The notes under the pieces were generated by a model. It was not told the origin of the DNA, searched no databases, and was given only the letters and a program-made list of their open reading frames with translations. A DNA stretch of 64,000 bases, taken from positions 7,570-71,569 of the forward strand of contig CAKTQR010000003.1 in NCBI GenBank assembly GCA_934597175.1, given 5' to 3'. The first letter of the stretch is position 1, and the number at the start of each line of letters is the position of its first letter. A program made the translations under genes and the position numbers. Positions 1 through 64,000 of the stretch are shown here, in pieces. The DNA comes from an uncultured Oscillospiraceae bacterium. GTDB lineage: Bacteria; Bacillota; Clostridia; Oscillospirales; Oscillospiraceae.

Positions 1-357
1 TTGGAAACGGGCGCTGCACGCACCGTCGCCGAAGCGGTGGAGACCGTCGACCTCAGCCGCAGCGCATTTTACAAGTACAAGGACGCCATCGCCCCGTTCC
101 GTGACATGAAGCGGGACAGCATTACGACCCTGCACATCAAGCTGCACGACAAGCCCGGCAAGCTCGCCGCCGTCCTGTCTATTTTTACCGAAACGGGCGC
201 AAATATTCTCACGATAAATCAGAGCATCCCCTCAAATGGCGTGGCGCTGGTTACGGTCTCGTTCGTTGCCGAGTCCGTCGCCGTCGAGACCGACGAGCTT
301 ATAAGCCGCCTCAACTCCGTGACGGGCGTTGTTTCGGTCGAAATAATGGCAGGCTGA
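1..357 (+). CDS. ACT-domain protein (UPF0735/PheB-like), 5' end may be cut by window edge
   Basis: ORF runs from base 1. The C-terminal ~75 aa have an ACT-like pattern (LHIKLHDKPGKLAAVLSIFTETGANILTINQS). It lies directly upstream of aspartate kinase. Confidence 0.6.
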   Translation: METGAARTVAEAVETVDLSRSAFYKYKDAIAPFRDMKRDSITTLHIKLHDKPGKLAAVLSIFTETGANILTINQSIPSNGVALVTVSFVAESVAVETDELISRLNSVTGVVSVEIMAG

Positions 358-418
358 CGCACAATTGAATACTATGGAGTAGGATATTTATCCTACTCTT
401 TTCTTTTGGGGGATCACC

Positions 419-1375
419 ATGCTGATAGTACAAAAATTCGGCGGAAGCTCGGTCGCCGACGCCGAACGGATCAGGCGGGTCGCCGGCATCATCGCCGATG
501 CCCATGCGCTCGGCGACGGCCCGGTGGTCGTACTGTCCGCCCGAGGGGATACGACCGACACGCTTTTGGAAAACGCAGGCGAGATAACGCACGCACCGCA
601 CAGGCGGGAGCTGGATGTGCTGCTGTCGACCGGGGAGCTGAGCTCCGTTGCCCTCATGGCGATGCAGCTGCACTCGATGGGGCTCGACTGTGTATCGCTC
701 TCGGGCAGGCAGGCGGGAATTTTCACCGACACCGTCCACGGCTCGGCAAGAATTTTAAACATAAGCACCGACAGGCTGCGCCGTGAGCTCAAGGCGGGCA
801 GGATAGTCCTCGTCGCCGGCTTTCAGGGCGTTAACGAAAACGACGATGTCACAACCCTCGGCCGTGGCGGCTCGGACACGACGGCGGTAGCTCTCGCCGC
901 TGCGCTGAATGCCGAGCGCTGCGAGATATACTCCGATGTCGACGGCATTTACACCGCAGACCCCCGTCTCGTCACGGGCGCAAAAAAGCTTGAGCGCATC
1001 GACTACGCCGACATGCTGCGGCTCGCCTTCGGCGGATCGCAGGTGCTGCACTCCCGCTCGGTCGAGGCGGCGATAGCCGGAAATGTGGAGCTCACGCTGC
1101 TTTCAAGCTTCACCCGCAGGACGGGCACGGTGGTGTCGCACTTTGAAAATAGGCCGCCCGTGTGCGGCGTGACCCGTGACAAGGCGGTGAACAAGATAAG
1201 CGTCGTCGGGGCGGCGGTCGATGCGCAGACCCTTGCCGAGACCGTGGCGGTGCTCGCCGACAGCGGCATCGTTGTGCACTCCGGTGAGCTGCACGACGGC
1301 GTGTGCGCCGTGACCGTCGCACCGGAAAGTGTCCTGCCGTCGTTGGAGCTTATCCACAAACATTTCTTCAACTAA
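419..1375 (+). CDS. aspartate kinase (short, single ACT region)
   Basis: N-terminus MLIVQKFGGSSVADAERIRRVA and GRGGSDTTAVALAAAL are classic amino-acid-kinase/aspartokinase motifs. 318 aa. Confidence 0.85.
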   Translation: MLIVQKFGGSSVADAERIRRVAGIIADAHALGDGPVVVLSARGDTTDTLLENAGEITHAPHRRELDVLLSTGELSSVALMAMQLHSMGLDCVSLSGRQAGIFTDTVHGSARILNISTDRLRRELKAGRIVLVAGFQGVNENDDVTTLGRGGSDTTAVALAAALNAERCEIYSDVDGIYTADPRLVTGAKKLERIDYADMLRLAFGGSQVLHSRSVEAAIAGNVELTLLSSFTRRTGTVVSHFENRPPVCGVTRDKAVNKISVVGAAVDAQTLAETVAVLADSGIVVHSGELHDGVCAVTVAPESVLPSLELIHKHFFN

Positions 1376-1380
1376 ACTGA

Positions 1381-1410
1381 ACGGGCAACCCGAGGGTTGC
1401 CCGTTTTCTT
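1381..1410. terminator. hairpin between convergent genes
   Basis: ACGGGCAACC-cgag-GGTTGCCCGT followed by TTTCTT. Sits between the aspartate kinase stop (1375) and the minus-strand gene stop (1409). Confidence 0.7.
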
Positions 1411-2212
1411 ATTTAATTGTGACTGCTTCTCCGAAAATTATCGATGCCGCAATTTTCACGATCTCGTCGCTTGCCAGCTGGTCGGTGGTTATGCGGTAGC
1501 TGATGCCGTCAAGCGTAAACTCAGCGGTGTAGCGGTCGTACTGCCCGGCGGGCTCGTGCGTGTCGGGGTCATACGGACCGTAGTCGAGCTCGCAGTGACC
1601 GAATGTGACGGAAACGCCGCCGATATCGGTGGTCTCCGCCGCCTCGCCGTCAGGCATCGAAACGCAGCAGCCGTCCAATTTGCCGAGCCTTGATGCCTCG
1701 AGCGAAAAGCCCTTGACCGCTGCGATGCCGTCCGTGAGCTTCGGGCTTCCGTCGGCGTAGTAGTCGTGGTAAAAGCCGAGCGACACCAGGTCGTCGGCCA
1801 CCGTGCCGTCCTTTTTGATGTACACCGACGCCGTGCCGTTGCTCTCGGCGGGGACGAGCCCCTCGGGGATGTAGGCCGGGGTCAGGTCGCTGCCGTAGTA
1901 TTCGGCGATGGCGGCGCTGTCCCATGTGACATTGTCGTATAGGCTCGGGTCGTACCCGACCTTTGAGCCGTCTCTTATCATTGGCAGCATCTCGTTGATG
2001 TGCACGCCGGACATGGCGACGCTCGGCGTGTCGGGCGTTGCTGCGGGCCGCTTTGCAGCGCCGGGCAGAACGGCTGCGACCGCAAGCGCCAGACATGCGG
2101 CGAGTCCCGCCCATTTGACCCAGCCACGCTTTTTGCGGCGGTAGGCCGCCGCCTCCTCGTAGTATTTGTCTCCGACTGCTCCAATTGCGTCGGACAGCTT
2201 TTCAGAATTCAT
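1409..2212 (-). CDS. membrane-anchored anti-sigma-like protein
   Basis: Start moved to the ATG at 2212 (GGAGG 8 nt upstream). ATGA overlap with the sigma stop. Short cytoplasmic N-terminus, one TM (WAGLAACLALAVAAVL) and an extracytoplasmic domain. 267 aa. Confidence 0.6.
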   Translation of the reverse strand: MNSEKLSDAIGAVGDKYYEEAAAYRRKKRGWVKWAGLAACLALAVAAVLPGAAKRPAATPDTPSVAMSGVHINEMLPMIRDGSKVGYDPSLYDNVTWDSAAIAEYYGSDLTPAYIPEGLVPAESNGTASVYIKKDGTVADDLVSLGFYHDYYADGSPKLTDGIAAVKGFSLEASRLGKLDGCCVSMPDGEAAETTDIGGVSVTFGHCELDYGPYDPDTHEPAGQYDRYTAEFTLDGISYRITTDQLASDEIVKIAASIIFGEAVTIK

Positions 2213-2763
2213 TGTAAAACCTCCGTTTCGATGAGATGCTTCCGCAGTTTTTGACGAGTGGCGCTCAGGCGCACGGACACATTTTTCTCGGACACCCCGA
2301 CCCGCTCGGCAATATCGGCGTAGCTGTCGCAAAAGGCGTAGCGGCGCATGAAAATGACCCGCTCCTTTGTGCTCAGCGTGTCGAGAAACCGCTCGATGAA
2401 TCTGGCAAGCTCCGCCGCCTCGACGGTGTCCTCCACGGTCTTTGTGTCGGCGATGCACTCGTCAAGCTCCTCAAATGCGACCGTGCAGCCGCTGCGCTTG
2501 GCTGCCCGCTTCGTGCGGTACGCCTTGACCGAGCGGTTGCGGACTATTTTAATAATGTACGCCCGCAGCGGTTCGGGCCGAGCCGGGGGAATGGCGTTCC
2601 ATGCGCCCAGATATGCGTCGCTGACGCACTCCTCGGCATCCTGAAGGCTGCCCAAGATGTTGTACGCAACTGACCTGCACAGCCCGCCGTACTTATCGTC
2701 CAGTGCCCGGATCGCCAGCTCGCTGCGCTCGAAAAACAGCTCAATTATCCTCTCGTCCTCCAC
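2209..2763 (-). CDS. ECF-type sigma-70 family RNA polymerase sigma factor
   Basis: Regions 2 and 4 are recognisable (DAEECVSDAYLGAW; ERVIFMRRYAFCDSYADIAERVGVSEKNVSVRLSATRQKL). GTG start at 2763 chosen because the upstream part of the 265-aa ORF is low-complexity. 184 aa. Confidence 0.8.
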   Translation of the reverse strand: MEDERIIELFFERSELAIRALDDKYGGLCRSVAYNILGSLQDAEECVSDAYLGAWNAIPPARPEPLRAYIIKIVRNRSVKAYRTKRAAKRSGCTVAFEELDECIADTKTVEDTVEAAELARFIERFLDTLSTKERVIFMRRYAFCDSYADIAERVGVSEKNVSVRLSATRQKLRKHLIETEVLQ

Positions 2764-3077
2764 CGCAGCACCCTCTTTTTTTCTTTCGCCGGCGTGAGCC
2801 GACCGCCTATCGTCTGTCAGTGTGCCCTTTCGGTGCTTTTCGCCTTTTTTCGTCTTGCCGGGCACAAAGCCCGCCTGCGCCAAAAGAAAGCCGAAAACCC
2901 CTCGAAAAACACTACTGACAGATGCTGCGCAGTTTTGCCGGGATGGGCGCTGACGCAGCATGAGCAGAGATCTGCCCGTCAAAACCGATAGTCGCTCGAC
3001 TCCCACCGGCTTTTTTGACAGCTATCACTTACTAACTACCCGTTTAGCCGCAAACACTAAATCGAAACGGAGATTTT

Positions 3078-4124
3078 TTATTTCAGCCTCAGATAACAGG
3101 TGCTTTTCCCGCTGCCCTCTCTTTTGAGCTCACCGGCGGCGACCAGCTTGCGCAGCGCACCCTCAATGGAGCTGTCGCTGAGCGTCGGGCACAGCTCACG
3201 GATATCCTGCTTGTTAAACCGCCCGATCTTGCTCATGCTCGCCCTGCGCACCATCTCCGCTGCGGGCAACTTCGTTTCCACAAGCGCCACACGCTCGCCG
3301 AAATCCCTGTATGCGGCAAGTATCGTCCCGAGAATGTACTTGATAAACGGCACGGCATCCTCCGTGCCCTCATGCCAGCCGGTCTGCGACTTGGCAAGCG
3401 CATCGTAGTACAGGTCCTTGTTCTTCGCAATTTTGGCTTCAAGCGAAATATATCTTCCGACATAAAATCCGCTCCGATACAAAAGCAGCGTCGTGAGAAG
3501 CCTGCTCATTCTGCCGTTGCCGTCGTTGAACGGGTGGATGCACAGAAAATCGTGGATGAACACCGGAATTGCAATTAAGGGCTCAAGCTCCATGTTGCCT
3601 ATCACACGGTTGTACTCGGCGCAGATTCTGTCGAGTGCCTCCGGCATTTCGTACGGAGCAAGCGGCGTAAACAGCGTTTCGACATGGCCGTCGGGGTAGG
3701 TGGCGCTTATATAATTCTGCACGGTTTTCGTGCGCCCTGCGACGGGGTTATACATGTGGCTGTACAATATCTTGTGCAGCTGGAGAATATAATTTTGCGT
3801 GATGGGTATCGCATCGAAGCTTTCGTGGATTATGCTCAGCACATCACGGTAGCCCGCTATCTCCTGCTCATCCCGATTCCTCGGCGCAGTCTTCTCCTCG
3901 ACAAGCTGCCGAATTCTCGTGCTCGTGGTGACGATGCCCTCGATGGCGTTCGATGCCTCGGTGCTCTGTATCTTGGCGATCTCGACGAGCCGCTCCAGCT
4001 CATCCGGCCGCTGCCGGAGATACAGCTCCTGCTTGCCGGCTTCCTTGTATATGGCGGCGATCAGCCCCAGCACCTCGGAATCCCACTTCTGTCCGCCGAT
4101 CGCAGTGTAATTAAAATTTCTCAT
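3078..4124 (-). CDS. Fic family protein with C-terminal winged-helix
   Basis: Canonical Fic motif HPFNDGNGRMSRLL. C-terminal wHTH-like tail (GALRKLVAAGELKREGSGKSTCYLRL). 348 aa. Confidence 0.9.
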   Translation of the reverse strand: MRNFNYTAIGGQKWDSEVLGLIAAIYKEAGKQELYLRQRPDELERLVEIAKIQSTEASNAIEGIVTTSTRIRQLVEEKTAPRNRDEQEIAGYRDVLSIIHESFDAIPITQNYILQLHKILYSHMYNPVAGRTKTVQNYISATYPDGHVETLFTPLAPYEMPEALDRICAEYNRVIGNMELEPLIAIPVFIHDFLCIHPFNDGNGRMSRLLTTLLLYRSGFYVGRYISLEAKIAKNKDLYYDALAKSQTGWHEGTEDAVPFIKYILGTILAAYRDFGERVALVETKLPAAEMVRRASMSKIGRFNKQDIRELCPTLSDSSIEGALRKLVAAGELKREGSGKSTCYLRLK

Positions 4125-4143
4125 TCGCTTACCTCCGTTTGCT

Positions 4144-4226
4144 TTCCCTTAAATTTTAGTATAAATTAAGGGAATAGTCAACAGCATCAAAAAATTTCCC
4201 TTAATATTATGCACAGGTTAAGGGAA
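4144..4226. promoter_or_regulatory. two identical palindromic operator-like sites
   Basis: TTCCCTTAA-N13-TTAAGGGAA at 4144-4174 and again at 4196-4226, 52 bp centre to centre. The spacers contain -10-like TATAAA and TATTAT. Confidence 0.45.
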
Positions 4227-4307
4227 ACGATTCTTCGAATTTGCTTTTGTTGACAAAATTCGACATGTATTTTAAAATGCATATATAACAGCAAGGAGGT
4301 CGAGACC

Positions 4308-5003
4308 ATGTATTGCAAATATTGCGGCAAGCCCGTTCCCGAGGGCGCAGAGTATTGCCTGAGCTGCGGCAAGTATTTAAACGGCAGCGACGGCGCAAAA
4401 AATGACAGCTCAAGCTTCGGCTTTGCGCTGCTGGGCTTTCTGCTCCCGCTGATCGGCCTGATATTGTACTTTGTCTACGATGACAAGCGCCCGAAAAGGG
4501 CAAAGTCGGTCGGCAAGGGCGCACTGGTCGGCGTGATAACGAGGATAGTCGTTGCGATACTCATCGCCGTTGCGACCTTCTTCCTTTCCGTTTCCGTATT
4601 TAACGCCGTGGCGGCGGGCGAGGCGTCAGACATTCCCGTCATCGGGTCGGTGATAAATGAGATGATCGAGGAGCTCGACGAGGACGGCACGGATAAGTGC
4701 GAGCTCACCGTCGGCGAGTTCAGCCGTGTCAAGCGCAGCGGCTACGACGCAACGACGCTCGAGCTCACCGTCCGGAACATCACCGAAAAGCCGTACTCCT
4801 ACGGCATAACGGTCGACGCATACGACGCCGACGGCACTCGCATCGGCACGGAATATGTGTTTGTCGATAATCTCGAGCCCGGGCAGACGGCAAAGGCTGC
4901 AGCGTTTGAGAACATTAACTCCACGCAGCTGGACGCCTTCGAAAACGCCGACTTCGAGATAAGCGCCGTCCACGCCTTCTGCGAGTACCGCAGGGTTGGG
5001 TAA
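4308..5003 (+). CDS. zinc-ribbon membrane protein (FxLYD-like C-terminal domain)
   Basis: N-terminal CxxC...CxxC ribbon (CKYCGKPVPEGAEYCLSCG), two hydrophobic segments, and a C-terminal beta-rich domain with a VDAYDADG motif. The family name is from memory. Confidence 0.7.
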   Translation: MYCKYCGKPVPEGAEYCLSCGKYLNGSDGAKNDSSSFGFALLGFLLPLIGLILYFVYDDKRPKRAKSVGKGALVGVITRIVVAILIAVATFFLSVSVFNAVAAGEASDIPVIGSVINEMIEELDEDGTDKCELTVGEFSRVKRSGYDATTLELTVRNITEKPYSYGITVDAYDADGTRIGTEYVFVDNLEPGQTAKAAAFENINSTQLDAFENADFEISAVHAFCEYRRVG

Positions 5004-5009
5004 CAAATA

Positions 5010-5075
5010 TTAACTTTTCTTTGTTTTGCCAAAGAAAAGTCCTTTCAATAGCGAACGAACACTTTAACTAGTCGT
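5010..5075 (+). repeat. repeat module B (palindromic hairpin) plus conserved tail
   Basis: ACTTTTCTTTG-ttttgc-CAAAGAAAAGT followed by TTTCAATAGCGAACGAACAC. The same 60 bp recurs at 57196-57255. Confidence 0.85.
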
Positions 5076-5155
5076 AATTGCGGCAGCCCAAATCGTAACT
5101 TAAAGCAGGCTTTTTGTGCGTCAATCAGCACATTAAGGCAGTGCGTGATTCAACG

Positions 5156-5390
5156 AACCACCCTTTGGAATCCCGGTACGGGGTATCGGTGCACCGGTCT
5201 ACCGGACTGCGGAGGTTTAACATAGTGCGAGTTGCTTTCGGTGCGCTCGTTTATCGGGCTGCGTCGGTTAGTTGGGTGCGAGAAGTTTGCGGTGCATCGA
5301 TAGGTTGATGTACAGACTAAACTCTAAGGCGCACTCACCGGTCGGGCTGACGCAATAACGACACGCAGAAGCTTAAAAGCGTATTGAAAA
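5156..5390 (+). repeat. repeat module A, copy 1
   Basis: AACCACCCTTTGGAATCCCGGTACGGGGTATCGGTGCACCGG...CTGCGGAGGTTTAAC, then ~52-bp subrepeats and the CCGATAGGTTGATG...AAACTCTAAGG...CCGGTCGGGCTG tail. Near-identical copies occur at 5 other loci. Confidence 0.9.
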
Positions 5391-5416
5391 CAGGCAGTGC
5401 AAGACGCACTGCCTGT
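5380..5416 (-). terminator. intrinsic terminator of the 5428-6942 gene
   Basis: ACAGGCAGTGC-loop-GCACTGCCTGT with a T-run on the minus strand, 12 nt past the stop. Confidence 0.7.
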
Positions 5417-5427
5417 TATTGTTGCGC

Positions 5428-6942
5428 TTAATAGTTCGGCACTTTAATGCCGTCGGGGGTGATGCTGAAGCAGAACACATCATCCGTTATGCGGAATACG
5501 CTGTCGGACCAGCCATCGTCTGAAATGTAGGCCTCCATCGCCGTCTTTACGGGGTATTGCAGCCAATCCCACTGATGTATATACACTAAGGCGCTGCTGA
5601 GACTATGATTGGTTTCGTCATAATCCAGATCGTCCCTGCCGACCACGGAGTAGGCGATATAGCCACGGCACTTTTCGCCGTCAGACGGCATTGAAAATGC
5701 GGCAAATGGCTCTGTCTTTATCTGCCCCGCATCGAGGAAGAAGTTCGAGGTGTAGGTCTTTTCTCCGAGCCAATAGTAAGGCGAGGCGTAGATCTTGCCG
5801 CCCTTATCATACAGCACCCGTCCGGTAAAATTGCCGCCGGAGTATAAATCGTCAGTCCGGTCATTCTTGCGCTGATACGCCGGACGAAGCCGGAGCGCCT
5901 CCGTGCCGTAAAAACCGGGGTTTGAATTCCATTCAAAGTGGTGGATGACTATCCACTTTCCCTGCTCGCCGGGCAGCTGCACGGCGATGTCGGTGAGGCG
6001 CATATCCCAATCTGCGCCGATGTCCTCCGCCCCGTCATACACCTCGATGCCGACAGACTGTGCGCCCTCGCAGGCGGCGATGTCGTCCTCGGTGAGGTCG
6101 TTCAGGACATATTCGGGGAAGCCGAGCTCCACCAAGTGCGCCTTTATCTCCTGCGTCTTGTCCGTTACTGCTGTCTCCTCGGACTGCCAATCCATATCAT
6201 AGCTGCTGCCGAAGATGAAGCCCGCAGCGCAGCCGACGACGACCACGGCGGAGATAACGATGACGATGCACATATCCGTGACCCTGACGGCCGCCGGCTT
6301 AACGGTGTAGCCTGCCTCGTCGAGCACCTTTGACAGCTTGCACAGGCTCACGATGATGAGGATATACGAAATGAGCAGCACCGCAAAGATGATTATCCCG
6401 TTGAGCTTCATAAGGGCGGCCAGAATACCCAGCGCATACCACACGAAAAACGCAAATGCCGCACCTGCCTTCGGGGGAAGTCCCGCTTTTTGCCTCACGG
6501 CACGCAGGCCACGCCAGAAGCAGAGTATCTGGACAAGCAGCAACGCAACGGCGACGGCATTGATAACGGATCGGACATCGGGGGGCAGAATTTCGCTCTT
6601 GTAAACGGTCGAGTTCAGAATACAACCGGCAAAAAAGTCCACGGCGCTAAACACCGCTATGCCGTAGCAAGCGCCAAACCAGCCGTTTTCACGACGCAGG
6701 GTGCGGAAGCCCAAAAGCAGCAGCACCGTGCCGACAGCGGGCAGAATGTAGTTTAAGCAAAGGAAGTTGAATGTGATCACGCACAGTGCAAAGCCGAAAA
6801 GTATGCGGGTCATCGCCCGCCTCCACGGGGTCACATCCTCTGCGATATCGTCGGGCGGGAGCTCGGAAACGCTCTCGGCGAGCAGGGCGTCGAAGTCCCT
6901 GTCGTTCATGGCGTTCCATTCGTGTTCATTCATGCGCTTCAC
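5428..6942 (-). CDS. polytopic membrane protein, anti-sigma-like partner
   Basis: 504 aa. Its start overlaps the upstream sigma gene by 17 nt. The N-terminal cytoplasmic segment is followed by about 6 hydrophobic helices and a large C-terminal domain. Confidence 0.55.
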   Translation of the reverse strand: MKRMNEHEWNAMNDRDFDALLAESVSELPPDDIAEDVTPWRRAMTRILFGFALCVITFNFLCLNYILPAVGTVLLLLGFRTLRRENGWFGACYGIAVFSAVDFFAGCILNSTVYKSEILPPDVRSVINAVAVALLLVQILCFWRGLRAVRQKAGLPPKAGAAFAFFVWYALGILAALMKLNGIIIFAVLLISYILIIVSLCKLSKVLDEAGYTVKPAAVRVTDMCIVIVISAVVVVGCAAGFIFGSSYDMDWQSEETAVTDKTQEIKAHLVELGFPEYVLNDLTEDDIAACEGAQSVGIEVYDGAEDIGADWDMRLTDIAVQLPGEQGKWIVIHHFEWNSNPGFYGTEALRLRPAYQRKNDRTDDLYSGGNFTGRVLYDKGGKIYASPYYWLGEKTYTSNFFLDAGQIKTEPFAAFSMPSDGEKCRGYIAYSVVGRDDLDYDETNHSLSSALVYIHQWDWLQYPVKTAMEAYISDDGWSDSVFRITDDVFCFSITPDGIKVPNY

Positions 6943-7468
6943 CTCCCAACATCTTGCGCAGGCGCTGCTTCAGGCGGTATAGCCTGCCCTCGACGGCTCG
7001 CTCGGTCATACCGAGCTCGGCGGCTATCTGCGCCGTGGGCTGGCGGTAGTAGTACTTGCGGTAAAACAGCACCCTGTCCTTTGGCGAGAGCTTTCCCAAA
7101 GCGCTGCGCAGCTCTGCCTGCCGTTCTTTTTGCAAAATGATCTCCTCGGGCGTGGGCTCGGGTGACGGCGTATCGGGCGAAATTTCGTCAAGCCCGGCAC
7201 TGCGGGCGTTTTTTCTTGCGTAGTTGAGTGCGGCATTTCGGGCGACCGCCGTGAGCCATGCGGTCAGGCTGCTGCGGCTGGCGTTGAACTGCTCGACCTT
7301 CTCCCAAATGCGCACCGTTATTTCCGAAATGCAGTCATCCCGGTCGTGCGCATCGGGCAAAATGGGCGCAATGACATACCGCATCAGCGGCCCGTAGTGC
7401 AGCAGCAGAGCCTGCATGCCCCTATCGTCTTTCGCCAGCAGCAGCTCGATCATCTCCGGCTGTTTCAC
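6926..7468 (-). CDS. sigma-70 family (ECF-like) sigma factor
   Basis: Region 2 (DCISEITVRIWEK..LTAWLTAVARNAALNY) and region 4 (DRVLFYRKYYYRQPTAQIAAELGMTERAVEGRLYRLKQRL). GTG at 7468 lies 7 nt after GAGGAGGGG. Confidence 0.8.
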   Translation of the reverse strand: MKQPEMIELLLAKDDRGMQALLLHYGPLMRYVIAPILPDAHDRDDCISEITVRIWEKVEQFNASRSSLTAWLTAVARNAALNYARKNARSAGLDEISPDTPSPEPTPEEIILQKERQAELRSALGKLSPKDRVLFYRKYYYRQPTAQIAAELGMTERAVEGRLYRLKQRLRKMLGGEAHE

Positions 7469-7542
7469 AGCATCCCCTCCTCTCGCCCTGTCTGTACAAT
7501 TATACACTGCACTGCAACAAATCACATGCTTTTGGAATTTAT

Positions 7543-8231
7543 TAACTTTTCTTTGTGTTGCCGAAAGAAAAGCAGCAAAAGAAACGCAACCAAAGGCGGT
7601 GTAAGGCAGGGGGAAGCCGCCCGTAGGGTTTAGTTTTGAGCGAGAGATTTTTCGTTCAGGCAAAACAACAAAATTTCGGCAATACTTTGTGTATTACCAA
7701 AATTTTTTGTGAAGCATGGGCGGAAAAGATCCGCTAAAAACCGGTTTGCATCCTGCCTTGCGCCGCCCCAAAGTTTAACCACCCTTTGGAATCCCGGTAC
7801 GGGGTATCGGTGCACCGGTCGTTTTTACTGCGGAGGTTTAACCCAGTGCGAGTTGCTTTCGGTGCATCCATATAACGGGTTGCGTCGGTCAGGCGGGTGC
7901 GAAAAGCTTGTACTGCACCGATAGATTCGTGTGCTCACTGCGTTTCGGTGCGCTGTGTGGGGCGAGGTTTAGAATTTCTGTTTAAAGACAAATTTTAAAG
8001 TTTAGTTTGCAGCTAAGTAGCCGCAAGTTTGCGGTTTTTCAGCTGCACTGCAACTTTTGCACGAGTCTAACACGGCGGTGCGGTTTGAACTCTAAATGTA
8101 CATATTCGTTAACGCTTAGCAGTTCAATAGAAAGACGCACCACACCACCGTGCAAGTTTCCAAAGAGCGGCTAAGCTCTTTGGTCGCGTTTCTTTATTAA
8201 CTTTTCTTTGGCGAAACAAAGAAAAGTTAAT
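7543..8231. repeat. composite non-coding element with ~55-bp terminal inverted repeats
   Basis: Left end ATTAACTTTTCTTTGTGTTGCCGAAAGAAAAG..AAAGAAACGCAACCAAAG. Right end (reverse complement) ATTAACTTTTCTTTGTTTCGCCAAAGAAAAG..AAAGAAACGCGACCAAAG. The interior holds module C (7621-7770) and module A (7777-~7960). Confidence 0.8.
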
Positions 8232-8245
8232 AAATGGTATTTACT

Positions 8246-9121
8246 TTATTTCTTCTCCTTTACCCACCTTATTATATAGTCTGCGAATTTGCGGGTGGCG
8301 GGGCTTTGGCTGCTGGTTTCGCCGATGGCAAGGCCGATGGTGCGCTTTGACGGCGGGACAAGCTCCTTGACCACGACATTGTCGTGCCGCCCACGCAGCA
8401 GCAGCTCCGGCATTATCGACACGCCCAAACCCTGCTCGACCATGGCGATTATCGCATAGTCGTCCTTCGTCGAAAACTTGATATTCGGCTTTATCCCCGC
8501 CGCACTCAGCGCCTTGTTGGCATCGTGGTTTGAGGTCTCCAGCAGCGTTATGAACGCCTCGGTCTCGCACTCGACGAGCGGAAACTTCGGGTAGGACGCA
8601 AACTTGTGGTCAGGCGGCAGGATGGCGAGCAGCCGGTCCTCCATGAGCGCAATGCACTCGCAGTTGAGGCTCGACGGCAGGTTTACAAAGCCAAGATCGA
8701 CGCTGCCCTCAATGAGCCACTTTTCGACATCGTGGTAGTCGCCGTTTAATAGCTTTATGTCCACATTCGGGAAGTCTCGCTGAAACTCCTTGATGACGCC
8801 CGGCAGCCAGTGGACGGCGACGGAGGTGAACGCACCGATGCGCACCGTGCCGAAGTCGAGCCCTCGGATGGCGGACACGGTCTGTTTGAGCTGCTCGTAG
8901 TAGTTGAGCATGCCTCGCACGGACGGCATTATCCGCTGCCCGTCGTCGGTTAATTTTACGCCAGCCCTCGACCGGGTGAGGATGGCAAAGCCGAACTGCT
9001 CCTCGAGCGAATTTATCGTGTGGCTGACCGCCGACTGCGTGCAGCCGAGCGCTTCGGCGGCCTTTGTGAGGCTGCCCAGCTCGCACACCTTGGCGAGCGT
9101 CTCGAATTTTGAAATGCTCAT
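8246..9121 (-). CDS. LysR family transcriptional regulator
   Basis: N-terminal HTH (FETLAKVCELGSLTKAAEALGCTQSAVSHTINSLE) plus a LysR substrate-binding domain. 291 aa. Confidence 0.9.
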   Translation of the reverse strand: MSISKFETLAKVCELGSLTKAAEALGCTQSAVSHTINSLEEQFGFAILTRSRAGVKLTDDGQRIMPSVRGMLNYYEQLKQTVSAIRGLDFGTVRIGAFTSVAVHWLPGVIKEFQRDFPNVDIKLLNGDYHDVEKWLIEGSVDLGFVNLPSSLNCECIALMEDRLLAILPPDHKFASYPKFPLVECETEAFITLLETSNHDANKALSAAGIKPNIKFSTKDDYAIIAMVEQGLGVSIMPELLLRGRHDNVVVKELVPPSKRTIGLAIGETSSQSPATRKFADYIIRWVKEKK

Positions 9122-9154
9122 GGGCGCTCCTTTCTATATTACATGAATTTTATT

Positions 9155-9306
9155 CACGCTTCAAAACACGCCACATTTTTTGTGAAGCGCAGCTTCACGA
9201 AAAATCTCGCTACGCTCGTCAAAAAGCCTTAACAGGCGTTTTTGATGGCTATAATCCAACTTGAGGCGGGACCTTGTCCCCCTCACACTCCCCCTGCTGC
9301 GTATTG
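9155..9306 (+). repeat. repeat family E, copy 1
   Basis: About 150 bp, CACGCTTCAAAAC...GCTGCGTATTG. The reverse-complement copy lies at 59421-59570. Confidence 0.85.
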
Positions 9307-9509
9307 GAGTTCACCCGTTGCGTTTATTTTTCCTAGCTCTTTGACGGTCTAACATGAATTTTATTCATGTTTGCATGAACAATATTAAGCACGATAATAA
9401 TATACCGCAAAAAATCAAAAAATCAAGGAAAAATCGAAAAATTCACCCTTGCGGGGACAAATTTGCGTCTGTATAATGCAAATATATTTTTCGAGAGAGG
9501 TCCACAAAC

Positions 9510-11018
9510 ATGAACGCAGAAATTATTGTATTCCTCGGATACTTCGTTATCCTGTTTTTCGTCGGTCTGATTTTCTTCTTCAACGGCAGCAATAAGAATC
9601 AGAGCGACTACTTCCTCGGCGGACGCTCCATGGGACCGTGGGTCACCGCAATGAGCGCTCAGGCGTCTGATATGTCGGCGTGGCTGCTCATGGGTCTGCC
9701 CGGCTCGATCCTCGCTTTCGGCTTCGGTCAGATCTGGATAGGCATCGGCCTTGCGCTGGGCACGGCGGCTAACTGGATCTTCTGCGCAAAGAGACTGCGC
9801 AAGCTGTCGGTTGCCGCAAACGACGCCATCACCGTTCCCCAGTACCTCACCAACCGCTTTGCCTCGCAGAAAAAGACCCTGCAGGTCATCTGCGCAGTTA
9901 TATTCCTCATCGCCTTCACCGTGTATGTCGCATCTGCACTGGTCGCCGGCACCTCCGTGTTCGTGAGCCTGTTCCCCGACATCTCGCAGAGCACCGCAAT
10001 GCTCATCTACACGCTCATCATCATCGGCTACACCTTCCTCGGCGGCTTCAAGGCCGTCTGCTGGACTGACTTCTTCCAGGGCATTTTGATGCTCGTTGCC
10101 CTGCTGGCCGTCCCCATCATCGTAAGAGCCACCCAGACGCTCGATGTCAGCGCACTTCAGAATGTTTACCAGTACACCGACGCATCCGGCGCAGTCGTGA
10201 CCTGCGACTTCGGTGCGGGTCTGTTCTCGGCCTCGTGGAAGGACATCGTCTCCGGCCTCGGCTGGGGTCTCGGCTACTTCGGCATGCCCCATATCATCGT
10301 ACGCTTCATGTCCATCGAAAAGCCCTCGATGATAAAGAAAAGCTCCATCGTCGCCATCATCTGGGTCGTGCTGTCGATTGGTGCGGCCTGCCTCATGGCC
10401 TACTATGCAAGAATGATCGTCGCAGAGGAGCTGCTGACCGTCGGCGCACAGAAGACCGTGTTCATCGTGCTGGCACGCCGTCTCTTCCCCGCAGGCATAG
10501 CAGGTCTGCTTCTTGCCGCCATCATGGCAGCGTCTATCTCCACGGCAGACTCGCAGCTGCTCGTTGCATCCAGCTCCTTCACCTCCGACCTGTATCAGCC
10601 CCTTATCCGCAAGAACGCAAGCGACCGTGAGGTCCTTTGGGTCGGCAGAATTGCCGTTGTGGTCATCTCCGTCGTCGCATATTTTATCGCCTCCTCCAAG
10701 GGTGCAGGCGCACAGGCGCTCATGAACATGGTCGAGAACGCATGGGGCATCTTCGGCTCGGCGTTCGGTCCTGTCATCCTGCTGTCGCTGTTCTGGAGAA
10801 GGTTCAACTACACCGGCGCATGTGTCGGCGTTGTCGTCGGCGCAGTGGTCGATATCGTTTGGCTCATGTGCCTGTCGTCGACCGGCATCTACGAGATAGT
10901 CCCGGGCTTCATCTGCGGCGGTGCTGCAGCTATCGTTGCGACCCTCGCAACCAAAGCCCCCTCCAAGGAAGTCACCGACATATTCGATCTCGCCTCCGCC
11001 CCCGACTTTGGAGAATGA
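9510..11018 (+). CDS. putP: sodium:solute (proline) symporter
   Basis: 502 aa, about 12-13 TM. The SSS signature region is YFLGGRSMGPWVTAMSAQASDMSAWLLMGLPG. Confidence 0.8.
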   Translation: MNAEIIVFLGYFVILFFVGLIFFFNGSNKNQSDYFLGGRSMGPWVTAMSAQASDMSAWLLMGLPGSILAFGFGQIWIGIGLALGTAANWIFCAKRLRKLSVAANDAITVPQYLTNRFASQKKTLQVICAVIFLIAFTVYVASALVAGTSVFVSLFPDISQSTAMLIYTLIIIGYTFLGGFKAVCWTDFFQGILMLVALLAVPIIVRATQTLDVSALQNVYQYTDASGAVVTCDFGAGLFSASWKDIVSGLGWGLGYFGMPHIIVRFMSIEKPSMIKKSSIVAIIWVVLSIGAACLMAYYARMIVAEELLTVGAQKTVFIVLARRLFPAGIAGLLLAAIMAASISTADSQLLVASSSFTSDLYQPLIRKNASDREVLWVGRIAVVVISVVAYFIASSKGAGAQALMNMVENAWGIFGSAFGPVILLSLFWRRFNYTGACVGVVVGAVVDIVWLMCLSSTGIYEIVPGFICGGAAAIVATLATKAPSKEVTDIFDLASAPDFGE

Positions 11019-11115
11019 TCTGACGGGCTCATTTCCGCCCATACTGCGTTAAAGCCCTAGGAAATACACGCAGGTATTCCCGTCTGCCTTCGCCTTGTCT
11101 GGACGAAAATAATCA
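11019..11115 (-). repeat. repeat family D, copy 1
   Basis: Reverse complement matches 61757-61850 (...GACGGGAATACCTGCGTGTATTTCCTAGGGCTTTAACGCAG.ATGGGCGGAAAT...). Confidence 0.85.
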
Positions 11116-11134
11116 CCGTCATAATATAAAAGCA

Positions 11135-11165
11135 AAAGACCGGCTCTCCGCCGGTCTTTTGTTTT
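11135..11165 (+). terminator. putP terminator
   Basis: AAAGACCGG-ctctccg-CCGGTCTTT followed by TGTTTT. Confidence 0.7.
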
Positions 11166-11198
11166 GCAACGATAGGTCGATGGGTGAGCTACCATATA

Positions 11199-11572
11199 TT
11201 AACTTTTCTTTGTTTCGCCAAAGAAAAGTTACAAAAGAAACGCGACCAAAGGCGTTTAACCACCCTTTGGAATCCCGGTACGGGGTATCGGTGCACCGGC
11301 CGATTTGACTGCGGAGGTTTAACATAGTGCGAGAAGTTTGCGGTGCGCCCCATTAAACGAACTGCGTCGGTTAGGCAGGTGCGAGAAGCTTTCGGTGCGT
11401 CCGTTTAACGGACTGCGTCGGTTAGGCAGGTGCGAATAGCTTGCAGTGCACCGATAGGTTGATGGACAGGCTAAACTCTAAGGTGCACCCACCGGTCGGG
11501 CTGGTGCAGTATCGAATAGCAAATGCGTTGATGCGTATTGAAAAACCGGTCGGGCGGACGCAAAAACGATAA
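11199..11572 (+). repeat. modules B+A, full-length copy (three ~52-bp subrepeats)
   Basis: Hairpin TTAACTTTTCTTTG-tttcgc-CAAAGAAAAGTTA, then AAAGAAACGCGACCAAAGGCGTTTAACCACCC..., with tandem GTGCGAGAAG(C)TTT(C/G)(G/C)GGTGCG...CTGCGTCGGTTAGGCAG units. Confidence 0.9.
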
Positions 11573-11600
11573 GCTGAAGCGTTGAAATGAAACTGAAATG

Positions 11601-11629
11601 TTGACGCTGAGGCTGAGCTATGATATAAT
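11601..11629 (+). promoter_or_regulatory. sigma-A-type promoter
   Basis: TTGACG, 17 nt, then TATAAT with an extended TGn (TGATATAAT). Lies 37 nt upstream of the CNNM gene. Confidence 0.6.
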
Positions 11630-11665
11630 ATGTGAACTTTATTATTAGGAGTGTGTTAGTCCGAA

Positions 11666-12937
11666 ATGGATGACGGCAGTCGATTGTCGCTGATAATCGT
11701 AATTGTTCTTTTAATGTGCGCCGCTTATTTTGCGGTTGCGGAAACGGCGTTCGCCTCGGTGTCTCGGGTCAGGATAAAAGTCCGTGCCGAAAAGGGCGAG
11801 GCCAAGGCCCTTCAGGCGCTCGAAGTTCTCGATAACTTCGACCGTGCCATCAGCAGTATTCTCATTTGTACAAACATCGTGCACATCGCCGCTGCGAGCA
11901 TCGTCACGGTCAATGTCACCCGCATCTGGGGACTGAGCGCCGTTACCCTGAGCACGATCATCATGACCATCGTGGTCTTTTTCGTGGGCGAAATGCTCCC
12001 GAAAAGCATTGCTAAAAAATACAGCGAGCGACTGTCTCTGGCAGTTGCCGGATCGCTGTGCTTTTTTATGCGCATTTTGCGGCCGATCTCGGCCGTCCTG
12101 TCGGCGATCGGTAACTTTGCCGCCCGTTTCGTGAAGGCCGACCCCGAGATATCCGTCACCGAGGACGAGATATACGACATCATCGAGGATATGACCGAGG
12201 ACGGCAGCCTCGGCGAGGAGCGAGGCGAGCTCATCTCCTCTGCGCTCCAGTTCGGCGAGACGACCGTTGAGAGCATCCTTACCTCCCGTGTCGACCTTGC
12301 GGCGGTCGATGTCGAGGATTCGCCCGAGGAGGTGCTGGCTTACATCCGTGAGCAGAAGCACAGCCGCCTGCCGGTCTACGACGGCAGCATCGACAATGTC
12401 ATCGGCATTTTGTCGATTCGCAAGTACATAAAGGCCTACCTGCGTGAGGGTGAAAATGTTGACCTTCGTGGTCTTTTGGACGAGGCGTATTTCGTACATC
12501 AGAGCACGAATATCGACGACCTGCTGCCGGTGATGAGCAAAAAGCGGCTCAACATGGCGATAGTCACCGATAACTACGGCGGCACGCTCGGTATAGTCAC
12601 CGTGGAGGATATCCTCGAGGAGCTCGTGGGCGAGATCTGGGACGAGGACGACGAAGTCGAGGAGCCGTATGTTGCCCTCGACGACGGCAGCTGGGACTGC
12701 GACGCCGAGATGAATGTCGTCGATGTGTTCGAGCTTCTGGAGTTCGACGACCCCGAGGAGGACGACGAGTTTACAAACAAACTCCTCGGTGAGTGGGCGT
12801 ATGAGCAGTTCGCCGCCATCCCGACGGTCGGCGCAAGCTTTGATTACCACGGCATACGGGTCACCGTGTGCCAGATGCAGCATAACCGCATACTGCGGCT
12901 GAATGTCCGCAGGACGCAGGGAGGTGACGAGCAGTGA
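11666..12937 (+). CDS. CNNM/HlyC-CorC family transporter (DUF21-CBS-CorC_HlyC)
   Basis: 423 aa. N-terminal 4-TM DUF21, a CBS pair, and a C-terminal transporter-associated domain with an acidic tail. Confidence 0.85.
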   Translation: MDDGSRLSLIIVIVLLMCAAYFAVAETAFASVSRVRIKVRAEKGEAKALQALEVLDNFDRAISSILICTNIVHIAAASIVTVNVTRIWGLSAVTLSTIIMTIVVFFVGEMLPKSIAKKYSERLSLAVAGSLCFFMRILRPISAVLSAIGNFAARFVKADPEISVTEDEIYDIIEDMTEDGSLGEERGELISSALQFGETTVESILTSRVDLAAVDVEDSPEEVLAYIREQKHSRLPVYDGSIDNVIGILSIRKYIKAYLREGENVDLRGLLDEAYFVHQSTNIDDLLPVMSKKRLNMAIVTDNYGGTLGIVTVEDILEELVGEIWDEDDEVEEPYVALDDGSWDCDAEMNVVDVFELLEFDDPEEDDEFTNKLLGEWAYEQFAAIPTVGASFDYHGIRVTVCQMQHNRILRLNVRRTQGGDEQ

Positions 12938-14196
12938 TATACCTTTGCTTAGCCGGCCTTGTCCTGTGCATTATCGGCTCGAACTACTTTTCCTCGTCCG
13001 AGATGGCGTACTCCAGCTGCAACCGCCTGCGCCTTGAAAGCGCCCGTGACGGCGGCTCGAAGCGGGCGGCGATAGCGGTCAAGATAATCGACCGCTTTGA
13101 CGACACACTCTCGGCGATTCTCATCGGCAACAACCTCGTGAACATCGCAGCGTCGTCGATAGGCTCGGTGCTCGTGATACTCATTGCCGGCGACGACAAG
13201 TACGCTTGGGTGTCCACCGTGGTCATCACGGTGCTGGTCATCATTTTCGGCGAGACGATGCCGAAGATAGTCGCAAAAAACAGCGCAAACCGCATTGCAC
13301 TCAGCCACGCTTATTTTGTCCGTGGCCTGACGATAATTTTGAAGCCGCTCATCTGGCTCGTCGTGGGGCTCGTGAAGCTCCTGACCTCCGGCCTCAAGGG
13401 CGAGGAAGCAGGCAGCGACGAGGAAGCGGCGGCGATGGAGTTATCATCCATCATCGAGACCGCCGAGGACGAGGATGTCCTTGACGAGGACCGCTCGGAG
13501 CTTGTGCAGGCGGCGATAGATTTCTCCGATGTCATGGCGTCCGAGGTCATGACCGCCCGTGTCGATGTCGTGGCTCTCGACATTGACGACGACTGGAACG
13601 AGCAGCTTGCCACGATCGACTCTGCTCCCTATTCACGCATCCCCGTGTACGAGGACAGCATCGATAATGTCATCGGCGTTTTGTATCTCAACCACTTTTT
13701 GAAGGCACTCACGGACGAGAAAAATCCCGACATCCGCAGCATGCTGATGCCGACCTGCTATGTGTACAAGACGATGAAAATGCCGGCCGTGCTCAATGAG
13801 CTGCGCCGAGCAAAGCAGCACCTCGCTATCGTCACCGACGAGTACGGCGGTACCTTAGGCGTGCTGTCGATGGAGGATGTCTTAGAGCAGCTCGTCGGCG
13901 ATATATGGGACGACACCGATGAGGTCGAGGAGGAGATCGTTGAGCGCCCCGACGGGCAGTACGAGCTCGACGGCGACATGGTCATCTCCGATTTTCTCGA
14001 GCTTGTGGGCATCAAGGAAAAGGACTTCGACGCCGAGAGCGAGACCGTCGGCGGCTGGACGATTGAAATGTTCGGCGCATTTCCCCATCCCGGCGACAGC
14101 TTTGAATACGAGAACATGTCCGTGACCGTCCTCGAAATGGACGGCCTGCGAGTCGAAAAAGTTTTGGTAAAACTAAAACCTCAAGATGAAGAATAA
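12934..14196 (+). CDS. CNNM/HlyC-CorC family transporter, paralog
   Basis: 420 aa with the same architecture. GTGA overlap with the upstream paralog. Confidence 0.85.
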   Translation: MIYLCLAGLVLCIIGSNYFSSSEMAYSSCNRLRLESARDGGSKRAAIAVKIIDRFDDTLSAILIGNNLVNIAASSIGSVLVILIAGDDKYAWVSTVVITVLVIIFGETMPKIVAKNSANRIALSHAYFVRGLTIILKPLIWLVVGLVKLLTSGLKGEEAGSDEEAAAMELSSIIETAEDEDVLDEDRSELVQAAIDFSDVMASEVMTARVDVVALDIDDDWNEQLATIDSAPYSRIPVYEDSIDNVIGVLYLNHFLKALTDEKNPDIRSMLMPTCYVYKTMKMPAVLNELRRAKQHLAIVTDEYGGTLGVLSMEDVLEQLVGDIWDDTDEVEEEIVERPDGQYELDGDMVISDFLELVGIKEKDFDAESETVGGWTIEMFGAFPHPGDSFEYENMSVTVLEMDGLRVEKVLVKLKPQDEE

Positions 14197-14200
14197 AGCT

Positions 14201-14230
14201 AAGGCTGCACTTTCGTGCAGCCTTTTGCTT
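14201..14230 (+). terminator. terminator of the CNNM pair
   Basis: AAGGCTGCAC-tttc-GTGCAGCCTT followed by TTGCTTT. Confidence 0.7.
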
Positions 14231-14236
14231 TATTCG

Positions 14237-14326
14237 GTTAAGTTTGCTGTTGCAAGTTAAGTTTGCCCTAACGGGCAAGTGAAGTTAGCGGCTTTGCCGC
14301 TAGTGAAGTTTCAATTCGCATTGAAG
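14237..14326 (+). repeat. array of four 8-mer + mini-hairpin units
   Basis: Each GT(T/G)AAGTT is followed by TTGC-tgtt-GCAA, TTGCCC-taac-GGGCAA, TAGCGGC-ttt-GCCGCTA or TTCAAT-tcgc-ATTGAA. Confidence 0.8.
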
Positions 14327-14340
14327 ATATATTTTGTTGT

Positions 14341-14600
14341 TATTGCATCAGCCCGACCGGTAAGTGCATGCTAAAGTCAAATCCGTACATCAACCTATCG
14401 GTACACTGCAAGCTACTCGTACCTGCCTGACTGACGCAGTTCGTTAAACAGGCGCAGTAAAGACTACTCGCAGAGGATTAAACCTCCGCAGTCCGGTAGA
14501 CCGGTGCACCGATTCCCCGTACCGGGATTCCAAAGGGTGGTTAAACGCCTTTGGTCGCGTTTCTTTTGTAACTTTTCTTTGGCGAAACAAAGAAAAGTTA
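14341..14600 (-). repeat. modules A+B, inverted copy
   Basis: The reverse complement aligns with 11199-~11500, including the hairpin and the AACCACCCTTTGGAATCCCGGTACGGGG core. Confidence 0.9.
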
Positions 14601-14616
14601 ATAATTGGTAATTCGC

Positions 14617-15051
14617 TCATGCCTTGGCGAGAGCCCTGTTGGGGCGGTCACGGGCGATGAGGAATGCAAACACTGCGATGAAGTTGAGGAACAGTCCGAG
14701 TATCGGCCAGAGCAACTTGTTCATGCCCTCTTTGACTGCGTTTTTGTACAGCCATGCAACGACATTGAACCAGTAAGTTAGCACGAGCACGACCCAGATG
14801 ACGCCGAGACCGCCGATGATGGCGTAGTTTTTGGCGTCGAGCGGAGTTATCTTGCTCTCAACGATTTTTTCTGCCTGGTGTTTGTCGAGCTCGGCCTGCT
14901 GTACCTGCTGACGGGCGGCGGAAGCGTCGCTTATCTGCTGGGACAGGCTGAGGGGGATGGTGATAGCGGTGACGACCGCCAGAACGATAAACAGTACGAG
15001 AATGATCTTAAAGGTCTTGGCGAAATCTCTTTTCATAATATTGGCCTTCAT
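14617..15051 (-). CDS. small membrane protein
   Basis: Start reset to the ATG at 15051 (GGAGG upstream). 144 aa with 3 hydrophobic segments. Lies downstream of the response-regulator remnant. Confidence 0.6.
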   Translation of the reverse strand: MKANIMKRDFAKTFKIILVLFIVLAVVTAITIPLSLSQQISDASAARQQVQQAELDKHQAEKIVESKITPLDAKNYAIIGGLGVIWVVLVLTYWFNVVAWLYKNAVKEGMNKLLWPILGLFLNFIAVFAFLIARDRPNRALAKA

Positions 15052-15255
15052 ATTCTTACCTCCAAATTTACGACGACGAAGCCTGAGCACCCGGGTGAGA
15101 GATAGGCAATTGTTTTGTTTTTTATTGTTGGGGGGATGGAGAAGTGTAAAGATGTAATGAGACACCCAGACTTCGTCGTTCGTTTGAAAAAATTTGTCCT
15201 CCCTACCGGACAATGCCAGTATAGGAGGACTGATTAAACTTCCAATAAAACGATA

Positions 15256-15672
15256 TTAAACAATTTTTAAACGATATCCGACACCCCAAACGGTTTGGAT
15301 ATACTCGGGATTCGACGGGTCCTTCTCGATCTTTTCACGCAGGCGGTTTACATGCACGGCGACGGTGATGTTGTCGCCCATGCTCTCAAGCCCCCATATC
15401 ATCTCGTACAGATCCTCACGGCTGAACACCTGGTTGGGGTGGCGCAGCAAAAACAGCAGCAGCTCGAACTCCTTGTTCTTGAGCGACAGCTCACGGCCGC
15501 CTATGAACGCCGTGCGTGCGTCGGAGTCCATGACGAACGGGCCTGCGGACACGACGCTCTCGTTCTTCTTCTCGGCGGGTTTCAGGCGCTCGTACTGCGC
15601 AAGATTCGCCTTGATGCGGGCGACGAGGACGCTCGGCGAGAACGGCTTTTCGATGTAATCATCCGCACCGGC
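15256..15672 (-). pseudogene. OmpR-family response regulator lacking its receiver domain
   Basis: Only the last receiver helix (AGADDYIEKPFSPSVLVARIKANL) and the complete Trans_reg_C wHTH are retained (ELSLKNKEFELLLFLLRHPNQVFSREDL...VWGVGYRL). Sequence upstream of 15672 is antisense to an unrelated gene fragment. The 15807 start is TTG with no SD. Confidence 0.55.
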
Positions 15673-15786
15673 AACTATGCCGAGGTCATCATCCCCGGCA
15701 GCTACGACACCGCCTGCGGCATGAAAATGTGCTGCATCGTCGATACCGACACCATGGAGGTCTGCGGCGTTTGTTCCGTAGCTTGA
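15665..15786 (+). pseudogene. 3' fragment of a paralog of the 16015-16302 gene
   Basis: Encodes TGNYAEVIIPGSYDTACGMKMCCIVDTDTMEVCGVCSVA*, 26 of 39 residues identical to the C-terminus of the intact copy. It has no 5' part but keeps its own terminator. Confidence 0.6.
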
Positions 15787-15823
15787 GCTTGAGTTGCCGT
15801 GAGCCAAAATTAAAAGCGTATTG

Positions 15824-15857
15824 CCCCGATGCCAAGCGGTGTCGGGGTTGATTTTTT
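15824..15857 (+). terminator. terminator after the gene fragment
   Basis: CCCCGA-loop-TCGGGG followed by TTGATTTTTT. Confidence 0.55.
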
Positions 15858-16014
15858 CCTGACAGAGTTCATAGAAATGTCTAAAATATTTTAAGTTTGG
15901 TTTTAAATTTAGTTATTCCTGATTAAAAACCGGTCTGTATACTCATAGCTGTAAACAAGAGAGAAACCAACAAACTTATCTGACAATAACACATTTCATC
16001 AGGAGGAAATTAAA

Positions 16015-16302
16015 ATGAAAACCATCAAAGCTCTTAACAATATCGACCTGTTCGAAAAGTTCCTTTTCATCGTTGACACCCGTGAGGAGGACCTGCGGCG
16101 CCGTGCTGCCGAGGCCGCAGCAGCCGAGCTCGGCTGCCCCTGCGGAGCGACAGTCAACGCCGTGAGGCTTTTTTCCGACTGCACCGGTAACTACGCCGAG
16201 GTCGTGCTCCCGACAAACCGCGAGTACAGCTGCGGCATGAAGCTTTGCTGCATCGTCGACACCGACACCATGGAGGTCCGTGGCATCTGCCCTGTTGACT
16301 GA
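16015..16302 (+). CDS. Cys-rich small protein, unknown function
   Basis: 95 aa with GGAGG 8 nt upstream. Eight Cys residues, including GCPCG and CGMKLCCIVDTDTMEVRGIC. I recognise no family. Confidence 0.6.
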   Translation: MKTIKALNNIDLFEKFLFIVDTREEDLRRRAAEAAAAELGCPCGATVNAVRLFSDCTGNYAEVVLPTNREYSCGMKLCCIVDTDTMEVRGICPVD

Positions 16303-16320
16303 GTTAAACAAACATGACAA

Positions 16321-16347
16321 AAGCCCTGCGGCGTGGCCGCAGGGCTT
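16321..16347. terminator. bidirectional hairpin
   Basis: GCCCTGCGGC-gtg-GCCGCAGGGC with A/T runs on both sides, between convergent genes. Confidence 0.7.
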
Positions 16348-16353
16348 AAAATT

Positions 16354-18423
16354 TTATTTATTCGTGGTGTCGTCGGGGATGATGTCGTAGGTGGGCATTA
16401 TCTCGATGGATATCTTGTCCTTTGAAAGGTCAAGGCTGCGGGTTATCTCGTCCGGGCCGATGATGAACGAGAAGGTCTGGATGCCGTAGTTTTTAAGCTC
16501 ATAGCCCCACATACGGTCAATGTCGCTTGCGACGAGCTGGCCGTTCACGGTGACACGGATGATGTACGAGCGCAGCTTTATATCGCCGCCGGTCCGGTTG
16601 ATGTACTTCGTGCGGATAACAAGGTCGCTGCCCTTGGTGAAGGCTTCCGTCACGGTGATGGGGAGCTTCGACACGGTGCTGACGCTGGTGTCGGTGCTGT
16701 ATACCGGCTGTCCGTCGTCGGGCGTGAAGTATGCGCCGTCGTAGTAGCAGCTCAGGCCGATGGCATCGGCGTACAGCGTCCTCGACGACAGGGTCTTGGC
16801 CCTGTAGATCTTGACCTCGTTCGGGTTGGAGATGACGAAGGTGTTGGGGATGAGCACCGCCTTGTCCTTGGTAAAGCACAGCGAATTGTAAGTTCCGCCG
16901 GTCATGAGTGCGATCCTCGTAAGGCCGTTTTCGTCCATGGAGTAGATGTTGCGGTTTTTGGAGGACATGCAGTAGACCGTGTCCTCATACTTGTACAGCG
17001 AGCGGAAGCCGGAGTTCGTCGCCGAGGGGAACTCGCCCTGCGTGTAGATAACGCCCGGGCACTGCAGGCTCATTGCGTAGAACTTGGAGTCATAATTGCC
17101 GTCGGCGTCATAGGCAAGGAAGTAGATGGTGTGGCCGTCGTAGAAGCTGGTGTTTATATCGACCGAGGACACCTTGCTTATCTTGCCGTCGGCGATGTTG
17201 TACGAGAAAAGATTTGTCGCACCGTCAACGCCGAGCTTGAAGTAGATTCTGCCGTTCCAGCCATAGGGGGTAAAGGCACTTGCCTCGGCGTAGGTATAGT
17301 TCTTGTGGATGGCGGTGAAGCTGCCGTTTGCGATCTTGCCGAAGTCGTAGAGATAGCCTGCGGGCTTGTCGGCATAGGTGGTGAACAAAAGTGCGTAAAT
17401 GCTGCCGTTATAGAAGCAGTAGCTCTCGACGATGCTGCCGTGGTAAACGGTGGTGACCTTTTCGTCGGCAGGGTCGTAGCACATCAGCGAGCCGCTGGCA
17501 GTGCCGACGGTCGCACGGCAGAAGTAGACCTTGCCGTTGTAGGTGCTGATGTTGTTCATGTACTCGCCCTCGTTGCAGGTGTAGAGCACGGTGTGGTTAT
17601 CGTTCATGTCCGTCAGGTACAGGGAGTATACCTGCGTCTGGGGGTCGGTGTAGTTTTTGTAGATAGCGTAGTAATCGCTGCCGATCTGGACGGCGATGCT
17701 GTCGTTTTCGAGGTTTGCCTGATACGGCTCCATCGACAGGTTGGCCTTCGAGTCGTGGCCGAGGCGCACGGCGGGGACGACGAGCCTTGCCGTAACGGCG
17801 GCAAGCTGCGCACGGGTGGTGTACTCGCTGCCCTTAAATTCGTTGTTCTCCATGCCGTTCATGATGCCGGCGGCGTACATTTTTTTAACGGAGCTCAGGG
17901 CGTAGGACGGGATGCTCGACTCGTCGGCGATCTTAAGATCGCTTATCGCAGCGGTGTCGGCCTCGTCGAGCAGGCGGCTGAAGATGTACGCAAGGTCGTT
18001 GCGGGTGATGCCGGCCTCGTCAAGACGGCTGAGTCTCGGGCAGGTGCTCGGCAGCAGGTCGTTTTCGACGCAGTAGTCGTAGTAGGCCGAGTACCAATAC
18101 TCGCCGGTCTCGCTGTTATCGAGGGCATAACCGTTGTATGCCGAGTGCACACGGGCGGCGATGGTCACGGCGTGCGACCATGTGACGGTCTCCTCCGGGC
18201 CGAAGGTGCCGTCGGGGTAGCCGATCATGATGCCTCTGTCGTAGCAGATCTTTATGCCGGAGTAGCCCCAATGGTTGCTCACAAGATCGCTGTAGGTATA
18301 TCTGCCCATGTCGGCGATCTTCTCAAATGCGTTGAGCCCACGGCCGGGCGCAGCAAAAGCGCCGAGCGTCAAAAGGCTCGCAAAGATAAGCACGAACGCA
18401 ATAAATCTTGTAAACTTCTTCAT
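16354..18423 (-). CDS. SLH-domain surface protein with beta-propeller-like repeats
   Basis: Signal peptide (MKKFTRFIAFVLIFASLLTLGAFA). SLH repeats (HWGYSGIKICYDRGIMIGYPDGTFGP; AAGIMNGMENNEFKGSEYTTRAQLAAV). Repeated Y/F-rich blades. 689 aa. Confidence 0.8.
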   Translation of the reverse strand: MKKFTRFIAFVLIFASLLTLGAFAAPGRGLNAFEKIADMGRYTYSDLVSNHWGYSGIKICYDRGIMIGYPDGTFGPEETVTWSHAVTIAARVHSAYNGYALDNSETGEYWYSAYYDYCVENDLLPSTCPRLSRLDEAGITRNDLAYIFSRLLDEADTAAISDLKIADESSIPSYALSSVKKMYAAGIMNGMENNEFKGSEYTTRAQLAAVTARLVVPAVRLGHDSKANLSMEPYQANLENDSIAVQIGSDYYAIYKNYTDPQTQVYSLYLTDMNDNHTVLYTCNEGEYMNNISTYNGKVYFCRATVGTASGSLMCYDPADEKVTTVYHGSIVESYCFYNGSIYALLFTTYADKPAGYLYDFGKIANGSFTAIHKNYTYAEASAFTPYGWNGRIYFKLGVDGATNLFSYNIADGKISKVSSVDINTSFYDGHTIYFLAYDADGNYDSKFYAMSLQCPGVIYTQGEFPSATNSGFRSLYKYEDTVYCMSSKNRNIYSMDENGLTRIALMTGGTYNSLCFTKDKAVLIPNTFVISNPNEVKIYRAKTLSSRTLYADAIGLSCYYDGAYFTPDDGQPVYSTDTSVSTVSKLPITVTEAFTKGSDLVIRTKYINRTGGDIKLRSYIIRVTVNGQLVASDIDRMWGYELKNYGIQTFSFIIGPDEITRSLDLSKDKISIEIMPTYDIIPDDTTNK

Positions 18424-18600
18424 ATAAAGACCTCCGGTCGGACTGCGGCTAACGCCGGTTACAATTCGGTATCAGTTCAAATTATATCAAGTCGCCGCAG
18501 GTTTTGCAATAGAAAAATGTAATAAAGTAGATAAATAAATTGTCTAAACGCCGCAAACGGCACTGTCGAGGCCCGTCGGGCAAAAAATCACGGCGGGGTA

Positions 18601-18629
18601 TTGACTTGATGCATCTGTTGTGGTATTAT
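18601..18629 (+). promoter_or_regulatory. sigma-A promoter of the tRNA gene
   Basis: TTGACT, 17 nt, then TATTAT preceded by TGg (extended -10). Lies 25 nt before the tRNA 5' end. Confidence 0.7.
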
Positions 18630-18654
18630 ATATAAGCTCTAAGGAGCAAAATAT

Positions 18655-18731
<77 letters not shown>

Positions 18732-18732
18732 A

Positions 18733-18760
18733 AAAACCGCCTAATTCAGGCGGTTTTTCT
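18733..18760 (+). terminator. tRNA terminator
   Basis: AAAACCGCC-taattc-AGGCGGTTTT followed by TCTT. Confidence 0.75.
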
Positions 18761-18787
18761 TATTTTTACGAACTTGTTAAGAATTTG

Positions 18788-18937
18788 GGCAAGGCGGGTG
18801 CGAAAAGCTTGCAGTGCACCGATAGGTTGATGGACCAACTAAACTCTAGTGTGCAGTAACCGGTCGGGCTACCGCAATTACGACCAGCAATAGCGTGAGT
18901 GCGTATTGAAAAACCGGTCGGGATGGCGCAATTGCGA
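18788..18937 (+). repeat. module A, 3'-partial copy
   Basis: GGTGCGAAAAGCTTGCAGTGCACCGATAGGTTGATGG...AAACTCTAG...CCGGTCGGGCT...GCGTATTGAAAAACCGGTCGGG. Confidence 0.85.
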
Positions 18938-18962
18938 CTAAATCAGCAGAGAGTTCTCTGCT

Positions 18963-19004
18963 AAAAAAGACCATTTTTGAGCACCTCGGTGCTCAAAAAT
19001 GGTC
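18963..19004 (-). terminator. GntR gene terminator overlapping its last codons
   Basis: GACCATTTTTGAGCAC-ctcg-GTGCTCAAAAATGGTC. The stem contains the codons for DHF and the stop, with TTTTTT after it on the minus strand. Confidence 0.7.
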
Positions 19005-19703
19005 TATCAGCTCGTAGCGTTCGATGCTGTCTCGGGAGACATGGAGGTGGCGCTTGGTAACAGCGGCGGCTAGGTCACCGTCGCCGAGCCTGAGAATGTC
19101 GCAGATGAGGCGATGGTCGGTGTCGACGGTGTTGAAAAATCCCTCGGGGCGGCTATACAAAAGGCAGCCTCGGAAGCGCCACACCTCGTACTTGTGCTCC
19201 TCGTACAGGCTGGATATCAGCCTGTTGCCGGACGCCCTGACCACGCCGTAATGAAACGCCATCTCCTGGTCGAGCAGCTTTGTGAAGCCGAAATCCTTGC
19301 CGCTGACATACGCCTCCTGGTACAGCGCCGTGAGCCTGTCGGAGATGCGGTAGAGCTCCTCGAGCTGCTCGGGCTTGATGTTCCGGGCGGCCTTTTTGGC
19401 GGCAAAGGGCTCGATCATCATGGTGAAATCGCAGATTTCCTTATAATACTCGGGGTCAAAATCGGAGACATAGTAGCGGTTGTTCGTTATCTTGGCAAAG
19501 CGGCGGTCGACGAGCTTTTCAAGCGCCGCCTTGACCGGCGAGCGGCTGATAGAAAGCTCCTGCGATATCGCATTTTCGCTTATCCTCGTGCCCGGGTGCA
19601 GCCTGAAGCTTATAATATCACGCAGCAGCAGCTCGTAAACGATGTCGCTCAGCGGCAGAAAGGGGTTGCTGCTGCGAATTTTGTTGAACTTTTTGATATC
19701 CAT
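18993..19703 (-). CDS. GntR family (FadR/FCD-type) transcriptional regulator
   Basis: N-terminal wHTH (PGTRISENAISQELSISRSPVKAALEKL) and a helical C-terminal FCD-like domain. 236 aa. Confidence 0.85.
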   Translation of the reverse strand: MDIKKFNKIRSSNPFLPLSDIVYELLLRDIISFRLHPGTRISENAISQELSISRSPVKAALEKLVDRRFAKITNNRYYVSDFDPEYYKEICDFTMMIEPFAAKKAARNIKPEQLEELYRISDRLTALYQEAYVSGKDFGFTKLLDQEMAFHYGVVRASGNRLISSLYEEHKYEVWRFRGCLLYSRPEGFFNTVDTDHRLICDILRLGDGDLAAAVTKRHLHVSRDSIERYELIDHF

Positions 19704-19853
19704 AGAACATCCTCCTGGGACAAGTTGACGGGTGTCGAACTCAAAGGGTCAACGGATATTATGATATCGGTTTTTCGGGCAATAGTCAAGGGCTGTGCGG
19801 CATAATGCACGAGGGGTATTAATCGTTGTAATAATTTCTTTCGGGTTTATCTA

Positions 19854-20279
19854 TCATTCTTGGTTTTTGGGCACAACCGCAGGCGCAAGGACAATTGGTG
19901 TTTGTCCGTATGCAGATGTTATTTCTGCAATCAATAGCGAAATCCTGCTCATGAGATTTCCCAGCACGAATTGTCCGTTTTCTTGGAACTCTGCCGCCAA
20001 GTTGATTTTGCTCCAGTTATACTCATCAATTCTATCATTTTTCAGCCTAAGAATTGCGCCATAAGAGACTGATAGGTCGAACAATTCCTCGGGCTCAAAT
20101 TTCAGTGAACGCTTTACTGTCAATTTTACTATTGCGCCATTAACACTGACCTCAATAGCATCTATGCAGTTCAAAGAATAGTTTTGGACTTGTTCTTCCT
20201 TATCAATCCTGTTATATGAAATTGAGTCCAAATAGTATCTTTGCTCAGATTCAAAGTATTCAGGTAAATTTCCAATCAC
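19854..20279 (-). CDS. SecB-like chaperone candidate (third gene of the hicAB operon)
   Basis: 141 aa. The GTG start overlaps the hicB stop (GTGA). The C-terminal stretch GNLMSRISLLIAEITSAYGQTPIVLAPAV resembles the SecB segment [29 protein letters not shown], and the central beta-strand pattern is similar. By-eye similarity only. Confidence 0.45.
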   Translation of the reverse strand: MIGNLPEYFESEQRYYLDSISYNRIDKEEQVQNYSLNCIDAIEVSVNGAIVKLTVKRSLKFEPEELFDLSVSYGAILRLKNDRIDEYNWSKINLAAEFQENGQFVLGNLMSRISLLIAEITSAYGQTPIVLAPAVVPKNQE

Positions 20280-20773
20280 GACTTCACACTCCCTCCGATA
20301 AAATTCACTTTCACGCTTTGTCCGTTTTGAAAATATTCTGCATTCCAGCTCGGCATGCTAGTATTCGTATTATAGCTATACTCCGATATCGGCAAAACAT
20401 ATACCGTTTCACTTGTACGGAGATTCTCGGCGCTATCTCCCGATACATACTCCTGAATTGCTTTTTCAACAGACGCATTTAAGGTATCTCCGTTTTTAAA
20501 TGCAAAACTCGCTAGTTGCTTATGCAGTTCCGGACTAATTCTTACATTGAATGTTCCTTTATACTCTCTGTCCGGCGCTTTCCCAACTTCCGCACAAAAA
20601 TCTAGATAGTCATCAACCGCTTCTTGAAACGCTTTTTCAACTTCCTTGACACTTTCGCATTCAAAGTTAACTAAATCGTTGATACCTTCAATTTTACCCC
20701 TTAGCGCCATATCCTCGGTTGAAAACTCAACTTTCGTATGGTAGCCTTTGTATTCTAACACATTCTTCTCCAT
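20276..20773 (-). CDS. hicB: HicB-family antitoxin with ~45-aa C-terminal extension
   Basis: HicB N-domain (YKGYHTKVEFSTEDMALRGKIEGINDLVNFECESVKEVEKAFQEAVDDYL) and an RHH-like segment (FNVRISPELHKQLASFAFKNGDTLNASVEKAI), followed by an aromatic-rich tail. Confidence 0.8.
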   Translation of the reverse strand: MEKNVLEYKGYHTKVEFSTEDMALRGKIEGINDLVNFECESVKEVEKAFQEAVDDYLDFCAEVGKAPDREYKGTFNVRISPELHKQLASFAFKNGDTLNASVEKAIQEYVSGDSAENLRTSETVYVLPISEYSYNTNTSMPSWNAEYFQNGQSVKVNFIGGSVKS

Positions 20774-20775
20774 TC

Positions 20776-21033
20776 TTACAGCTCTCCTAGGCAAATTAAA
20801 AACTCCACTAAATCTCTGACTGCTCCGGGCTTCATGACATCATCGGGATGAGGCTTATGCAGTAAAATGACCTTCTGGTCTTTTTCTCTGTAAAACTTAA
20901 CCCTTGAACCCGATGTCTTTCCTTTTTGAAATTCTTCAAATCCCAATTGGGACAGCAATTTCTTTGCTTCTGTATAGGTATAATCCTTAGGCTTTGATTT
21001 TATTCTATCCTTAGCTTTTTCAGATTTGCTCAT
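20776..21033 (-). CDS. hicA: HicA-family mRNA interferase toxin
   Basis: 85 aa. AKKLLSQLGFEEFQKGKTSGSRVKFYREKDQKVILLHKPHP matches the HicA dsRBD-like pattern, including the catalytic His region. Confidence 0.85.
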   Translation of the reverse strand: MSKSEKAKDRIKSKPKDYTYTEAKKLLSQLGFEEFQKGKTSGSRVKFYREKDQKVILLHKPHPDDVMKPGAVRDLVEFLICLGEL

Positions 21034-21205
21034 TAACCCGGCCCACCTCCCGCATATTGCAACTATTATACAGTTGCAGAATAACACACTTCTTATAATC
21101 TGTCAAGTCGGCTGCCGGTATATACCTTTTCCCCTTTGCAAGCAACCGTCCTTTATGCTATACTTGCAACAGATGGTCAAATTTAATCTATTAGGTGAGG
21201 ATAGT

Positions 21206-22048
21206 ATGTCTTTTAGCAAAACGATACAGATGTATATTTTTGACGGTAATCCTAACGGACGGATCATGTGCGAGCTGTCGAATTGGAATGGTCGTGTATA
21301 TAAAATTTCAAGAAATGAGCTCTCCGAATTTTCTCAAAGAGAGGATGCCGAAAATACCGGAGTTTATTTCTTGTTTGGCAAAAGCGAAGACAATAGCGAC
21401 ACTGTGTACATCGGTGAAGCCGAGCGAATGTTTTCAAGGCTGAAGCAGCATCTGAGGGATTCCGAGTATTGGAGCGATTGCATTGCTGTTATCAGCAAGG
21501 ATAACTTGCTTAATAAGGCTCATGTCAAATATCTTGAGAACAAGTTCTATTTGTTGGCTCAAAGCTCGGGCAGAGCCGGTATTATAAACAGCACCGTCCC
21601 GACTTGTTCGTCCATATCCGAGTATGACGAAGCCATGCTTGAAGAATTTATCAGCAATGCAAAATTGCTTGTAAACACGCTTGGTTACAAGGTGTTTGAT
21701 ACTATTGATGATTCTGCTGCTGTGTTAGATCAAGCAGAGCCCTATTTTTATACCAAGACCGCCAGGGGCGCAGATGCAAAGGGGCTGATAGTGGCCGATG
21801 GATTTGCCGTAATGAAAGGATCTTTAATTGCTTCCTCAACCGTTCCGAGCATGTCGGAAAGCCTAAAAAAACTCCGCAGCTCCTTGTTGGAAAAAGGCAT
21901 AGTAGACGAAAACATGATGTTTACACGAGATCACATTTTTTCAAGCCCGTCGCTTGCCGCCTCGGTCGTACAGGGGCGCAGTGCAAATGGAAGAACCGAG
22001 TGGAAGAATGCTGAGCACAAATCAATAAAGGACATTGAGGAATCATAA
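21206..22048 (+). CDS. GIY-YIG nuclease with DUF4357-like C-terminal domain
   Basis: 280 aa. GIY-YIG elements are GVYFLF...VYIGEAERMFSRLKQH...YLENKF. The C-terminal module is GLIVADGFAVMKGSLIA...FSSPSLAASVVQGRSANGRTEWK. The family name is from memory. Confidence 0.7.
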   Translation: MSFSKTIQMYIFDGNPNGRIMCELSNWNGRVYKISRNELSEFSQREDAENTGVYFLFGKSEDNSDTVYIGEAERMFSRLKQHLRDSEYWSDCIAVISKDNLLNKAHVKYLENKFYLLAQSSGRAGIINSTVPTCSSISEYDEAMLEEFISNAKLLVNTLGYKVFDTIDDSAAVLDQAEPYFYTKTARGADAKGLIVADGFAVMKGSLIASSTVPSMSESLKKLRSSLLEKGIVDENMMFTRDHIFSSPSLAASVVQGRSANGRTEWKNAEHKSIKDIEES

Positions 22049-22087
22049 ACAACGCTATCAAGCTTTTGCTTGATAGCGTTGTTTTTC
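22049..22087 (+). terminator. terminator of the GIY-YIG gene
   Basis: AACAACGCTATCAAGC-tttt-GCTTGATAGCGTTGTT followed by TTTC. Confidence 0.75.
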
Positions 22088-22105
22088 GCAAAAAGGTCAA
22101 GGATT

Positions 22106-22520
22106 TCAGCGCTTACTTATATATTTCCAATTGAGCAGAAATGCGGAGTTTGTAATAACCAGCACCGAGCCTGCGTTGTGGACGAGGGCGATATTTGCCG
22201 CATCGACGGCGACATAGGTGGCGGTGCAGCCGGTCGCTATCTGCGCATTGGCGCTCTCGGGCACGGTAGACTCCAAACCCTGCTCACAGAGAAGCTCGGG
22301 GTCGCCCGCAAGGACGGCTTTGCCCTCGGCGGCGGGCTGTCAACCGTTCACCAGCTAAGCGGCATTTCCACGAGCTCCGGCGACTGCGGGTTGCCGATGA
22401 ACGCCTTGACCTGGTCGAGCGCCGGAACGGTGCTGTTGTAGGCGACGAGGTCGAGCAGGCGCACAAGCGCCCCGATGACGCCAACCCCGCCGACCGGACG
22501 GAGGGCAACAGACCCGATAA
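22106..22520 (-). pseudogene. gene debris: two start-less minus-strand frames
   Basis: High-GC coding-like frames (...GVIGALVRLLDLVAYNSTVPALDQVKAFIGNPQSPELVEMPLSW* and ...ATGCTATYVAVDAANIALVHNAGSVLVITNSAFLLNWKYISKR*) lie in different phases. Neither has a start or RBS. Confidence 0.3.
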
Positions 22521-22525
22521 GCACG

Positions 22526-22787
22526 AAAAAAAGTGAGTCTAAGGACGGACTCAGATGAGGATAATCCGCCCTGTAAAACAGGCTTTTCGCCTTATAGAGG
22601 TGCGCACTTCACTTTTACAGGGTGCGCAGCAGTTTTGAGCGAGTTATTTTTCGTTCAGACAAAACAACAAATCTCCGGCAATACTTTGTGTATTACCGGA
22701 GATTTTTGTGAAGTATGGGCGGAAAAGAGCCGGTCAAAACCGGTTTCTCCTTGTCTGTGCCCGTCCTCCAATCAGACTCACTTTTTT
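22526..22787. repeat. family C element with its own terminal inverted repeats
   Basis: AAAAAAAGTGAGTCTAAGGACGG (left) versus CCGTCCTCCAATCAGACTCACTTTTTT (right). The interior 22631-22770 matches 7621-7770 and 58264-58411. Confidence 0.8.
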
Positions 22788-23638
22788 ATCTTATTCAAGA
22801 ATTCTTCTGCGGGCTTGGACAGGACGGCGTGGCGCTTCCAGATGAGGGCGTGGCGGCTTTCGAGCGTCGGCTCGAGCCGCCTGAAGCACAGGCCGGAGCC
22901 GAGCTGGCTCGGCAAATGGTCATCGGTTATGAGCACATAGCCCAGACCGCTGCGCACGAACGCCGCCGGGTCGCCGTTTAAGACATTATAGGTCGCCGCA
23001 ACATTCATGTGCTCAAGATCGGTCTGCGCCCAATGCTCGATGGTGCGCTGGAGGCCGACCCGCTTGTGCAGAATAAGCGGCACTTTGCGCAGGTCCTCGG
23101 GCTTGACGGCGGGCTTCATCGCAAGCTCGCAATTTGCGGGCATGACGAGCCCCCACCGGGCACGGTCGTCGAGCGTAACATAGTCGTACTTGACGGCATC
23201 GACCGGCTCTAGCAGCACGGCAAAATCGAGGCTTCCGTGGTCGAGCCGCTCGGCTATCTCGCAGGCGTCGCCGCTGTAGAAATCAAAGCACACATCCGGG
23301 TGCTCGGCGTGCAGCTCCGCTGCGGCATGCAGCACCCTTTTTCCGGGCAGACCGCCTATCGATATCCTGCCGCCGAGCGCCGTGTCGGCGCTGAGCTCCT
23401 GCTCGGTCTTTTCCAAAAGCGCCACTATCTCCTCGGCACGCTTGCGCAGCAAAATGCCGTCATCGGTGAGCGTGAGCTTGCGCTTGCCACGAATGAGAAG
23501 CTGCTTTCCGAGCTCCTCCTCCAGCTCCATGAGCTGCTTTGACAGCGAGGGCTGGGTAATATGCAGGCTTTCGGCAGCACGGGTGATGTTCTCCTCCCGG
23601 GCGACCGTCAAAAAATATTTCAAAACACGAATATCCAT
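22778..23638 (-). CDS. LysR family transcriptional regulator
   Basis: HTH LKYFLTVAREENITRAAESLHITQPSLSKQLMELE plus a substrate-binding domain. 286 aa. Confidence 0.9.
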   Translation of the reverse strand: MDIRVLKYFLTVAREENITRAAESLHITQPSLSKQLMELEEELGKQLLIRGKRKLTLTDDGILLRKRAEEIVALLEKTEQELSADTALGGRISIGGLPGKRVLHAAAELHAEHPDVCFDFYSGDACEIAERLDHGSLDFAVLLEPVDAVKYDYVTLDDRARWGLVMPANCELAMKPAVKPEDLRKVPLILHKRVGLQRTIEHWAQTDLEHMNVAATYNVLNGDPAAFVRSGLGYVLITDDHLPSQLGSGLCFRRLEPTLESRHALIWKRHAVLSKPAEEFLNKIKK

Positions 23639-23780
23639 GTAATTATCACCTCGTTCGACATTATAACAGATTTTATCATGCCTGTAAACTATGATAGAGT
23701 ATTCTTTATAAGTATTTGCTATTGAGAAATTTTATTATTATAATGTTGGCGAAAATTTTGAAACAGAGTTGATATTATAT

Positions 23781-25160
23781 ATGAAGCAAGCAACACGCAG
23801 ACAGCGGCTGGACATGCTAAACGGCCCTATCTGGAACAAGCTGCCGCAGTTTGCCCTGCCCGTTGCGGCAACGGCGATACTCGGGCAGCTTTTTAACGCC
23901 GCAGACATCGCCGTCGTCGGCAACTTCACCGGGGCGGAAAAGACCATCGCCGTGGCGGCCGTCGGCGCAAACAGCTCGGTCATCGGGCTGATAGTAAACC
24001 TGTTTATCGGCATTGCGCTCGGCTGCAATGTCGTCATCGCACACGCTATCGGCCGTGGCGACCGTGAGGCGGTGCACAAGGCGGTGCACACCTCGGTGCT
24101 CGTTGCCGTCATCGGCGGCGTGCTCGTCGGACTATTAGGTCAGCTCATCGCAGCGCCCCTGCTGGGGATGCTGAATGTGCCGGACGAGGTGTTCCCGCTG
24201 GCGCTTTTGTACCTGCGTATTTACCTTATCGGCCTGCCGGTCATCTTGCTTTATAACTTCGAGGCCGCCATCTTCCGCAGCGTGGGCGAGACGAAAACGC
24301 CGCTGGTAGCACTGACGCTGTCGGGCATTTTGAATGTCATTTTGAATCTGTTTTTCGTTGCGGTGCTGCACATGTCGGTAAGCGGCGTTGCGATAGCGAC
24401 GGTCATCTCGAATGTCGTAAGCTCCATCATCCTGTTCGTGAAGCTCAGGCGCACCGAGCTTGACATTCACCTCGACCCCAAGCAGCTTCGCATCGACATG
24501 CCTATCCTGCGCCGCATACTGCGCATCGGTCTGCCCGCCGGAGTGCAGAGCTCGCTGTTTGCGGTGTCGAATATCGTCATCCAGTCGGCGATAAACAGCC
24601 TCGGCACGGTCGTCATGGCGGCGTCGAGCGCAGCGTTCAACATCGAGATACTCACCTTCGATATCCTCGACGCATTTTCCCAGGCGTGCACGACCTTCGT
24701 CGGGCAGAACTATGGCGCAGGCAAGATCGACCGCTGCAAAAAAACGCTCAAGCTGTGCCTGCTCGAGGGTCTTGCTGTGCTCGTTTTGGCGATCGCGATA
24801 CTGCTGTTTTTCGGCAAGCCCCTGCTGTCGATATTCAACAACGACCCCGAGGTCGTCGAGACCGGCTATATCCGCCTTATGTATGTCATGTTCTCGCATG
24901 TTTTTAACCTGCTGTACAATGTCATGTCCGGCTACCTGCGAGGCTTCACCATCTCGCTTGTGCCGGCAATACTCACGATGCTGGGTGTGTGCGGCGTTCG
25001 CATTGCGTGGATACACTATGTGTTCCCGCTCAGTCCGACATTTAAAACGATAATGATCGCCTATCCGGTGAGCCTCGGACTCACGGCGCTGCTCATCTTC
25101 GCCGCCGTGCTGTACTACCGCCCGTCCAAGCGCTTCGCCGGCACGAGAGAAGCGGTGTGA
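23781..25160 (+). CDS. MATE family efflux transporter
   Basis: 12-TM protein with N-terminal LNGPIWNKLPQFALPVAATAILGQLFNAADIAVVG typical of MATE/NorM. ATG at 23781 is preferred over the TTG at 23769. Confidence 0.85.
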   Translation: MKQATRRQRLDMLNGPIWNKLPQFALPVAATAILGQLFNAADIAVVGNFTGAEKTIAVAAVGANSSVIGLIVNLFIGIALGCNVVIAHAIGRGDREAVHKAVHTSVLVAVIGGVLVGLLGQLIAAPLLGMLNVPDEVFPLALLYLRIYLIGLPVILLYNFEAAIFRSVGETKTPLVALTLSGILNVILNLFFVAVLHMSVSGVAIATVISNVVSSIILFVKLRRTELDIHLDPKQLRIDMPILRRILRIGLPAGVQSSLFAVSNIVIQSAINSLGTVVMAASSAAFNIEILTFDILDAFSQACTTFVGQNYGAGKIDRCKKTLKLCLLEGLAVLVLAIAILLFFGKPLLSIFNNDPEVVETGYIRLMYVMFSHVFNLLYNVMSGYLRGFTISLVPAILTMLGVCGVRIAWIHYVFPLSPTFKTIMIAYPVSLGLTALLIFAAVLYYRPSKRFAGTREAV

Positions 25161-25163
25161 CGC

Positions 25164-25198
25164 AAAAAAGCTGTCTGAAAAATTTCAGACAGCTTTTT
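25164..25198. terminator. conserved bidirectional hairpin F, copy 1
   Basis: AAAAAGCTGTCTGA...TCAGACAGCTTTTT. Confidence 0.8.
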
Positions 25199-25215
25199 GT
25201 TTTGCGGTAATGCAC

Positions 25216-26280
25216 TTAAAGGTTGAACACCGACTTGAGCAGGTCGTAGTAAACATGCACTGTTTGGCTCGGCGTGCCTGCGCAAATTGCCGTCTGCCGA
25301 CACCAATAACGCAGGCGGTCGGCAGGCAGCACGTCCAGCTCCCAGCGCTCCTTGAGAATCTCGGGACTTGTGGATATGATCGTTTCCACTATCAGGTCTT
25401 TGTATCGCTGTATTCTCCCAAAAGCGGCCGGCATCCGCTCATACACGCCGTTTGCGGTCACGATATCGACCTTTCCGCCGGCCGAAAACTGGTCTCGAAT
25501 GTTGGTATTTATGATGCTACAATTCGTTGCGAGCCAAAGCGCAAACCTTTGATACTTCGTGTTGCTATGCCCCAATATCTCGGGGAAGAATGCATAGCCC
25601 TGAACCGTGTAATAGTTCTTTTCCGCAGATGATAGGGTATTCCACAGCCTGACCGTCGGCGGGGCAGCAGTCTCCTCCACATTCGCATCGGCAGCCCACC
25701 ACAGGCTTTGGCCGGGTCTCAGCGTCTGCCTATAATAGTGCGAGACCGGCACAACGGGGTTTTCCATTTGCCGAAGCGTGTCGTACGGAATGCCCATTTT
25801 GTCAAATATGGTCTCCCCTGCTCCAAGCTCCATATCTATCTGATAGCGGGGGTAGTGCGTTACGGATATGCCCGACAGGCACTCCTCGTAAGGCCGAGAT
25901 CTGAACGCAACGGGTGCGCCGAGCTTTCCAAAGGTCAGGAAAATTCTTTCGACATTTTGGTCTCTAGTTGATTCCAAAATACTGCTTCCTATCGACTTCC
26001 AGTGGTTTTTGTTCGTGCTTTTGACCTCCACGCCGTAAAGCCGGTCGGCGACTATATCGGGAAACGCTGCGCCCGAGACCAGCCGTATCGATCCATCGAA
26101 CGGCGTCTGCGCTGCGCATCTGGTCAGTGCATCGAGCACATCCTCCTCAAGCTGAGTACCGTTTCGGCCTCTGTAGTACGCTTCCCTTCCCGAGGCCTCC
26201 TCATTGAGCAGGGCATCGGTTCTTGCCATCAGGCTTCTAAACTCATCAAGAGACGGTGCCCGGTTTTCAGATACTATCAT
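25216..26280 (-). CDS. type II restriction endonuclease (PD-(D/E)xK)
   Basis: 354 aa from the ATG at 26280, which overlaps the MTase stop (ATGA). Candidate catalytic motif AAFPDIVADRLYGVEVKST. I recognise no other family. Confidence 0.6.
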   Translation of the reverse strand: MIVSENRAPSLDEFRSLMARTDALLNEEASGREAYYRGRNGTQLEEDVLDALTRCAAQTPFDGSIRLVSGAAFPDIVADRLYGVEVKSTNKNHWKSIGSSILESTRDQNVERIFLTFGKLGAPVAFRSRPYEECLSGISVTHYPRYQIDMELGAGETIFDKMGIPYDTLRQMENPVVPVSHYYRQTLRPGQSLWWAADANVEETAAPPTVRLWNTLSSAEKNYYTVQGYAFFPEILGHSNTKYQRFALWLATNCSIINTNIRDQFSAGGKVDIVTANGVYERMPAAFGRIQRYKDLIVETIISTSPEILKERWELDVLPADRLRYWCRQTAICAGTPSQTVHVYYDLLKSVFNL

Positions 26281-27710
26281 TCCGTTTCCCCTCCAAAGTA
26301 GGTGTCCCACAGTGTCTCTATCCGCTTTGCGATATGAAAGCCCAGCAGCGGCGGCACGGCATTTCCTATCAGCTTATATGCCTCCGACGCCGACACCGAG
26401 GTCTTTGTCTCCTCATTTCTGAAAACGAAGTCGTAGCTGTCCGGAAAGGTTTGAATGCGTGCACATTCTCTGACCGTCAGCCTGCGCTCACCCTTGCCGC
26501 TTCCGAGCTCATCGGCGTACACACCGCCGTGCTCGACGCTCAATCTGCGAAATTCGATATTCCCGTGATGCTCAGAGCGGATAGTCGGACCGATGCCGTC
26601 CAACTTGACCTCTATCTGTCCCTGACAGTGCTTGCCCATATATTTTGCCTTCGAGTATTTCTGCTGCGACAAATCGGTCGCACACTCCGGCTCGTCCAAG
26701 CCGACAAAAGCCTGCCGCAGCGTTACCGGCGGCAGCAAGAGCTCGCCCGATTTATTAAAAGCATGCGTGGCTATCGGATACGGGTCGTATTCCTCGGGGA
26801 TGTGCGGCATAGAAAGCGCCTTAAGCGCTTTTTTTGTCAGCGCCGATTTCTTGAACCCGTAAAAAATCACTCTTTCCCTCGATTGCGGCACTCCGTAATC
26901 TGCGGCATGCAGCACCCTTGCCGGAACAACAAGATAGCCGTTTTCGGAAACAGTGCTGAAATCGTGCTCGATGACTGCCTTAATGTCGCCCAAATTCACA
27001 AGTCCCTTGACATTCTCCGCAACGAACATATTCGGCTGCGTAATGGCAATAACCTTGCGCATCCAAATATATAGCTGACCGCGGCTTTCCACGCTCGGGG
27101 TATCGGTATCCGTTATCTTTTTTCCCATGTGGCTCTTGTCCGAATCAAAGCCCTTGCGCTTGCCCGCAATTGAAAAGTCCTGACAGGGGAAGCCGCCTGT
27201 CACTATATCGACATGCTCGGGGAATATCGGCAGTCCGTTTTCTTCGTGCAGCTTTACAAGGTCGACTATGCTATCTAAATAATAGGTCGATGCCGAAATT
27301 CCCTGCCTGCCGAAATAGTTCGTCCAAGCCGCCCTCGCATCCGGCCTTATGTCGTTGGCAAAAATGGTGTGAAACCTGTTTTTCGGCAGCCTGACCCAGC
27401 TTTCGTCGACCTTTACAGCGTTCCAACCGCCGTTCAGCTTTGGGTTGACGCTCGCTTTGAGCACCTCAAAGTTACCCTCAAAGCCAATATCCATACCGCC
27501 ACAACCGGAAAACAGTGACAAGACATTCAAAGCTGCTCTGTCTGCTTTTTTGCCCTGCCGCATGGGTTTTTTTGCGACTGCGGGAATAAACCAAATGCCG
27601 CTTTTCTTGACTGCGCCCTCAACACGCCTCTCGTTGCACAAAATCTGCACTCTGCGTGGCGTAACGCCCCATTTCTGAGCCGCCGCCTGAACAGTGATCA
27701 TCTCATCCAT
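26277..27710 (-). CDS. DNA (cytosine-5) methyltransferase with N-terminal HTH
   Basis: Motif I LFSGCGGMDIGF, IV GGFPCQDFS, VI ENV, VIII QSRERV, X GNAVPP. The first ~45 aa are MerR/excisionase-like HTH (ITVQAAAQKWGVTPRRVQILCNERRVEGA). Confidence 0.9.
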   Translation of the reverse strand: MDEMITVQAAAQKWGVTPRRVQILCNERRVEGAVKKSGIWFIPAVAKKPMRQGKKADRAALNVLSLFSGCGGMDIGFEGNFEVLKASVNPKLNGGWNAVKVDESWVRLPKNRFHTIFANDIRPDARAAWTNYFGRQGISASTYYLDSIVDLVKLHEENGLPIFPEHVDIVTGGFPCQDFSIAGKRKGFDSDKSHMGKKITDTDTPSVESRGQLYIWMRKVIAITQPNMFVAENVKGLVNLGDIKAVIEHDFSTVSENGYLVVPARVLHAADYGVPQSRERVIFYGFKKSALTKKALKALSMPHIPEEYDPYPIATHAFNKSGELLLPPVTLRQAFVGLDEPECATDLSQQKYSKAKYMGKHCQGQIEVKLDGIGPTIRSEHHGNIEFRRLSVEHGGVYADELGSGKGERRLTVRECARIQTFPDSYDFVFRNEETKTSVSASEAYKLIGNAVPPLLGFHIAKRIETLWDTYFGGETE

Positions 27711-27777
27711 ACTAAATGCTCCTGTAATGCTTCTCAGTCAATTATATTCGTTTGTGCGAACTTTTTCAAGAGCTTCT

Positions 27778-27811
27778 AAAAAAGCTGTCTGAATCATCAG
27801 ACAGCTTTTTT
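27778..27811. terminator. conserved bidirectional hairpin F, copy 2
   Basis: Same 14-nt arms as copy 1 with a different loop. Confidence 0.8.
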
Positions 27812-28163
27812 ACGCCTGCGCCGTAAATTTTGCCTTGTACTCCTCGCCCCATGCCCACATCGAATCGAGGATGGGCTTGAGGCTGCGGCCGAGCTCGGTC
27901 AGCGAATACTCCACCCTCGGCGGCACCTCGGCGTACACCTCACGGTGCACGAGCCCGCTCTGCTCCATCGCCCGCAGCTGCGCCGTCAGCACCTTCTGTG
28001 ACACATTGCCGACCGATTTTTTAAGCTCGCCGAAGCGCTTCGTGCCGCCCATGAGGTCACGCAGGATGAGCACCTTCCACTTGTCGCCGATGAGCGTCAG
28101 CGTCGTCTCCACCGGACACGCCGGCAGCGGTGTCTTCGTCAAATTTTCCATGGTATCCTCCAT
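27810..28163 (-). CDS. HxlR family transcriptional regulator
   Basis: CPVETTLTLIGDKWKVLILRDLMGGTKRFGELKKSV...LTAQLRAMEQSGLVHREVY is the HxlR wHTH signature. 117 aa. Confidence 0.9.
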   Translation of the reverse strand: MEDTMENLTKTPLPACPVETTLTLIGDKWKVLILRDLMGGTKRFGELKKSVGNVSQKVLTAQLRAMEQSGLVHREVYAEVPPRVEYSLTELGRSLKPILDSMWAWGEEYKAKFTAQA

Positions 28164-28269
28164 TAGTTCCCCTTTGGTAACTACGGCACAATATTGTGCT
28201 TACTTTACGATTTCTCCGTACTGCGATATTATAATGCCTGCAAGGACAAATTGCAAGGAGGAAAAACAA

Positions 28270-28665
28270 ATGAAAAAAGTGATCGAATTTTTGAACGCAA
28301 ACCCCGTGCAGTATCTGGCGACCGTCGGCCGTGACGGCAAGGCCAAGTGCCGCCCGTTCATGTTCGCAGGTGAGCTCGGCGGTAAGCTGTGGTTCTGCAC
28401 CAACAGCACCAAGGATGTCTACAAGGACATGCAGGCAAACCCCGAGGTCGAGCTGACGGTCTCGAGCCCCGAGTACGCATGGCTGCGCCTGCACGGCACG
28501 GCCAAGTTTGAAAACAGCATGGCGGCAAAGGAAATGTGCATCAAAAACCCCATCGTGAAAAGCCAGTACGGCGAGGCGACAAACCCCATTTTTGAGGTGT
28601 TCTATCTCGACAACGCCCACGGCATTATCGCCGACTTTTCCGGCAACCCGCCCTACGAGTTCTGA
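28270..28665 (+). CDS. pyridoxamine 5'-phosphate oxidase-like FMN-binding protein
   Basis: 131 aa starting at the ATG at 28270. MKKVIEFLNANPVQYLATVGRDGKAKCRPF is typical of the PNPOx-like split-barrel family. Divergent from hxlR. Confidence 0.75.
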   Translation: MKKVIEFLNANPVQYLATVGRDGKAKCRPFMFAGELGGKLWFCTNSTKDVYKDMQANPEVELTVSSPEYAWLRLHGTAKFENSMAAKEMCIKNPIVKSQYGEATNPIFEVFYLDNAHGIIADFSGNPPYEF

Positions 28666-28667
28666 CC

Positions 28668-29444
28668 ATGACGCAGGACGAAAGACGGCGCTATCTCATC
28701 GGAGCGCTCCTCAATGAGCGCTCCGAGCGCATCGAGATGCCGGCCGAGGCGGGCGACCAGCGGCTTTTGCTGCGGGCGCTTATGAATGTGCGTCCGGCGC
28801 AGCGCACGGCGGCGGAGTTTCTCAGGGTGCAGGACGAGTATCTGCACGATGAGCTCGCCGACAAGGGCGTCACCGACATTGACGAGCTCAGCCCCGTGCA
28901 GCCCGGACTGTACCTTTGGCAGGGCGACATTACGACGCTTCGCTGCGACGCCATCGTCAACGCCGCAAACTCCGGGCTCACCGGCTGCTACATCCCCAAC
29001 CACCGCTGCATCGACAACGCCATCCACACCTACGCCGGCGTGCAGCTGCGCCTCGCCTGCGCCGAGCTCATGCGCCGGCAAGGTCACCCCGAGCCGACGG
29101 GGCAGGCGAAGATAACGCCTGCGTTCGACCTGCCGTGCCGCTATGTGCTGCATACGGTCGGACCGATCATCGAGGGACGGGTCACGAAGCGGGACGAAGC
29201 GCTTTTGTGCTCGTGCTACCGCTCGTGCCTCGAGCTGGCGGCGGAAAACGATTTGGAGAGCGTGGCGTTCTGCTGCATCTCGACCGGCGAGTTTCACTTC
29301 CCGAACGAGCGTGCCGCCGAGCTTGCCGTGCGCACGGTCAAGGAATTTTTGACGCAGGAAAGCAGCGTCAGGAGGGTGGTTTTCAATGTTTTCAAGGATA
29401 CCGACAGGCGCATCTACGAGCGGCTTCTCCGAGAAGATCGCTAA
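28668..29444 (+). CDS. macrodomain protein (ADP-ribose hydrolase, SirTM-associated type)
   Basis: GDITTLRCDAIVNAANSGLTGC...IDNAIHTYAGVQL...VLHTVGPI...CISTGEFHFP are macrodomain motifs. 258 aa. Confidence 0.85.
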   Translation: MTQDERRRYLIGALLNERSERIEMPAEAGDQRLLLRALMNVRPAQRTAAEFLRVQDEYLHDELADKGVTDIDELSPVQPGLYLWQGDITTLRCDAIVNAANSGLTGCYIPNHRCIDNAIHTYAGVQLRLACAELMRRQGHPEPTGQAKITPAFDLPCRYVLHTVGPIIEGRVTKRDEALLCSCYRSCLELAAENDLESVAFCCISTGEFHFPNERAAELAVRTVKEFLTQESSVRRVVFNVFKDTDRRIYERLLREDR

Positions 29445-30264
29445 GCTGCGGGATGCGCTTTGCGACTGCGACGCCGTTGTCATCGGCGCAGGCGCAGGTC
29501 TGTCCACGGCGGCGGGCTTTGTCTACGACGGCGAGCGCTTCGACTCGCTTTTCCCGGATTTCAAGGTCAAATACGGCTTTAAGGACATGTACACGGCGGG
29601 CTTTTACCCCTTCCCCACGCCCGAGGAGCACTGGGCGTATTGGAGCAGGTTTGTCTACGCAAACCGCTATCAGGATGCGCCCGAGCCGCTGTACGAGCAG
29701 CTGCTCTCGCTCGTGCGGGACAAGGACTATTTCGTCATCACGACCAATGTCGACCACTGCTTTCAAAAGGCGGGCTTCGACAAGCAAAGGCTATTTTACA
29801 CGCAGGGCGACTACGGCCTGTTCCAGTGCAAGCGCCCCTGCCGGCAGGAGACCTTCGACAACGAAGCGGTCATCCGGCAGATGGTCGAGCGGCAGGCGAA
29901 CATGCGTGTTCCGACCGAGCTTGTGCCCCGCTGCCCGCACTGCGGCAGGCCCATGACGATGAATCTGCGCTGCGACGACACCTTTGTCGAGGACGAGGGC
30001 TGGCACGCCGCCAAGGCTCGGTACGAGCAGTTTTTAAAGGAGCACAAGCGGCAGAAAATTCTGTTTTTGGAGCTCGGCGTGGGCTACAACACCCCGGTCA
30101 TCATAAAATATCCGTTCTGGCAAATGACCGCCAAAAACCCGCACGCCGTCTACGCCTGCCTCAACCTCGGCGACGCCTACGCCCCGCCCGACATCGCCCG
30201 CCGCAGCATCTGCATCGATGCAGATATTGCGCAAGTGATACACGAACTTAAAAAAGCTGTCTGA
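29386..30264 (+). CDS. Sir2-family protein, class M (SirTM)-like
   Basis: Rossmann start AVVIGAGAGLSTAAGF, zinc ribbon CKRPC...CPHCG, and LELGVGYNTP. The ORF overlaps the macro gene by 59 nt if the first ATG is used. Confidence 0.75.
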   Translation: MFSRIPTGASTSGFSEKIAKLRDALCDCDAVVIGAGAGLSTAAGFVYDGERFDSLFPDFKVKYGFKDMYTAGFYPFPTPEEHWAYWSRFVYANRYQDAPEPLYEQLLSLVRDKDYFVITTNVDHCFQKAGFDKQRLFYTQGDYGLFQCKRPCRQETFDNEAVIRQMVERQANMRVPTELVPRCPHCGRPMTMNLRCDDTFVEDEGWHAAKARYEQFLKEHKRQKILFLELGVGYNTPVIIKYPFWQMTAKNPHAVYACLNLGDAYAPPDIARRSICIDADIAQVIHELKKAV

Positions 30265-30284
30265 AAATTCAGACAGCTTTTTTG
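30250..30284. terminator. conserved bidirectional hairpin F, copy 3
   Basis: AAAAAGCTGTCTGAAAATTCAGACAGCTTTTTT. Confidence 0.8.
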
Positions 30285-30301
30285 CTTTTGCGGCATAAGA
30301 A

Positions 30302-30331
30302 ACCGCCGGTCGGGGTGAGCCGACCGGCGGT
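30302..30331 (-). terminator. terminator of the 30358-31653 gene
   Basis: ACCGCCGGTCGG-ggtgag-CCGACCGGCGGT with TTTCTT following on the minus strand. Confidence 0.7.
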
Positions 30332-30357
30332 GGGGTGTTTAATTTTTCAGCTTCTAA

Positions 30358-31653
30358 TTATGCTTCGGGAGCGGGGTCAGCTACGATAGTGAAGGTGAAG
30401 GTGTAGGGGAATGCGAAGAAGTCGCCGCCGCTGACGGAAGCGGTAACGATGTACTTACCGGGAGCGGTGGGCATGGTGCTCTTTGCATAGATCTTGCCGA
30501 CACCGGTGAACCAGTAGCGGATAGAGCCGGCGGAAGCGCTGTTGAGTGGAGTGCCGTTCTCGGTGAGGATGCAGAGGTTGTTGCCTTCCTTGAGTGCCTC
30601 AGCCTGGGAAACGGTGATGGTGTTAGCCTTTGCGTTGCTGCTCAGTACGGGATTCTTGGCGAGCTTAATGCCCTTCCAGTTCTTAAGAACGATGAGAGAG
30701 CCGGTTGCATCGGCGGTCTCGTAGTTCTTGCCGACTGCGACTGCGGTCAGCGTGTAGACGCCTGCGTGAGCCGGAGTGCCGATAGCGAGCACGGTGTCGT
30801 CAGAGATGGAAGCGACTCTGTCGAGAGCTTCAATAATAGCCTTGATAGCGTCAGTGTTATAACCAAAGATTTCAAGACCGCCCATTATGAAATCATTCGT
30901 TACTAAGTCGTTGATGATTTCTCTGAATTCGCCAACGGTAGTTCCCTGCTGAAGCTTCTGCTTCAGAGTAAGTCTGTCGGTATATCCCTTGTGGTCGTAC
31001 CACTTCTGCTGATACTCGCTGATTTTATCGATCAGTTTTTCCTGATCTGCGTTCAGCTTGAGATATACGCAGGTCTCCTTGTTGGTGTTGACGCCGACAA
31101 AGAACATGTAGACATCGATCTCGGGATCGTTCGGGTTGAGGGTGTAGACCGTGCTGCGGTCGATCTCTTTACCGGCATAAATCTTGTTGATGGGGTTGAC
31201 GCTGACATTGACAGTGCCCTTGACTATGGTGATCTCGACAGTTTCCTTGCTTGACTTGTAAGTGTCGTTTCCGTTGTAGGTTACACGGATCTTCGGCGTA
31301 TCGCCTGCGTCATCTTTGGGTCTGCCGTTGCTATCAGCAAAATCGTTCGGAATTATGCCGAACATTCTCTCCACGGTGAAGTCAGCGGCAGTTACATCGG
31401 CGGGAAGCGTAGATGCGTCCATATCGACGACATTTGCGATGATGTCCTTTATCATCTCGTCAGCGTTCATGTTATAAGCAATGCTGACGCCCTCTTTGAG
31501 GACTACCTTGGACTTTTCCTTTGAAGCCTGTACGGCTATGCTCTGGGTAGCTGCGTCGTCTGCGAAAACGGCGGGGGAAATGCCGACGACCGAGAATATC
31601 ATCACGACAGCAAGCAGCGAAGCCATAAAGCGCTTGAGATTGCTAAGTTTCAT
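30358..31653 (-). CDS. secreted protein, unknown function
   Basis: 431 aa from the ATG at 31653 (GGAGG upstream). Signal peptide MKLSNLKRFMASLLAVVMIFSVVGISPAVFA. Beta-rich. Confidence 0.65.
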   Translation of the reverse strand: MKLSNLKRFMASLLAVVMIFSVVGISPAVFADDAATQSIAVQASKEKSKVVLKEGVSIAYNMNADEMIKDIIANVVDMDASTLPADVTAADFTVERMFGIIPNDFADSNGRPKDDAGDTPKIRVTYNGNDTYKSSKETVEITIVKGTVNVSVNPINKIYAGKEIDRSTVYTLNPNDPEIDVYMFFVGVNTNKETCVYLKLNADQEKLIDKISEYQQKWYDHKGYTDRLTLKQKLQQGTTVGEFREIINDLVTNDFIMGGLEIFGYNTDAIKAIIEALDRVASISDDTVLAIGTPAHAGVYTLTAVAVGKNYETADATGSLIVLKNWKGIKLAKNPVLSSNAKANTITVSQAEALKEGNNLCILTENGTPLNSASAGSIRYWFTGVGKIYAKSTMPTAPGKYIVTASVSGGDFFAFPYTFTFTIVADPAPEA

Positions 31654-31800
31654 GCTATGCCTCCATATAAAGAAATTATTAATTCGTTTGACCGAACTAT
31701 ACAAATCTAGTTAACATTGTTCGGTCAGCTGACAATATAATAACAAACTACTTGCAAAATTGCAATAAAAATTTTGGCATTTTTAACATGAAGTTTTGAC

Positions 31801-31830
31801 AAAAAACGCAATGTGATGCTTCACATTGCG
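31801..31830 (-). terminator. orphaned intrinsic terminator (original guaA terminator)
   Basis: CGCAATGTGA-agca-TCACATTGCG plus TTTTTT on the minus strand. It lies 14 nt downstream of the left copy of the guaA 3'-end repeat, with no gene feeding it. Confidence 0.75.
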
Positions 31831-31844
31831 TTTTGGTGTATGTT

Positions 31845-31860
31845 TTATTCCCACTCGACG
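31845..31860. repeat. attL core (direct repeat)
   Basis: TTATTCCCACTCGACG, identical to 45301-45316. Confidence 0.85.
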
Positions 31861-32108
31861 AGGACTAAACAATTCTGTTTATGCAATTTTGCTTTTCGTT
31901 AGTCTCTCTATTTTGATTTTACGATGTATCTGTATTATCCTTTGCTAAAATGCCCTTGTTATCATTTTGTTATCGTGGTTGATAACAAGAATAATTTCAC
32001 CGTGGATAATATGGAAGTGGTATGTGTGTATTATAGCGTACTTGACCTCAAATTGCAATATGTTTTTCAAAATTTACACGCAATATTTACAAAAAGCGTG
32101 CAAACCTC

Positions 32109-32137
32109 TTGCGATTTAGGGAACAATCTATTATAAT
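32109..32137 (+). promoter_or_regulatory. sigma-A promoter of the cargo operon
   Basis: TTGCGA, 17 nt, then TATAAT. Confidence 0.6.
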
Positions 32138-32163
32138 ATAAACACGCATAATGAGAATGCTGC

Positions 32164-32793
32164 GTGCAGAAAGTTGGTGGCAGTTTGAGTAAGCGCGATA
32201 TCGTAAACGAAGTATTTAATACAGTCGGTGAAGTTGCAAAGAAATCTGATTTCATTTCTGCCGGACTGAAAGAACAAGATGTTTATACGCTTTTTAAGCA
32301 GGGATATATTGAACGTGTCAAGCACGGTTATTATAAGCTGTCTGTTGGGGATGAACTCAAAGAAGAAGTTCTCCTTTCCAAATTGATGACACAAGGCATC
32401 ATTTGTGTTGACTCGGCGCTGTTTTATTACGGTTACAGCGATTTTGCGCCCCGTGAATGGACGATTGCCGTTCCCCGTTCCTATTCCAGAACCGTAAAAG
32501 CCATACAGGAAGAAGTGCCGGTAAAGGCGTATTATGTTCAGAACGATATGTACCACCTCGGTGAAACAACAGGTACTTTTAACGGTGTCACGCTTCCCGT
32601 ATATGACCGTGAACGCACTATCTGTGACTGTTTCAAATACCGCACGAAACTGGATAATGAGATATTTAATAAAGCAATCAACGCCTACGTAGCAGATGAA
32701 AAGAAAAACCTTGCCACTCTTTCCAAATATGCAAAGGAAATGGGCGTGTATAAAAAAATGATGAATGTAATGGAGGTACTGCTTAATGGCTGA
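32164..32793 (+). CDS. abiEi: AbiEi-family antitoxin (type IV TA / abortive infection)
   Basis: N-terminal wHTH (DVYTLFKQGYIERVKHGYYKL). C-terminal block LPVYDRERTICDCFKYRTKLDNEIFNKAINAYV...KNLATLSKYAKEMGV is typical of AbiEi_4. The start may be the TTG at 32185. Confidence 0.85.
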   Translation: MQKVGGSLSKRDIVNEVFNTVGEVAKKSDFISAGLKEQDVYTLFKQGYIERVKHGYYKLSVGDELKEEVLLSKLMTQGIICVDSALFYYGYSDFAPREWTIAVPRSYSRTVKAIQEEVPVKAYYVQNDMYHLGETTGTFNGVTLPVYDRERTICDCFKYRTKLDNEIFNKAINAYVADEKKNLATLSKYAKEMGVYKKMMNVMEVLLNG

Positions 32794-33682
32794 TATTGCT
32801 GCATCTGTGCTTGCACGACTGAAAAATAAGGCTGCCGAAAGCGGAAGAAGTTATCAGCTTTGTCTGCAACTCTTTTGCCAAGAGGAATTTCTGCGCCGTT
32901 TGGAAAAATCCAAATATGCAGAAAATCTTGTGCTGAAAGGCGGCTTGTTTATCTATTCCCTTACCGACTTTGACAGCCGAGTAACAGTTGATGTTGACTT
33001 CTTGCTCCGCCAAATGCCAAATACGCCAGAGCAGTTGAAAACCGTGTTGGAGGAAATTATAGCAACACCTACCGGAAACGACTTTATCTCTTTTGAGATT
33101 AAAGATGTTGCTCCTATTGCTGTTGCCAAAAAGTATGCAGGAATCGGTGCATCGGTGGTCGCTCGCATTAAAAATACCAAAACACCGTTCAGCATTGATT
33201 TCGGTGTGGGGGATGTCATCGTACCGAAACAGGAAAAACGAAAAATCCCGACACAGCTTTCCGACTTTGACGCCCCAACGGTAAATACATATTCCCTTGA
33301 AACAACCATTGCCGAGAAAATAGACGCTATTCTCAGTCTAATGGAATTTTCCAGCAGAATGAAAGATTACTACGATATTTACTATCTTGCCAATAAATTT
33401 GATTTTGACGGAGCTACGCTGACGGAAGCACTGAAAAAGACCTTTGAAAACCGTGGGCATAGCTTTACTGTTGAACAGTTTGAGCAGGTAATGGGCTTTG
33501 ACAGCGACGGCGCAATGCAGAAAAAGTGGAAAGCCTTTGTTCGCAAAATTGATACAAAAACGGATGATTACGGCACCGTGCTGAAAACAATAAAGACGTT
33601 TTTAACAAAACCGTTTGTGGCAGCGGTAGAAGGCAATGCGTTCACAGGTAATTGGACTGCTCCGAACAGTGAGTGGATGTAA
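32786..33682 (+). CDS. abiEii: AbiEii/AbiGii nucleotidyltransferase toxin
   Basis: SVLARLKNKAAESGRSYQLCLQLFCQEEFLRRLEKSKYAENLVLKGGLFIY...VDVDFLL is the family signature. 8-nt overlap with abiEi. Confidence 0.85.
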   Translation: MADIAASVLARLKNKAAESGRSYQLCLQLFCQEEFLRRLEKSKYAENLVLKGGLFIYSLTDFDSRVTVDVDFLLRQMPNTPEQLKTVLEEIIATPTGNDFISFEIKDVAPIAVAKKYAGIGASVVARIKNTKTPFSIDFGVGDVIVPKQEKRKIPTQLSDFDAPTVNTYSLETTIAEKIDAILSLMEFSSRMKDYYDIYYLANKFDFDGATLTEALKKTFENRGHSFTVEQFEQVMGFDSDGAMQKKWKAFVRKIDTKTDDYGTVLKTIKTFLTKPFVAAVEGNAFTGNWTAPNSEWM

Positions 33683-33694
33683 TAGGAGGAAGTT

Positions 33695-36124
33695 ATGAGT
33701 ATAAACAATAATCCATATGATTTTTTGAATACTCCTGCACTTGACGCTATGCGAAAATTGCAGGAAACCGGTGCCTTGACTGCTGCACTTAAAATGGAAA
33801 CAACAGGTGCGTTTGCTGCAGTAAGAGAACTACAAAGTACGCTCAATGCCGTAAAATCATCTATGGGCGGTGCCACTGCGGCACTCGAAGAATATAGAAG
33901 GACCGTTGCTCCAATCTCAGAGTCTATTAAGGCGATGAATCTTGCCTATGCTCCGATTTTTGAGCAGACAAAAGCCTTTGACACCTTGAATATCAAAGGT
34001 ATTATATCGGGATTACAGACAAGTGCATCCGCTATGAGTGCTATATCGGGATTAAATCTTTCAGGGATTGCGAGTATTATTGACGCTCTCCCCAAATACG
34101 ACTTTTTATCAGATATGGTTACGGATGATTTTTCTGTAGATGCTGCCGAAAAGTTATATGAAAGCGGCGAAATCACGCAGGACGATATCAATGAGGAAAT
34201 CACAGAGATTGTCAACAAAAAGCAGTTTTCGCCTAAAGCTGAATGGGACAAGATTAAAAAGAGCAAGTGGTTTATAGCTATTAAAATTTTGATAATTATA
34301 ACTACATTTGTGTGTAACCCTGTTACGGAATATGCTACCGGTAAGGCGCTTGACAAGTTGGGCATTTACGAGTTTTGGGAGGATTCCGGCGTATACGATT
34401 TAATAGATTCAATCTTTGGAGAAAGCGAAGATAGCACAGTGTCTGAGACAGAAGCCAAGGAAACTGTTGATAAAACTAAAACGGGTAACGTATCAAAACA
34501 GAGGCGAGAAGGTTTACTTGCTAAAATTAAAGATATTCGCACCTTTATATCATCTGCACCGCAGGACGAGAATACAGCCAATCTACTCTCATATCTTTCC
34601 GATTTGGAAAAAGATGTGAACGGCAAGAAATATGGACTGGTTTTTGAGGAACATCGTGAGGAAATTGACGAGGTACTTGCCACCCACACACCCGTTCTGA
34701 CCGAACAGAGCGACCTTTATATCGACAACGGCGGTGAAATGAACTTTCTCATTGAGGGCGACAACCTTGCTTCGTTGCAGTTACTTGAAAAAACACACAA
34801 GGGCAAAATTGACCTTATCTACATAGATCCGCCATATAACACAATGAGCACCGGTTTTACATATTCAGATGCTTTGGTTGATAACGGGGATAATTACCGA
34901 CATTCAAAATGGACTTCCTTTATGAAGCATCGTTTGGAACTTGCCCGAACTCTGCTATCTCCTACAGGATGTATTTTCATCTCTATTGACGATAATGAGT
35001 TTGCCGCTCTTAAATTAATCTGCGATGAAGTATTTGGTTGGCAAAACTTTGTTACAACTTGTATGTGGCAAAAAATTCATAGCATAAAAAATGATGCTAA
35101 ATACATATCCGTAAATCATGATTTTATCTTTGTATATGCCAAAAATATTGATCTGCTTAAATTTAATCTTCTTGACAGAACGGACGAAATGAACAGCCGC
35201 TATAAAAATCCCGATAACGATCCAAGAGGACCTTGGCAATCAGGAGATTTAGTTGCAAACGAAGTACGTACAAATGGTAATTATGATGTAATAGGACCAA
35301 CAGGCAAAATTTTCAATGTTCCTGAGGGTAAACATTGGGTGTACTCCGAAGATAATATGCGTACTTTAATTGCAGAAAACAGAATTTGGTTTGGTAAGAA
35401 CGGAACTTCTTTTCCTCGCAAGAAACGTTATTTGTCAGAAGTTCAACAAGGTCGTACACCTGACTCTTGGTGGACGAGTGCTGAAGTCGGGCATAACCAA
35501 GAAGGTGCACGTGAACTAAAATCTATTTTCGACGGCAAAGTGGTGTTTACTAATCCAAAACCCACACGTCTTATTGAACGAATTATTAAGATGGGTTCAA
35601 AAGATAACAGTATAATTCTCGATTTCTTTGCTGGTAGCGGGACACTTGGTCACGCTGTACTAAAATACAATGCAAGTAACGAACATAGTAACCGTCGCTT
35701 TATTCTCTGCACCAACAACGAAAACAATATTTGCCGTGATGTTACATATGAACGCATAAAGCGAGTAATTGATAAAGAAAATTACGAGGCAAGTCTTAAA
35801 TATTACAAGGTAGACTATGTTCCTATAAATGAGCGCATGTATTACGAATATGCGGACGATCTCTTAAAGCATATCCGTGAACTCGTTGAGCTTGAAAACG
35901 GCGTGAACTTTACGGGAAATGATGAAATCGGTATTGTGCTGACCGAAGAAGAACTTGACGAATTCATCGCAAATACCGATGCTTTTACAAAGTGCCGCAA
36001 ACTGTATATGGGACACGACCTTTTGCCAAGTGTTGAGCAGGAACAGATTTTAAGCACTCGTGGCATTGAAATCAGCATTATTCCCGATTATTACTATAGG
36101 GATTTACAGGAGGGAAAAGAATGA
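33695..36124 (+). CDS. mod: type III Mod-like DNA methyltransferase with ~300-aa non-MTase N-terminal extension
   Basis: 809 aa. Beta-class motif order: IV LIYIDPPYNT, then I LDFFAGSGTLGHA. The N-terminus is Ala/Ser/Gly-rich and helical, with a hydrophobic stretch WFIAIKILIIITTFVCNPV. Confidence 0.8.
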   Translation: MSINNNPYDFLNTPALDAMRKLQETGALTAALKMETTGAFAAVRELQSTLNAVKSSMGGATAALEEYRRTVAPISESIKAMNLAYAPIFEQTKAFDTLNIKGIISGLQTSASAMSAISGLNLSGIASIIDALPKYDFLSDMVTDDFSVDAAEKLYESGEITQDDINEEITEIVNKKQFSPKAEWDKIKKSKWFIAIKILIIITTFVCNPVTEYATGKALDKLGIYEFWEDSGVYDLIDSIFGESEDSTVSETEAKETVDKTKTGNVSKQRREGLLAKIKDIRTFISSAPQDENTANLLSYLSDLEKDVNGKKYGLVFEEHREEIDEVLATHTPVLTEQSDLYIDNGGEMNFLIEGDNLASLQLLEKTHKGKIDLIYIDPPYNTMSTGFTYSDALVDNGDNYRHSKWTSFMKHRLELARTLLSPTGCIFISIDDNEFAALKLICDEVFGWQNFVTTCMWQKIHSIKNDAKYISVNHDFIFVYAKNIDLLKFNLLDRTDEMNSRYKNPDNDPRGPWQSGDLVANEVRTNGNYDVIGPTGKIFNVPEGKHWVYSEDNMRTLIAENRIWFGKNGTSFPRKKRYLSEVQQGRTPDSWWTSAEVGHNQEGARELKSIFDGKVVFTNPKPTRLIERIIKMGSKDNSIILDFFAGSGTLGHAVLKYNASNEHSNRRFILCTNNENNICRDVTYERIKRVIDKENYEASLKYYKVDYVPINERMYYEYADDLLKHIRELVELENGVNFTGNDEIGIVLTEEELDEFIANTDAFTKCRKLYMGHDLLPSVEQEQILSTRGIEISIIPDYYYRDLQEGKE

Positions 36125-36558
36125 ATGACTTTTTACAGACACTACTTATAGCATGTATTCCTGCCGTTGTTACGGGAATAGTATCCTATTTGGTTGCACA
36201 TAAAAACGCGTCTTCTCAAGTTAAAATAGTTCAAGAACAAAATGAACACGATATCAAAAAGTTAATGGAACAACACAAAGTTGATATTGATTCATTAAAA
36301 GAAAAATATCGTCTTGAAGCAGAAGAAAAAGATAGAGAACATGTTCGCAAATTGGAGTTAATGCAAAAGGAATATGAATTAAAACTCAAGCAACAAGAAA
36401 GCGAAGCTGAGAATACCGCTAAATACGGAGCAGTGAAAGATATTTTCAGCGGACTTATGGGTGGCATGGTTTCTTCTGCTATAAATACTCCTGAAGTGCA
36501 ACAGCAAATGTCAAAAGCATTTACAGATGCTTTCAAGGCAAAGGATGGTGAGAAATAA
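36121..36558 (+). CDS. N-terminal TM + coiled-coil protein
   Basis: 145 aa. ATGA overlap with mod. TM segment LLIACIPAVVTGIVSYLVA is followed by a Lys/Glu-rich heptad-like region. Confidence 0.65.
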   Translation: MNDFLQTLLIACIPAVVTGIVSYLVAHKNASSQVKIVQEQNEHDIKKLMEQHKVDIDSLKEKYRLEAEEKDREHVRKLELMQKEYELKLKQQESEAENTAKYGAVKDIFSGLMGGMVSSAINTPEVQQQMSKAFTDAFKAKDGEK

Positions 36559-36560
36559 GT

Positions 36561-38747
36561 ATGGAGCTAAAAGAATTTCAGCTTGCAGCAGTAAAATCGC
36601 TGTTTGAGGCTATGGACAAGCCTGCCCGTGATATTATCCTCAAAAGCCCTACGGGTAGTGGTAAAACCATTATTCTGACCTATTTTATGCACCAATACAT
36701 ACAATCTTTTCCGAAGACTGTCTTTGTGTGGCTCACGCCGGGTAAGGGCAACCTTGAGGAACAGAGCAAGGCGAAAATGGATAAGTATATCCACGCTTCA
36801 CAGACCAAACTGCTCTCCGATGTTATGACATCAGGTTTTGAGGAAAACGACAGTTGCTTTATAAATTGGGAGAAGCTCACCAAGAAAGGTAATAACGCCC
36901 TTAAAGACAGCGAACGAACCAATTTTATAGAGCATATTCAGCACGCCCTCAATGACGGTATTCGTTTTATTATTATCGTTGACGAGAGCCACCAAAACAA
37001 CACAATAAAAGCTGATGAAATCATACAGTATTTTCACACGGACAAGATTATCCGCTGTTCTGCTACCCCGAAAGGCATAGCAAAGGCGGAAATCATCGAA
37101 ATACCCGAAGAAGATGTAATTGCGGCGGGACTTATCAAGAAAATGCTTGTTATCAACCAAGATTTTCCGCAAACGATAGAAACGGACGATCAAACGGCGT
37201 TTCTTCTTGAAAAGGCACTCCTAAAGCAGAGAGAACTCCGTGCAGCATTTTTACAAAACGATACTGATATTAACCCGCTTATCGTGATTCAGATTCCGAA
37301 TAAATCAGAAACCTTACAGGACGGCGTGGAACGCTACCTTGAAACACAAGGATTGACTTACGAAAACGGACAACTTGCGGTATGGCTCTCCGACCAACAC
37401 GAAAACTTGGAGGGGATTGACAAACCTAATGCCGTATCTTCTGCCGTTATCATAAAGCAAGCGGTTGCTACAGGTTGGGATTGTCCGAGAGCACATATTC
37501 TCGTAAAGCTCCGTGATAATATGGACGAAACCTTTGAAATACAAACCATAGGACGTATTCGCCGTATGCCCGAAGCAAAGCATTATCAAAGTGATCTGCT
37601 TGATAGTTGCTATCTTTACACTCTCGACGAAAAATTTACCGCAGGTGTAAAACTGGCTCTCGATAAGGGTGCGTTAAATGCTTGTACTCTTTTCCTCAAA
37701 AACGAGCATAAAGATGTAATGCTCATTAGTGAGCAGAGAACAATGATTACAAGTACCCGTAATCCGCAAAAGGCACTACAAGCTGTTGTATCCTATGCTC
37801 AAAAAGAACTCGGAGTTGGTACGGACAAGACGGAAAATCGCACCCGTTTGCAAACCGCAGGATATGAACTGAGTGAAAATATCGTGAAGCATACCCTGTC
37901 AGGCGAAACTGCTACTCTTGATTTTGCGGCAGCAGATATGAACACTATTGCAGTTACAGAAAAACTAAACACCCATAAGCACGGACGAGATTACCACCAC
38001 GAAATCGGTAAAATCGGCATGGAAATTGGTATGGAATACTCCTATATGAATACCATTATCCGTAAACTATTTGATAAGAATTTCAAGTATAGTCGCAAGA
38101 TCCTTGCTTTAGAGCCGAGAGAAGTTTACGCATTTGTACTAAACAATGCCGACCGACTACGCCATTTGGTTCGTGAAGCTATGGCTTATGAGTTAGCACA
38201 ATTGCAGTTGGAAATTAAGCAGAAATCTTATTATGAGTTCCGCATTCCGCAGTCTTGTTTGTTTACCTATAACGGTGATGCAAAAACACAGCTCATTATG
38301 AAAAAGAACGTGTATCAGAATTATCTTTCCTCTGCTGCACCACGCTCTGTGCCGGAGGTTAAATTTGAAAAATTCTGTGAGCGTTCCGACAGTGTTGAAT
38401 GGTGGTATAAGAACGGGGACAAGGGCAACGAGTATTTTTCTATCGTCTATGTGGACAATTCCAATAGACAAAAACTGTTCTACCCCGACTATATTATTTC
38501 CGTAAACGGTGAGTTGTGGATTATCGAAACCAAAGGCGGATTTGACCGTAGCGGTAATAGTCAAGATATTGACCTTTATACACCGAAGAAATTTGGTGTG
38601 TTGAAAGCATATCTTGATGAGCACGGCTTAAAGGGTGGTATCGTGCGTAACGATGCAACTACCGATGAACTGTGTATCTGTATGTATCACTATTCCGATG
38701 ATATAGGCAGTAATGATTGGCAAGTGCTTGAAAGCGTATTGCCGTGA
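36561..38747 (+). CDS. res: type III Res-like SF2 helicase / PD-(D/E)xK nuclease
   Basis: 728 aa. Motif I KSPTGSGKT, motif II VDESHQN, and a C-terminal nuclease-like YPDYIIS...LWIIETKGG. Confidence 0.8.
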   Translation: MELKEFQLAAVKSLFEAMDKPARDIILKSPTGSGKTIILTYFMHQYIQSFPKTVFVWLTPGKGNLEEQSKAKMDKYIHASQTKLLSDVMTSGFEENDSCFINWEKLTKKGNNALKDSERTNFIEHIQHALNDGIRFIIIVDESHQNNTIKADEIIQYFHTDKIIRCSATPKGIAKAEIIEIPEEDVIAAGLIKKMLVINQDFPQTIETDDQTAFLLEKALLKQRELRAAFLQNDTDINPLIVIQIPNKSETLQDGVERYLETQGLTYENGQLAVWLSDQHENLEGIDKPNAVSSAVIIKQAVATGWDCPRAHILVKLRDNMDETFEIQTIGRIRRMPEAKHYQSDLLDSCYLYTLDEKFTAGVKLALDKGALNACTLFLKNEHKDVMLISEQRTMITSTRNPQKALQAVVSYAQKELGVGTDKTENRTRLQTAGYELSENIVKHTLSGETATLDFAAADMNTIAVTEKLNTHKHGRDYHHEIGKIGMEIGMEYSYMNTIIRKLFDKNFKYSRKILALEPREVYAFVLNNADRLRHLVREAMAYELAQLQLEIKQKSYYEFRIPQSCLFTYNGDAKTQLIMKKNVYQNYLSSAAPRSVPEVKFEKFCERSDSVEWWYKNGDKGNEYFSIVYVDNSNRQKLFYPDYIISVNGELWIIETKGGFDRSGNSQDIDLYTPKKFGVLKAYLDEHGLKGGIVRNDATTDELCICMYHYSDDIGSNDWQVLESVLP

Positions 38748-38762
38748 TGGGGGTGTTGGAAT

Positions 38763-39359
38763 ATGACTATTGATTCATTTGAAGTAGTATTCTACACCTG
38801 CATATTCCTTCTTCCTGGTTTTATTATCAAAAGCATTATGGATACATTGGTTCCGCCTATTAAACATAACGATACAAAGTATTTTTTCTCTTGTTTGTTG
38901 TATAGCATTGTTAATTGTGCAGTTTGGAGTTGGGCGTATCTATTGCTCAATAAAATTTCTGAAGAACATCCCACAATTTATTGGATTTCGCTGCTTGCAA
39001 TAACTGTAGTAGGAGCAACTCTACTTGCTATTTTTATCGGGGTTGTAAAGCAAAAGGGATTCATCGAGTGGTTATTTGCAAAAATGAGGGTCAACAAGAT
39101 TCATCCCGTTCCAACTGCATGGGATTATTACTTTTCAAAACAAGAAGAAGCGTGGATCATTGTAACTTTGAAGAATGGTAAAACCATATATGGAAAATTC
39201 TCCGAGCATTCTTTTGCATCTTCTGACGCTGAAGAACGAGATCTTTATATTGAAAAAACTTACAATATTAAAGAAGATATGACTTGGGTAGAAGATGACA
39301 AAAGCAATGGAATACTTGTTGCAAAAGATGAAGTTGAAACTATAGAATTTCTAATTTAA
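38763..39359 (+). CDS. membrane protein with soluble C-terminal domain (DUF6338-like)
   Basis: 198 aa. Three hydrophobic segments, then PVPTAWDYYFSK...WIIVTLKNGKTIYGKF. The family name is from memory. Confidence 0.6.
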   Translation: MTIDSFEVVFYTCIFLLPGFIIKSIMDTLVPPIKHNDTKYFFSCLLYSIVNCAVWSWAYLLLNKISEEHPTIYWISLLAITVVGATLLAIFIGVVKQKGFIEWLFAKMRVNKIHPVPTAWDYYFSKQEEAWIIVTLKNGKTIYGKFSEHSFASSDAEERDLYIEKTYNIKEDMTWVEDDKSNGILVAKDEVETIEFLI

Positions 39360-39372
39360 AGGAAGTGAAAAA

Positions 39373-39549
39373 ATGAGCGACACAAAGAAGCCTAATCCTA
39401 ATACAAATTTTGGCTATCAGCCTAACAGTGAGCAACGTGGATATCAACCCAAGAAAGGAATAAATGAAGGGTATCAACCTACAAAGTCTATATCTACTCA
39501 ACCACCTAATAAAGGCTCAAATGTTCAGCCGGCAAAAAATGATAAGTAA
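39373..39549 (+). CDS. 58-aa GYQP-repeat peptide (absent from the ORF track)
   Basis: My translation: MSDTKKPNPNTNFGYQPNSEQRGYQPKKGINEGYQPTKSISTQPPNKGSNVQPAKNDK. AAGGAAG RBS lies 7 nt upstream. It is the last gene before the hairpin. Confidence 0.5.
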   Translation: MSDTKKPNPNTNFGYQPNSEQRGYQPKKGINEGYQPTKSISTQPPNKGSNVQPAKNDK

Positions 39550-39555
39550 AAAAAC

Positions 39556-39587
39556 GGGGTAGCATAGTACAATCACTGTGCTACCCC
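39556..39587. terminator. hairpin between convergent operons
   Basis: GGGGTAGCA-loop-TGCTACCCC. An A-run precedes it on the plus side, which reads as a T-run for the minus-strand tnpV. Confidence 0.65.
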
Positions 39588-39594
39588 GAAACAT

Positions 39595-39975
39595 TTATAA
39601 CGTAATAATCAAATCATTATTCACAATTTCTGTTGCTCTGCTACGAATATCATTCATTCGACCAACCCACGCCATTTGATTGTCCGCTTTGAGTTGTTCG
39701 GTCACGCCCTCGTATTCTGCCATCTGTTTCACCAGCCTAGAAAACATTTCTTCCGCCTGTCGGTTAATATCAGCAAGGTAACTGTTTAACTTGCCGCTTG
39801 TCAGCAGATTGGTGTATAGTACCCTTCGATTTTGCTTGATGTGTCGCAAATGTCGTTGCCCCCATATGCCGATTGGCTGTTGTTCTTCAGCGGGTAACGC
39901 AAGGTCGGGTAGATAATAATCTCCTTGCAAGGTGTAGTTGATTCCCGTTTTTTCGTCCGTAAAATGCTGTTTCAT
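39595..39975 (-). CDS. tnpV: TnpV-like transposon-associated protein
   Basis: YTLQGDYYLPDLALP...IGIWGQRHLRHIKQNRRVLYTNLLTSGKLNSYLADI...QLKADNQMAWVGRMNDIRSRATEIV matches the TnpV pattern of clostridial mobilizable elements. Confidence 0.75.
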   Translation of the reverse strand: MKQHFTDEKTGINYTLQGDYYLPDLALPAEEQQPIGIWGQRHLRHIKQNRRVLYTNLLTSGKLNSYLADINRQAEEMFSRLVKQMAEYEGVTEQLKADNQMAWVGRMNDIRSRATEIVNNDLIITL

Positions 39976-39984
39976 TGTGTTGCC

Positions 39985-41163
39985 CTACCTTTCATCTTTA
40001 TAATTTCTAAAGCGTTTTTCACGCTGTTTAGACTGCTTTTCCGACTTTGCTCTATCAAGCAAGTCATCAATTTGTTTATGACCAAATACTTTGCGGAGAA
40101 GTTTGTAATTCCTGTTTTCCGCACGCAGATTTTCATTCTCTCGTGATAATTTTTCATTAACTTTCGATAACTTCTCGTTTTCACGATATAGGTTTCCGTT
40201 TGTGATGTTCAATCTGTGGTAACTGTCCAACGCCTTGAAATATCGTGCAAATAAGGTGCTTATTAAAGACTTAAATCGGGATATAAGCGGCTCAACAAAC
40301 TTTGCCTTATAAGTTCTCGCCGACATCATTGCAGGCGGTTCAGGCAACTGATATTCAGGCTCATTCATTATGCTTTCATCAAGATTTTGTAACGATCTTT
40401 CGCCGTTATCAAAGTTTTCAATGCGGTCAGCCATAACACGAAATTCATCTTTCTTTTCAGCTAGTTTATCTTCAAGAGCGTTAATTTCTTTTTCTCGCTC
40501 CTGCTTTTTGTAATCCAAAACAGACAGGTGTTTTTCGTGAGTACCCTTGTGTTCCCATTCAATTCCGTGGCGTTCCATAACAAATGCGAGTGCGGATTTT
40601 TCTACGCTTACCCATTGGTTCCACTCGGTATCTCCACGCGTTCCGCCCTTAAAACCTTGGGCAGCAAGAGCCTGTTTCAGAGATACTCTTGTATCAAGTC
40701 CACGCTTGCTACCCGTGATGAACGGAACAAAATCAATGTGCAAATGTGGCGTTGCTTCATCCATATGCAGATGAGCCGAGAACACTTTTAACTGAGGATT
40801 TCTTTCCTGAAACCCACGATAGTATTCATCTAAAATTTGTCGGGCAATCTCTCCGTTTTCACTTTCCGCACTCATATTTTCTTTATCGCCTATCTGCAAA
40901 ATGAGTTCGTGGAACGGCTTTTCTTGCTTTGAATTACGGATTTTTTCATAGTAGTTTTCTATTCTGCGGTCGGCTCTTGTCTGTTTATCGTTGTACTTTT
41001 CAAGTGCTTCGTCAAACAATTCGTGATAGACTTTCTTGATATTTTCATTACAGTAGTCGATATTGAGATGTGTTCGACTGCCGTCAACATTTTCCGCTTT
41101 GAACTTGCGGCTGTTGTGATTAACCGAGCCTTTACCGACCATTGCGCTTATCGTTCTTTTCAT
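39985..41163 (-). CDS. mob: MobV-family relaxase (Mob_Pre / plasmid recombination enzyme)
   Basis: Conserved HLHMDEATPHLHIDFVP histidine motif and N-terminal GKGSVNHNSRKF. 392 aa with a coiled-coil C-terminus. Confidence 0.85.
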   Translation of the reverse strand: MKRTISAMVGKGSVNHNSRKFKAENVDGSRTHLNIDYCNENIKKVYHELFDEALEKYNDKQTRADRRIENYYEKIRNSKQEKPFHELILQIGDKENMSAESENGEIARQILDEYYRGFQERNPQLKVFSAHLHMDEATPHLHIDFVPFITGSKRGLDTRVSLKQALAAQGFKGGTRGDTEWNQWVSVEKSALAFVMERHGIEWEHKGTHEKHLSVLDYKKQEREKEINALEDKLAEKKDEFRVMADRIENFDNGERSLQNLDESIMNEPEYQLPEPPAMMSARTYKAKFVEPLISRFKSLISTLFARYFKALDSYHRLNITNGNLYRENEKLSKVNEKLSRENENLRAENRNYKLLRKVFGHKQIDDLLDRAKSEKQSKQREKRFRNYKDER

Positions 41164-41206
41164 TAAATCTCACATCCTTTCCTTATCCGGCGTCAGCCGG
41201 GGTTCT

Positions 41207-41227
41207 GTTACTCTTGTCAAGAGTAAC
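41207..41227. promoter_or_regulatory. perfect 10-bp inverted repeat, candidate oriT hairpin
   Basis: GTTACTCTTG-t-CAAGAGTAAC, 44 nt upstream of the mob start. MobV oriTs normally lie just upstream of mob. Confidence 0.35.
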
Positions 41228-41510
41228 GCAAAAGCACTTTTGACAGCCTACTGCCATCAAAAGCTGCTATTGCGCTCTCCGAGGGGTGCGGGTCGCCGGT
41301 GGCGACCTCTGCCGGCTTCAGTCGGCAGAAGCACCGACCGAGCCGACAGGCGAGACAGGGGCTTTGCCCCATTGTCTGCGGACAACTCCCCAGCGGAGCC
41401 GCCCTTTGAAAAGGGCACCCTGCACCTCGCCTAAACTTCGTATTGGCATACCTGCCGAAAAAGAACATTGCAAGATTGCGAAAGTCCCGCACCTTTACAA
41501 TGTTGCAACC

Positions 41511-42485
41511 TTACTGATCGCTGCTCTCTTTTTCTTCGGGTAGTTGCCAATACCACATACTGCCTTCCTTAACAGATCGCACACGCAGAGTTTTCTTTGC
41601 TTCATCGAGCACTCGTTTGGAGATATCTAAACTCTGCGCCTTTTGCAGCAAGGTCTGTTGCGGGTACTTCCCGCCGGATAGGTAGTCAACGATAAGGCTT
41701 TCAGCCATATCGGATTTCTTCTCACGACTGATGCCGCTGAGAAGATCGTCGATGGAAATATCATAATGACCGAGCCATTTGAAGCCGTTGGCTTCACTCA
41801 GTTCAAATGCGATAGGTTTGCCTTCCGGTGCGAGGGAAGATTTTTGATGTGCCGCCACTCGTATCTCCGGTTTGTCCTTTACTCTGCCAACTACAAGGAC
41901 GCTTCTTGCTGTTGCTTGAAAGTCTATGGAACCAAGACCTCTATAATTGGATTTGTTACCCTGTGCCTTGTTTAAGTGTCCCACAAGTATAATCGCACAA
42001 CGGTATTTCTCAGCGATCCTGCCAAGCTGAGAGAGAATGGTACGGACTTCATTTGCTCGGTTCATATCTACCTTTGCGCCGATATAGGCTTGCATTGGAT
42101 CTAAAATCATTACCCTTGCACCTGTTTCTGCAATAGCTTTTTCTACTCTCTCGTCAAGCATCGTCAATGCTGCCTCAGATTCGTCGATCACCTTGATTTG
42201 TGAGCAGTCTGCATTACCGGCAAGAAGACGAGGCTTGATGGTATCCCCAAGCCCATCCTCTGCGGTTTGATATATTACCTTAATCGGCTCGCGCTCGGTG
42301 TCGTCGCAGGGTAGTTTTTCTCCCCTTGACAACAGAGCCGCTAATCTCAATATCAGTGTTGTTTTTCCTTCACCGCCGTCGCCGTGAATGATTGTCAACT
42401 TACCGTATGGGATATAGGGATACCACAGCCATTCCACTTCTTCGACGGGCACCTCATCCATACTGATGATTTTTAATTCCGCCAT
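41511..42485 (-). CDS. RepA-like AAA/RecA-fold ATPase (AAA_25 type) with C-terminal wHTH
   Basis: Walker A HGDGGEGKTTL, Walker B VMILDP. 324 aa. Confidence 0.7.
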   Translation of the reverse strand: MAELKIISMDEVPVEEVEWLWYPYIPYGKLTIIHGDGGEGKTTLILRLAALLSRGEKLPCDDTEREPIKVIYQTAEDGLGDTIKPRLLAGNADCSQIKVIDESEAALTMLDERVEKAIAETGARVMILDPMQAYIGAKVDMNRANEVRTILSQLGRIAEKYRCAIILVGHLNKAQGNKSNYRGLGSIDFQATARSVLVVGRVKDKPEIRVAAHQKSSLAPEGKPIAFELSEANGFKWLGHYDISIDDLLSGISREKKSDMAESLIVDYLSGGKYPQQTLLQKAQSLDISKRVLDEAKKTLRVRSVKEGSMWYWQLPEEKESSDQ

Positions 42486-42621
42486 AGGCGTTGCCTCCTT
42501 TCAATTTTTCTCAAAACTATTGAAATTGGAGGAGTCATAGGTTATAATACTTGCAGTACATTTTTGAGAAGACTGTTCCGTATCTGCGCCAACAGATACA
42601 TTGAGAACAGTCTTTTCGGTT

Positions 42622-42954
42622 TTATATGCCATCCTTTTGCTCCTTCATTCCATATAGCGTGGTGTTAATCTGCTCAATACGGTCGAGCAAGTCATCGTGA
42701 ACTCCTGCGCCGGCTTCGATGCGTTTAAGTTCATCGAGGACGGCGGTAAGCTCGTTTCGCAGGGCCTTATAGACTCTCGGATTGCCGACAACCGTTATTT
42801 GCTGCTTCAGAGCACGGGCACAAAGATAATCCTGCTTTGTCAGTCCCGATATTCTGACATTACTGTCCAAAATAGCAGCCTCCTGCGGCGACATACGAAA
42901 AGCAATTGTTTTGCTCCTCCAACGGTTGTGACGGTCAAGATTTTTAGCGGACAT
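42622..42954 (-). CDS. MobC-like relaxosome accessory protein
   Basis: 110 aa from the ATG at 42954. KTIAFRMSPQEAAILDSNVRISGLTKQDYLCARAL is an RHH-like MobC pattern. 11-nt overlap with int. Confidence 0.6.
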   Translation of the reverse strand: MSAKNLDRHNRWRSKTIAFRMSPQEAAILDSNVRISGLTKQDYLCARALKQQITVVGNPRVYKALRNELTAVLDELKRIEAGAGVHDDLLDRIEQINTTLYGMKEQKDGI

Positions 42955-44032
42955 TTTCAATATCCATCCTTTCATATTCAAGTTTCTTTGCCATTTCCGT
43001 CTGCTTTGACGGGAATAGGTGTGCATAGCGATATGTGATCTCAATGCTTTCGTGACCGACACGGTCGGCAATTGCCACCGCAGAAAAGCCCATATCTATG
43101 AGCAGGGAAATATGGCTATGGCGCAAGTCGTGAATGCGGATACGCTTCACCCCTGCGGCTCTTGAGCCACGATCCATTTCTCGGTGCAGATAATTCTTTG
43201 AAATGGGGAATATACGGTCTTTCTTTTTGTAGCCGTACAGCATACCGATATAATCCTGCATTTCCTCACAGAGAAACTGCGGCATTTTAATTGTGCGGTT
43301 GCTTTTCCTTGTTTTCGGTGTGGTAATGACATCTTCGCCGTGCAAACGCTGATAAGATTTGCTGATTGTAACAGTACCTTTTTTAAAGTCGAAGTCCCCC
43401 GCAGTCAGAGCGAGTAACTCGCCCTCACGAATGCCACACCAGTAAAGCATTTCAAATGCGTAGTATGATACGGGCTTGTCCATCATTTCATCGGCAAACT
43501 TCTTGTACTCTTCTTTCGTCCAAAACTTCATTTCCTTGCGTTCCTCTGTGCCCATATTCCCGGCTTTTGCGGCGGGATTGGAACGAAGGTCATAATGTCT
43601 TACAGCGTGGTTAAAGATGGCACTAAGCTGATTGTGGACGGTTTTGAGATAGGTCTGTGAATACGGCTTCTTCTTTTCATCACGAAAAGCGAGCAGTTCA
43701 TTCTGCCAAGCGATTACATCCTTTGTGGTGATCTCACTGACATTTTTCTTTTCAAAATAGGGTAAAATCTTGGTTTCAATGATATGCTTTTTGGTCAGCC
43801 AAGTGTTTTCTTTTAAGCGGGGTTTTATGTCCTTTATATAAAGCTCAACAAAGGCGGAAAAGTTCATATCCATATCGGCAGCACTTTGCTGCTTAAATAC
43901 TCGCTCCCACTCCTGCGCCTCTCGTTTGGTTTCAAAGCCTCGCTTGCATTTCTGTTTGCGCTCGCCTTTCCAATCTACATATCGTGTTAAAACATACCAA
44001 GTGCCGTTATCTTCATTTTTATAAACAGGCAT
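42944..44032 (-). CDS. int: tyrosine integrase (Tn916-type, AP2-like N-terminal arm-binding domain)
   Basis: N-terminus YKNEDNGTWYVLTRYVDWKGERKQKCKRGFETKREAQEWE. Catalytic R...HDLRHSH...Y (ITYRYAHL). Overlaps xis by 14 nt. Confidence 0.9.
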   Translation of the reverse strand: MPVYKNEDNGTWYVLTRYVDWKGERKQKCKRGFETKREAQEWERVFKQQSAADMDMNFSAFVELYIKDIKPRLKENTWLTKKHIIETKILPYFEKKNVSEITTKDVIAWQNELLAFRDEKKKPYSQTYLKTVHNQLSAIFNHAVRHYDLRSNPAAKAGNMGTEERKEMKFWTKEEYKKFADEMMDKPVSYYAFEMLYWCGIREGELLALTAGDFDFKKGTVTISKSYQRLHGEDVITTPKTRKSNRTIKMPQFLCEEMQDYIGMLYGYKKKDRIFPISKNYLHREMDRGSRAAGVKRIRIHDLRHSHISLLIDMGFSAVAIADRVGHESIEITYRYAHLFPSKQTEMAKKLEYERMDIENVR

Positions 44033-44219
44033 TTTTGTTCTCCTTTCTGGCTTGGTACAGCCTTTCATTAAAATACTCTCTGTTGACTCTTCCCGAGATG
44101 GTAATAAAGCCTTTACGCTTTAGTTCCTCATTCAGCTCTCGTATGACTTTGTAGGCATACGAGGTTGAAACATCGAGAATCTCAGCGACTTCTTCCACTC
44201 GCATAAACTGTTGTCCCAT
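44019..44219 (-). CDS. xis: excisionase-type HTH protein
   Basis: 66 aa. MRVEEVAEILDVSTSYAYKVIRELNEELKRKGFITISGRV is HTH_17/Xis-like. GGAGG lies 7 nt upstream. Confidence 0.8.
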   Translation of the reverse strand: MGQQFMRVEEVAEILDVSTSYAYKVIRELNEELKRKGFITISGRVNREYFNERLYQARKENKNACL

Positions 44220-44473
44220 AAGTTTCCTCCTTTCTTCGGTTAGTATAATGGGGTGCCGTTCTACCCAAGTGCCGTTCCTACCCCTGCTTTTTCAGCGGCG
44301 TTGTCTCGCTCGCTCCGTCGCCACTCGGAGGTCTTGGCAAAATCATATCCCACTTAGACGGTCATTCATTTTTACTAAGCGCATATGCTTAGTCTTATAT
44401 CATTATACTAAGCATATTTGCTTTTGTCAAGTGGTTTGCGAGAAAATACTAAACTTTTTTGTTTGGAATCTTC

Positions 44474-44502
44474 TTGACAGCACTAAACATTTCTGCTATA
44501 CT
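44474..44502 (+). promoter_or_regulatory. sigma-A promoter of the XRE regulator
   Basis: TTGACA, 17 nt, then TATACT. The palindrome ACTAAGC-gcatat-GCTTAGT (44374-44393) and a half-site repeat lie upstream. Confidence 0.6.
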
Positions 44503-44532
44503 ATGTACGAACACTTGAAAAGAGGTGCTTTT

Positions 44533-45063
44533 ATGGCTATTAGCGAAAGAATTCACTTTTTCCGCAATCTACGTGGAATGACACAAAAATATCTCGGATT
44601 ACAGCTCGGTTTTCCCAATAAATCTGCTGATGTTCGTATGGCACAGTATGAAACAGGTTCCCGTACTCCAAAAGCAGATATTACTGCAGCGTTGGCACAA
44701 GTTTTGGATGTAGCACCTGAAGCGTTGAATGTGCCCGATATTGACAGTTACATAGGTCTGATGCACACGCTGTTTGCCCTTGAGGACATTTACGGCATTA
44801 CCGTCAGCGAAGCAGACGGGGAAGTGTGTCTTAAAGTCAACTCTGAGAAGGGGAAGGATGCCGCAGAAATTATTCGTATGCTTACCGCTTGGAAAGAGCA
44901 AAAAGCCAAACTCGATGCATGTGAGATTGATAAAGATACCTACGACCAATGGCGTTACCACTATCCTAAGTTCGACACGACGGGCGGTTGGGTAAAGGCT
45001 CCTTCGGAGGAACTGAACGATATAATGTTAGACACCTTCAAAGATCGCCTGAAACCCGACTAA
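44533..45063 (+). CDS. XRE-family HTH regulator
   Basis: 176 aa from the ATG at 44533. FFRNLRGMTQKYLGLQLGF...RMAQYETGSRTPKADITAALAQVLDV. Confidence 0.8.
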   Translation: MAISERIHFFRNLRGMTQKYLGLQLGFPNKSADVRMAQYETGSRTPKADITAALAQVLDVAPEALNVPDIDSYIGLMHTLFALEDIYGITVSEADGEVCLKVNSEKGKDAAEIIRMLTAWKEQKAKLDACEIDKDTYDQWRYHYPKFDTTGGWVKAPSEELNDIMLDTFKDRLKPD

Positions 45064-45076
45064 GAAAAAAGACGAC

Positions 45077-45122
45077 AAAAAGCCCTTAACTGCGGTACAA
45101 ATCCACAGTTAAGGGCTTTTTA
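45077..45122 (+). terminator. terminator of the XRE gene
   Basis: AAAAGCCCTTAACTG-loop-CAGTTAAGGGCTTTTT. Confidence 0.75.
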
Positions 45123-45300
45123 ATCGTATAATACAGATTTATTTCTTGGTAACAGCCATTTGAGAATTATTCTGATAACCTACAAGCCACTTGGGGTATA
45201 GAATAATAGTCACTTCAAGGGATGTTATCAAATCGTTATCAAAAGGGGTGGGCAAAGTCCGAAAAGCCTTGATATTACTGGGTTTTTAGACTTTCTGGGA

Positions 45301-45316
45301 TTATTCCCACTCGACG
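45301..45316. repeat. attR core (direct repeat) = last codons of guaA
   Basis: TTATTCCCACTCGACG. The reverse complement encodes ..VEWE and the stop. Confidence 0.85.
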
Positions 45317-46830
45317 GTGGCGGGGGGTTTGCTGGTGATGTCGTAGACGACACGGGTGACATTGGGCACTTCGTTTGTGATGCGGTTGGACGCTTTCGAG
45401 AGCATGTCATATGGCAGGCGTGACCAGTCTGCGGTCATGAAGTCGTCGGTGGTGACGGCTCTGAGGACTATCGTTCCGCCGTAAGTTCTCGCATCGCCCA
45501 TGACGCCGACGCTCAGGCTGCTGTCCAAGACGGCGAAGAACTGGCTCGTCACGGCGTCGAGACCGAAGTTTTTCATCTCCTCACGGAAGATGAAGTCGGC
45601 TTTCTGCACGGTGGCGATCTTCTCCCGGGTTATCTCGCCGAGGATGCGGATGGCAAGGCCCGGACCGGGGAACGGCTGGCGGGACACGAGATACTCGGGC
45701 AGGCCGAGCTCACGGCCGAGCTGGCGCACCTCGTCCTTAAACAGCATGCGCAGCGGCTCGATTATCTCCTTGAAATCGACAAAATCGGGCAGACCGCCGA
45801 CATTGTGGTGGCTCTTTATGGTTGCCGAAGCGCCGAGGCCGGACTCGATGATGTCGGGGTATATCGTGCCCTGTGCGAGGTAGTCGACAGAGCCTATCTT
45901 CTTGCTTTCTTCCTCGAAAACACGGATGAACTCCTCGCCTATTATCTTGCGCTTGCGCTCGGGCTCGGTAACGCCCGTAAGCTTGTTAAGAAATCTATCG
46001 GCAGCGTCGACACGGACAAAATTGATGTTCCACTTTGAAAACGCCTGCTCGACCTCGTCGCCCTCGTTAAGGCGCATAAGGCCGTGGTCGACGAACACGC
46101 ATGTGAGCTGGCTGCCAACGGCTTCGGCGAGCAGCGCTGCGCACACGGAGGAGTCCACGCCGCCGGAGAGGGCGAGCAGCACCTTGCCGTCGCCTATCTT
46201 CTCACGAAGCTCGGCGATCGCCGTTTTGCAGTAGCTGTCCATGTGCCAATCGCCTGCACACTTGCAGACCTTGAACAGGAAGTTGTGCAGTATCTGCGCA
46301 CCGAACTCGGTGTGCGTCACCTCGGGGTGGAACTGGACGCCGTAGAGCCTGCGCTCATCGTCGCACATTGCGGCGCACGGGCAGCTATCGGTCGTAGCGG
46401 TTATTGAAAAGCCCTCGGGCGGGGTCTTTATATAATCGGTGTGGCTCATCCAGCAGACGCTGTCTGCGGGCACGCCGTCAAACAGCACACTTTTTTGCGT
46501 GTGGAGCGTTACCTTGCCGTACTCGCTGATGCTTCCGGCGGAGCAAATTTCGCCGTTTCCCATCCACGCCATGAGCTGGCAGCCGTAGCAGATGCCCAGC
46601 ACGGGGATGCCGGCTGAAAGTATCGCCGGGTCAAAGTGCGGCGAGTGCTCGTCGTACACGCTGTTCGGGCCGCCGGTAAAGATTATGCCGGTGTAGCCTG
46701 CAGCTTTTATCTCGTCAAGGGTGATGCCGTTGTAGCCCTTGACCTCTGCGAAAATTTTGTGCTCGCGCACTCTGCGGGCGATAAGCTGATTGTACTGCCC
46801 GCCGAAATCCAGTACCAGAATTTTGTCCAT
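45301..46830 (-). CDS. guaA: GMP synthase (glutamine-hydrolysing)
   Basis: 509 aa. GATase (GICYGCQLM), the [10 protein letters not shown]-loop, and the C-terminal dimerisation domain ending VEWE. Confidence 0.95.
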
Positions 46831-46844
46831 TTAAATACCTGCCG

Positions 46845-48260
46845 TCAATAAGAAATAACTATATTATGCGCCTTGTTATCGCCGATTTCAAGTCGAATTT
46901 TTTCGACAAGTCTCGACACCTGCTCGGGGCAGCGGCCGATGTAGAGCTCGGGGTTTAAAACATCCCTAATTTCGCCCGCCGTCATGCCGAAAGCGCCGGT
47001 GTCGGCAAGGCGCTCGGGCAGGTCGCACTCGCCGCCGTTTTTCATTTTCTGCGATGCTTCCATCGAGCAGACACGGATAATTTCGTGCAGCTTCTGACGG
47101 TCGCCGCCACGCTTCACGCCCTCCATGAGGATGTTTTCGGTCGCAAAAAACGGCATGTATTCGTTAAGTGCTTTTTCTATAATCTTCTCATTGACCCTGA
47201 GGCCGGACACGACATTCACCACCAGCCGCAGCACCGCATCGGCACACAAAAACGCCTCGGGCATAGAGATGCGGCGGTTTGCCGAATCGTCAAGGCTGCG
47301 CTCGAGCCACTGCACCGACGCTGTCATGGCGGCGTTGGAGACATCGGCCATGAGGTAGCGGGACAGCGAGCAAATGCGCTCGCAGCGCATGGGGTTGCGC
47401 TTGTACGCCATCGCCGACGAGCCTATCTGCGACGAGCCGAACGGCTCTTCAAGCTGCCAGTCGTGCTGCAAAAGGCGAATGTCGTTTGCCATGCGGTAGC
47501 TGCTCTGGGCGATTGCCCCGAGGGTGTTCAGTATCCTGCTGTCGAGCTTGCGGGGGTAGGTCTGCCCGCAGACATCAAAGCACTCTTTAAAGCCGAAGCG
47601 CCCGGCAAGGCGGCGATTCATCTCGTCAATTTTCCCGCCGTCATTGTCAAACAGCTCCATGAAGCTTGCCTCCGTGCCGGTAGTGCCACGGCAGCCGAGG
47701 AATTTTAAGTTTTCAATCACAAAATCGAGCTCTTTTAAATCGCCGTAAAAGTCCTGAAGCCACAGGGCGGCACGCTTGCCGACGGTCACGGGCTGGGCGG
47801 GCTGATAATGCGTGTAGCCGACGGTGGGCAGTGCCTTGTAGTGCTCGGCAAAGCCGCACAGTGCGGCGATGGCGTCGACAAGACCCTTGCGCAGGTAGAC
47901 AAGTCCGTCACGGTAGAGGACGAGGTCAGCGTTATCGGTGACATAGCAGCTCGTTGCGCCGAGGTGGATGATGCCCGCAGCGTCGGGCGCTGCCTTGCCG
48001 TAGGCGTAGATGTGCGCCATGACATCATGGCGCACTTCACGCTCCCTTGCGGAAACGATATCATAATCGATATCATCGATATGTGCTTCAAGCTCCTTGA
48101 CCTGCTGCTCGGTCACCGGCAGTCCCAGCTCATGCTCGCAGCGAGCAAGCTCCGTCCACAGCCTGCGCCATGTGCGGTAGCGCATGTCGGGCGAAAACAG
48201 ATGCTTCATGTAGTCGGAGGCATAGCGGGAGCAAAGCGGCGATTCGTAAGTGTCCTTCAT
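46845..48260 (-). CDS. purB: adenylosuccinate lyase
   Basis: 471 aa from the ATG at 48260. YESPLCSRYAS...GSSAMAYKRNPMRCE is the fumarate-lyase signature. Confidence 0.9.
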   Translation of the reverse strand: MKDTYESPLCSRYASDYMKHLFSPDMRYRTWRRLWTELARCEHELGLPVTEQQVKELEAHIDDIDYDIVSAREREVRHDVMAHIYAYGKAAPDAAGIIHLGATSCYVTDNADLVLYRDGLVYLRKGLVDAIAALCGFAEHYKALPTVGYTHYQPAQPVTVGKRAALWLQDFYGDLKELDFVIENLKFLGCRGTTGTEASFMELFDNDGGKIDEMNRRLAGRFGFKECFDVCGQTYPRKLDSRILNTLGAIAQSSYRMANDIRLLQHDWQLEEPFGSSQIGSSAMAYKRNPMRCERICSLSRYLMADVSNAAMTASVQWLERSLDDSANRRISMPEAFLCADAVLRLVVNVVSGLRVNEKIIEKALNEYMPFFATENILMEGVKRGGDRQKLHEIIRVCSMEASQKMKNGGECDLPERLADTGAFGMTAGEIRDVLNPELYIGRCPEQVSRLVEKIRLEIGDNKAHNIVISY

Positions 48261-48270
48261 TTTTATCCTT

Positions 48271-49545
48271 TCAGCGCACGATGCAGGCGTCACGCTCTGC
48301 GCCGACCGAGACATATTTTATCTTGCAGCCGACGGCTTGCTCGATAAACTCAACATACTTCTTAGCGTTCTCGGGCAGCTCGTCCCATGTGCGCACGGCA
48401 GAAATGTCGCAGCCCCAGCCGGCGAGATACTCGACATGCGGCTTGGCGTGCGCCAGCGCCGACGGGAACGGGAAGGACTGCGTGAGCTTGCCGTCCAATT
48501 CGTAAGCGGTGACGACGGGAAGCTTCTCCATATAGCTTAACACATCAAGCTTGGTAAGCGCAATAGCCGTTGCGTTCTGGAGGCGAACGCCGTAGGCTGT
48601 GGCGACGAGATCGACCGGGCCGACACGGCGGGGTCTGCCGGTCTTTGCGCCGTATTCGAAGCCCGCCTCACGCAGCTTCTCGGCTTCCTCGCCAAACCAC
48701 TCGCACACGAACGGGCCTTCGCCGACACAGCTGGAGTAAGCCTTCACAACACCCACGACCTCGTCTATCTTCGCACCCGGGAAGCCCGAGCCCACGGGGG
48801 CAAAGGCGGCAAGTGTGTTTGACGAGGTGGTGTAGGGGTAGATGCCGAAGTCGAGGTCACGCAGTGCGCCGAGCTGAGCCTCGAACAAAATGCTCTTGCC
48901 CGCAGCCTGCGCATCGTGAAGATATGCGCCGGTATCCCGGATAAAGGGCTTTATCCGCTCGCCGTAGCGCTCTACCCACGCCCAAAGCTCGTCCATCGTG
49001 ACGGGCTGCGCACCGTAGACATTCACGAGCGTGAGGTTTTTCCACTCGAGAAGATCACTAAGCTGCGCCTTGAGGTACTCCGGGTGCATGAGGTCGCCCG
49101 CCATGACGGTCTTTTTCTGATATTTATCGGAGTAAAACGGGGCAATGCCCTGCTTGGTCGAGCCGTACTTTTTGTTTGCAAGGCGCTTTTCCTCCAGCTC
49201 GTCAAGCATTCTGTGCCACGGCAGGAGCAGGGACGCTCTGTCGCTTATCATGAGGTTATCCGGCGTTATCTTAACGCCCTTGGCCGCAAGATCGTCTATC
49301 TCGCTGCAAAGATTTTCGCAGTCGAGCGCAACGCCGTTGCCGAGCACATTCATAACGCCCTTGCGGAACACGCCCGACGGCAGCAGATGCAGTGCAAACT
49401 TGCCGAACTCGTTGACGACGGTGTGGCCTGCGTTGCCGCCGCCCTGAAATCTCACGACGATATCATAGTTTTCCGTGAGCAGGTCGACCATGCGGCCCTT
49501 GCCCTCGTCGCCCCAGTTGATGCCTACAATTGCACAGTTTGACAT
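48271..49545 (-). CDS. purA: adenylosuccinate synthase
   Basis: N-terminus VGINWGDEGKGRMVDLL (P-loop QWGDEGKGK type) and GTTKQGIAPFYSDK-like. 424 aa. Confidence 0.95.
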   Translation of the reverse strand: MSNCAIVGINWGDEGKGRMVDLLTENYDIVVRFQGGGNAGHTVVNEFGKFALHLLPSGVFRKGVMNVLGNGVALDCENLCSEIDDLAAKGVKITPDNLMISDRASLLLPWHRMLDELEEKRLANKKYGSTKQGIAPFYSDKYQKKTVMAGDLMHPEYLKAQLSDLLEWKNLTLVNVYGAQPVTMDELWAWVERYGERIKPFIRDTGAYLHDAQAAGKSILFEAQLGALRDLDFGIYPYTTSSNTLAAFAPVGSGFPGAKIDEVVGVVKAYSSCVGEGPFVCEWFGEEAEKLREAGFEYGAKTGRPRRVGPVDLVATAYGVRLQNATAIALTKLDVLSYMEKLPVVTAYELDGKLTQSFPFPSALAHAKPHVEYLAGWGCDISAVRTWDELPENAKKYVEFIEQAVGCKIKYVSVGAERDACIVR

Positions 49546-49563
49546 TTCTATACCCTCTTAATT

Positions 49564-50292
49564 TTAATCTTGATACACGGCGATGCCGCTTCTTTTATGC
49601 TCGCTTCTTGCGTGGAAGCGCTCGATTATCGCCTTGTCCTCGGCGCTCGCCTCGCCCGTCATAATAAACTTATCCACGGCGGCATAGGTCACGCCCATCT
49701 CGCCCTCGTCGGTCTGACCGTCAAACAGGCCTGCCGACGGCGCTTTGTCGATGATGCACTGCGGTGCGTCCAAAAAGCGCAGAAACTCGTAAATTTCCGT
49801 CACGGTGAGGTCTGCGATGGGGTTAAAGTCATGAGCACCGTCGCCCCACTTTGTGAAATACCCCATGTACGCCTCGGACTTGTTGCCCGTTCCGGCAACG
49901 AGACGGCCCTCGCTTGCGGCGATGGCATAAAGCGTTGCCATGCGCAGGCGGGGTGCGATGTTCGCCAGGGCAGCGTCCGTGAGCTTCGTCGCAGCGCCGA
50001 GGGAGGCGATCTCCGCTTCACGAACGGGCGTGAGGTCAACGGTGCGGGTCTCGATGCCGTAGTGGTCGGCGACGGTCTTGCCGTCGACGGCGTCCAGCTC
50101 ATAATTGCGCTTCGAGCCGCAGGGCATGATGATGCCTACGGTGTTGTAGCAGGCGGTCTTGCACAGGATGCCGACAAGTGCCGAATCCTTGCCGCCGGAG
50201 TTGCCGTAGACGATGCCGGCAGCGCCGCTTTTCTTCATAAGATCTCTTATAAACTCTACTCTTTTTTCAAGCTCTTTTGCATAATCTCTCAT
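49564..50292 (-). CDS. nadE: NH3-dependent NAD+ synthetase
   Basis: SGGKDSALV PP-loop. 242 aa from the ATG at 50292 (the 50310 start is TTG). Confidence 0.85.
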   Translation of the reverse strand: MRDYAKELEKRVEFIRDLMKKSGAAGIVYGNSGGKDSALVGILCKTACYNTVGIIMPCGSKRNYELDAVDGKTVADHYGIETRTVDLTPVREAEIASLGAATKLTDAALANIAPRLRMATLYAIAASEGRLVAGTGNKSEAYMGYFTKWGDGAHDFNPIADLTVTEIYEFLRFLDAPQCIIDKAPSAGLFDGQTDEGEMGVTYAAVDKFIMTGEASAEDKAIIERFHARSEHKRSGIAVYQD

Positions 50293-50296
50293 ATTC

Positions 50297-51889
<1,593 letters not shown>

Positions 51890-51931
51890 TAATCCATTTC
51901 TCCAATCAATTAAGGTTCATTCTCTATCAAA

Positions 51932-54037
51932 TCACACCGAAAACAGCATATCGCAGTAGCTCGGGTACGGCCAGTAATCCGATGCGGTGAGGGTCTCGAG
52001 CTTGTCGATGACCTCCCTTACCTCCTGCATCTTCTTGAACACCTTTTCGTGATAATACACGATAAGCTTTTCACTGTCGGTATCGGGCACGGTCTCGAGT
52101 GCAGACTTAAGCTCAACGGTCTTGTCAAGCAGGCTCTCGTTAAGGGCACTGAGCGTTCCGGCAAGCGCCGTTTCCAAGCGGCAGGGCGCTTCGGGCAGAG
52201 TGTCCTTCTTGAGCTTAATGGTCTTGCACAGGTCTGCGACATTTTTCGACACGGCGTTGAGTATTCCGTGCTGCACCATGTCGACGAGCGTCGTCGCCTC
52301 GATGTTTATGACCTTGCAGTACTGCTCGAGGTGAATTTCATGCCTCGACGCTATCTCGGCAGCGGTGTAAACGCCGTGCTTTGTCAGCAGCTCGACATTT
52401 TTCGGCAGGTTATACGCAAGCAGCGCTTCGGCGGAGCTCACGAGGTTTGCAAGACCACGCTTTTCCGCCTCGGTGACCCAGCTTGCGTCATAGCCGTTGC
52501 CGCCGAAGATTATCCTCTTGTGCTCGGTGAAAGTCTTCTTTATAAGCTCGTGCAGAGCGGCGTTGAACTTCTCGGGGTCGTCTATTCCCTCAAGCTCGTC
52601 GGCAAACTCCGAAAGGGAGTCCGCCATGATGGTGTTGAGGATGGTGGCAGGGCCTGCTATCGACTGGCTCGAGCCGGGCATCCTGAACTCAAACTTGTTG
52701 CCGGTGAACGCAACGGGCGAGGTGCGGTTGCGGTCGGTGGTGTCCTGCGGGATAGGCGGCAGAACATCAACGCCGATGCGCAATGAGCCCTTGCTGCGCT
52801 CGGTGTAATCGGTCTCGGAAATGATAGAATCGACGATGGACTCAAGCTCCTGACCGAGGAAGATCGAAATTATCGCCGGGGGTGCTTCCTGAGCGCCCAG
52901 ACGGTGGTCGTTGCCGGCGAAGGCGACCGAGCAGCGCAGCAGCTCCTGATACTTGTCAACGCCCTTGACGAAGGCTGCCAGCAGCAGCAAAAACTGTGCG
53001 TTCTGGCTCGGGGTCTTGCCCGGGGACAGCAGATTCTCGCCCGTGTCCGATGCCAGTGACCAGTTGATGTGCTTGCCCGAGCCGTTCACGCCAGCAAAGG
53101 GCTTTTCGTGCAGCAGGCAGACCAGACCGTGGCGGTCTGCGACCTTCTGCATGACCTCCATCTCAAGCTGGTTTTGGTCGCTTGCGGTGTTTGCGTCGGT
53201 GTAGATAGGTGCAAGCTCATGCTGCGCCGGGGCGACCTCGTTGTGGCGGGTCTTGGACAGAACGCCCAGCTTCCAAAGCTCTGCGTCGAGGTCCTTCATG
53301 TACGCCGCAACACGGGGTCTTATCGTGCCAAAGTAGTGGTCCTCAAGCTCCTGACCCTTGGGCGGCTTTGCGCCGAAAAGCGTTCTGCCGCAAAGGCGCA
53401 GATCCTCACGCTCAAGATAGAGCTTCTTGTCGACGAGGAAATACTCCTGCTCAGGGCCGAGCTGCGCCATGACCTTGGTCGACTTTGTATCGCCGAAAAG
53501 TCTCAGCACACGCAGCGCCTCACGGCTGACTGCGTCGCACGAGCGCAAAAGCGGGGTCTTCTTATCCAGCGCATCGCCCGAGTACGAGCAGAACACCGTC
53601 GGGATGCACAGAACGCCGTCCTTTATAAACGCAAACGCCGTCGGGTCCCATGCGCTGTAGCCTCTTGCCTCGAAGGTGGCTCTCAGGCCGCCGGAGGGGA
53701 AGCTCGAAGCATCCGGCTCGCCGCGAACGAGCTCCTTGCCGGAGAACTCCATGCTTATCCTGCCGCCACCGGTGGGGGAAATGAAGCTGTCGTGCTTCTC
53801 GGCGGTTATGCCGGTGAGCGGCTGGAACCAGTGGGTAAAATGTGTCGCACCCTTTTCAAGCGCCCACGACTTCATGCCGTCGGCGATGGAATTTGCGACC
53901 TCAAGTGAAAGCGGCTGGCCGTTTTTCAGGCATTCTCTCCATGCCTGCAAGGCCGCAGCCGGTACATAGCGTTCCATTGCAGCTTCGTTGAAGACCATGC
54001 TGCCGAACAGCTCGGGAATGTTGGTTTTTTCGCTCAC
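51932..54037 (-). CDS. glnA: glutamine synthetase, type III
   Basis: 701 aa, the size and layout of GSIII (N-terminal FGSMVFNEAAM..., catalytic HEKPFAGVNGSGKHINWS). Confidence 0.9.
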   Translation of the reverse strand: MSEKTNIPELFGSMVFNEAAMERYVPAAALQAWRECLKNGQPLSLEVANSIADGMKSWALEKGATHFTHWFQPLTGITAEKHDSFISPTGGGRISMEFSGKELVRGEPDASSFPSGGLRATFEARGYSAWDPTAFAFIKDGVLCIPTVFCSYSGDALDKKTPLLRSCDAVSREALRVLRLFGDTKSTKVMAQLGPEQEYFLVDKKLYLEREDLRLCGRTLFGAKPPKGQELEDHYFGTIRPRVAAYMKDLDAELWKLGVLSKTRHNEVAPAQHELAPIYTDANTASDQNQLEMEVMQKVADRHGLVCLLHEKPFAGVNGSGKHINWSLASDTGENLLSPGKTPSQNAQFLLLLAAFVKGVDKYQELLRCSVAFAGNDHRLGAQEAPPAIISIFLGQELESIVDSIISETDYTERSKGSLRIGVDVLPPIPQDTTDRNRTSPVAFTGNKFEFRMPGSSQSIAGPATILNTIMADSLSEFADELEGIDDPEKFNAALHELIKKTFTEHKRIIFGGNGYDASWVTEAEKRGLANLVSSAEALLAYNLPKNVELLTKHGVYTAAEIASRHEIHLEQYCKVINIEATTLVDMVQHGILNAVSKNVADLCKTIKLKKDTLPEAPCRLETALAGTLSALNESLLDKTVELKSALETVPDTDSEKLIVYYHEKVFKKMQEVREVIDKLETLTASDYWPYPSYCDMLFSV

Positions 54038-54055
54038 AGTAATTCCTCCTTTTTC

Positions 54056-55636
54056 TCACACGCCGCTTGCGCCGTAGTTGGACAGCACTCTTGCGGACGG
54101 GTCCTTTATATCACTACCAACCCAGTCGGGGTTAGGCATCCAGAAATCCTTGATCATCCTTGCCTGACCGGGATAGTATTTTTCAAAAATGTCTCTGTAT
54201 AAGAGACTTTCCTTGGTAAACGGAGTTGCGTAGTCGTACTTTTTGCACCCTTCTTCAAACTCCTCGTCGGTGTACACCGTTTCGGCGTACTCCTTGAGGT
54301 CGTCGACCATCGAGTGACCCACGGCGTCGGAAAACGCCGCCTTCTGCCGCCAGAGTATCTCGTCGGGCAGAATGTGGTCATCGGCAAAGGCACGGCGCAG
54401 GAGGTATTTTCCCATGTCGTAGCTGTTTACCTTGAGCTTGGGGTCAACGCTCATGACATAGCGCACAAAGTCGAGGTCGCCGAACGGAACTCTCGCCTCA
54501 AGCGAGTTTACGGAAATGCAGCGGTCGGCACGCAGGACATCGTACATGTGAAGCTCGTCAACACGCTTTTTCGCCTCCTGCTGGAACGCCTCGGGCGAGG
54601 GGGCAAAGTCGGTGTACTTGTAGCCGAACAGCTCGTCGGATATCTCGCCCGTGAGCAGCACTCGCACATCGCTTTGCTCGTGGATGGCCTTGCAGCAAAG
54701 GTACATGCCGATGCTTGCACGGATGGTGGTTATATCGTAAGTGCCTAAAAGCTTGATGACATCCTCGAGGGAGGCCAGCACCTGCTCCTTGGTCATGCTG
54801 ACCTCGGTGTGGTCAGCGCCTATAAACTCGGCAGCCTGACGGGCATACTTGAGATCGATGGGGTCAAGATCCATGCCGATGGCAAAGGTCTTTATCTTCT
54901 TGCCCAAAAGCTTTGCGGAAATTGCGCACACGAGGCTGGAGTCAAGTCCGCCCGAGAGCAGAAATCCTACCGGTGCGTCGGCGCACAGGCGCTTGTCAAC
55001 AGCTTTGATGAGCTTTTCACGGATGGTCTTGCACACGGTGTCAAGGTCGTCGCTTGAATACTCGCTCACGGTAGTTAAGTCGCAGTAGCGCACGAACTTG
55101 CCGTCCTTGTAATAATGTCCGGGAGGGAACGGCATAATGTCGCCGCACAGGCCGACGAGGTTTTTGGCCTCCGACGCAAACACCGCAGAGCCGTCGGACA
55201 GATGACCGTAATAAAGCGGGCGGATGCCGATGGGGTCACGGGCGGCAATGAGCTCGTGCGTTTGGCCGTCATAAATTATCATCGCAAACTCGGCATCGAG
55301 CATGGCGAACATGTCCGTTCCGAACTCACGGTACATCGGCAGGATTATCTCGCAGTCGGACTCGCTGTGAAACTCGTACTTAGCCTTGAGCTTATCTCGC
55401 ATCGCCTTAAAGCCGTAAAGCTCGCCGTTGCAGACGACACGGTCGTCGCCCAGCGCAAACGGCTGCATGCCGCTTTCGTCAAGACCCATTATCGACAGCC
55501 TGTGGAAGCACAGGCACGCACCCGGCACTTCTTCAATGCGGGACATGTCCGGTCCTCTCGAAACCGTTCTGTCGAAAAACTCCTTTGCCTGGGCGGCAGT
55601 GAGCACGCCCGTCGTGAAACCCATGATTGAACACAT
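54056..55636 (-). CDS. asnB: asparagine synthase (glutamine-hydrolysing)
   Basis: 526 aa from the ATG at 55636, giving the Ntn Cys2 (MCSIMG). SGGLDSS PP-loop. GGAGGTG RBS. Confidence 0.9.
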   Translation of the reverse strand: MCSIMGFTTGVLTAAQAKEFFDRTVSRGPDMSRIEEVPGACLCFHRLSIMGLDESGMQPFALGDDRVVCNGELYGFKAMRDKLKAKYEFHSESDCEIILPMYREFGTDMFAMLDAEFAMIIYDGQTHELIAARDPIGIRPLYYGHLSDGSAVFASEAKNLVGLCGDIMPFPPGHYYKDGKFVRYCDLTTVSEYSSDDLDTVCKTIREKLIKAVDKRLCADAPVGFLLSGGLDSSLVCAISAKLLGKKIKTFAIGMDLDPIDLKYARQAAEFIGADHTEVSMTKEQVLASLEDVIKLLGTYDITTIRASIGMYLCCKAIHEQSDVRVLLTGEISDELFGYKYTDFAPSPEAFQQEAKKRVDELHMYDVLRADRCISVNSLEARVPFGDLDFVRYVMSVDPKLKVNSYDMGKYLLRRAFADDHILPDEILWRQKAAFSDAVGHSMVDDLKEYAETVYTDEEFEEGCKKYDYATPFTKESLLYRDIFEKYYPGQARMIKDFWMPNPDWVGSDIKDPSARVLSNYGASGV

Positions 55637-55935
55637 AAAAAATGCACCTCCAGATTTTTTGGCAGCTATCCCTAAAACACTATTTAATTTTAGGACGAAT
55701 AGCTGCTGATCCGCGGTGCCACCTAGTTTACCGTGTAAAACACGGTCTCTTTTACGAGCTCTGACAAGCTCTCGTGCATTAACGCCGCACTGCCCGCGAC
55801 TCACCTACTCGTTACCTTTCGGCTCGCTGCTCGGGAGGGTTATTCGGCTGTGCGCTGGTGTCGGGCTTGCACCGTCCCCGACTCGCTGCGACCGCACTCA
55901 CGGCTTACTTGTCTCCGTCATCGCATTTTTCGGTA
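55637..55935 (-). promoter_or_regulatory. T-box leader (probably tRNA-Asn responsive)
   Basis: On the minus strand: stem I start GCGATGACGGAGACAAGTAAG, AG-bulge AGCGAG, distal loop CGGTGCAAG, and T-box AAACTAGGTGGCACCGCGG (55711-55729). The UGGC bulge fits a G73 discriminator. AAC triplets occur in the candidate specifier region. Confidence 0.75.
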
Positions 55936-55955
55936 TGTCATCTTTCTAAAACCCA

Positions 55956-55980
55956 AAACTGCCGCATACTGCGGCAGTTT
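55956..55980 (-). terminator. terminator-like hairpin upstream of the T-box leader
   Basis: Minus strand: AAACTGCCGC-agtat-GCGGCAGTTT followed by TGGGTTTT. Confidence 0.5.
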
Positions 55981-56052
55981 CGGGATAGAGAAATGAATTT
56001 TTAGGTAGAAAAAATGAACCTTGCTAACAAATTAACCTTTGCTAACGATGAC

Positions 56053-56080
56053 ATAATACCACATCATTTTTGATAAACAA
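56053..56080 (-). promoter_or_regulatory. candidate asnB-leader promoter overlapping a LysR-type box
   Basis: Minus strand TTGTTT, 16 nt, then TGgTATTAT. The palindrome TGATA-N13-TATCA at 56071-56093 overlaps the -35. Confidence 0.35.
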
Positions 56081-56093
56081 AATACATATATCA

Positions 56094-56122
56094 TTGCGTT
56101 TATCATATTTTTTTGATATAAT
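56094..56122 (+). promoter_or_regulatory. promoter of the LysR gene
   Basis: TTGCGT, 17 nt, then TATAAT with TGa extended -10. Confidence 0.55.
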
Positions 56123-56140
56123 ACCGCCGAGGTGATATTT

Positions 56141-57094
56141 ATGGAGCTTCGGACCTTGCGATACTTTGTCGTCGTGGCGCAGGAATTGAACATCACACGG
56201 GCTGCCGAGCGGCTCAACATGAGCCAGCCGCCGCTGAGCAATCAGATGAAGGCGCTCGAGGAGGAGCTGGGCGCTCAGCTGCTCATCCGGGGAAAGCGCT
56301 ATCTCCAGCTCACGGAAGCGGGCACGCTTTTGTACCGCCGAGCCGTGCAGATGCTCGACATTGCCGAAAAGACCCGGCAGGAGATAAGCGACCTGCAAAG
56401 CGAAATGTCGGGGCTTTTGTCCATTGGCTGCGTCGAGGGCCGAGCACCGTTTTACCTGTCACGCTGGATAGCCGGCTTCAAGGAGGAGTACCCCCGAGTG
56501 CAGTACAGCCTCTGGAACGGCAGCAGTGACGATATCCTCGACCGACTTCGTGAGGGTCTTTTGGACATCGCCGTCATCGCAGCGCCGTATGACAGCGAGC
56601 ACCTGCACAGCTTCGCCGTCGGGCGTGAGCCGTGGGTGGCGATGTTCTCAAAGGAGCACCCGCTCGCCGAGCTTGAGGGCGACACGCTGCCGCTTAAATA
56701 CCTCGCCGACGAGCCGCTCATAGTCCCGAGCCGCAAATCGAGGATAAGTGCCATACGCAGCTGGTTTCGGGAGATAAACGCCGAGCCGAATATTCTGTGC
56801 GAGATGTCAAACTACCTCGACGCCGTGGCGCTCACCGAGCGCAATGTCGGCATCAGCATTTTCCCGCAGACGACCTACACGCCGAACGATCTTCTGGTGT
56901 CGAAGGTCATCACCGGCTCTGCCCGGCAAATTGAGTATTATCTCGTGTGGACAAAGGGCCGCATGCTCTCCGAGATCGCCCACCAGTTCGTCGACTATGT
57001 CCACGACACCATCGAGGACGAGCGCATCCACCCCCGCAGCTACCCCATCGAGATAAACGAATATATCCCCCCGGAGAATACGAAGTTTTTGTGA
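56141..57094 (+). CDS. LysR family transcriptional regulator
   Basis: MELRTLRYFVVVAQELNITRAAERLNMSQPPLSNQMKALE. ATG at 56141 is preferred (GAGGTGA RBS). 317 aa. Confidence 0.9.
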   Translation: MELRTLRYFVVVAQELNITRAAERLNMSQPPLSNQMKALEEELGAQLLIRGKRYLQLTEAGTLLYRRAVQMLDIAEKTRQEISDLQSEMSGLLSIGCVEGRAPFYLSRWIAGFKEEYPRVQYSLWNGSSDDILDRLREGLLDIAVIAAPYDSEHLHSFAVGREPWVAMFSKEHPLAELEGDTLPLKYLADEPLIVPSRKSRISAIRSWFREINAEPNILCEMSNYLDAVALTERNVGISIFPQTTYTPNDLLVSKVITGSARQIEYYLVWTKGRMLSEIAHQFVDYVHDTIEDERIHPRSYPIEINEYIPPENTKFL

Positions 57095-57099
57095 GCCGC

Positions 57100-57626
57100 A
57101 CCGATAGGTTGATGTACAGGCTTAACTCTAAGACGCATTTACCGGTCGGGCTGCCGTAGTGCCGACAAAATTGTGTGTTCTTTCGCTGTTAAAAATTAGC
57201 TTTTCTTTGCTTCGCCAAAGAAAAGTCTTTTCAATAGCGAACGAACACCTTGTCTAATCGTTATTGCGTCAGCCCGACCGGTTTTTCAATACGCATTAAG
57301 GCCATTGCTATTCGTTACTGCCACGACCCGACCGGTGGGTGCACCTTAGAGTTTAGTCTGTACATCAACCTATCGGTGCACTACAAGCCACTCGCACCTA
57401 TCTAACCGACGCAGTCCGTTAAACGGACGCACCGAAAGTTACTCGCACCCAACTAACTGACGCAGTTTGTTAAACGAGCGCACCGAAAGCTACTCGCACT
57501 GTGTTAAACCTCCGCAGTGAAAACAGCCGGTGCACCGATACACCGTACCGGGATTCCAAAGGGTGGTTAAACGCCTTTGGTTGCGTTTCTTTTGCTCCTT
57601 TTCTTTCGGCAACACAAAGAAAAGGA
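57100..57626. repeat. mosaic of modules A (partial, +), B, A (inverted, four subrepeats) and B
   Basis: 57100-57170 is the A tail (+). 57196-57255 equals 5013-5075. 57260-57590 is the reverse complement of module A. 57595-57626 is the hairpin CTCCTTTTCTTT...AAAGAAAAGGAG. Confidence 0.85.
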
Positions 57627-57636
57627 GATAAAAATC

Positions 57637-58155
57637 TCACAGCAGCTTTTCCATGCACACGAGCATGACATTGGGGATGCCGTTGAAGATGCAGGGGACG
57701 ATGCCGACTTCGGTGTAGCCGAGTTTGGCGTATAATTTGCGGGCGTTGAGGTTTACGGCGTTGGTGTCGATGCGGAGGGCTTTGCAGCCGCTTTGGCGGG
57801 CGTAGTCCTCGTAGAAGGCAACGAATTTGCGGCCGATGCCGTGGCCTGCGCAGGCGGGCTCGACGGTGAGGGTGTGCAGGACCATGACCTCGGAGTCTGC
57901 ACAGTCGAGCGACCACTTGCAGTCGGCGTACACATCGACCTGCGTGTGGTTGATTATCCCCGATGCGACTGTCTTGCCGTCCTCAACGCAGACGAACAGG
58001 TCGTCACGCTCAAGCGCCGCCCGAGCCGTCGCCTCGACGGGGTATATGCCCTTGAGCCAGCCGGTGGCGGGCTTTGCGGTGTCCTCGTTCTCCAAAATGT
58101 GCGCATATATCTCCGCCACGGCGGCGATATCGCTTTCTGTCGCTTTTCTTATCAT
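57637..58155 (-). CDS. GNAT family N-acetyltransferase
   Basis: 172 aa. The acetyl-CoA motif region is LHTLTVEPACAGHGIGRKFV. Confidence 0.85.
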   Translation of the reverse strand: MIRKATESDIAAVAEIYAHILENEDTAKPATGWLKGIYPVEATARAALERDDLFVCVEDGKTVASGIINHTQVDVYADCKWSLDCADSEVMVLHTLTVEPACAGHGIGRKFVAFYEDYARQSGCKALRIDTNAVNLNARKLYAKLGYTEVGIVPCIFNGIPNVMLVCMEKLL

Positions 58156-58263
58156 AGCTGTACCTCTCTATCATGTAATGACCCAATTTTGCCGACCGCC
58201 GAATGAACTGTCAAGGGCAAATGCCCTCTATCTCGGCAGGGTGGTGCGGGACGGGGCGCTGTC

Positions 58264-58411
58264 GCCCATAGGGTTTAGTTTTGAGCGAGCAATTTTTCGT
58301 TCAGACAAATAAAAAATTCCGGCAATACTTTGTGTATTACCGGAATTTTTTGTGCGGTATGGGCGGAAAAGAGCCGTTCAAAACCAGTTTGCATCCTGCC
58401 TTGCGCCGCCC
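58264..58411 (+). repeat. family C, copy 3
   Basis: CATAGGGTTTAGTTTTGAGCGAGCAATTTTTCGTTCAGACAAA...CCGGCAATACTTTGTGTATTACCGG...ATGGGCGGAAAAGAGCCG...GCATCCTGCCTTGCGCCGCCC. Confidence 0.85.
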
Positions 58412-58421
58412 TGTTGAGATC

Positions 58422-59351
58422 TTAGTGCTTGCCCATGTTCATCTGAGCGGCGACTTCGGCTGCGAAGTCCTCTTCCTTCTTCTCGATGCCCTCGCCCTTT
58501 GCGAAGCGGACAGCGTCAACGAACTTGACGGTGCCGCCGAGAGCCTTGGCAGCGGAAGCGATGTACTTCTCAACGGACATGGAGCTGTCCTTAACGAACT
58601 CCTGCTGGAGCAGGCAGTTTTCCTGATAGAACTTGTTCATCTTGCCCATGACGATCTTTTCCTTGATGGCATCGGGCTTGGAAGCGTTCTTGGGATCCTG
58701 ATTCATCAGAGCAAGAGCGATCTTCTTCTCCTCCTCGAGGACCTCCTCGGTGACCTCGCTCTTATCCCAGAAGCGGGGATTGAGAGCTGCGATCTGCATT
58801 GCAACATCCTTGCCGATCTCGGTAGCGTCGATGCCGCCCTCGACAGCGAGGTTGACGAGCACGCCGATCTTGCCGCCTGCGTGGACATATGCCACGGAGG
58901 TGTTCTCGGAGTAACGCTTGAAGCGGCGAATCTGGAGATTCTCGCCGATGGACATGACCTTCTCGGGCAGAGTCTCGGCAACGGTGAGCTCAGAGCCGGG
59001 GTACTTGCAGTTCATGAGAGCCTCGACATCGGCGGGGTCGTCCTTGAGGACTACCTTGCAGATATCCTTAACAAAAGCGACGAAAAGCTCGCTCTTTGCG
59101 CAGAAGTCGGTCTCGCAGTTGACCTCGACGACAGCGCCGACGCCGCACTCGGGGCAGACCTCGGCATATGCCATGCCTTCTGCGGCGATGCGTCCGGCCT
59201 TCTTAGCAGCCTTGGCAAGGCCCTTCTCACGCAGCCACTCGACTGCCTTATTCATATCGCCGTCGGTCTCGGTCAGGGCCTTTTTGCAGTCCATCATGCC
59301 GACATTGGTCATCTCACGGAGAGTTTTTACATCCTGAGCGGTAAAAGCCAT
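58422..59351 (-). CDS. tsf: translation elongation factor Ts
   Basis: MAFTAQDVKTLREMTNVGMMDCKKALTETDGDMNKAVEWLREKG is the canonical EF-Ts UBA-like N-terminus. 309 aa. Confidence 0.95.
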   Translation of the reverse strand: MAFTAQDVKTLREMTNVGMMDCKKALTETDGDMNKAVEWLREKGLAKAAKKAGRIAAEGMAYAEVCPECGVGAVVEVNCETDFCAKSELFVAFVKDICKVVLKDDPADVEALMNCKYPGSELTVAETLPEKVMSIGENLQIRRFKRYSENTSVAYVHAGGKIGVLVNLAVEGGIDATEIGKDVAMQIAALNPRFWDKSEVTEEVLEEEKKIALALMNQDPKNASKPDAIKEKIVMGKMNKFYQENCLLQQEFVKDSSMSVEKYIASAAKALGGTVKFVDAVRFAKGEGIEKKEEDFAAEVAAQMNMGKH

Positions 59352-59420
59352 TATATTATCCTCCTTAGTTTATCTTTGCTTTAAAAGAGCCGGGTAAAAA
59401 CAGACCCGGCAGCGTAAAAA

Positions 59421-59570
59421 TCAATACGCAGCGGGGGAGTTTGAGGGGGCAAAGGCCCGCCTCAAATTGGATTATAGCCATCAAAAATGCCTGACAAGGC
59501 TTTTTGACGAGCATAGCGAGGTTTTTTGTGAAAACTCCTTTTCACAAAAAATGTGGCGTTTTGAAGCGTG
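59421..59570 (-). repeat. family E, copy 2 (in the rpsB-tsf spacer)
   Basis: The reverse complement aligns with 9155-9306 with scattered substitutions. Confidence 0.85.
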
Positions 59571-59629
59571 CAAAAAAGCCATGGGCTTTCTTGCACGCTG
59601 AGGGGGCAAACAAGCCCCCTATATATTTA

Positions 59630-60373
59630 TTACTCCTCTTCGACCTTCTCGGCCTCTGCCTCGGCGAGGGTCTCCTCGACCTCGGCATCTGCGCCCTGGC
59701 GGCCTTCCTGCACGGCGTTTGCCATGGTGGAAGCGATCAGGCGGATAGCACGGATAGCGTCGTCGTTTGCGGGAATGACATAGTCGACCTCATCGGGGTC
59801 GCAGTTGGTATCAACGATAGCAACGATGGGGATGTGCAGCTTGCGGGCCTCTGCGATCGCGTTGTGCTCCTTGCGGGGGTCGACAACGAACATTGCGCCG
59901 GGAAGCTTCTTCATTTCCTTAACGCCGCCGAGGTACTTCTCGAGCTTGTCCATCTCGCCCATGAGCTTGATGACTTCCTTCTTGGGCAGCATATCAAAGG
60001 TGCCGTCCTCCTGCATCTTCTTGAGCTGAGCAAGGCGGTCGATACGGGTGCGCATGGTCTTGAAGTTGGTGAGCATGCCGCCGAGCCAACGGGCGTTGAC
60101 ATAGTACATGCCTACACGGGAAGCCTCTTCCTTGACTGCCTCGGCAGCCTGCTTTTTCGTGCCGACGAAAAGGATGGTCTGACCGTTTGCGGCGATGTCA
60201 CGCACGAAGTTGTAAGCCTCTTCGAGCTTCTTGACGGTCTTCTGCAGGTCGATGATGTAGATGCCGTTACGCTCCATGTAGATGTATTCGGCCATCTTGG
60301 GGTTCCAGCGGCGGGTCTGGTGACCGAAGTGGACACCGGCTTCGAGCAGCTGCTTCATAGATACTACTGACAT
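59630..60373 (-). CDS. rpsB: 30S ribosomal protein S2
   Basis: [23 protein letters not shown]... with an acidic C-terminal tail. 247 aa. Confidence 0.95.
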
Positions 60374-60521
60374 TGATTTTTCCTCCTAATTTGTTTTTCC
60401 TCCGGATGCATCGACCCCCTGCCCAAGCCGTAGCCACATGGGCAAAAGTCCGCACCCGTGCGAAATGCTTTGATATAATATCAAAAACAGCGTGGAATTT
60501 CAATAGTTTTTTGCCGATTTG

Positions 60522-60800
60522 TCAAAAAATTTTTCTTTTTTCACGGTGGCGGCGGGGCTGATTGGGCTCAAGCTCGACGAGAATGATGTCGCTGCCGAGG
60601 CGTTGGATGCATTTCCACGGCAGAATGTAGTCATCCTCACGGCCTAACAGCCCGAAAAGCTTCGCCCTGCCCGGGGTGATGAGGGAAATTATCCGCCCCT
60701 CCTTTTCGTCAAACTCGGCATCGCACACATAGCCGAGGCGACGCCCCGTGTGGATATCGATGACCTCCTTGTATCGCAGCTCGGAAAAATAGTTTATCAT
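60522..60800 (-). CDS. YlmC/YmxH family (PRC-barrel) sporulation protein
   Basis: 92 aa from the ATG at 60800. FSELRYKEVIDIHTGRRLGYVCDAEFDEKEGRIISLI. Confidence 0.8.
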   Translation of the reverse strand: MINYFSELRYKEVIDIHTGRRLGYVCDAEFDEKEGRIISLITPGRAKLFGLLGREDDYILPWKCIQRLGSDIILVELEPNQPRRHREKRKIF

Positions 60801-60842
60801 ATTCTGCACCCCCCGCAAAGCTTATGCAAAGCGGAGTTTGTC

Positions 60843-61658
60843 TCATTCGGACTTTTTCGGGATGGATATGGTGAGGATGAACGCATCGTCGGTCTCCTCA
60901 CGCTTTAATCCTGCGTCGATGCCGCCCTGCTTCATGAGGTCGAGCCCGTGCATGACGGTGTTCATGAAAAGCCGCACATCCTTCATTATAAATGTGCGCT
61001 TGGGCTTTTGATTCGCCCCGAGTTTTTGCTTCTCAATGAGTGCGTCTATGTAATTATCCGTCGACACGACATTGAGGTCGTGCTCGATGATATACGCAAG
61101 CGCCGAGCGTATCGCCGTGTCGTCGGGTAAGCGCAAAAGCGCCCTGCCGTGGCGTTCGGTGAGCCCACGGTCACGCAGCGTCTCCCGCACATCCTGCGGA
61201 AGCTTCAAAAGCCGCAGCTTGTTTGCCACCGCCGACTGCGACTTGCCGAGCCTGCGGGCGGCTTCCTCCTGACTCATGCCGAAAAGCTCGATGAGCTGCT
61301 TTAGGCCGTTTGCCTCCTCGATGAAATCAAGGTCACGCCGCTGCAAATTTTCGATAAGCGCAATCAGGCTTGCGTCCTCGAGCCCGACATCGAGCAGGAT
61401 GCACGGCACCTCAAAAAGCCCTGCGAGCTTTGCCGCCCGCAGTCTGCGCTCACCGGCAACGAGCTCGTAGCGGTTATCCCGCAGGCGCACGGTCAGCGGA
61501 TTTAAAATGCCGTACTCGGCAATGGACTGCGACAGCTCGTTTAAGTCGCCGTCGTCAAAGGTTTTTCTCGGCTGGACGGGACTGGGGTCAATGTCCTCGA
61601 CCGAAAGATAGATAACGCCGCCTCTGCGCACCGACGGCCGCCGTTTTATCGCTTGCAT
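60843..61658 (-). CDS. ParB/Spo0J/Noc-family protein
   Basis: 271 aa from the ATG at 61658. The ParB box is LTVRLRDNRYELVAGERRLRAAKLAG and the HTH is MSQEEAARRLGKSQSAVANKLRLL. Confidence 0.85.
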   Translation of the reverse strand: MQAIKRRPSVRRGGVIYLSVEDIDPSPVQPRKTFDDGDLNELSQSIAEYGILNPLTVRLRDNRYELVAGERRLRAAKLAGLFEVPCILLDVGLEDASLIALIENLQRRDLDFIEEANGLKQLIELFGMSQEEAARRLGKSQSAVANKLRLLKLPQDVRETLRDRGLTERHGRALLRLPDDTAIRSALAYIIEHDLNVVSTDNYIDALIEKQKLGANQKPKRTFIMKDVRLFMNTVMHGLDLMKQGGIDAGLKREETDDAFILTISIPKKSE

Positions 61659-61756
61659 ACTGCTCCTCCAAACATATAGATATATTCTGAGGATACAGCA
61701 TTTATTATGCAAAAATTAGCGAAGTAAAACACCACCTTAAAAACATTTGACAGAGA

Positions 61757-61850
61757 TGATTTTCGTCCATGCAAGGCGAAGCCCGACGGGAATACCTGCG
61801 TGTATTTCCTAGGGCTTTAACGCAGCATGGGCGGAAATCAGCCTGTCAAA
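61757..61850 (+). repeat. family D, copy 2
   Basis: GATTTTCGTCCATGCAAGGCGAAGCCCGACGGGAATACCTGCGTGTATTTCCTAGGGCTTTAACGCAGCATGGGCGGAAATCAGCCTGTCA. Confidence 0.85.
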
Positions 61851-62082
61851 AAAATAAAAAGTGCAGGTCGTTTTTCAACGACCTGCCAACAGGGTTGTGG
61901 GATAAAGATATGAGCCGTGGTTTCGCATTTGCGAGACCAATTGGATAAGCTGTGATTAGAGAATAGCATTTTGCCGCAGGCTTGTAAAGAGCGAAAGAAC
62001 ACTGGTTTTGTCGAATGAAAAATTTTTCTTAAATAAATTTCATCACACGGTGCAAACTAAGCGAGAAAGGAAGGGTAAGAAC

Positions 62083-62289
62083 ATGATTATAGATCGCATT
62101 GCGCTGATACTGACCATCATCGGCGGTATCAACTGGGGCAGCATCGGACTTTTCAGATTTGACATCGTTGCATGGATCTGCGGCGGCCAGACCGCCGCCG
62201 TGAGCCGTGTTATCTACACCCTTGTCGGTCTCGCCGCACTCTGGTGTATATCACTGCTGTTCAAGCGTGACTGCTGTCCCGACGAATGA
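62083..62289 (+). CDS. DUF378-type small membrane protein
   Basis: 68 aa from the ATG at 62083. IALILTIIGGINWGSIGLFRFDIVAWICGG is the DUF378 pattern. Confidence 0.75.
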   Translation: MIIDRIALILTIIGGINWGSIGLFRFDIVAWICGGQTAAVSRVIYTLVGLAALWCISLLFKRDCCPDE

Positions 62290-62324
62290 ATCAAAACGCC
62301 TTTGGAATGACCAAAGGCGTTTTT

Positions 62325-62609
62325 TCACATTGTGCTGAATTTAAAATAGACCAGCAGCGCAAGCTGGAGTATCGCAAGTGCGGGGAAGAACACGGCAAAG
62401 TACCAGTGGCGGGTCTTGTGGCGGAACGAGTACATGCCGATGGTGCCGCCTATCGCACCGAACAAAATTGCAAACAGGAACAGCACCTTTTCGGGGATGC
62501 GGCGCTTGTCGAGCTTGGCCTTGACCTTGTCCGTGCCCATGAGGATGAATGCGATGACATTCATGGCGGCGACGATGCACCACACGACGGTCTGCATAGT
62601 TTCACTCAT
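62325..62609 (-). CDS. DUF1294-type membrane protein
   Basis: 94 aa from the ATG at 62609 (ATGA overlap with the ygiQ stop). MGTDKVKAKLDKRRIPEKVLFLFAILFGAIGGTIGMYSFRHKTRH. Confidence 0.75.
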   Translation of the reverse strand: MSETMQTVVWCIVAAMNVIAFILMGTDKVKAKLDKRRIPEKVLFLFAILFGAIGGTIGMYSFRHKTRHWYFAVFFPALAILQLALLVYFKFSTM

Positions 62610-64000
62610 GACTTTTTCCCCTTTCCGCCCTTGTTGGGCTTTGCGTTTTTCTTCTGCTTCGGCTTTGCCCAGCCCTTTTTGTAGCCCTCGGATTTCTTGG
62701 GTGGCTCGGGCTTTTTGGGCTCTGCCTTCGGCTTGCGGTTTGCCGGTCTGTCCGGCCGCACGAGGCACTCCGGACCGTAGCCGATGAGATCCTCTCGACC
62801 GGCGGCCTTGAGCGCTTCTATGACGAGCTTGCGCTTATCCGGCCGCTTCCACTGCAAAAGCGCACGCTGCATCGCCTTTTCCTGCGGCGTTTTGGCGACA
62901 TAGACAGACTTCATGGTCATGGGGTCGATGCCCGTGTAGTACATACAGGTCGACAGCGTTCCCGGGGTGGGGTAAAAGTCCTGCACCTGCTCGGGCTGGC
63001 GGCCCATTTTGTTGAGATACTCGGCAAGCGCCACGGCATCGTCGAGCGTGCTGCCCGGGTGGGACGACATGAGGTACGGGACTATATACTGCTCCTTTGA
63101 AAACTTGTTGTTAAGCTTTTTATACTGCTCCAAAAAGCGCTCGTACACATCGATGTGCGGCTTTCCCATATAGTCGAGCACGGAGTCGATGCAGTGCTCG
63201 GGTGCGACCTTTAGCTGCCCCGAGATGTGGTACTTTACAAGCTCGGCAAAGAACTCGTTGTTCTTGTCCTGAAGCATATAGTCATAGCGGATGCCGCTGC
63301 GGACAAACACCTTTTTGATGCCCGGGATGGCACGCAGCTTGCGCAAAAGCGCCAAGTAGTCCGAGTGGTCGGCGTCGAGATTTTTGCACGGATACGGCGC
63401 AAGGCAGCGCTTGTCCGGACACATGCCGTATTTGTCCTGCTTGTGGCAGGAGTGGTGGCGGAAGTTTGCCGACGGGCCGCCGACATCGTTTATGTAGCCC
63501 TTGAAATCGGGCAATTTGGTCAGCGCCGTGACCTCACGGATGACGCTTTCGTGGCTGCGGCTCGTGACCATTCTGCCCTGATGGAACGCCAGTGCGCAGA
63601 AGCTGCAGCCGCCGAAGCAGCCACGGTTGTGGATAACCGAAAAGCGCACCTCATCAATGGCTGGAACGCCGCCGAGAGGCTCATACATCGGATGATAAGT
63701 CCTTGCATACGGAAGCTCGGCGACAAAGTCGAGCTCCTTTGAGGTCAAGGGCATTGCAGGGGGATTTACGACAAGATACCTGCCGTCGTGCTCCTGAATC
63801 ATCGCCCTGCCGCGCACGGGGTCGTGCTCTTCGTACTCGATGCGTGTTGCGTCGGCGTACAGGCGCTTTGACTCGCACACATCCTTGAATGACGGAAGCT
63901 CCACATAGTCAAATGCGCAGTCGGTTTTATCGTGCGTCAGATACGCCGTGCCCTTTATGTCGGTCATTTTGCTCACGGGAATTTTCTTTTTGAGCCGCTT
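62606..64000 (-). CDS. ygiQ: YgiQ-family radical SAM protein, 5' end beyond the window
   Basis: The frame is open to base 64000. CxxxCxxC cluster (GCFGGCSFCAL). The C-terminal Lys/Pro-rich tail is typical of the UPF0313/YgiQ family. Confidence 0.8.
   Translation of the reverse strand, partial: KRLKKKIPVSKMTDIKGTAYLTHDKTDCAFDYVELPSFKDVCESKRLYADATRIEYEEHDPVRGRAMIQEHDGRYLVVNPPAMPLTSKELDFVAELPYARTYHPMYEPLGGVPAIDEVRFSVIHNRGCFGGCSFCALAFHQGRMVTSRSHESVIREVTALTKLPDFKGYINDVGGPSANFRHHSCHKQDKYGMCPDKRCLAPYPCKNLDADHSDYLALLRKLRAIPGIKKVFVRSGIRYDYMLQDKNNEFFAELVKYHISGQLKVAPEHCIDSVLDYMGKPHIDVYERFLEQYKKLNNKFSKEQYIVPYLMSSHPGSTLDDAVALAEYLNKMGRQPEQVQDFYPTPGTLSTCMYYTGIDPMTMKSVYVAKTPQEKAMQRALLQWKRPDKRKLVIEALKAAGREDLIGYGPECLVRPDRPANRKPKAEPKKPEPPKKSEGYKKGWAKPKQKKNAKPNKGGKGKKS

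Follow-up and report, generated by a model that had tools for sequence, protein, structure and literature searches.

The 3′ end of guaA is a known target of integrative elements. The ICEs Tn5801 and Tn6647 insert there at an 11-bp att sequence, GAGTGGGAATA (PMC4844618; bioRxiv 10.64898/2026.03.26.714560). Streptococcal guaA-targeting IMEs (integrase family Tyr_3) and ICE_SmiB6_guaA show tandem accretion at a single att site, and ATE-1 of Trueperella (Arcanobacterium) pyogenes is a MobV-bearing IME of ~10.8 kb found at the guaA 3′ end (PMC5704250). The Mob_Pre/MobV type of relaxase is also carried by the clostridial mobilisable transposons Tn4451/Tn4453 and Tn6215 (PMC5704250).

The window (the whole 64-kb stretch of DNA that was analysed) very probably contains a further element of this kind, a 13.4-kb integrative mobilizable element (IME) that has integrated at the guaA 3′ end, has left the gene undamaged and carries anti-phage defence cargo. 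Its boundaries and target are as follows.

31845..31860, unstranded: distal direct repeat, attL side; core GAGTGGGAAT on the minus strand at 31847-31856
45301..45316, unstranded: proximal direct repeat, attR side, which is the final guaA codons and stop; core GAGTGGGAAT at 45303-45312
45301..46830, minus strand: guaA (GMP synthase), the target, intact, with GMP_synt_C and GATase domains

A preliminary description of this DNA had reported a perfect 16-bp direct repeat, and both copies of TTATTCCCACTCGACG are indeed found at 31845-31860 and 45301-45316. They are the only exact copies in the 64 kb. That description held that a 16-mer frequent elsewhere in the genome would count against its reading; a scan of the 64 kb gave zero additional matches with up to two mismatches (0.03 expected). 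The guaA 3′ end reads GTC GAG TGG GAA TAA (V-E-W-E-stop) and coincides with the right copy, so that the proposed identity of this copy with the last guaA codons is borne out by the reading frame and by the domains of the protein. The interior is AT-richer than its surroundings, as had been noted, with a G+C content of 0.38-0.49 vs 0.52-0.62 in the flanks.

Comparison of junctions across hosts narrows the site further. Proximal junctions retain host bases 5′ of GAGTGGGAAT (GATT, AGTA, TATT or CGTG), and distal junctions keep the CGTC of the element together with the stop variant of the host (TAA, TAG or TGA). This comparison places the crossover within the 10-bp core GAGTGGGAAT, which corresponds to the E-W-E codons. 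The 16-bp repeat bounds the element as proposed, but the functional core is the 10-11 bp GAGTGGGAAT(A) rather than the whole 16-mer. Set against the published core, the junctions show insertion in the last guaA codons with core GAGTGGGAATA. As a separate observation, the proximal junction of the window reads GTC, whereas every sampled empty allele reads GTG; a simple crossover model explains this mismatch only by invoking wobble polymorphism or heteroduplex resolution.

Two terminators bear on how guaA is left intact.

31801..31834, minus strand: native guaA intrinsic terminator, displaced by 13.4 kb; hairpin and U-run, with a match in empty alleles
45076..45122, unstranded: element-supplied bidirectional terminator with a 20-bp stem, ending xre (plus strand) and guaA read-through (minus strand)

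The displaced terminator consists of a hairpin with a 14-bp stem (31803-31834) and a minus-strand U-run (31801-31806), and it folds with an energy of -19.9 kcal/mol (z = -4.7). Minus-strand genes are absent for 7.7 kb upstream of it because the adjacent cargo genes lie on the plus strand. A search of the element against Rfam gave one sub-threshold match, which is the terminator hairpin. Comparison of these sequences shows that the integrase joins the attP core GAGTGGGAAT to the identical conserved C-terminal Glu-Trp-Glu codons of GMP synthase, and that the element completes the stop codon and brings in a new 3′ UTR and the bidirectional terminator. The gene therefore stays intact while its own terminator is moved to the far end. 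The preliminary description had recognized the displaced hairpin and had overlooked the replacement terminator within the element.

Empty sites, located via members of the GuaA cluster, agree with this arrangement. The comparison with related genomes proposed earlier yielded alleles from closely related lineages in which guaA is followed directly by the terminator. In three of them (L113, L114 and L116) the guaA stop is followed after ~10 nt by the hairpin AAAACGCAATGTGAAG..TCACATTGCGTTTTTT and then by the neighbouring genes of the window, which supports the displacement; the distance from the stop to the next gene is 191 nt, equal to that of the reconstructed window site. Further empty sites (L098-L102 and L115) show synteny on both sides. 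Within the GuaA lineage P0003, the site is vacant in eight contigs and holds other members of the family in two.

The right-hand part of the element carries the genes for integration, regulation and mobilisation.

39595..39975, minus strand: tnpV (Pfam TnpV, 4.2e-49)
39985..41142, minus strand: MobV-family relaxase (Pfam Mob_Pre, 4.3e-23), with HNSR (HxxR) and HMDEATPHLH (HxDExxPHxH) motifs
41207..41262, minus strand: candidate oriT, TGTCAAAAGTGCTTTTGCGTT with inverted repeat GTTACTCTTG/CAAGAGTAAC, conserved upstream of mobV in diverged relatives
41511..42485, minus strand: RecA-fold AAA_25 ATPase ('RepA-like'), putative role (Pfam AAA_25, 9.9e-29)
42501..42632, minus strand: orf43, small conserved ORF, with gene calls in L001 and L103-L112
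42622..42870, minus strand: NikA-like ribbon-helix-helix relaxosome accessory protein, 82 aa as called (Pfam NikA-like, 1.4e-13)
42944..44032, minus strand: tyrosine integrase with N-terminal arm-binding domain (Pfam Arm-DNA-bind_4, Phage_int_SAM_3, Phage_integrase)
44019..44219, minus strand: probable excisionase (Xis), overlapping int by 14 nt (NCBIfam ICEBs1 excisionase; weak HTH_17)
44372..44502, unstranded: divergent promoter/operator region, with consensus promoters and repeat boxes; putative operator
44533..45063, plus strand: XRE-family repressor, 176 aa (Pfam HTH_3; NCBIfam RstR-type repressor, weak)

Family matches confirm the earlier calls of an integrase, a MobV relaxase, TnpV, an XRE regulator and a 'RepA-like' ATPase, and the integrase gene does overlap the probable xis. 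The catalytic motifs of the integrase (GIREGE, HDLRH and YRYAHL) are intact; its PDB matches are distant (3nkh, and weakly the Tn1549 Int 6en0), and its matches on Staphylococcus and Enterococcus plasmids are 27-32% identical. An Enterococcus 'plasmid' integrase considered as a proxy for Tn5801 was discarded, as it is a prophage integrase at rpmA. Xis matches the NCBIfam ICEBs1 excisionase at 6.5e-18 and 64 bits, under the 100-bit cutoff, and its position and size fit this role. The relaxase scores 82.6 bits against Pfam Mob_Pre (cutoff 25.5) and 49.6 bits against the NCBIfam MobV equivalog (under the cutoff of 100), with a weak PDB match to the MobM structure 4lvi. TnpV is also encoded by Tn4451, the element whose protein gave the Pfam family its name. 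One name given previously requires revision, as the 'MobC-like' protein instead matches the NikA-like (RHH) family of Pfam. The 'RepA-like ATPase' belongs to the AAA_25 family and is not called a RepA helicase here, since its PDB matches are to generic RecA/RadA proteins alone.

The promoter region between xis and the repressor gene has the layout of a switch. Pxis, on the minus strand, has a -35 element at 44430 and a -10 element at 44402 that match the consensus at 12/12 positions, and Pxre lies at 44474-44502. Four ACTAAGC..GCTT boxes lie in 44372..44502, including a perfect palindrome at 44374-44393. The XRE repressor gene is next to guaA in many relatives. The candidate oriT is situated in a strongly structured GC-rich region (41195-41450; single-stranded DNA z = -5.9).

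Both arms of the element contain repeated hexamers that are likely integrase-binding sites.

31958..31986, minus strand: distal arm-type sites, GATAAC at 31958-63 and 31969-74, direct, with 11-bp spacing, and an inverted copy at 31981-86
45174..45240, minus strand: proximal arm-type sites, GATAAC at 45224-29 and 45235-40, direct, with 11-bp spacing, and an inverted copy at 45174-79

The GTTATC pairs and the inverted left-arm copy at 31981-31986 are present as first described, the matching copy in the right arm (45174-45179) having been missed. The exact arrangement GATAAC-N5-GATAAC occurs only at 31958-31974 and 45224-45240 (0.14 expected, from counts vs shuffles). Equivalent 11-bp-spaced pairs recur at the same positions in relatives, in the distal arms of four loci (L030, L022, L037 and L067) and the proximal arms of 15. 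The hexamers are lineage-specific in both arms and co-vary with the N-terminal arm-binding domain of the integrase, whose sequences sort according to hexamer class; for L037 the integrase was used to predict the class, and the prediction was borne out. The GATAAC pairs are most likely read by this domain, and hexamers that track it offer a directly testable series of protein-DNA recognition. The presence of an N-terminal arm-binding domain (Arm-DNA-bind_4) and of direct repeats in both arms resembles the Tn916 integrase system, in which Int-N binds direct repeats in the element arms. Tn916 differs in its low target specificity and its core, whereas the window family has the fixed core GAGTGGGAAT and an arm hexamer that varies by lineage. 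A strict 'orthogonal arm code in tandem arrays' was also considered, and is weakened by two tet(W) elements of the same class in tandem in Subdoligranulum variabile.

The left-hand part of the element is an operon of cargo genes.

32109..32137, plus strand: promoter-like site before the cargo operon, TTGCGA-17-TATAAT, a consensus match only
32164..32793, plus strand: abiEi, antitoxin/transcriptional regulator of AbiE (PADLOC AbiEi, 4.8e-60)
32786..33682, plus strand: abiEii, nucleotidyltransferase toxin of AbiE (Pfam AbiEii, 3.5e-47; PADLOC, 1.6e-93)
33695..36124, plus strand: type III R-M methyltransferase, Mod (PADLOC MTase_III, 1.4e-116; Pfam N6_N4_Mtase)
36121..36558, plus strand: orf145, between mod and res, no family match; 125 or 145 aa by copy
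36561..38747, plus strand: type III R-M restriction subunit, Res, with a ResIII helicase domain (Pfam ResIII, 1.2e-18; PADLOC REase_III, 1.4e-18, partial coverage)
38763..39359, plus strand: DUF6338 membrane protein (family match)

The gene list of the preliminary description covered the backbone but omitted this left 7.4 kb, with its AbiEi/AbiEii and type III Mod/Res genes. The adjacent abiEi and abiEii overlap by 8 nt, as expected of an AbiE system. Mod carries an unassigned N-terminal extension of ~264 aa, the N-terminal part of Mod being the segment that varies between element copies, and a C-terminal PD...ETK motif can be read in the translation of Res. As judged from gene content, the Mod and Res operon would constitute a type III R-M system with an extra 145-aa ORF between the two subunits. 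By these family matches, the AbiE abortive-infection/toxin-antitoxin pair and the type III R-M system would act in phage defence and probably stabilize the element. Close relatives carry tet(W); the tet(W)-bearing relative in S. variabile has an integrase 82% identical to that of the window and shares the GATAAC arm class.

The gene content supports the earlier classification as an IME and not an ICE. The element has its own integrase and bounding att sites at a specific target, together with its own MobV relaxase and a candidate oriT. Every ORF between the repeats is either assigned or too small, and none encodes a T4SS component (VirB4, VirD4 and TcpA-like proteins included). No helper conjugative element came to light in the window, whose ORFs outside ~28.6-49.5 kb were listed by position and length only. 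In the mechanism that this content suggests, an intasome would be built on the arm-type sites, each arm offering a GATAAC pair one helical turn apart and an inverted copy, with Xis directing excision. The divergent XRE repressor would govern the strong promoter that is predicted to drive xis-int-nikA-orf43-AAA_25-mobV-tnpV as a single leftward unit. After excision, as known for these families, the NikA-like protein and the MobV relaxase would process the oriT upstream of mobV, and export of the single strand would rely on a co-resident conjugative element and its type IV secretion system, since the IME has none of its own.

Copies of the element that are 99.2-99.9% identical in nucleotide sequence lie behind guaA-type genes 51-70% identical to that of the window, in hosts of 40-55% G+C. 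Alignments between copies stop exactly at the repeat edges, and near-identical copies start and finish exactly at the repeat in at least five unrelated host contexts, which upholds the claim of a repeat-bounded integrative element. Such identity across hosts with GuaA proteins this diverged implies very recent transfer of the same sequence. In the collection, 665 blocks contain an identical AAA_25 protein, and a search with the integrase matched at least 8,000 clusters, all at E ≤ 1e-20. The search for guaA-targeting relatives suggested previously found related XRE-Xis-Int modules immediately 3′ of guaA in many GTDB species; GuaA itself is at best 73% identical in GTDB species genomes among the matches listed. 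The element recurs almost unchanged in many different gut Clostridia. We infer mobilisation from its genes, and horizontal spread from the 99%+ identical copies in diverged hosts.

The occupancy of the window lineage itself could be read otherwise. All contigs with the exact left-flank protein of the window strain are occupied (six contigs read and five places shown, each from a different sample), and in this lineage the element may have become fixed or may excise only rarely. Mining for the circular attP junction and a restored attB, as once advised, was unproductive: attP had no match in JGI metagenome contigs or IMG/VR, and the exact reconstructed attB of the window strain (ATGTT, core and GTGG) had none in JGI metagenome contigs. 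Together with cargo that can select for retention (AbiE and R-M), these results would suit a defence island that was once mobile and has since become fixed, having lost either excision or mobilisation while keeping its att sites and intact-looking genes. This is very unlikely, however, given the intact integrase, MobV and Xis ORFs with their catalytic motifs and the recent transfer implied by the cross-host identity, and the attP and attB negatives are weak evidence because assemblies seldom capture rare circles.

The positions of the copies also bear on whether the element is chiefly a small plasmid, that is, an autonomous RepA-driven circle that integrates occasionally. An AAA_25/DnaB_C-like ATPase beside a strongly structured GC-rich region, and a Mob_Pre relaxase of a type typical of small rolling-circle plasmids, are features that such a plasmid would share. 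Among ten places examined, nine copies are integrated at a guaA-type core, either directly or as part of a tandem array. The tenth (L108) is a mobilisation-cargo block that lacks int and adjoins conjugative-element genes, and none of the ten is a free circular form. An initiator (Rep) gene or origin was not recognized, and the whole element matched the 72,556 plasmid records of PLSDB over a single 51-nt stretch. Identity with a known plasmid was rejected on this last result, and the plasmid reading as a whole is highly improbable.

Staphylococcal pathogenicity islands also target guaA and share the int-xis-repressor layout. A phage-dependent element, either a PICI-like satellite or an island spread mainly by transduction and not by conjugative mobilisation, would fit the divergent repressor, the xis-int pair followed by an ATPase that might serve as a replication helicase, and a length of 13.4 kb that would suit a small capsid. 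Phage transduction has moreover been reported for the clostridial MobV element Tn6215, according to the reference list of PMC5704250. Against this stand a MobV relaxase with both signature motifs, the RHH accessory protein and the conjugative-element genes that adjoin the L108 block. With every ORF accounted for, the element lacks genes for a terminase small subunit, capsid remodelling, a primase or packaging. A PICI or satellite was rejected because Pfam and PADLOC showed no packaging/capsid-interference genes or primase-replicase while a relaxase is present, and phage dependence in either form has a very slight probability. Conjugative mobilisation of an IME remains the preferred reading.

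For annotation, the analysis supplies the exact ends, core, arm sites, switch region and cargo of an IME found very commonly in gut metagenomes. The locus is a natural example of the conserved C-terminal codons of a housekeeping gene serving as a universal landing pad across bacterial families, and of phage-defence systems (tet(W) in close relatives) being shuttled on a constant mobilisable backbone. A broader and more tentative possibility, on balance doubtful, is that the guaA 3′ end offers several docking slots shared by a very large family of small gut-Clostridia IMEs. These would have the 10-bp core in common and a short arm code (GATAAC, GATAGC, GGCAAC, GATACT, GGCTAC and others) diversified with the integrase arm-binding domain. 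Tandem elements could then excise independently, and cassettes (AbiE with type III R-M, BglII-type R-M with Thoeris, or tet(W)) could swap on the constant backbone, spreading across families very fast in evolutionary time.

Compared with known systems, the element is a well-supported but ordinary member of a described class and leaves current concepts unchanged; guaA targeting, the 11-bp core, MobV IMEs, tandem accretion and IME-borne defence cargo have all been described. Tn4451 and Tn4453, like Tn6215, share its Mob_Pre/MobV relaxase; Tn4451 uses a large serine recombinase of low target specificity, whereas the window element has a site-specific tyrosine integrase and a probable Xis. The att core of Tn5801/Tn6647 (Staphylococcus, Enterococcus) is identical to the core derived here from junctions. 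These ICEs are self-transmissible with a Tn916-type conjugation module, whereas conjugation genes are absent between the repeats of the window element, which carries a MobV relaxase, and it is thus not a Tn5801-like ICE. The streptococcal guaA elements show the same tandem accretion at one att site as the family of the window element; compared by description, they differ in host (Bacilli vs Clostridia), mobilisation modules and cargo. The closest described element, again by description, is ATE-1, which shares a tyrosine integrase, the guaA 3′ site, a MobV relaxase, a toxin-antitoxin pair and the lack of a T4SS (PMC5704250, Tables 1-3), and which differs in host phylum and in carrying tet(W) where the window element carries AbiE and type III R-M.

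Within the 64-kb window the 16-mer TTATTCCCACTCGACG has exactly two copies, at 31845-31860 (distal) and 45301-45316 (proximal), and allowing two mismatches yields nothing further (0.03 expected), which confirms the direct repeat reported in the preliminary description. The right copy forms the end of guaA, as had been claimed, and the interior is AT-richer than its flanks, with a G+C content of 0.38-0.49 within the element versus 0.52-0.62 outside. The target gene and the terminators at the two ends of the element are listed below.

45301-46830, minus strand: guaA (GMP synthase), GATase and GMP_synt_C domains, product ending T-V-E-W-E-stop
31803-31834: hairpin with a 14-bp stem followed by a U-run on the minus strand, dG -19.9 kcal/mol, z -4.7
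45076-45122: bidirectional terminator with a 20-bp stem, which ends xre

The hairpin lies directly outside the left repeat copy, and nothing feeds it because the genes immediately upstream on the minus-strand path are plus-strand cargo. It had been taken for the displaced guaA terminator, a proposal that the comparison with empty sites in relatives upholds. The six contigs read that carry this strain's exact left-flank protein are all occupied; the five places shown come from five different samples. The GuaA cluster at 90% identity has 202 members, several with an unoccupied site. In loci L113, L114 and L116 the guaA stop is followed after about 10 nt by AAAACGCAATGTGAAG..TCACATTGCGTTTTTT, the hairpin of window 31803-31834. 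GuaA of L113 and L114 has six amino-acid differences, and the nucleotide sequence of L113 guaA is 94% identical. Past the hairpin both continue with a homologue of the gene at window 30358-31653 and then Sir2-like, Macro, PNPOx and HxlR genes, ordered as in the window; the 191 nt from the L113 guaA stop to the next gene match the reconstructed window site exactly. The site is also empty in L098-L102 and L115, with a different hairpin at that position and synteny on both sides, and GuaA P0003, a third lineage, has eight empty contigs and two that hold other members of the element family. Sequence comparison establishes the boundaries of the element, the site specificity of its integration and its recent horizontal spread. 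In the window, minus-strand transcription that passes the guaA stop meets the terminator at 45076-45122 after 180 nt; this terminator therefore replaces the displaced one.

The DNA beyond the guaA terminator is itself variable. The minus-strand gene at 30358-31653 encodes a secreted, Pfam-less and hypervariable protein, which among close lineages has 426, 431, 535, 538 and 669 aa (49-71% identity; homologues at L098 11729-13345, L100 10689-12698, L113 5722-7002 and L114 5716-7323), while its promoter/leader and neighbours are conserved. Between this gene and MatE, window 25216-30264 holds a Sir2-like (292 aa) and Macro (258 aa) pair, PNPOx, HxlR, a Dcm-type methylase (477 aa) and a family-less 354-aa gene. 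The block is missing from the sister lineage L098-L101 and is a second variable region adjoining the guaA hotspot; it may be an earlier insertion that has decayed, or a set of defence genes. An AT-rich patch at 20000-22100 (G+C 0.39-0.43), with HicB-type antitoxin and DUF4357 genes, is also present in sister-lineage locus L100.

Comparison of junctions across hosts delimits the crossover. At the proximal junction the sequence is host-specific up to GAGTGGGAAT (GATT, AGTA, TATT, CGTG...) and element-specific beyond it (AAtcacagaaag...). At the distal junction the element's ...agtcctCGTC always leads into GAGTGGGAAT, after which come the host's stop variant (TAA, TAG or TGA) and flank. The switch points in both junctions indicate that strand exchange takes place inside the 10-bp GAGTGGGAAT, which comprises the codons of the conserved C-terminal Glu-Trp-Glu of GuaA. 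In the window the identity extends to 16 bp, since CGTC stands on the host side too. The guaA Val codon 5′ of the core (window 45313) is GTC here and in L093 and L095, which are occupied; each empty allele sampled from the GuaA cluster (L088, L098, L113-L116) has GTG (CGTG) instead. The difference reflects either wobble polymorphism or occasional extension of the exchanged/heteroduplex segment. The attP junction is predicted to read TTTAGTCCTCGTCGAGTGGGAATAATC[AC]CAGAAA and the repaired attB CCACCGT[CG]GAGTGGGAATAAAACATACACC. The circular attP form that the preliminary description suggested looking for was not found in JGI metagenome contigs or IMG/VR. That the element is a now-immobile island is considered less likely than that it is mobilizable.

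The backbone genes are all on the minus strand with the exception of xre.

44533-45063, plus strand: XRE repressor, HTH_3
44019-44219, minus strand: Xis, ICEBs1-Xis model at 64 bits, below cutoff
42944-44032, minus strand: tyrosine integrase with Arm-DNA-bind_4, SAM_3 and catalytic domains; GIREGE, HDLRH and YRYAHL present
42622-42870, minus strand: NikA-like RHH protein
42501-42632, minus strand: orf43, small conserved ORF
41511-42485, minus strand: RecA-fold ATPase, Pfam AAA_25
39985-41142, minus strand: MobV relaxase, Mob_Pre 82.6 bits, motifs HNSR and HMDEATPHLH
39595-39975, minus strand: TnpV, Pfam TnpV

The integrase, MobV, TnpV and XRE assignments of the preliminary description stand and that of Xis is probable, but its 'MobC-like' protein is the NikA-like RHH protein, and its gene list had left out the defence cargo that fills the left 7.4 kb of the element on the plus strand.

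Left 7.4 kb, plus strand: AbiEi/AbiEii, PADLOC 4.8e-60 and 1.6e-93
Left 7.4 kb, plus strand: type III R-M Mod, score 1.4e-116
Left 7.4 kb, plus strand: type III R-M Res, ResIII helicase domain and C-terminal PD...ETK motif
Between mod and res, plus strand: orf145, 145-aa ORF without family assignment
Left 7.4 kb, plus strand: DUF6338 membrane protein

Neither T4SS nor coupling-protein genes are present in the element, in agreement with its earlier classification, and an IME is with high probability the best explanation of it. A phage-dependent satellite and an integrated replicative plasmid are both less likely than an IME.

The sole variable segment among otherwise 99% identical window-type copies comprises the N-terminal part of Mod and orf145 (window 34842-36561), with Mod of 809 versus 837 aa and orf145 of 145 versus 125 aa. 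The N-terminal extension of Mod (~264 aa) is family-less and includes a hydrophobic stretch.

Exact GATAAC-N5-GATAAC occurs only at 31958-31974 and 45224-45240 (0.14 expected), with one inverted GATAAC copy per arm at 31981-31986 and 45174-45179. Both pairs and the left inverted copy had been noticed as GTTATC motifs, while the right inverted copy had been overlooked. At 15 related loci from different species, paired identical hexamers 11 bp apart lie ~50-80 nt inward from the guaA stop, and their sequence differs by lineage (GATAAC, GATAGC, GGCAAC, GATACT, GGCTAC, GCTACT, GACAAC, GAGTAC). In the loci that include the far end (L030, L022, L037, L067), the lineage's own pair recurs in the same orientation ~105-150 nt inside the distal core, an arrangement with which the window's distal pair agrees. 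The N-terminal β-strand region of the integrase clusters by hexamer class whereas the XRE helix–turn–helix does not, and the GATAGC class of L037 was predicted from its integrase and then found. This comparative evidence supports the original suggestion of arm-type sites and suggests that the pairs bind protein, most likely the arm-binding domain of the integrase.

Between xre and xis lie back-to-back promoters, Pxis (12/12 consensus match) and Pxre (11/12). They overlap four ACTAAGC..GCTT boxes, and one box forms a perfect 20-bp palindrome; the arrangement suggests a repressor switch. Upstream of mobV, a 368-nt gap holds a block made up of TGTCAAAAGTGCTTTTGCGTT and a 10-bp inverted repeat (window 41207-41262), which is kept in relatives whose MobV is just 52-73% identical. 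The block is enclosed by a GC-rich segment (about 60%; 41195-41450) inside the 40% G+C element, which as single-stranded DNA folds far better than shuffles (z -5.9), varies by indels between relatives in its central part and has no Rfam match. The block is a candidate oriT, and the region is perhaps a single-strand origin as well.

For the exact AAA_25 protein the index of a public collection lists 665 blocks, and the ten places read each hold a near-identical element, with 99.2-99.9% nucleotide identity. Carrier samples include ERZ27287026, ERZ27287185, ERZ28613651, ERZ4560783 and ERR7738531. Alignments of the three full-length copies (L106, L111, L112) run from the proximal repeat to the final base of the distal one. 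The genes ahead of the copies are guaA-type but just 51-70% identical to the window GuaA, and the host flanks have 40 to 55% G+C. Such identity behind diverged guaA-type genes indicates very recent arrival of the same sequence in at least five diverged hosts. A variant (L104) keeps the integration module and carries BglII-type R-M, MT-A70 methylase and Thoeris genes. In Subdoligranulum variabile OY725880.1 (L118, 57337-76404) two identical 8-kb relatives (XRE-Xis-Int-NikA-distant MobV-tet(W)), with an 82% identical integrase and the window's arm hexamer, stand in tandem and are followed by a third element of another arm class, with GAGTGGGA cores between all; they tie the family to the spread of tetracycline resistance. 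The family to which the element belongs is clostridial, extremely widespread and precisely delimited; its cargo is exchangeable, and its arm sites form a lineage-specific series.

Beyond the distal core of L106, L109, L110, L111, L030 and L067 the DNA often belongs to the proximal end of a further family member whose arm hexamer differs; these elements therefore form tandem arrays at guaA. In L103 (6205-7185), L105, L109 (6232-7185) and L112 (4326-5306) the element lies behind a 317-326-aa ATP-pyrophosphatase/GMP_synt_C half-GuaA gene, likewise ending IEWE-stop, which comes after a full-length 516-aa guaA in L103, L105 and L112 and adjoins an ABC-transporter operon in L109. L108 (1-9105 and 9616-20328) has a NikA-AAA_25-MobV-TnpV-R-M-AbiE block without XRE-Xis-Int beside conjugative-element genes (VirD4-like, DUF3801, LPD, Toprim), a possible helper association or recombinant.

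We infer a cycle of excision, regulation, oriT use and helper dependence in which Int and Xis would integrate and excise the element site-specifically at the guaA core, derepression would proceed via XRE, the NikA-like protein and MobV would form the relaxosome, and the element would leave through the T4SS of a helper; the AbiE and type III R-M cargo may favour retention and benefit the host.

The 3′ end of guaA is an established ICE/IME target. GIsul2 and a Brucella IncP island lie there, as do ICE_SmiB6_guaA, streptococcal Tyr_3 IMEs and ATE-1 (PMC5704250), and Tn5801/Tn6647, whose published 11-bp att site is GAGTGGGAATA (PMC4844618; bioRxiv 10.64898/2026.03.26.714560); the core of the present element is the same. 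Defence systems on IMEs are documented (PMC10201445). Several loci here show tandem accretion at a single att site, which has already been described for such elements (PMC5704250). The closest described element is ATE-1, of ~11 kb, which combines a tyrosine integrase, insertion at the guaA 3′ end, a MobV relaxase and a TA pair.

Follow-up and report, generated by a model that had tools for sequence, protein, structure and literature searches.

The seven-gene array studied here is best explained as a co-oriented defence island of at least four independently mobile modules, making up the cargo end of a mobilizable element (IME) of ~13.5 kb, a reading to which we give a probability of about 70%. 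The array lies within a 64,000-nt stretch of DNA from an uncultured Oscillospiraceae bacterium, referred to below as the window. The first module would be an AbiEi/AbiEii pair (type IV toxin-antitoxin [TA]/abortive infection), probably with its own autoregulated promoter, and the second a type III-like restriction-modification (R-M) system. The third would be TM145, a small membrane protein gene occupying a cassette slot between mod and res that most relatives leave empty and some fill with other genes. The fourth would be a self-contained pair, DUF6338 plus a YQP-repeat peptide, placed after res, where one-third of the relatives carry Hachiman-like genes. Under this reading, the R-M enzyme would not depend on the small genes, which would most likely be separately acting defence or exclusion functions carried along within the operon of the R-M system ("guilt by embedding").

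The integration site of the element is the 3' end of guaA (45301-46830, minus strand). The duplicated guaA 3' end forms a 16-nt exact direct repeat, TTATTCCCACTCGACG, with one copy on the attL side (31845-31860) and the other on the attR side (45301-45316), where it overlaps the guaA stop codon. The GC content falls from ~0.55 to ~0.40 at the 31845 repeat and is 0.39 to 0.45 within the element versus 0.55 in the flanks. Beyond the array, the minus strand of the element encodes TnpV (39595-39975; PF14198, 4.2e-49), a Mob_Pre (MobV-type) relaxase (39985-41163; PF01076, 4.3e-23), an AAA_25/RepA-like ATPase (41511-42485; PF13481, 9.9e-29), a NikA-like mobilization accessory protein (42622-43071; PF21983, 1.4e-13), and a tyrosine integrase with Arm and SAM-like domains (42944-44068; PF00589, 1.6e-20). 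No conjugation-pore (T4SS) genes were found between the two repeats. With a tyrosine integrase, a relaxase without T4SS, and direct repeats at the guaA target, the element is an IME; the integrase, relaxase, NikA-like protein, and repeats thus bear out the location on a mobilizable element given in a preliminary description of this DNA. TnpV is the conserved right-hand neighbor of the cargo in many related elements (L092-L100, L112-114, and L174).

Seven plus-strand open reading frames (ORFs) are packed within 32164-39549, each where the preliminary description had placed it. Their order and their junctions (in order, -8, +12, -4 with an ATGA overlap, +2, +15, and +13 nt) were reproduced exactly, and Pfam and PADLOC profile matches showed the domain calls for the encoded proteins to be correct, confirming AbiE, Mod, and Res and adding DUF6338 for the 198-aa protein. 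A recognizable Shine-Dalgarno sequence precedes six of the seven starts.

The transcription signals were less clear-cut than had been proposed. The sigma-A-type promoter sequence is present (TTGCGA-17-TATAAT at 32109-32137, a 10/12 consensus match, within a plus-strand promoter region at 32077-32166). However, promoter-like matches in the region were not significantly more numerous than in shuffled sequences (32 versus 24.3 ± 5.1), and a stronger match (11/12) lies within mod at 33978, so that a single promoter is not established. Likewise, the hairpin said to close the array does exist: it lies at 39556-39587, where pep58 and tnpV converge, has a GC-rich 14-bp stem, and is strong (-26.1 kcal/mol, z = -7.9). 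On the plus strand, however, it is preceded by an A7 tract and followed by no U-tract, and the U7 tract is found on the minus strand only, indicating that the hairpin is the canonical terminator of tnpV and at best bidirectional. Within the array, terminator-like matches were weak and about as many as expected by chance (10 versus 8.9 ± 3.1). Since the intergenic gaps are too short to hold promoters, cotranscription of all seven genes is plausible. It would also suit one functional unit; close gene spacing is a general property of such cargo arrays.

The first two genes encode the AbiEi antitoxin/transcriptional regulator (32164-32793, plus strand; 209 aa, GTG start) and the AbiEii nucleotidyltransferase toxin (32786-33682, plus strand; 298 aa). 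AbiEi matched the PADLOC model over aa 9 to 208 (4.8e-60), with Pfam AbiEi_4 reaching only 0.0017, below the cutoff, while AbiEii matched PF08843 above the cutoff (3.5e-47) and the PADLOC AbiEii model nearly over its full length (1.6e-93). Full-length matches of both proteins and the bicistronic -8-nt overlap are features of AbiE systems, and palindrome-ended repeats lie on both sides of the promoter. AbiE is known to autoregulate its expression, and on this basis the two CACGC-N14-GCGTG elements on either side of the promoter sequence (32077-32100 and 32143-32166) are candidate AbiEi operators. Unlike in AbiE, five further genes start 12 nt after AbiEii, and these would come under AbiEi control if there is no internal promoter.

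Mod (33695-36124, plus strand; 809 aa) is related to the modification subunits of type III R-M systems. Its PADLOC MTase_III match (1.4e-116) is limited to aa 265 to 803, showing that the ~260-aa non-MTase N-terminus is real. The core (34481-36124, plus strand; PF01555, 1e-36) carries DPPY followed by FxGxG and a variable middle target recognition domain (TRD), the middle region diverging among relatives and both ends being conserved. Against the PDB, Mod matched EcoP15I Mod (4zcf_A, 1.6e-39) and 6k0w_B (1.9e-54). Judging from these matches and motifs, Mod is a beta-class N6-adenine MTase homologous to EcoP15I Mod. The N-terminal ~262 aa (ModN; 33695-34480, plus strand) are homologous to proteins of 268 to 290 aa that are mostly free-standing, one of which lies before an EcoRI-like methylase, a GmrSD-HNH gene, and an OLD-like ATPase. 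In the window, Mod would thus be fused to a gene that elsewhere stands alone before unrelated methylases. ModN is predicted to be all-helical with one hydrophobic segment at aa ~190 to 210; its AF2 model was of low confidence (pLDDT 38). It matched no Pfam, PADLOC, or PHROG family; with PADLOC v2.0.0, full-length Mod matched MTase models only, none of which extended into ModN, and no model matched a free-standing ModN homologue (L112).

Res (36561-38747, plus strand; 728 aa) carries the motifs of an N-terminal SF2 (ResIII) helicase (PF04851, 1.2e-18) and a C-terminal PD-(D/E)xK nuclease motif. At this motif level, GSGKT, DESH, QTIGRIRR, and P642 D643...E656 T657 K658 were invariant in 12 relatives. 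The pair thus resembles type III R-M systems such as EcoP15I and EcoP1I in its Mod homology, motif order, and central TRD, in the placement of mod before res on the same strand, and in the helicase and nuclease motifs of Res. It departs from them in that Res is short, its PADLOC REase_III match is partial (aa 134 to 372 only, 1.4e-18), and no PDB chain, EcoP15I Res included, was matched by single-sequence or profile search. In addition, Mod bears a foreign N-terminal module, and a foreign gene separates mod from res. By family knowledge, Mod would methylate adenine in a short asymmetric site, and Mod and the helicase-nuclease Res together would depend on ATP to cleave incoming DNA that lacks this methylation.

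The distribution of the accessory genes around relatives of this enzyme pair bears on the choice between a single machine and separate modules. The Res search yielded 193 genomic relatives, 80 of which were taken for comparison, and 67 loci entered the junction survey; the figures that follow come from phylogenetically nonindependent loci with crude ORF calls and transmembrane (TM) predictions. By tblastn, Mod aa 265 to 807 and Res were conserved nearly everywhere, and the accessories occurred in mix-and-match fashion (ModN in ~13 loci, TM145 in ~12, DUF6338 plus peptide in ~7, and AbiE in ~6). In 45 of the 67 loci, mod directly abuts res. The remaining junctions hold inserts of TM145 size (12 loci), ~520 nt (4 loci), ~1.2 kb (5 loci), or ~108 nt (1 locus), the ~1.2-kb inserts being FRG-domain/PADLOC PDC-S15 genes; some relatives hold a gene for a ~170-aa protein at this position. 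HamA/HamB-like (Hachiman-like) genes follow res in 23/67 loci, DUF6338 plus peptide does so in 7/67, and AbiE adjoins only ~6/67. Upstream of mod, we found AbiE, Fic/SoFic-PDC-S04, GmrSD, DUF6680, and other TM proteins.

The preliminary description had taken the extra genes to be parts of the machine, that is, of a membrane-tethered or infection-sensing restriction complex built from Mod, Res, TM145, DUF6338, and its peptide, perhaps together with AbiE. Close same-strand packing, a single promoter match of good quality, and a single strong hairpin speak for such a complex, as do the recurrence of the seven-gene order in L010 and of near-equivalent orders in L092 and L094. So do the membrane-type proteins that recur around this Mod/Res lineage: a membrane protein directly upstream of Mod, or a fused ModN with a hydrophobic segment, was found in 27/48 loci by crude TM prediction, more often than we would expect by chance, these proteins coming from several unrelated families. 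The recurrence of the gene order is, however, due to the spread of one TnpV-carrying element family. Moreover, when conservation of the order beside mod and res was surveyed, as the preliminary description had suggested, the accessories proved to be missing from most Mod/Res relatives and to combine freely, and each of them also turned up in unrelated contexts where this Mod/Res pair is missing. Autonomous systems that are known and unrelated (FRG/PDC-S15, Hachiman-like, AbiE, SoFic-like Fic, and GmrSD) fill the same slots. Poor conservation, slot exchange with unrelated defence genes, and occurrence without this enzyme pair together defeat the one-machine inference, and we consider such a complex highly improbable. 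The 4-nt overlap at the mod junction had been offered as an argument for machine membership; given how poorly the accessories are conserved beside Mod/Res, we rejected it as proof. Of the layered defence that had also been envisaged, the side-by-side arrangement of R-M and Abi fits the data, but a role of the small genes as machine parts is unsupported.

TM145 (36121-36558, plus strand; 145 aa) is predicted to be a single-pass TM protein with a coiled coil and a tail rich in Gly. It matched phrog_2542 (2e-12) but no Pfam, PADLOC, or NCBIfam domain. Within the mod-res junction, it overlaps mod via ATGA and is separated from res by 2 nt, and it is thus translationally coupled with both neighbors. 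When TM145 relatives were searched independently of Res, 77 metagenome loci could be evaluated, and in 67 of these the TM145 gene was flanked by a Mod C-terminus on one side and a Res N-terminus on the other; many of the loci are redundant copies of one element. The same placement was seen in every context of P0156 and P0163. This near-exclusive embedding resembles that of PrrC, an anticodon nuclease nested in the EcoprrI type I R-M operon (bioRxiv 10.1101/2024.01.29.577857), where an unrelated gene is likewise translationally coupled, and it hints at functional coupling with R-M.

TM145 might therefore be separately mobile and yet work with the R-M enzyme, either as a latent membrane suicide or exclusion effector that is silenced by Mod/Res and freed by a phage anti-restriction protein or as a modulator of R-M activity or localization. 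The embedding, the double coupling, and the PrrC precedent agree with this possibility, and so does the finding that another TM145 context again adjoins DNA methylase genes, with the TM145 relative placed after type I hsdM-hsdS (L174). Yet most Mod/Res relatives have no junction gene, and unrelated FRG/PDC-S15 and ~170-aa protein genes occupy the same slot. TM145 identity does not follow that of Res or Mod either: in L010, TM145 and Res are 95% and 87% identical to the window copies and Mod only 51%, while the L009 values are 88% for Res and only 44% for TM145. Exceptions off the mod-res junction include L101 and L172-175; the L101 homologue, 59% identical, lies in a radical-SAM/T5orf172/SIR2 island with no R-M neighbor. 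Finally, unlike PrrC, TM145 has no ABC-ATPase sensor or anticodon nuclease domain, nor any other enzymatic or sensor domain. On balance, coupling of this kind seems rather unlikely.

The last two genes encode a DUF6338 membrane protein (38763-39359, plus strand; 198 aa; PF19865, 1.5e-30) and a 58-aa peptide (39373-39549, plus strand) with three GYQP repeats at 9- to 10-aa spacing and a PPxKGS tail. In the AF2 model (pLDDT 88.7), DUF6338 has three TM helices followed by a cytoplasmic beta domain, and among the best 50 Foldseek matches in the PDB all were Sm/LSm proteins (probability ~1, target TM-score ≤0.74, E only ~1e-2); the modeled C-terminal domain can thus be assigned to the Sm/LSm fold with high confidence. 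MscS likewise combines three TM helices with a beta domain, and the predicted arrangement of DUF6338 resembles MscS-type channels in this respect, but DUF6338 has no sequence homology to Sm/LSm or MscS-type proteins, and MscS was absent among those 50 matches. It further differs from Sm/LSm and MscS-type proteins in having an obligatory YQP-repeat peptide partner. The peptide matched no Pfam or PADLOC family. Nevertheless, a homologue with two to three [GT][YF]QP repeats trails DUF6338 in each of the contexts inspected, even where DUF6338 identity is as low as 30%, which shows that the peptide is a real gene. The pair may act as a membrane-acting abortive or exclusion module, with DUF6338 forming a membrane oligomer held by its cytoplasmic Sm-like ring and the three-repeat peptide serving as its bound partner, regulator, or antitoxin.

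DUF6338 plus peptide holds the same post-res position as Hachiman in relatives, but HamA/HamB are absent from the window and DUF6338 is not homologous to them. In most loci with a HamB-like helicase, its 230-aa partner matched no HamA model. Elsewhere, the DUF6338 pair adjoins a Z1/DUF4420/Mrr cluster (L081) or TIR, caspase, and NLR-like genes (L088), or is found on a satellite-like element (L085), between two integrases (L104), or nested in a type I operon with the order HsdM-HsdS-SieB-DUF6338-peptide-AIPR-HsdR (L108).

We know of no defence phenotype for TM145, ModN, or DUF6338, and these genes, with the peptide, could instead serve the element through entry exclusion, addiction/stabilization, or regulation of the neighboring methylase, or be neutral passengers. 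Their confinement to mobile-element cargo next to tnpV, integrases, or satellites would fit this, as would the position of ModN-type genes directly before methylases of two unrelated families (methylase-linked regulation) and the finding that no PADLOC v2.0.0 defence model matched TM145, DUF6338, or the peptide. Against it, the small genes are repeatedly nested in or flanked by defence genes, as in the type I operon with SieB and AIPR, and the peptide motif is kept across 30 to 98% partner identity, which argues against neutrality. Furthermore, in a published survey of Hma, BREX, DISARM, and type I R-M, the embedded genes were often defence systems, and most were neither mobilome nor housekeeping genes (Payne et al., bioRxiv 10.1101/2024.01.29.577857). 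A purely non-defence role is thus quite improbable, and within the defence island that we favor, the small membrane and peptide genes are uncharacterized defence candidates.

Two linked proposals extend the island reading, and we hold them only tentatively. DUF6338 plus peptide may be a new two-gene defence/TA module, in which the Sm-like ring would oligomerize the membrane protein and the three-repeat microprotein would gate or neutralize it. The mod-res junction may be a dedicated embedding slot with TM145, its commonest occupant in a widespread type III-like lineage, acting as a PrrC-like membrane fail-safe tied to the restriction enzyme's state. As in guilt by embedding, this slot holds differing known or candidate defence genes across genomes, and the DUF6338 pair is likewise nested in a type I operon. 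Type III R-M lies outside the systems covered by the published survey, and DUF6338 is absent from its supplementary tables (bioRxiv 10.1101/2024.01.29.577857). Either proposal, if true, would add a new mechanism of bacterial immunity and carry the guilt-by-embedding concept over to type III R-M. The uncharacterized pair of DUF6338 and its repeat peptide is the most interesting by-product of this analysis.

The seven plus-strand genes of the array (32164-39549) were recovered with the lengths and junctions (-8, +12, -4, +2, +15 and +13 nt) of the preliminary description, and its domain calls were confirmed by family scans with Pfam and PADLOC. The 209-aa antitoxin AbiEi matched its PADLOC model at 4.8e-60 and the toxin AbiEii matched PF08843 at 3.5e-47, while the MTase_III match of the 809-aa Mod (1.4e-116) was limited to residues 265 to 803. 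The 728-aa Res carries an N-terminal ResIII helicase domain (1.2e-18), and the 198-aa membrane protein matched DUF6338 (1.5e-30). Neither the 145-aa product encoded at the mod-res junction (TM145) nor the 58-aa peptide had a family match in Pfam or PADLOC, and a NCBIfam scan of the array proteins was uninformative. The homology of Mod to EcoP15I Mod is clear. Since Res gave no significant PDB sequence match, either by phmmer or with a 12-sequence profile, homology to EcoP15I Res is not demonstrable, and we thus refer to the pair as type III-like. Across 12 aligned Res relatives, GSGKT, DESH and QTIGRIRR were invariant, as was the C-terminal motif P642-D643...E656-T657-K658.

A Res search limited to one genome per species returned 193 relatives, of which 80 (56 to 95% identity) were fetched; most came from gut Clostridia, others from Gardnerella, Paenibacillus, Treponema and a planctomycete metagenome-assembled genome (MAG). 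With at least 193 genomic relatives, this restriction-modification (R-M) lineage is common in gut Bacillota. When the seven proteins were compared with the fetched loci by tblastn, only residues ~265 to 807 of Mod and Res were conserved throughout. ORFs in related loci were called by a longest-ORF rule, transmembrane (TM) segments by a hydropathy threshold and defence systems with the 2023 version of PADLOC, and all counts that follow come from loci that are non-independent samples.

The genes around this pair varied at three places. At the mod-res junction, visible in 67 loci, the gap was at most 41 nt in 45 and 108 nt in one, a TM145-family gene of 94 to 147 aa was present in 12, an FRG-domain gene of 375 to 396 aa (PADLOC candidate system PDC-S15) in 5, and an insert of ~520 nt in 4, encoding an unrelated ~170-aa protein in three and degraded in the fourth (L058). 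Junction FRG-domain genes were noted in at least five loci (L003, 6806-7957; L006, L029, L041, L054, L039) and the ~170-aa protein, which has no family match, in three to four (L026, 7243-7752; L051, L057). Downstream of res, among 67 loci with enough sequence, 23 had a gene for a HamB-like helicase with a partner of 230 or 311 aa encoded before it (a Hachiman-like pair), 7 had DUF6338 and the peptide, always as a pair, 17 had other genes and 20 had nothing on the same strand. The HamB-like loci include L011, L017, L022, L024, L029, L031, L033, L037, L038, L040 and L042 (10189-13205). The 229- to 234-aa protein preceding the helicase did not match any HamA model, and its pairing with the helicase may represent a divergent Hachiman subtype habitually tied to this R-M lineage; in L015 and L021 (10204-13192), the preceding gene encodes a 311-aa HamA match. 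Upstream of mod, AbiE was found in six loci, and other neighbors were a Fic/SoFic-PDC-S04 protein, GmrSD, DUF6680 and two further families of TM proteins.

All seven genes occur in the same order in a rabbit-gut MAG (L010), in which TM145 was 95% and Res 87% identical to the proteins of the window but Mod only 51%. In another relative (L009), Res was 88% identical and TM145 44%. These contrasting values indicate that the cassettes have been exchanged independently. A near-equivalent array (L092/L094) has an AbiEii truncated to 206 aa (3225-3845), a separate DUF6680 gene in place of the fused N-terminus of Mod, and a peptide of 49 aa (9193-9342) that has lost one repeat and retains GYQP and GHQP.

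Overall, these findings are consistent with a defence island in which a conserved R-M pair is surrounded and interrupted by three cassette slots, one upstream of mod, one at the mod-res junction and one downstream of res. Depending on the genome, a slot is occupied by a known system (AbiE, SoFic-like, GmrSD, PDC-S15 or Hachiman-like) or by uncharacterized genes. The preliminary description had taken the small membrane and peptide genes as parts of one restriction machine; because the slots hold exchangeable genes across relatives, this is not supported. That genes on a mobile element are packed as closely as in an operon is not in itself a sign that they form one machine, and the comparative context points instead to exchangeable cassettes. 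A weaker functional linkage of the small genes with the R-M pair is still a live alternative, favored by the position of TM145. When metagenome contigs were searched with TM145 only, 80 loci resulted; in 67 of the 77 evaluable ones, many of them copies of one element, the gene lay exactly between the C-terminus of Mod and the N-terminus of Res, a near-exclusive embedding. The same alternative is favored by the membrane-type proteins, unrelated to one another, that stand upstream of Mod or, as its N-terminal region, are fused to it, together in 27 of 48 loci. The earlier observation is confirmed and its interpretation partly supported.

TM145 itself combines a single TM helix with a coiled coil and a Gly-rich tail, and its sole family match was phrog_2542 (2e-12), an uncharacterized phage-protein family. 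TM145-family genes were also found outside type III R-M. In L174 (3992-4435), such a gene comes right behind type I hsdM-hsdS and ahead of a gene for an uncharacterized 287-aa protein and tnpV. In L101 (6001-6435), the neighbors in the island are radical-SAM genes and genes for a T5orf172 helicase and SIR2_2-DUF4020.

Homologues of the first 262 residues of Mod (ModN) were mostly free-standing proteins of 268 to 290 aa, indicating that the 809-aa Mod is a gene fusion, which recurs in about 12 relatives (34 to 84% identity). ModN is all-helical, and a single hydrophobic segment within it is conserved; it had no match in Pfam, PHROGs or PADLOC, and AF2 with 30 homologues gave no usable model (pLDDT 38). 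Tethering of Mod to the membrane through this segment was considered. The flanking sequence is Lys-rich before the segment and acidic after it, so that, with a simple TM helix, the MTase domain would end up extracellular, a topology that we do not accept. A reading of ModN as a fused form of the upstream TM genes of relatives was rejected, as BLASTP detected no similarity to DUF6680 or to the 271-aa protein. The small membrane proteins encoded directly upstream of the Mod core belong to unrelated families, among them DUF6680 (~170 aa, one TM segment) and two-TM families of 258 and 271 aa (L002, L004, L006, L011, L015, L021, L026, L033, L041, L043, L045, L078). In L112 to L114, a free-standing ModN-family protein of 290 aa (7001-7873), 74% identical to the N-terminus of the window's Mod, is encoded by a gene overlapping the start of an EcoRI-like methylase gene, with GmrSD-HNH, OLD-like ATPase and tnpV genes next in line; the index of the assembly collection lists this exact protein in 439 blocks.

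The array belongs to a known type, a defence island carried by an integrative mobilizable element (IME), here with an R-M operon that hosts embedded genes, and the new leads are the type III embedding slot and the DUF6338-peptide module. Payne et al. described the same embedding pattern in Hma, BREX, DISARM and type I R-M, and predicted new systems from it (bioRxiv 10.1101/2024.01.29.577857); their survey does not cover type III R-M or list DUF6338. We found no paper that deals with embedded genes at the mod-res junction of type III systems. The idea of nested defence genes in R-M operons thereby reaches beyond type I to a type III-like lineage, and several abundant, uncharacterized families become testable defence candidates: TM145, the ModN family, DUF6680 and the other upstream TM proteins, the ~170-aa junction protein and, foremost, DUF6338 with its conserved YQP-repeat microprotein.

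DUF6338 homologues (30 to 65% identity) occurred in contexts other than this Mod/Res pair: beside a HATPase/Z1/DUF4420/Mrr cluster, in a satellite-like element, beside TIR, caspase and NLR-like genes, between two integrases, and nested in a type I R-M operon, HsdM-YhcG-HsdS-SieB-DUF6338-peptide-AIPR-HsdR. Each was followed by an ORF of ~50 to 77 aa with two to three [GT][YF]QP motifs at 9- to 10-residue spacing and a PPxxGS-like tail, which the source gene callers had missed in several loci. The pair was located at 38763-39549 in the window and at 6001-6793 (L081), 6001-6979 (L085), 6001-6794 (L088), 6001-6787 (L104), 6001-6790 (L108), 3166-4012 (L111) and 1980-~2800 (L115) in other loci. DUF6338 and the peptide are therefore a conserved, autonomous two-gene module, maintained across 30 to 98% DUF6338 identity and very different contexts. 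Literature searches returned a single passing mention of DUF6338, in a proteomics paper, only SARS-CoV-2 spike papers for "GYQP," and nothing on the pair.

In the high-confidence AF2 model of DUF6338 (pLDDT 88.7), three TM helices and a short helix are combined with a beta domain at the C-terminus, and all of the 50 top PDB matches to this model were Sm/LSm proteins. From the Lys/Arg-rich segment after TM3, the Sm-like domain is predicted to be cytoplasmic. Sm domains form six- or seven-membered rings, and on this basis we propose that DUF6338 could form a ring-shaped membrane oligomer, of which the three-repeat peptide would be the bound partner.

A mainly phage-borne origin, for instance as a superinfection-exclusion gene, was not supported, since the IMG/VR scan found DUF6338 in only four viral contigs and TM145 in none. 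Foldseek of the DUF6338 model against BFVD gave nothing informative, only one uncharacterized Siphoviridae protein (E = 2e-4). By megablast, the operon had no match among PLSDB plasmids, and its sole match among INPHARED phages, at 79% over the AbiE part, was an unannotated 9-kb "Bacteriophage sp." record (MT836674.1, 9.2 kb, human feces, positions 7245-8799, AbiE part only).

As for expression signals, a Shine-Dalgarno-like sequence precedes six of the seven starts. The promoter proposed at 32109-32137 is present as a 10/12 match, but mod contains a better match, and the number of promoter-like matches across the region (32) does not significantly exceed chance (24.3 ± 5.1). The hairpin at 39556-39587, placed after the last gene, is indeed strong (-26.1 kcal/mol, z = -7.9), but its U-tract is on the minus strand, indicating that it mainly terminates the convergent tnpV gene. 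Two 24-nt CACGC-N14-GCGTG elements with palindromic ends (32077-32100 and 32143-32166) bracket the -35/-10 hexamers upstream of abiEi. AbiE is known to autoregulate, and these elements may be AbiEi operators.

The array lies in a low-GC stretch (0.39 to 0.45, versus ~0.55 in the flanks). A 16-nt exact direct repeat, TTATTCCCACTCGACG, is found at 31845-31860 and at 45301-45316, where it overlaps the guaA stop codon, and besides the array, the genes between the repeats encode TnpV, a Mob_Pre relaxase, an AAA_25 ATPase, a NikA-like protein, a tyrosine integrase and an HTH protein. The region is a ~13.5-kb IME with the seven genes as its cargo end. The tnpV gene (39595-39975, minus strand) recurs in L092 to L100, L112 to L114 and L174 as a conserved neighbor at the far end of the cargo, in elements that otherwise differ and include both tyrosine-integrase IMEs and serine-recombinase elements, which suggests a shared cargo-insertion region beside tnpV. 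Just outside the repeat at 31845-31860 (attL) are genes for a Sir2-like protein (29386-30264, plus strand; weak Pfam SIR2 match, 5e-4) and for a 448-aa protein that has a signal/TM-like segment at its N-terminus and belongs to no Pfam family (30358-31704, minus strand), and a strong hairpin (31803-31834) directly precedes the repeat. A second low-GC patch (19000-22000; 0.41 to 0.46, versus ~0.55 in its flanks), near the only tRNA gene of the window (tRNA-Met, 18655-18731), may be another integrated element.
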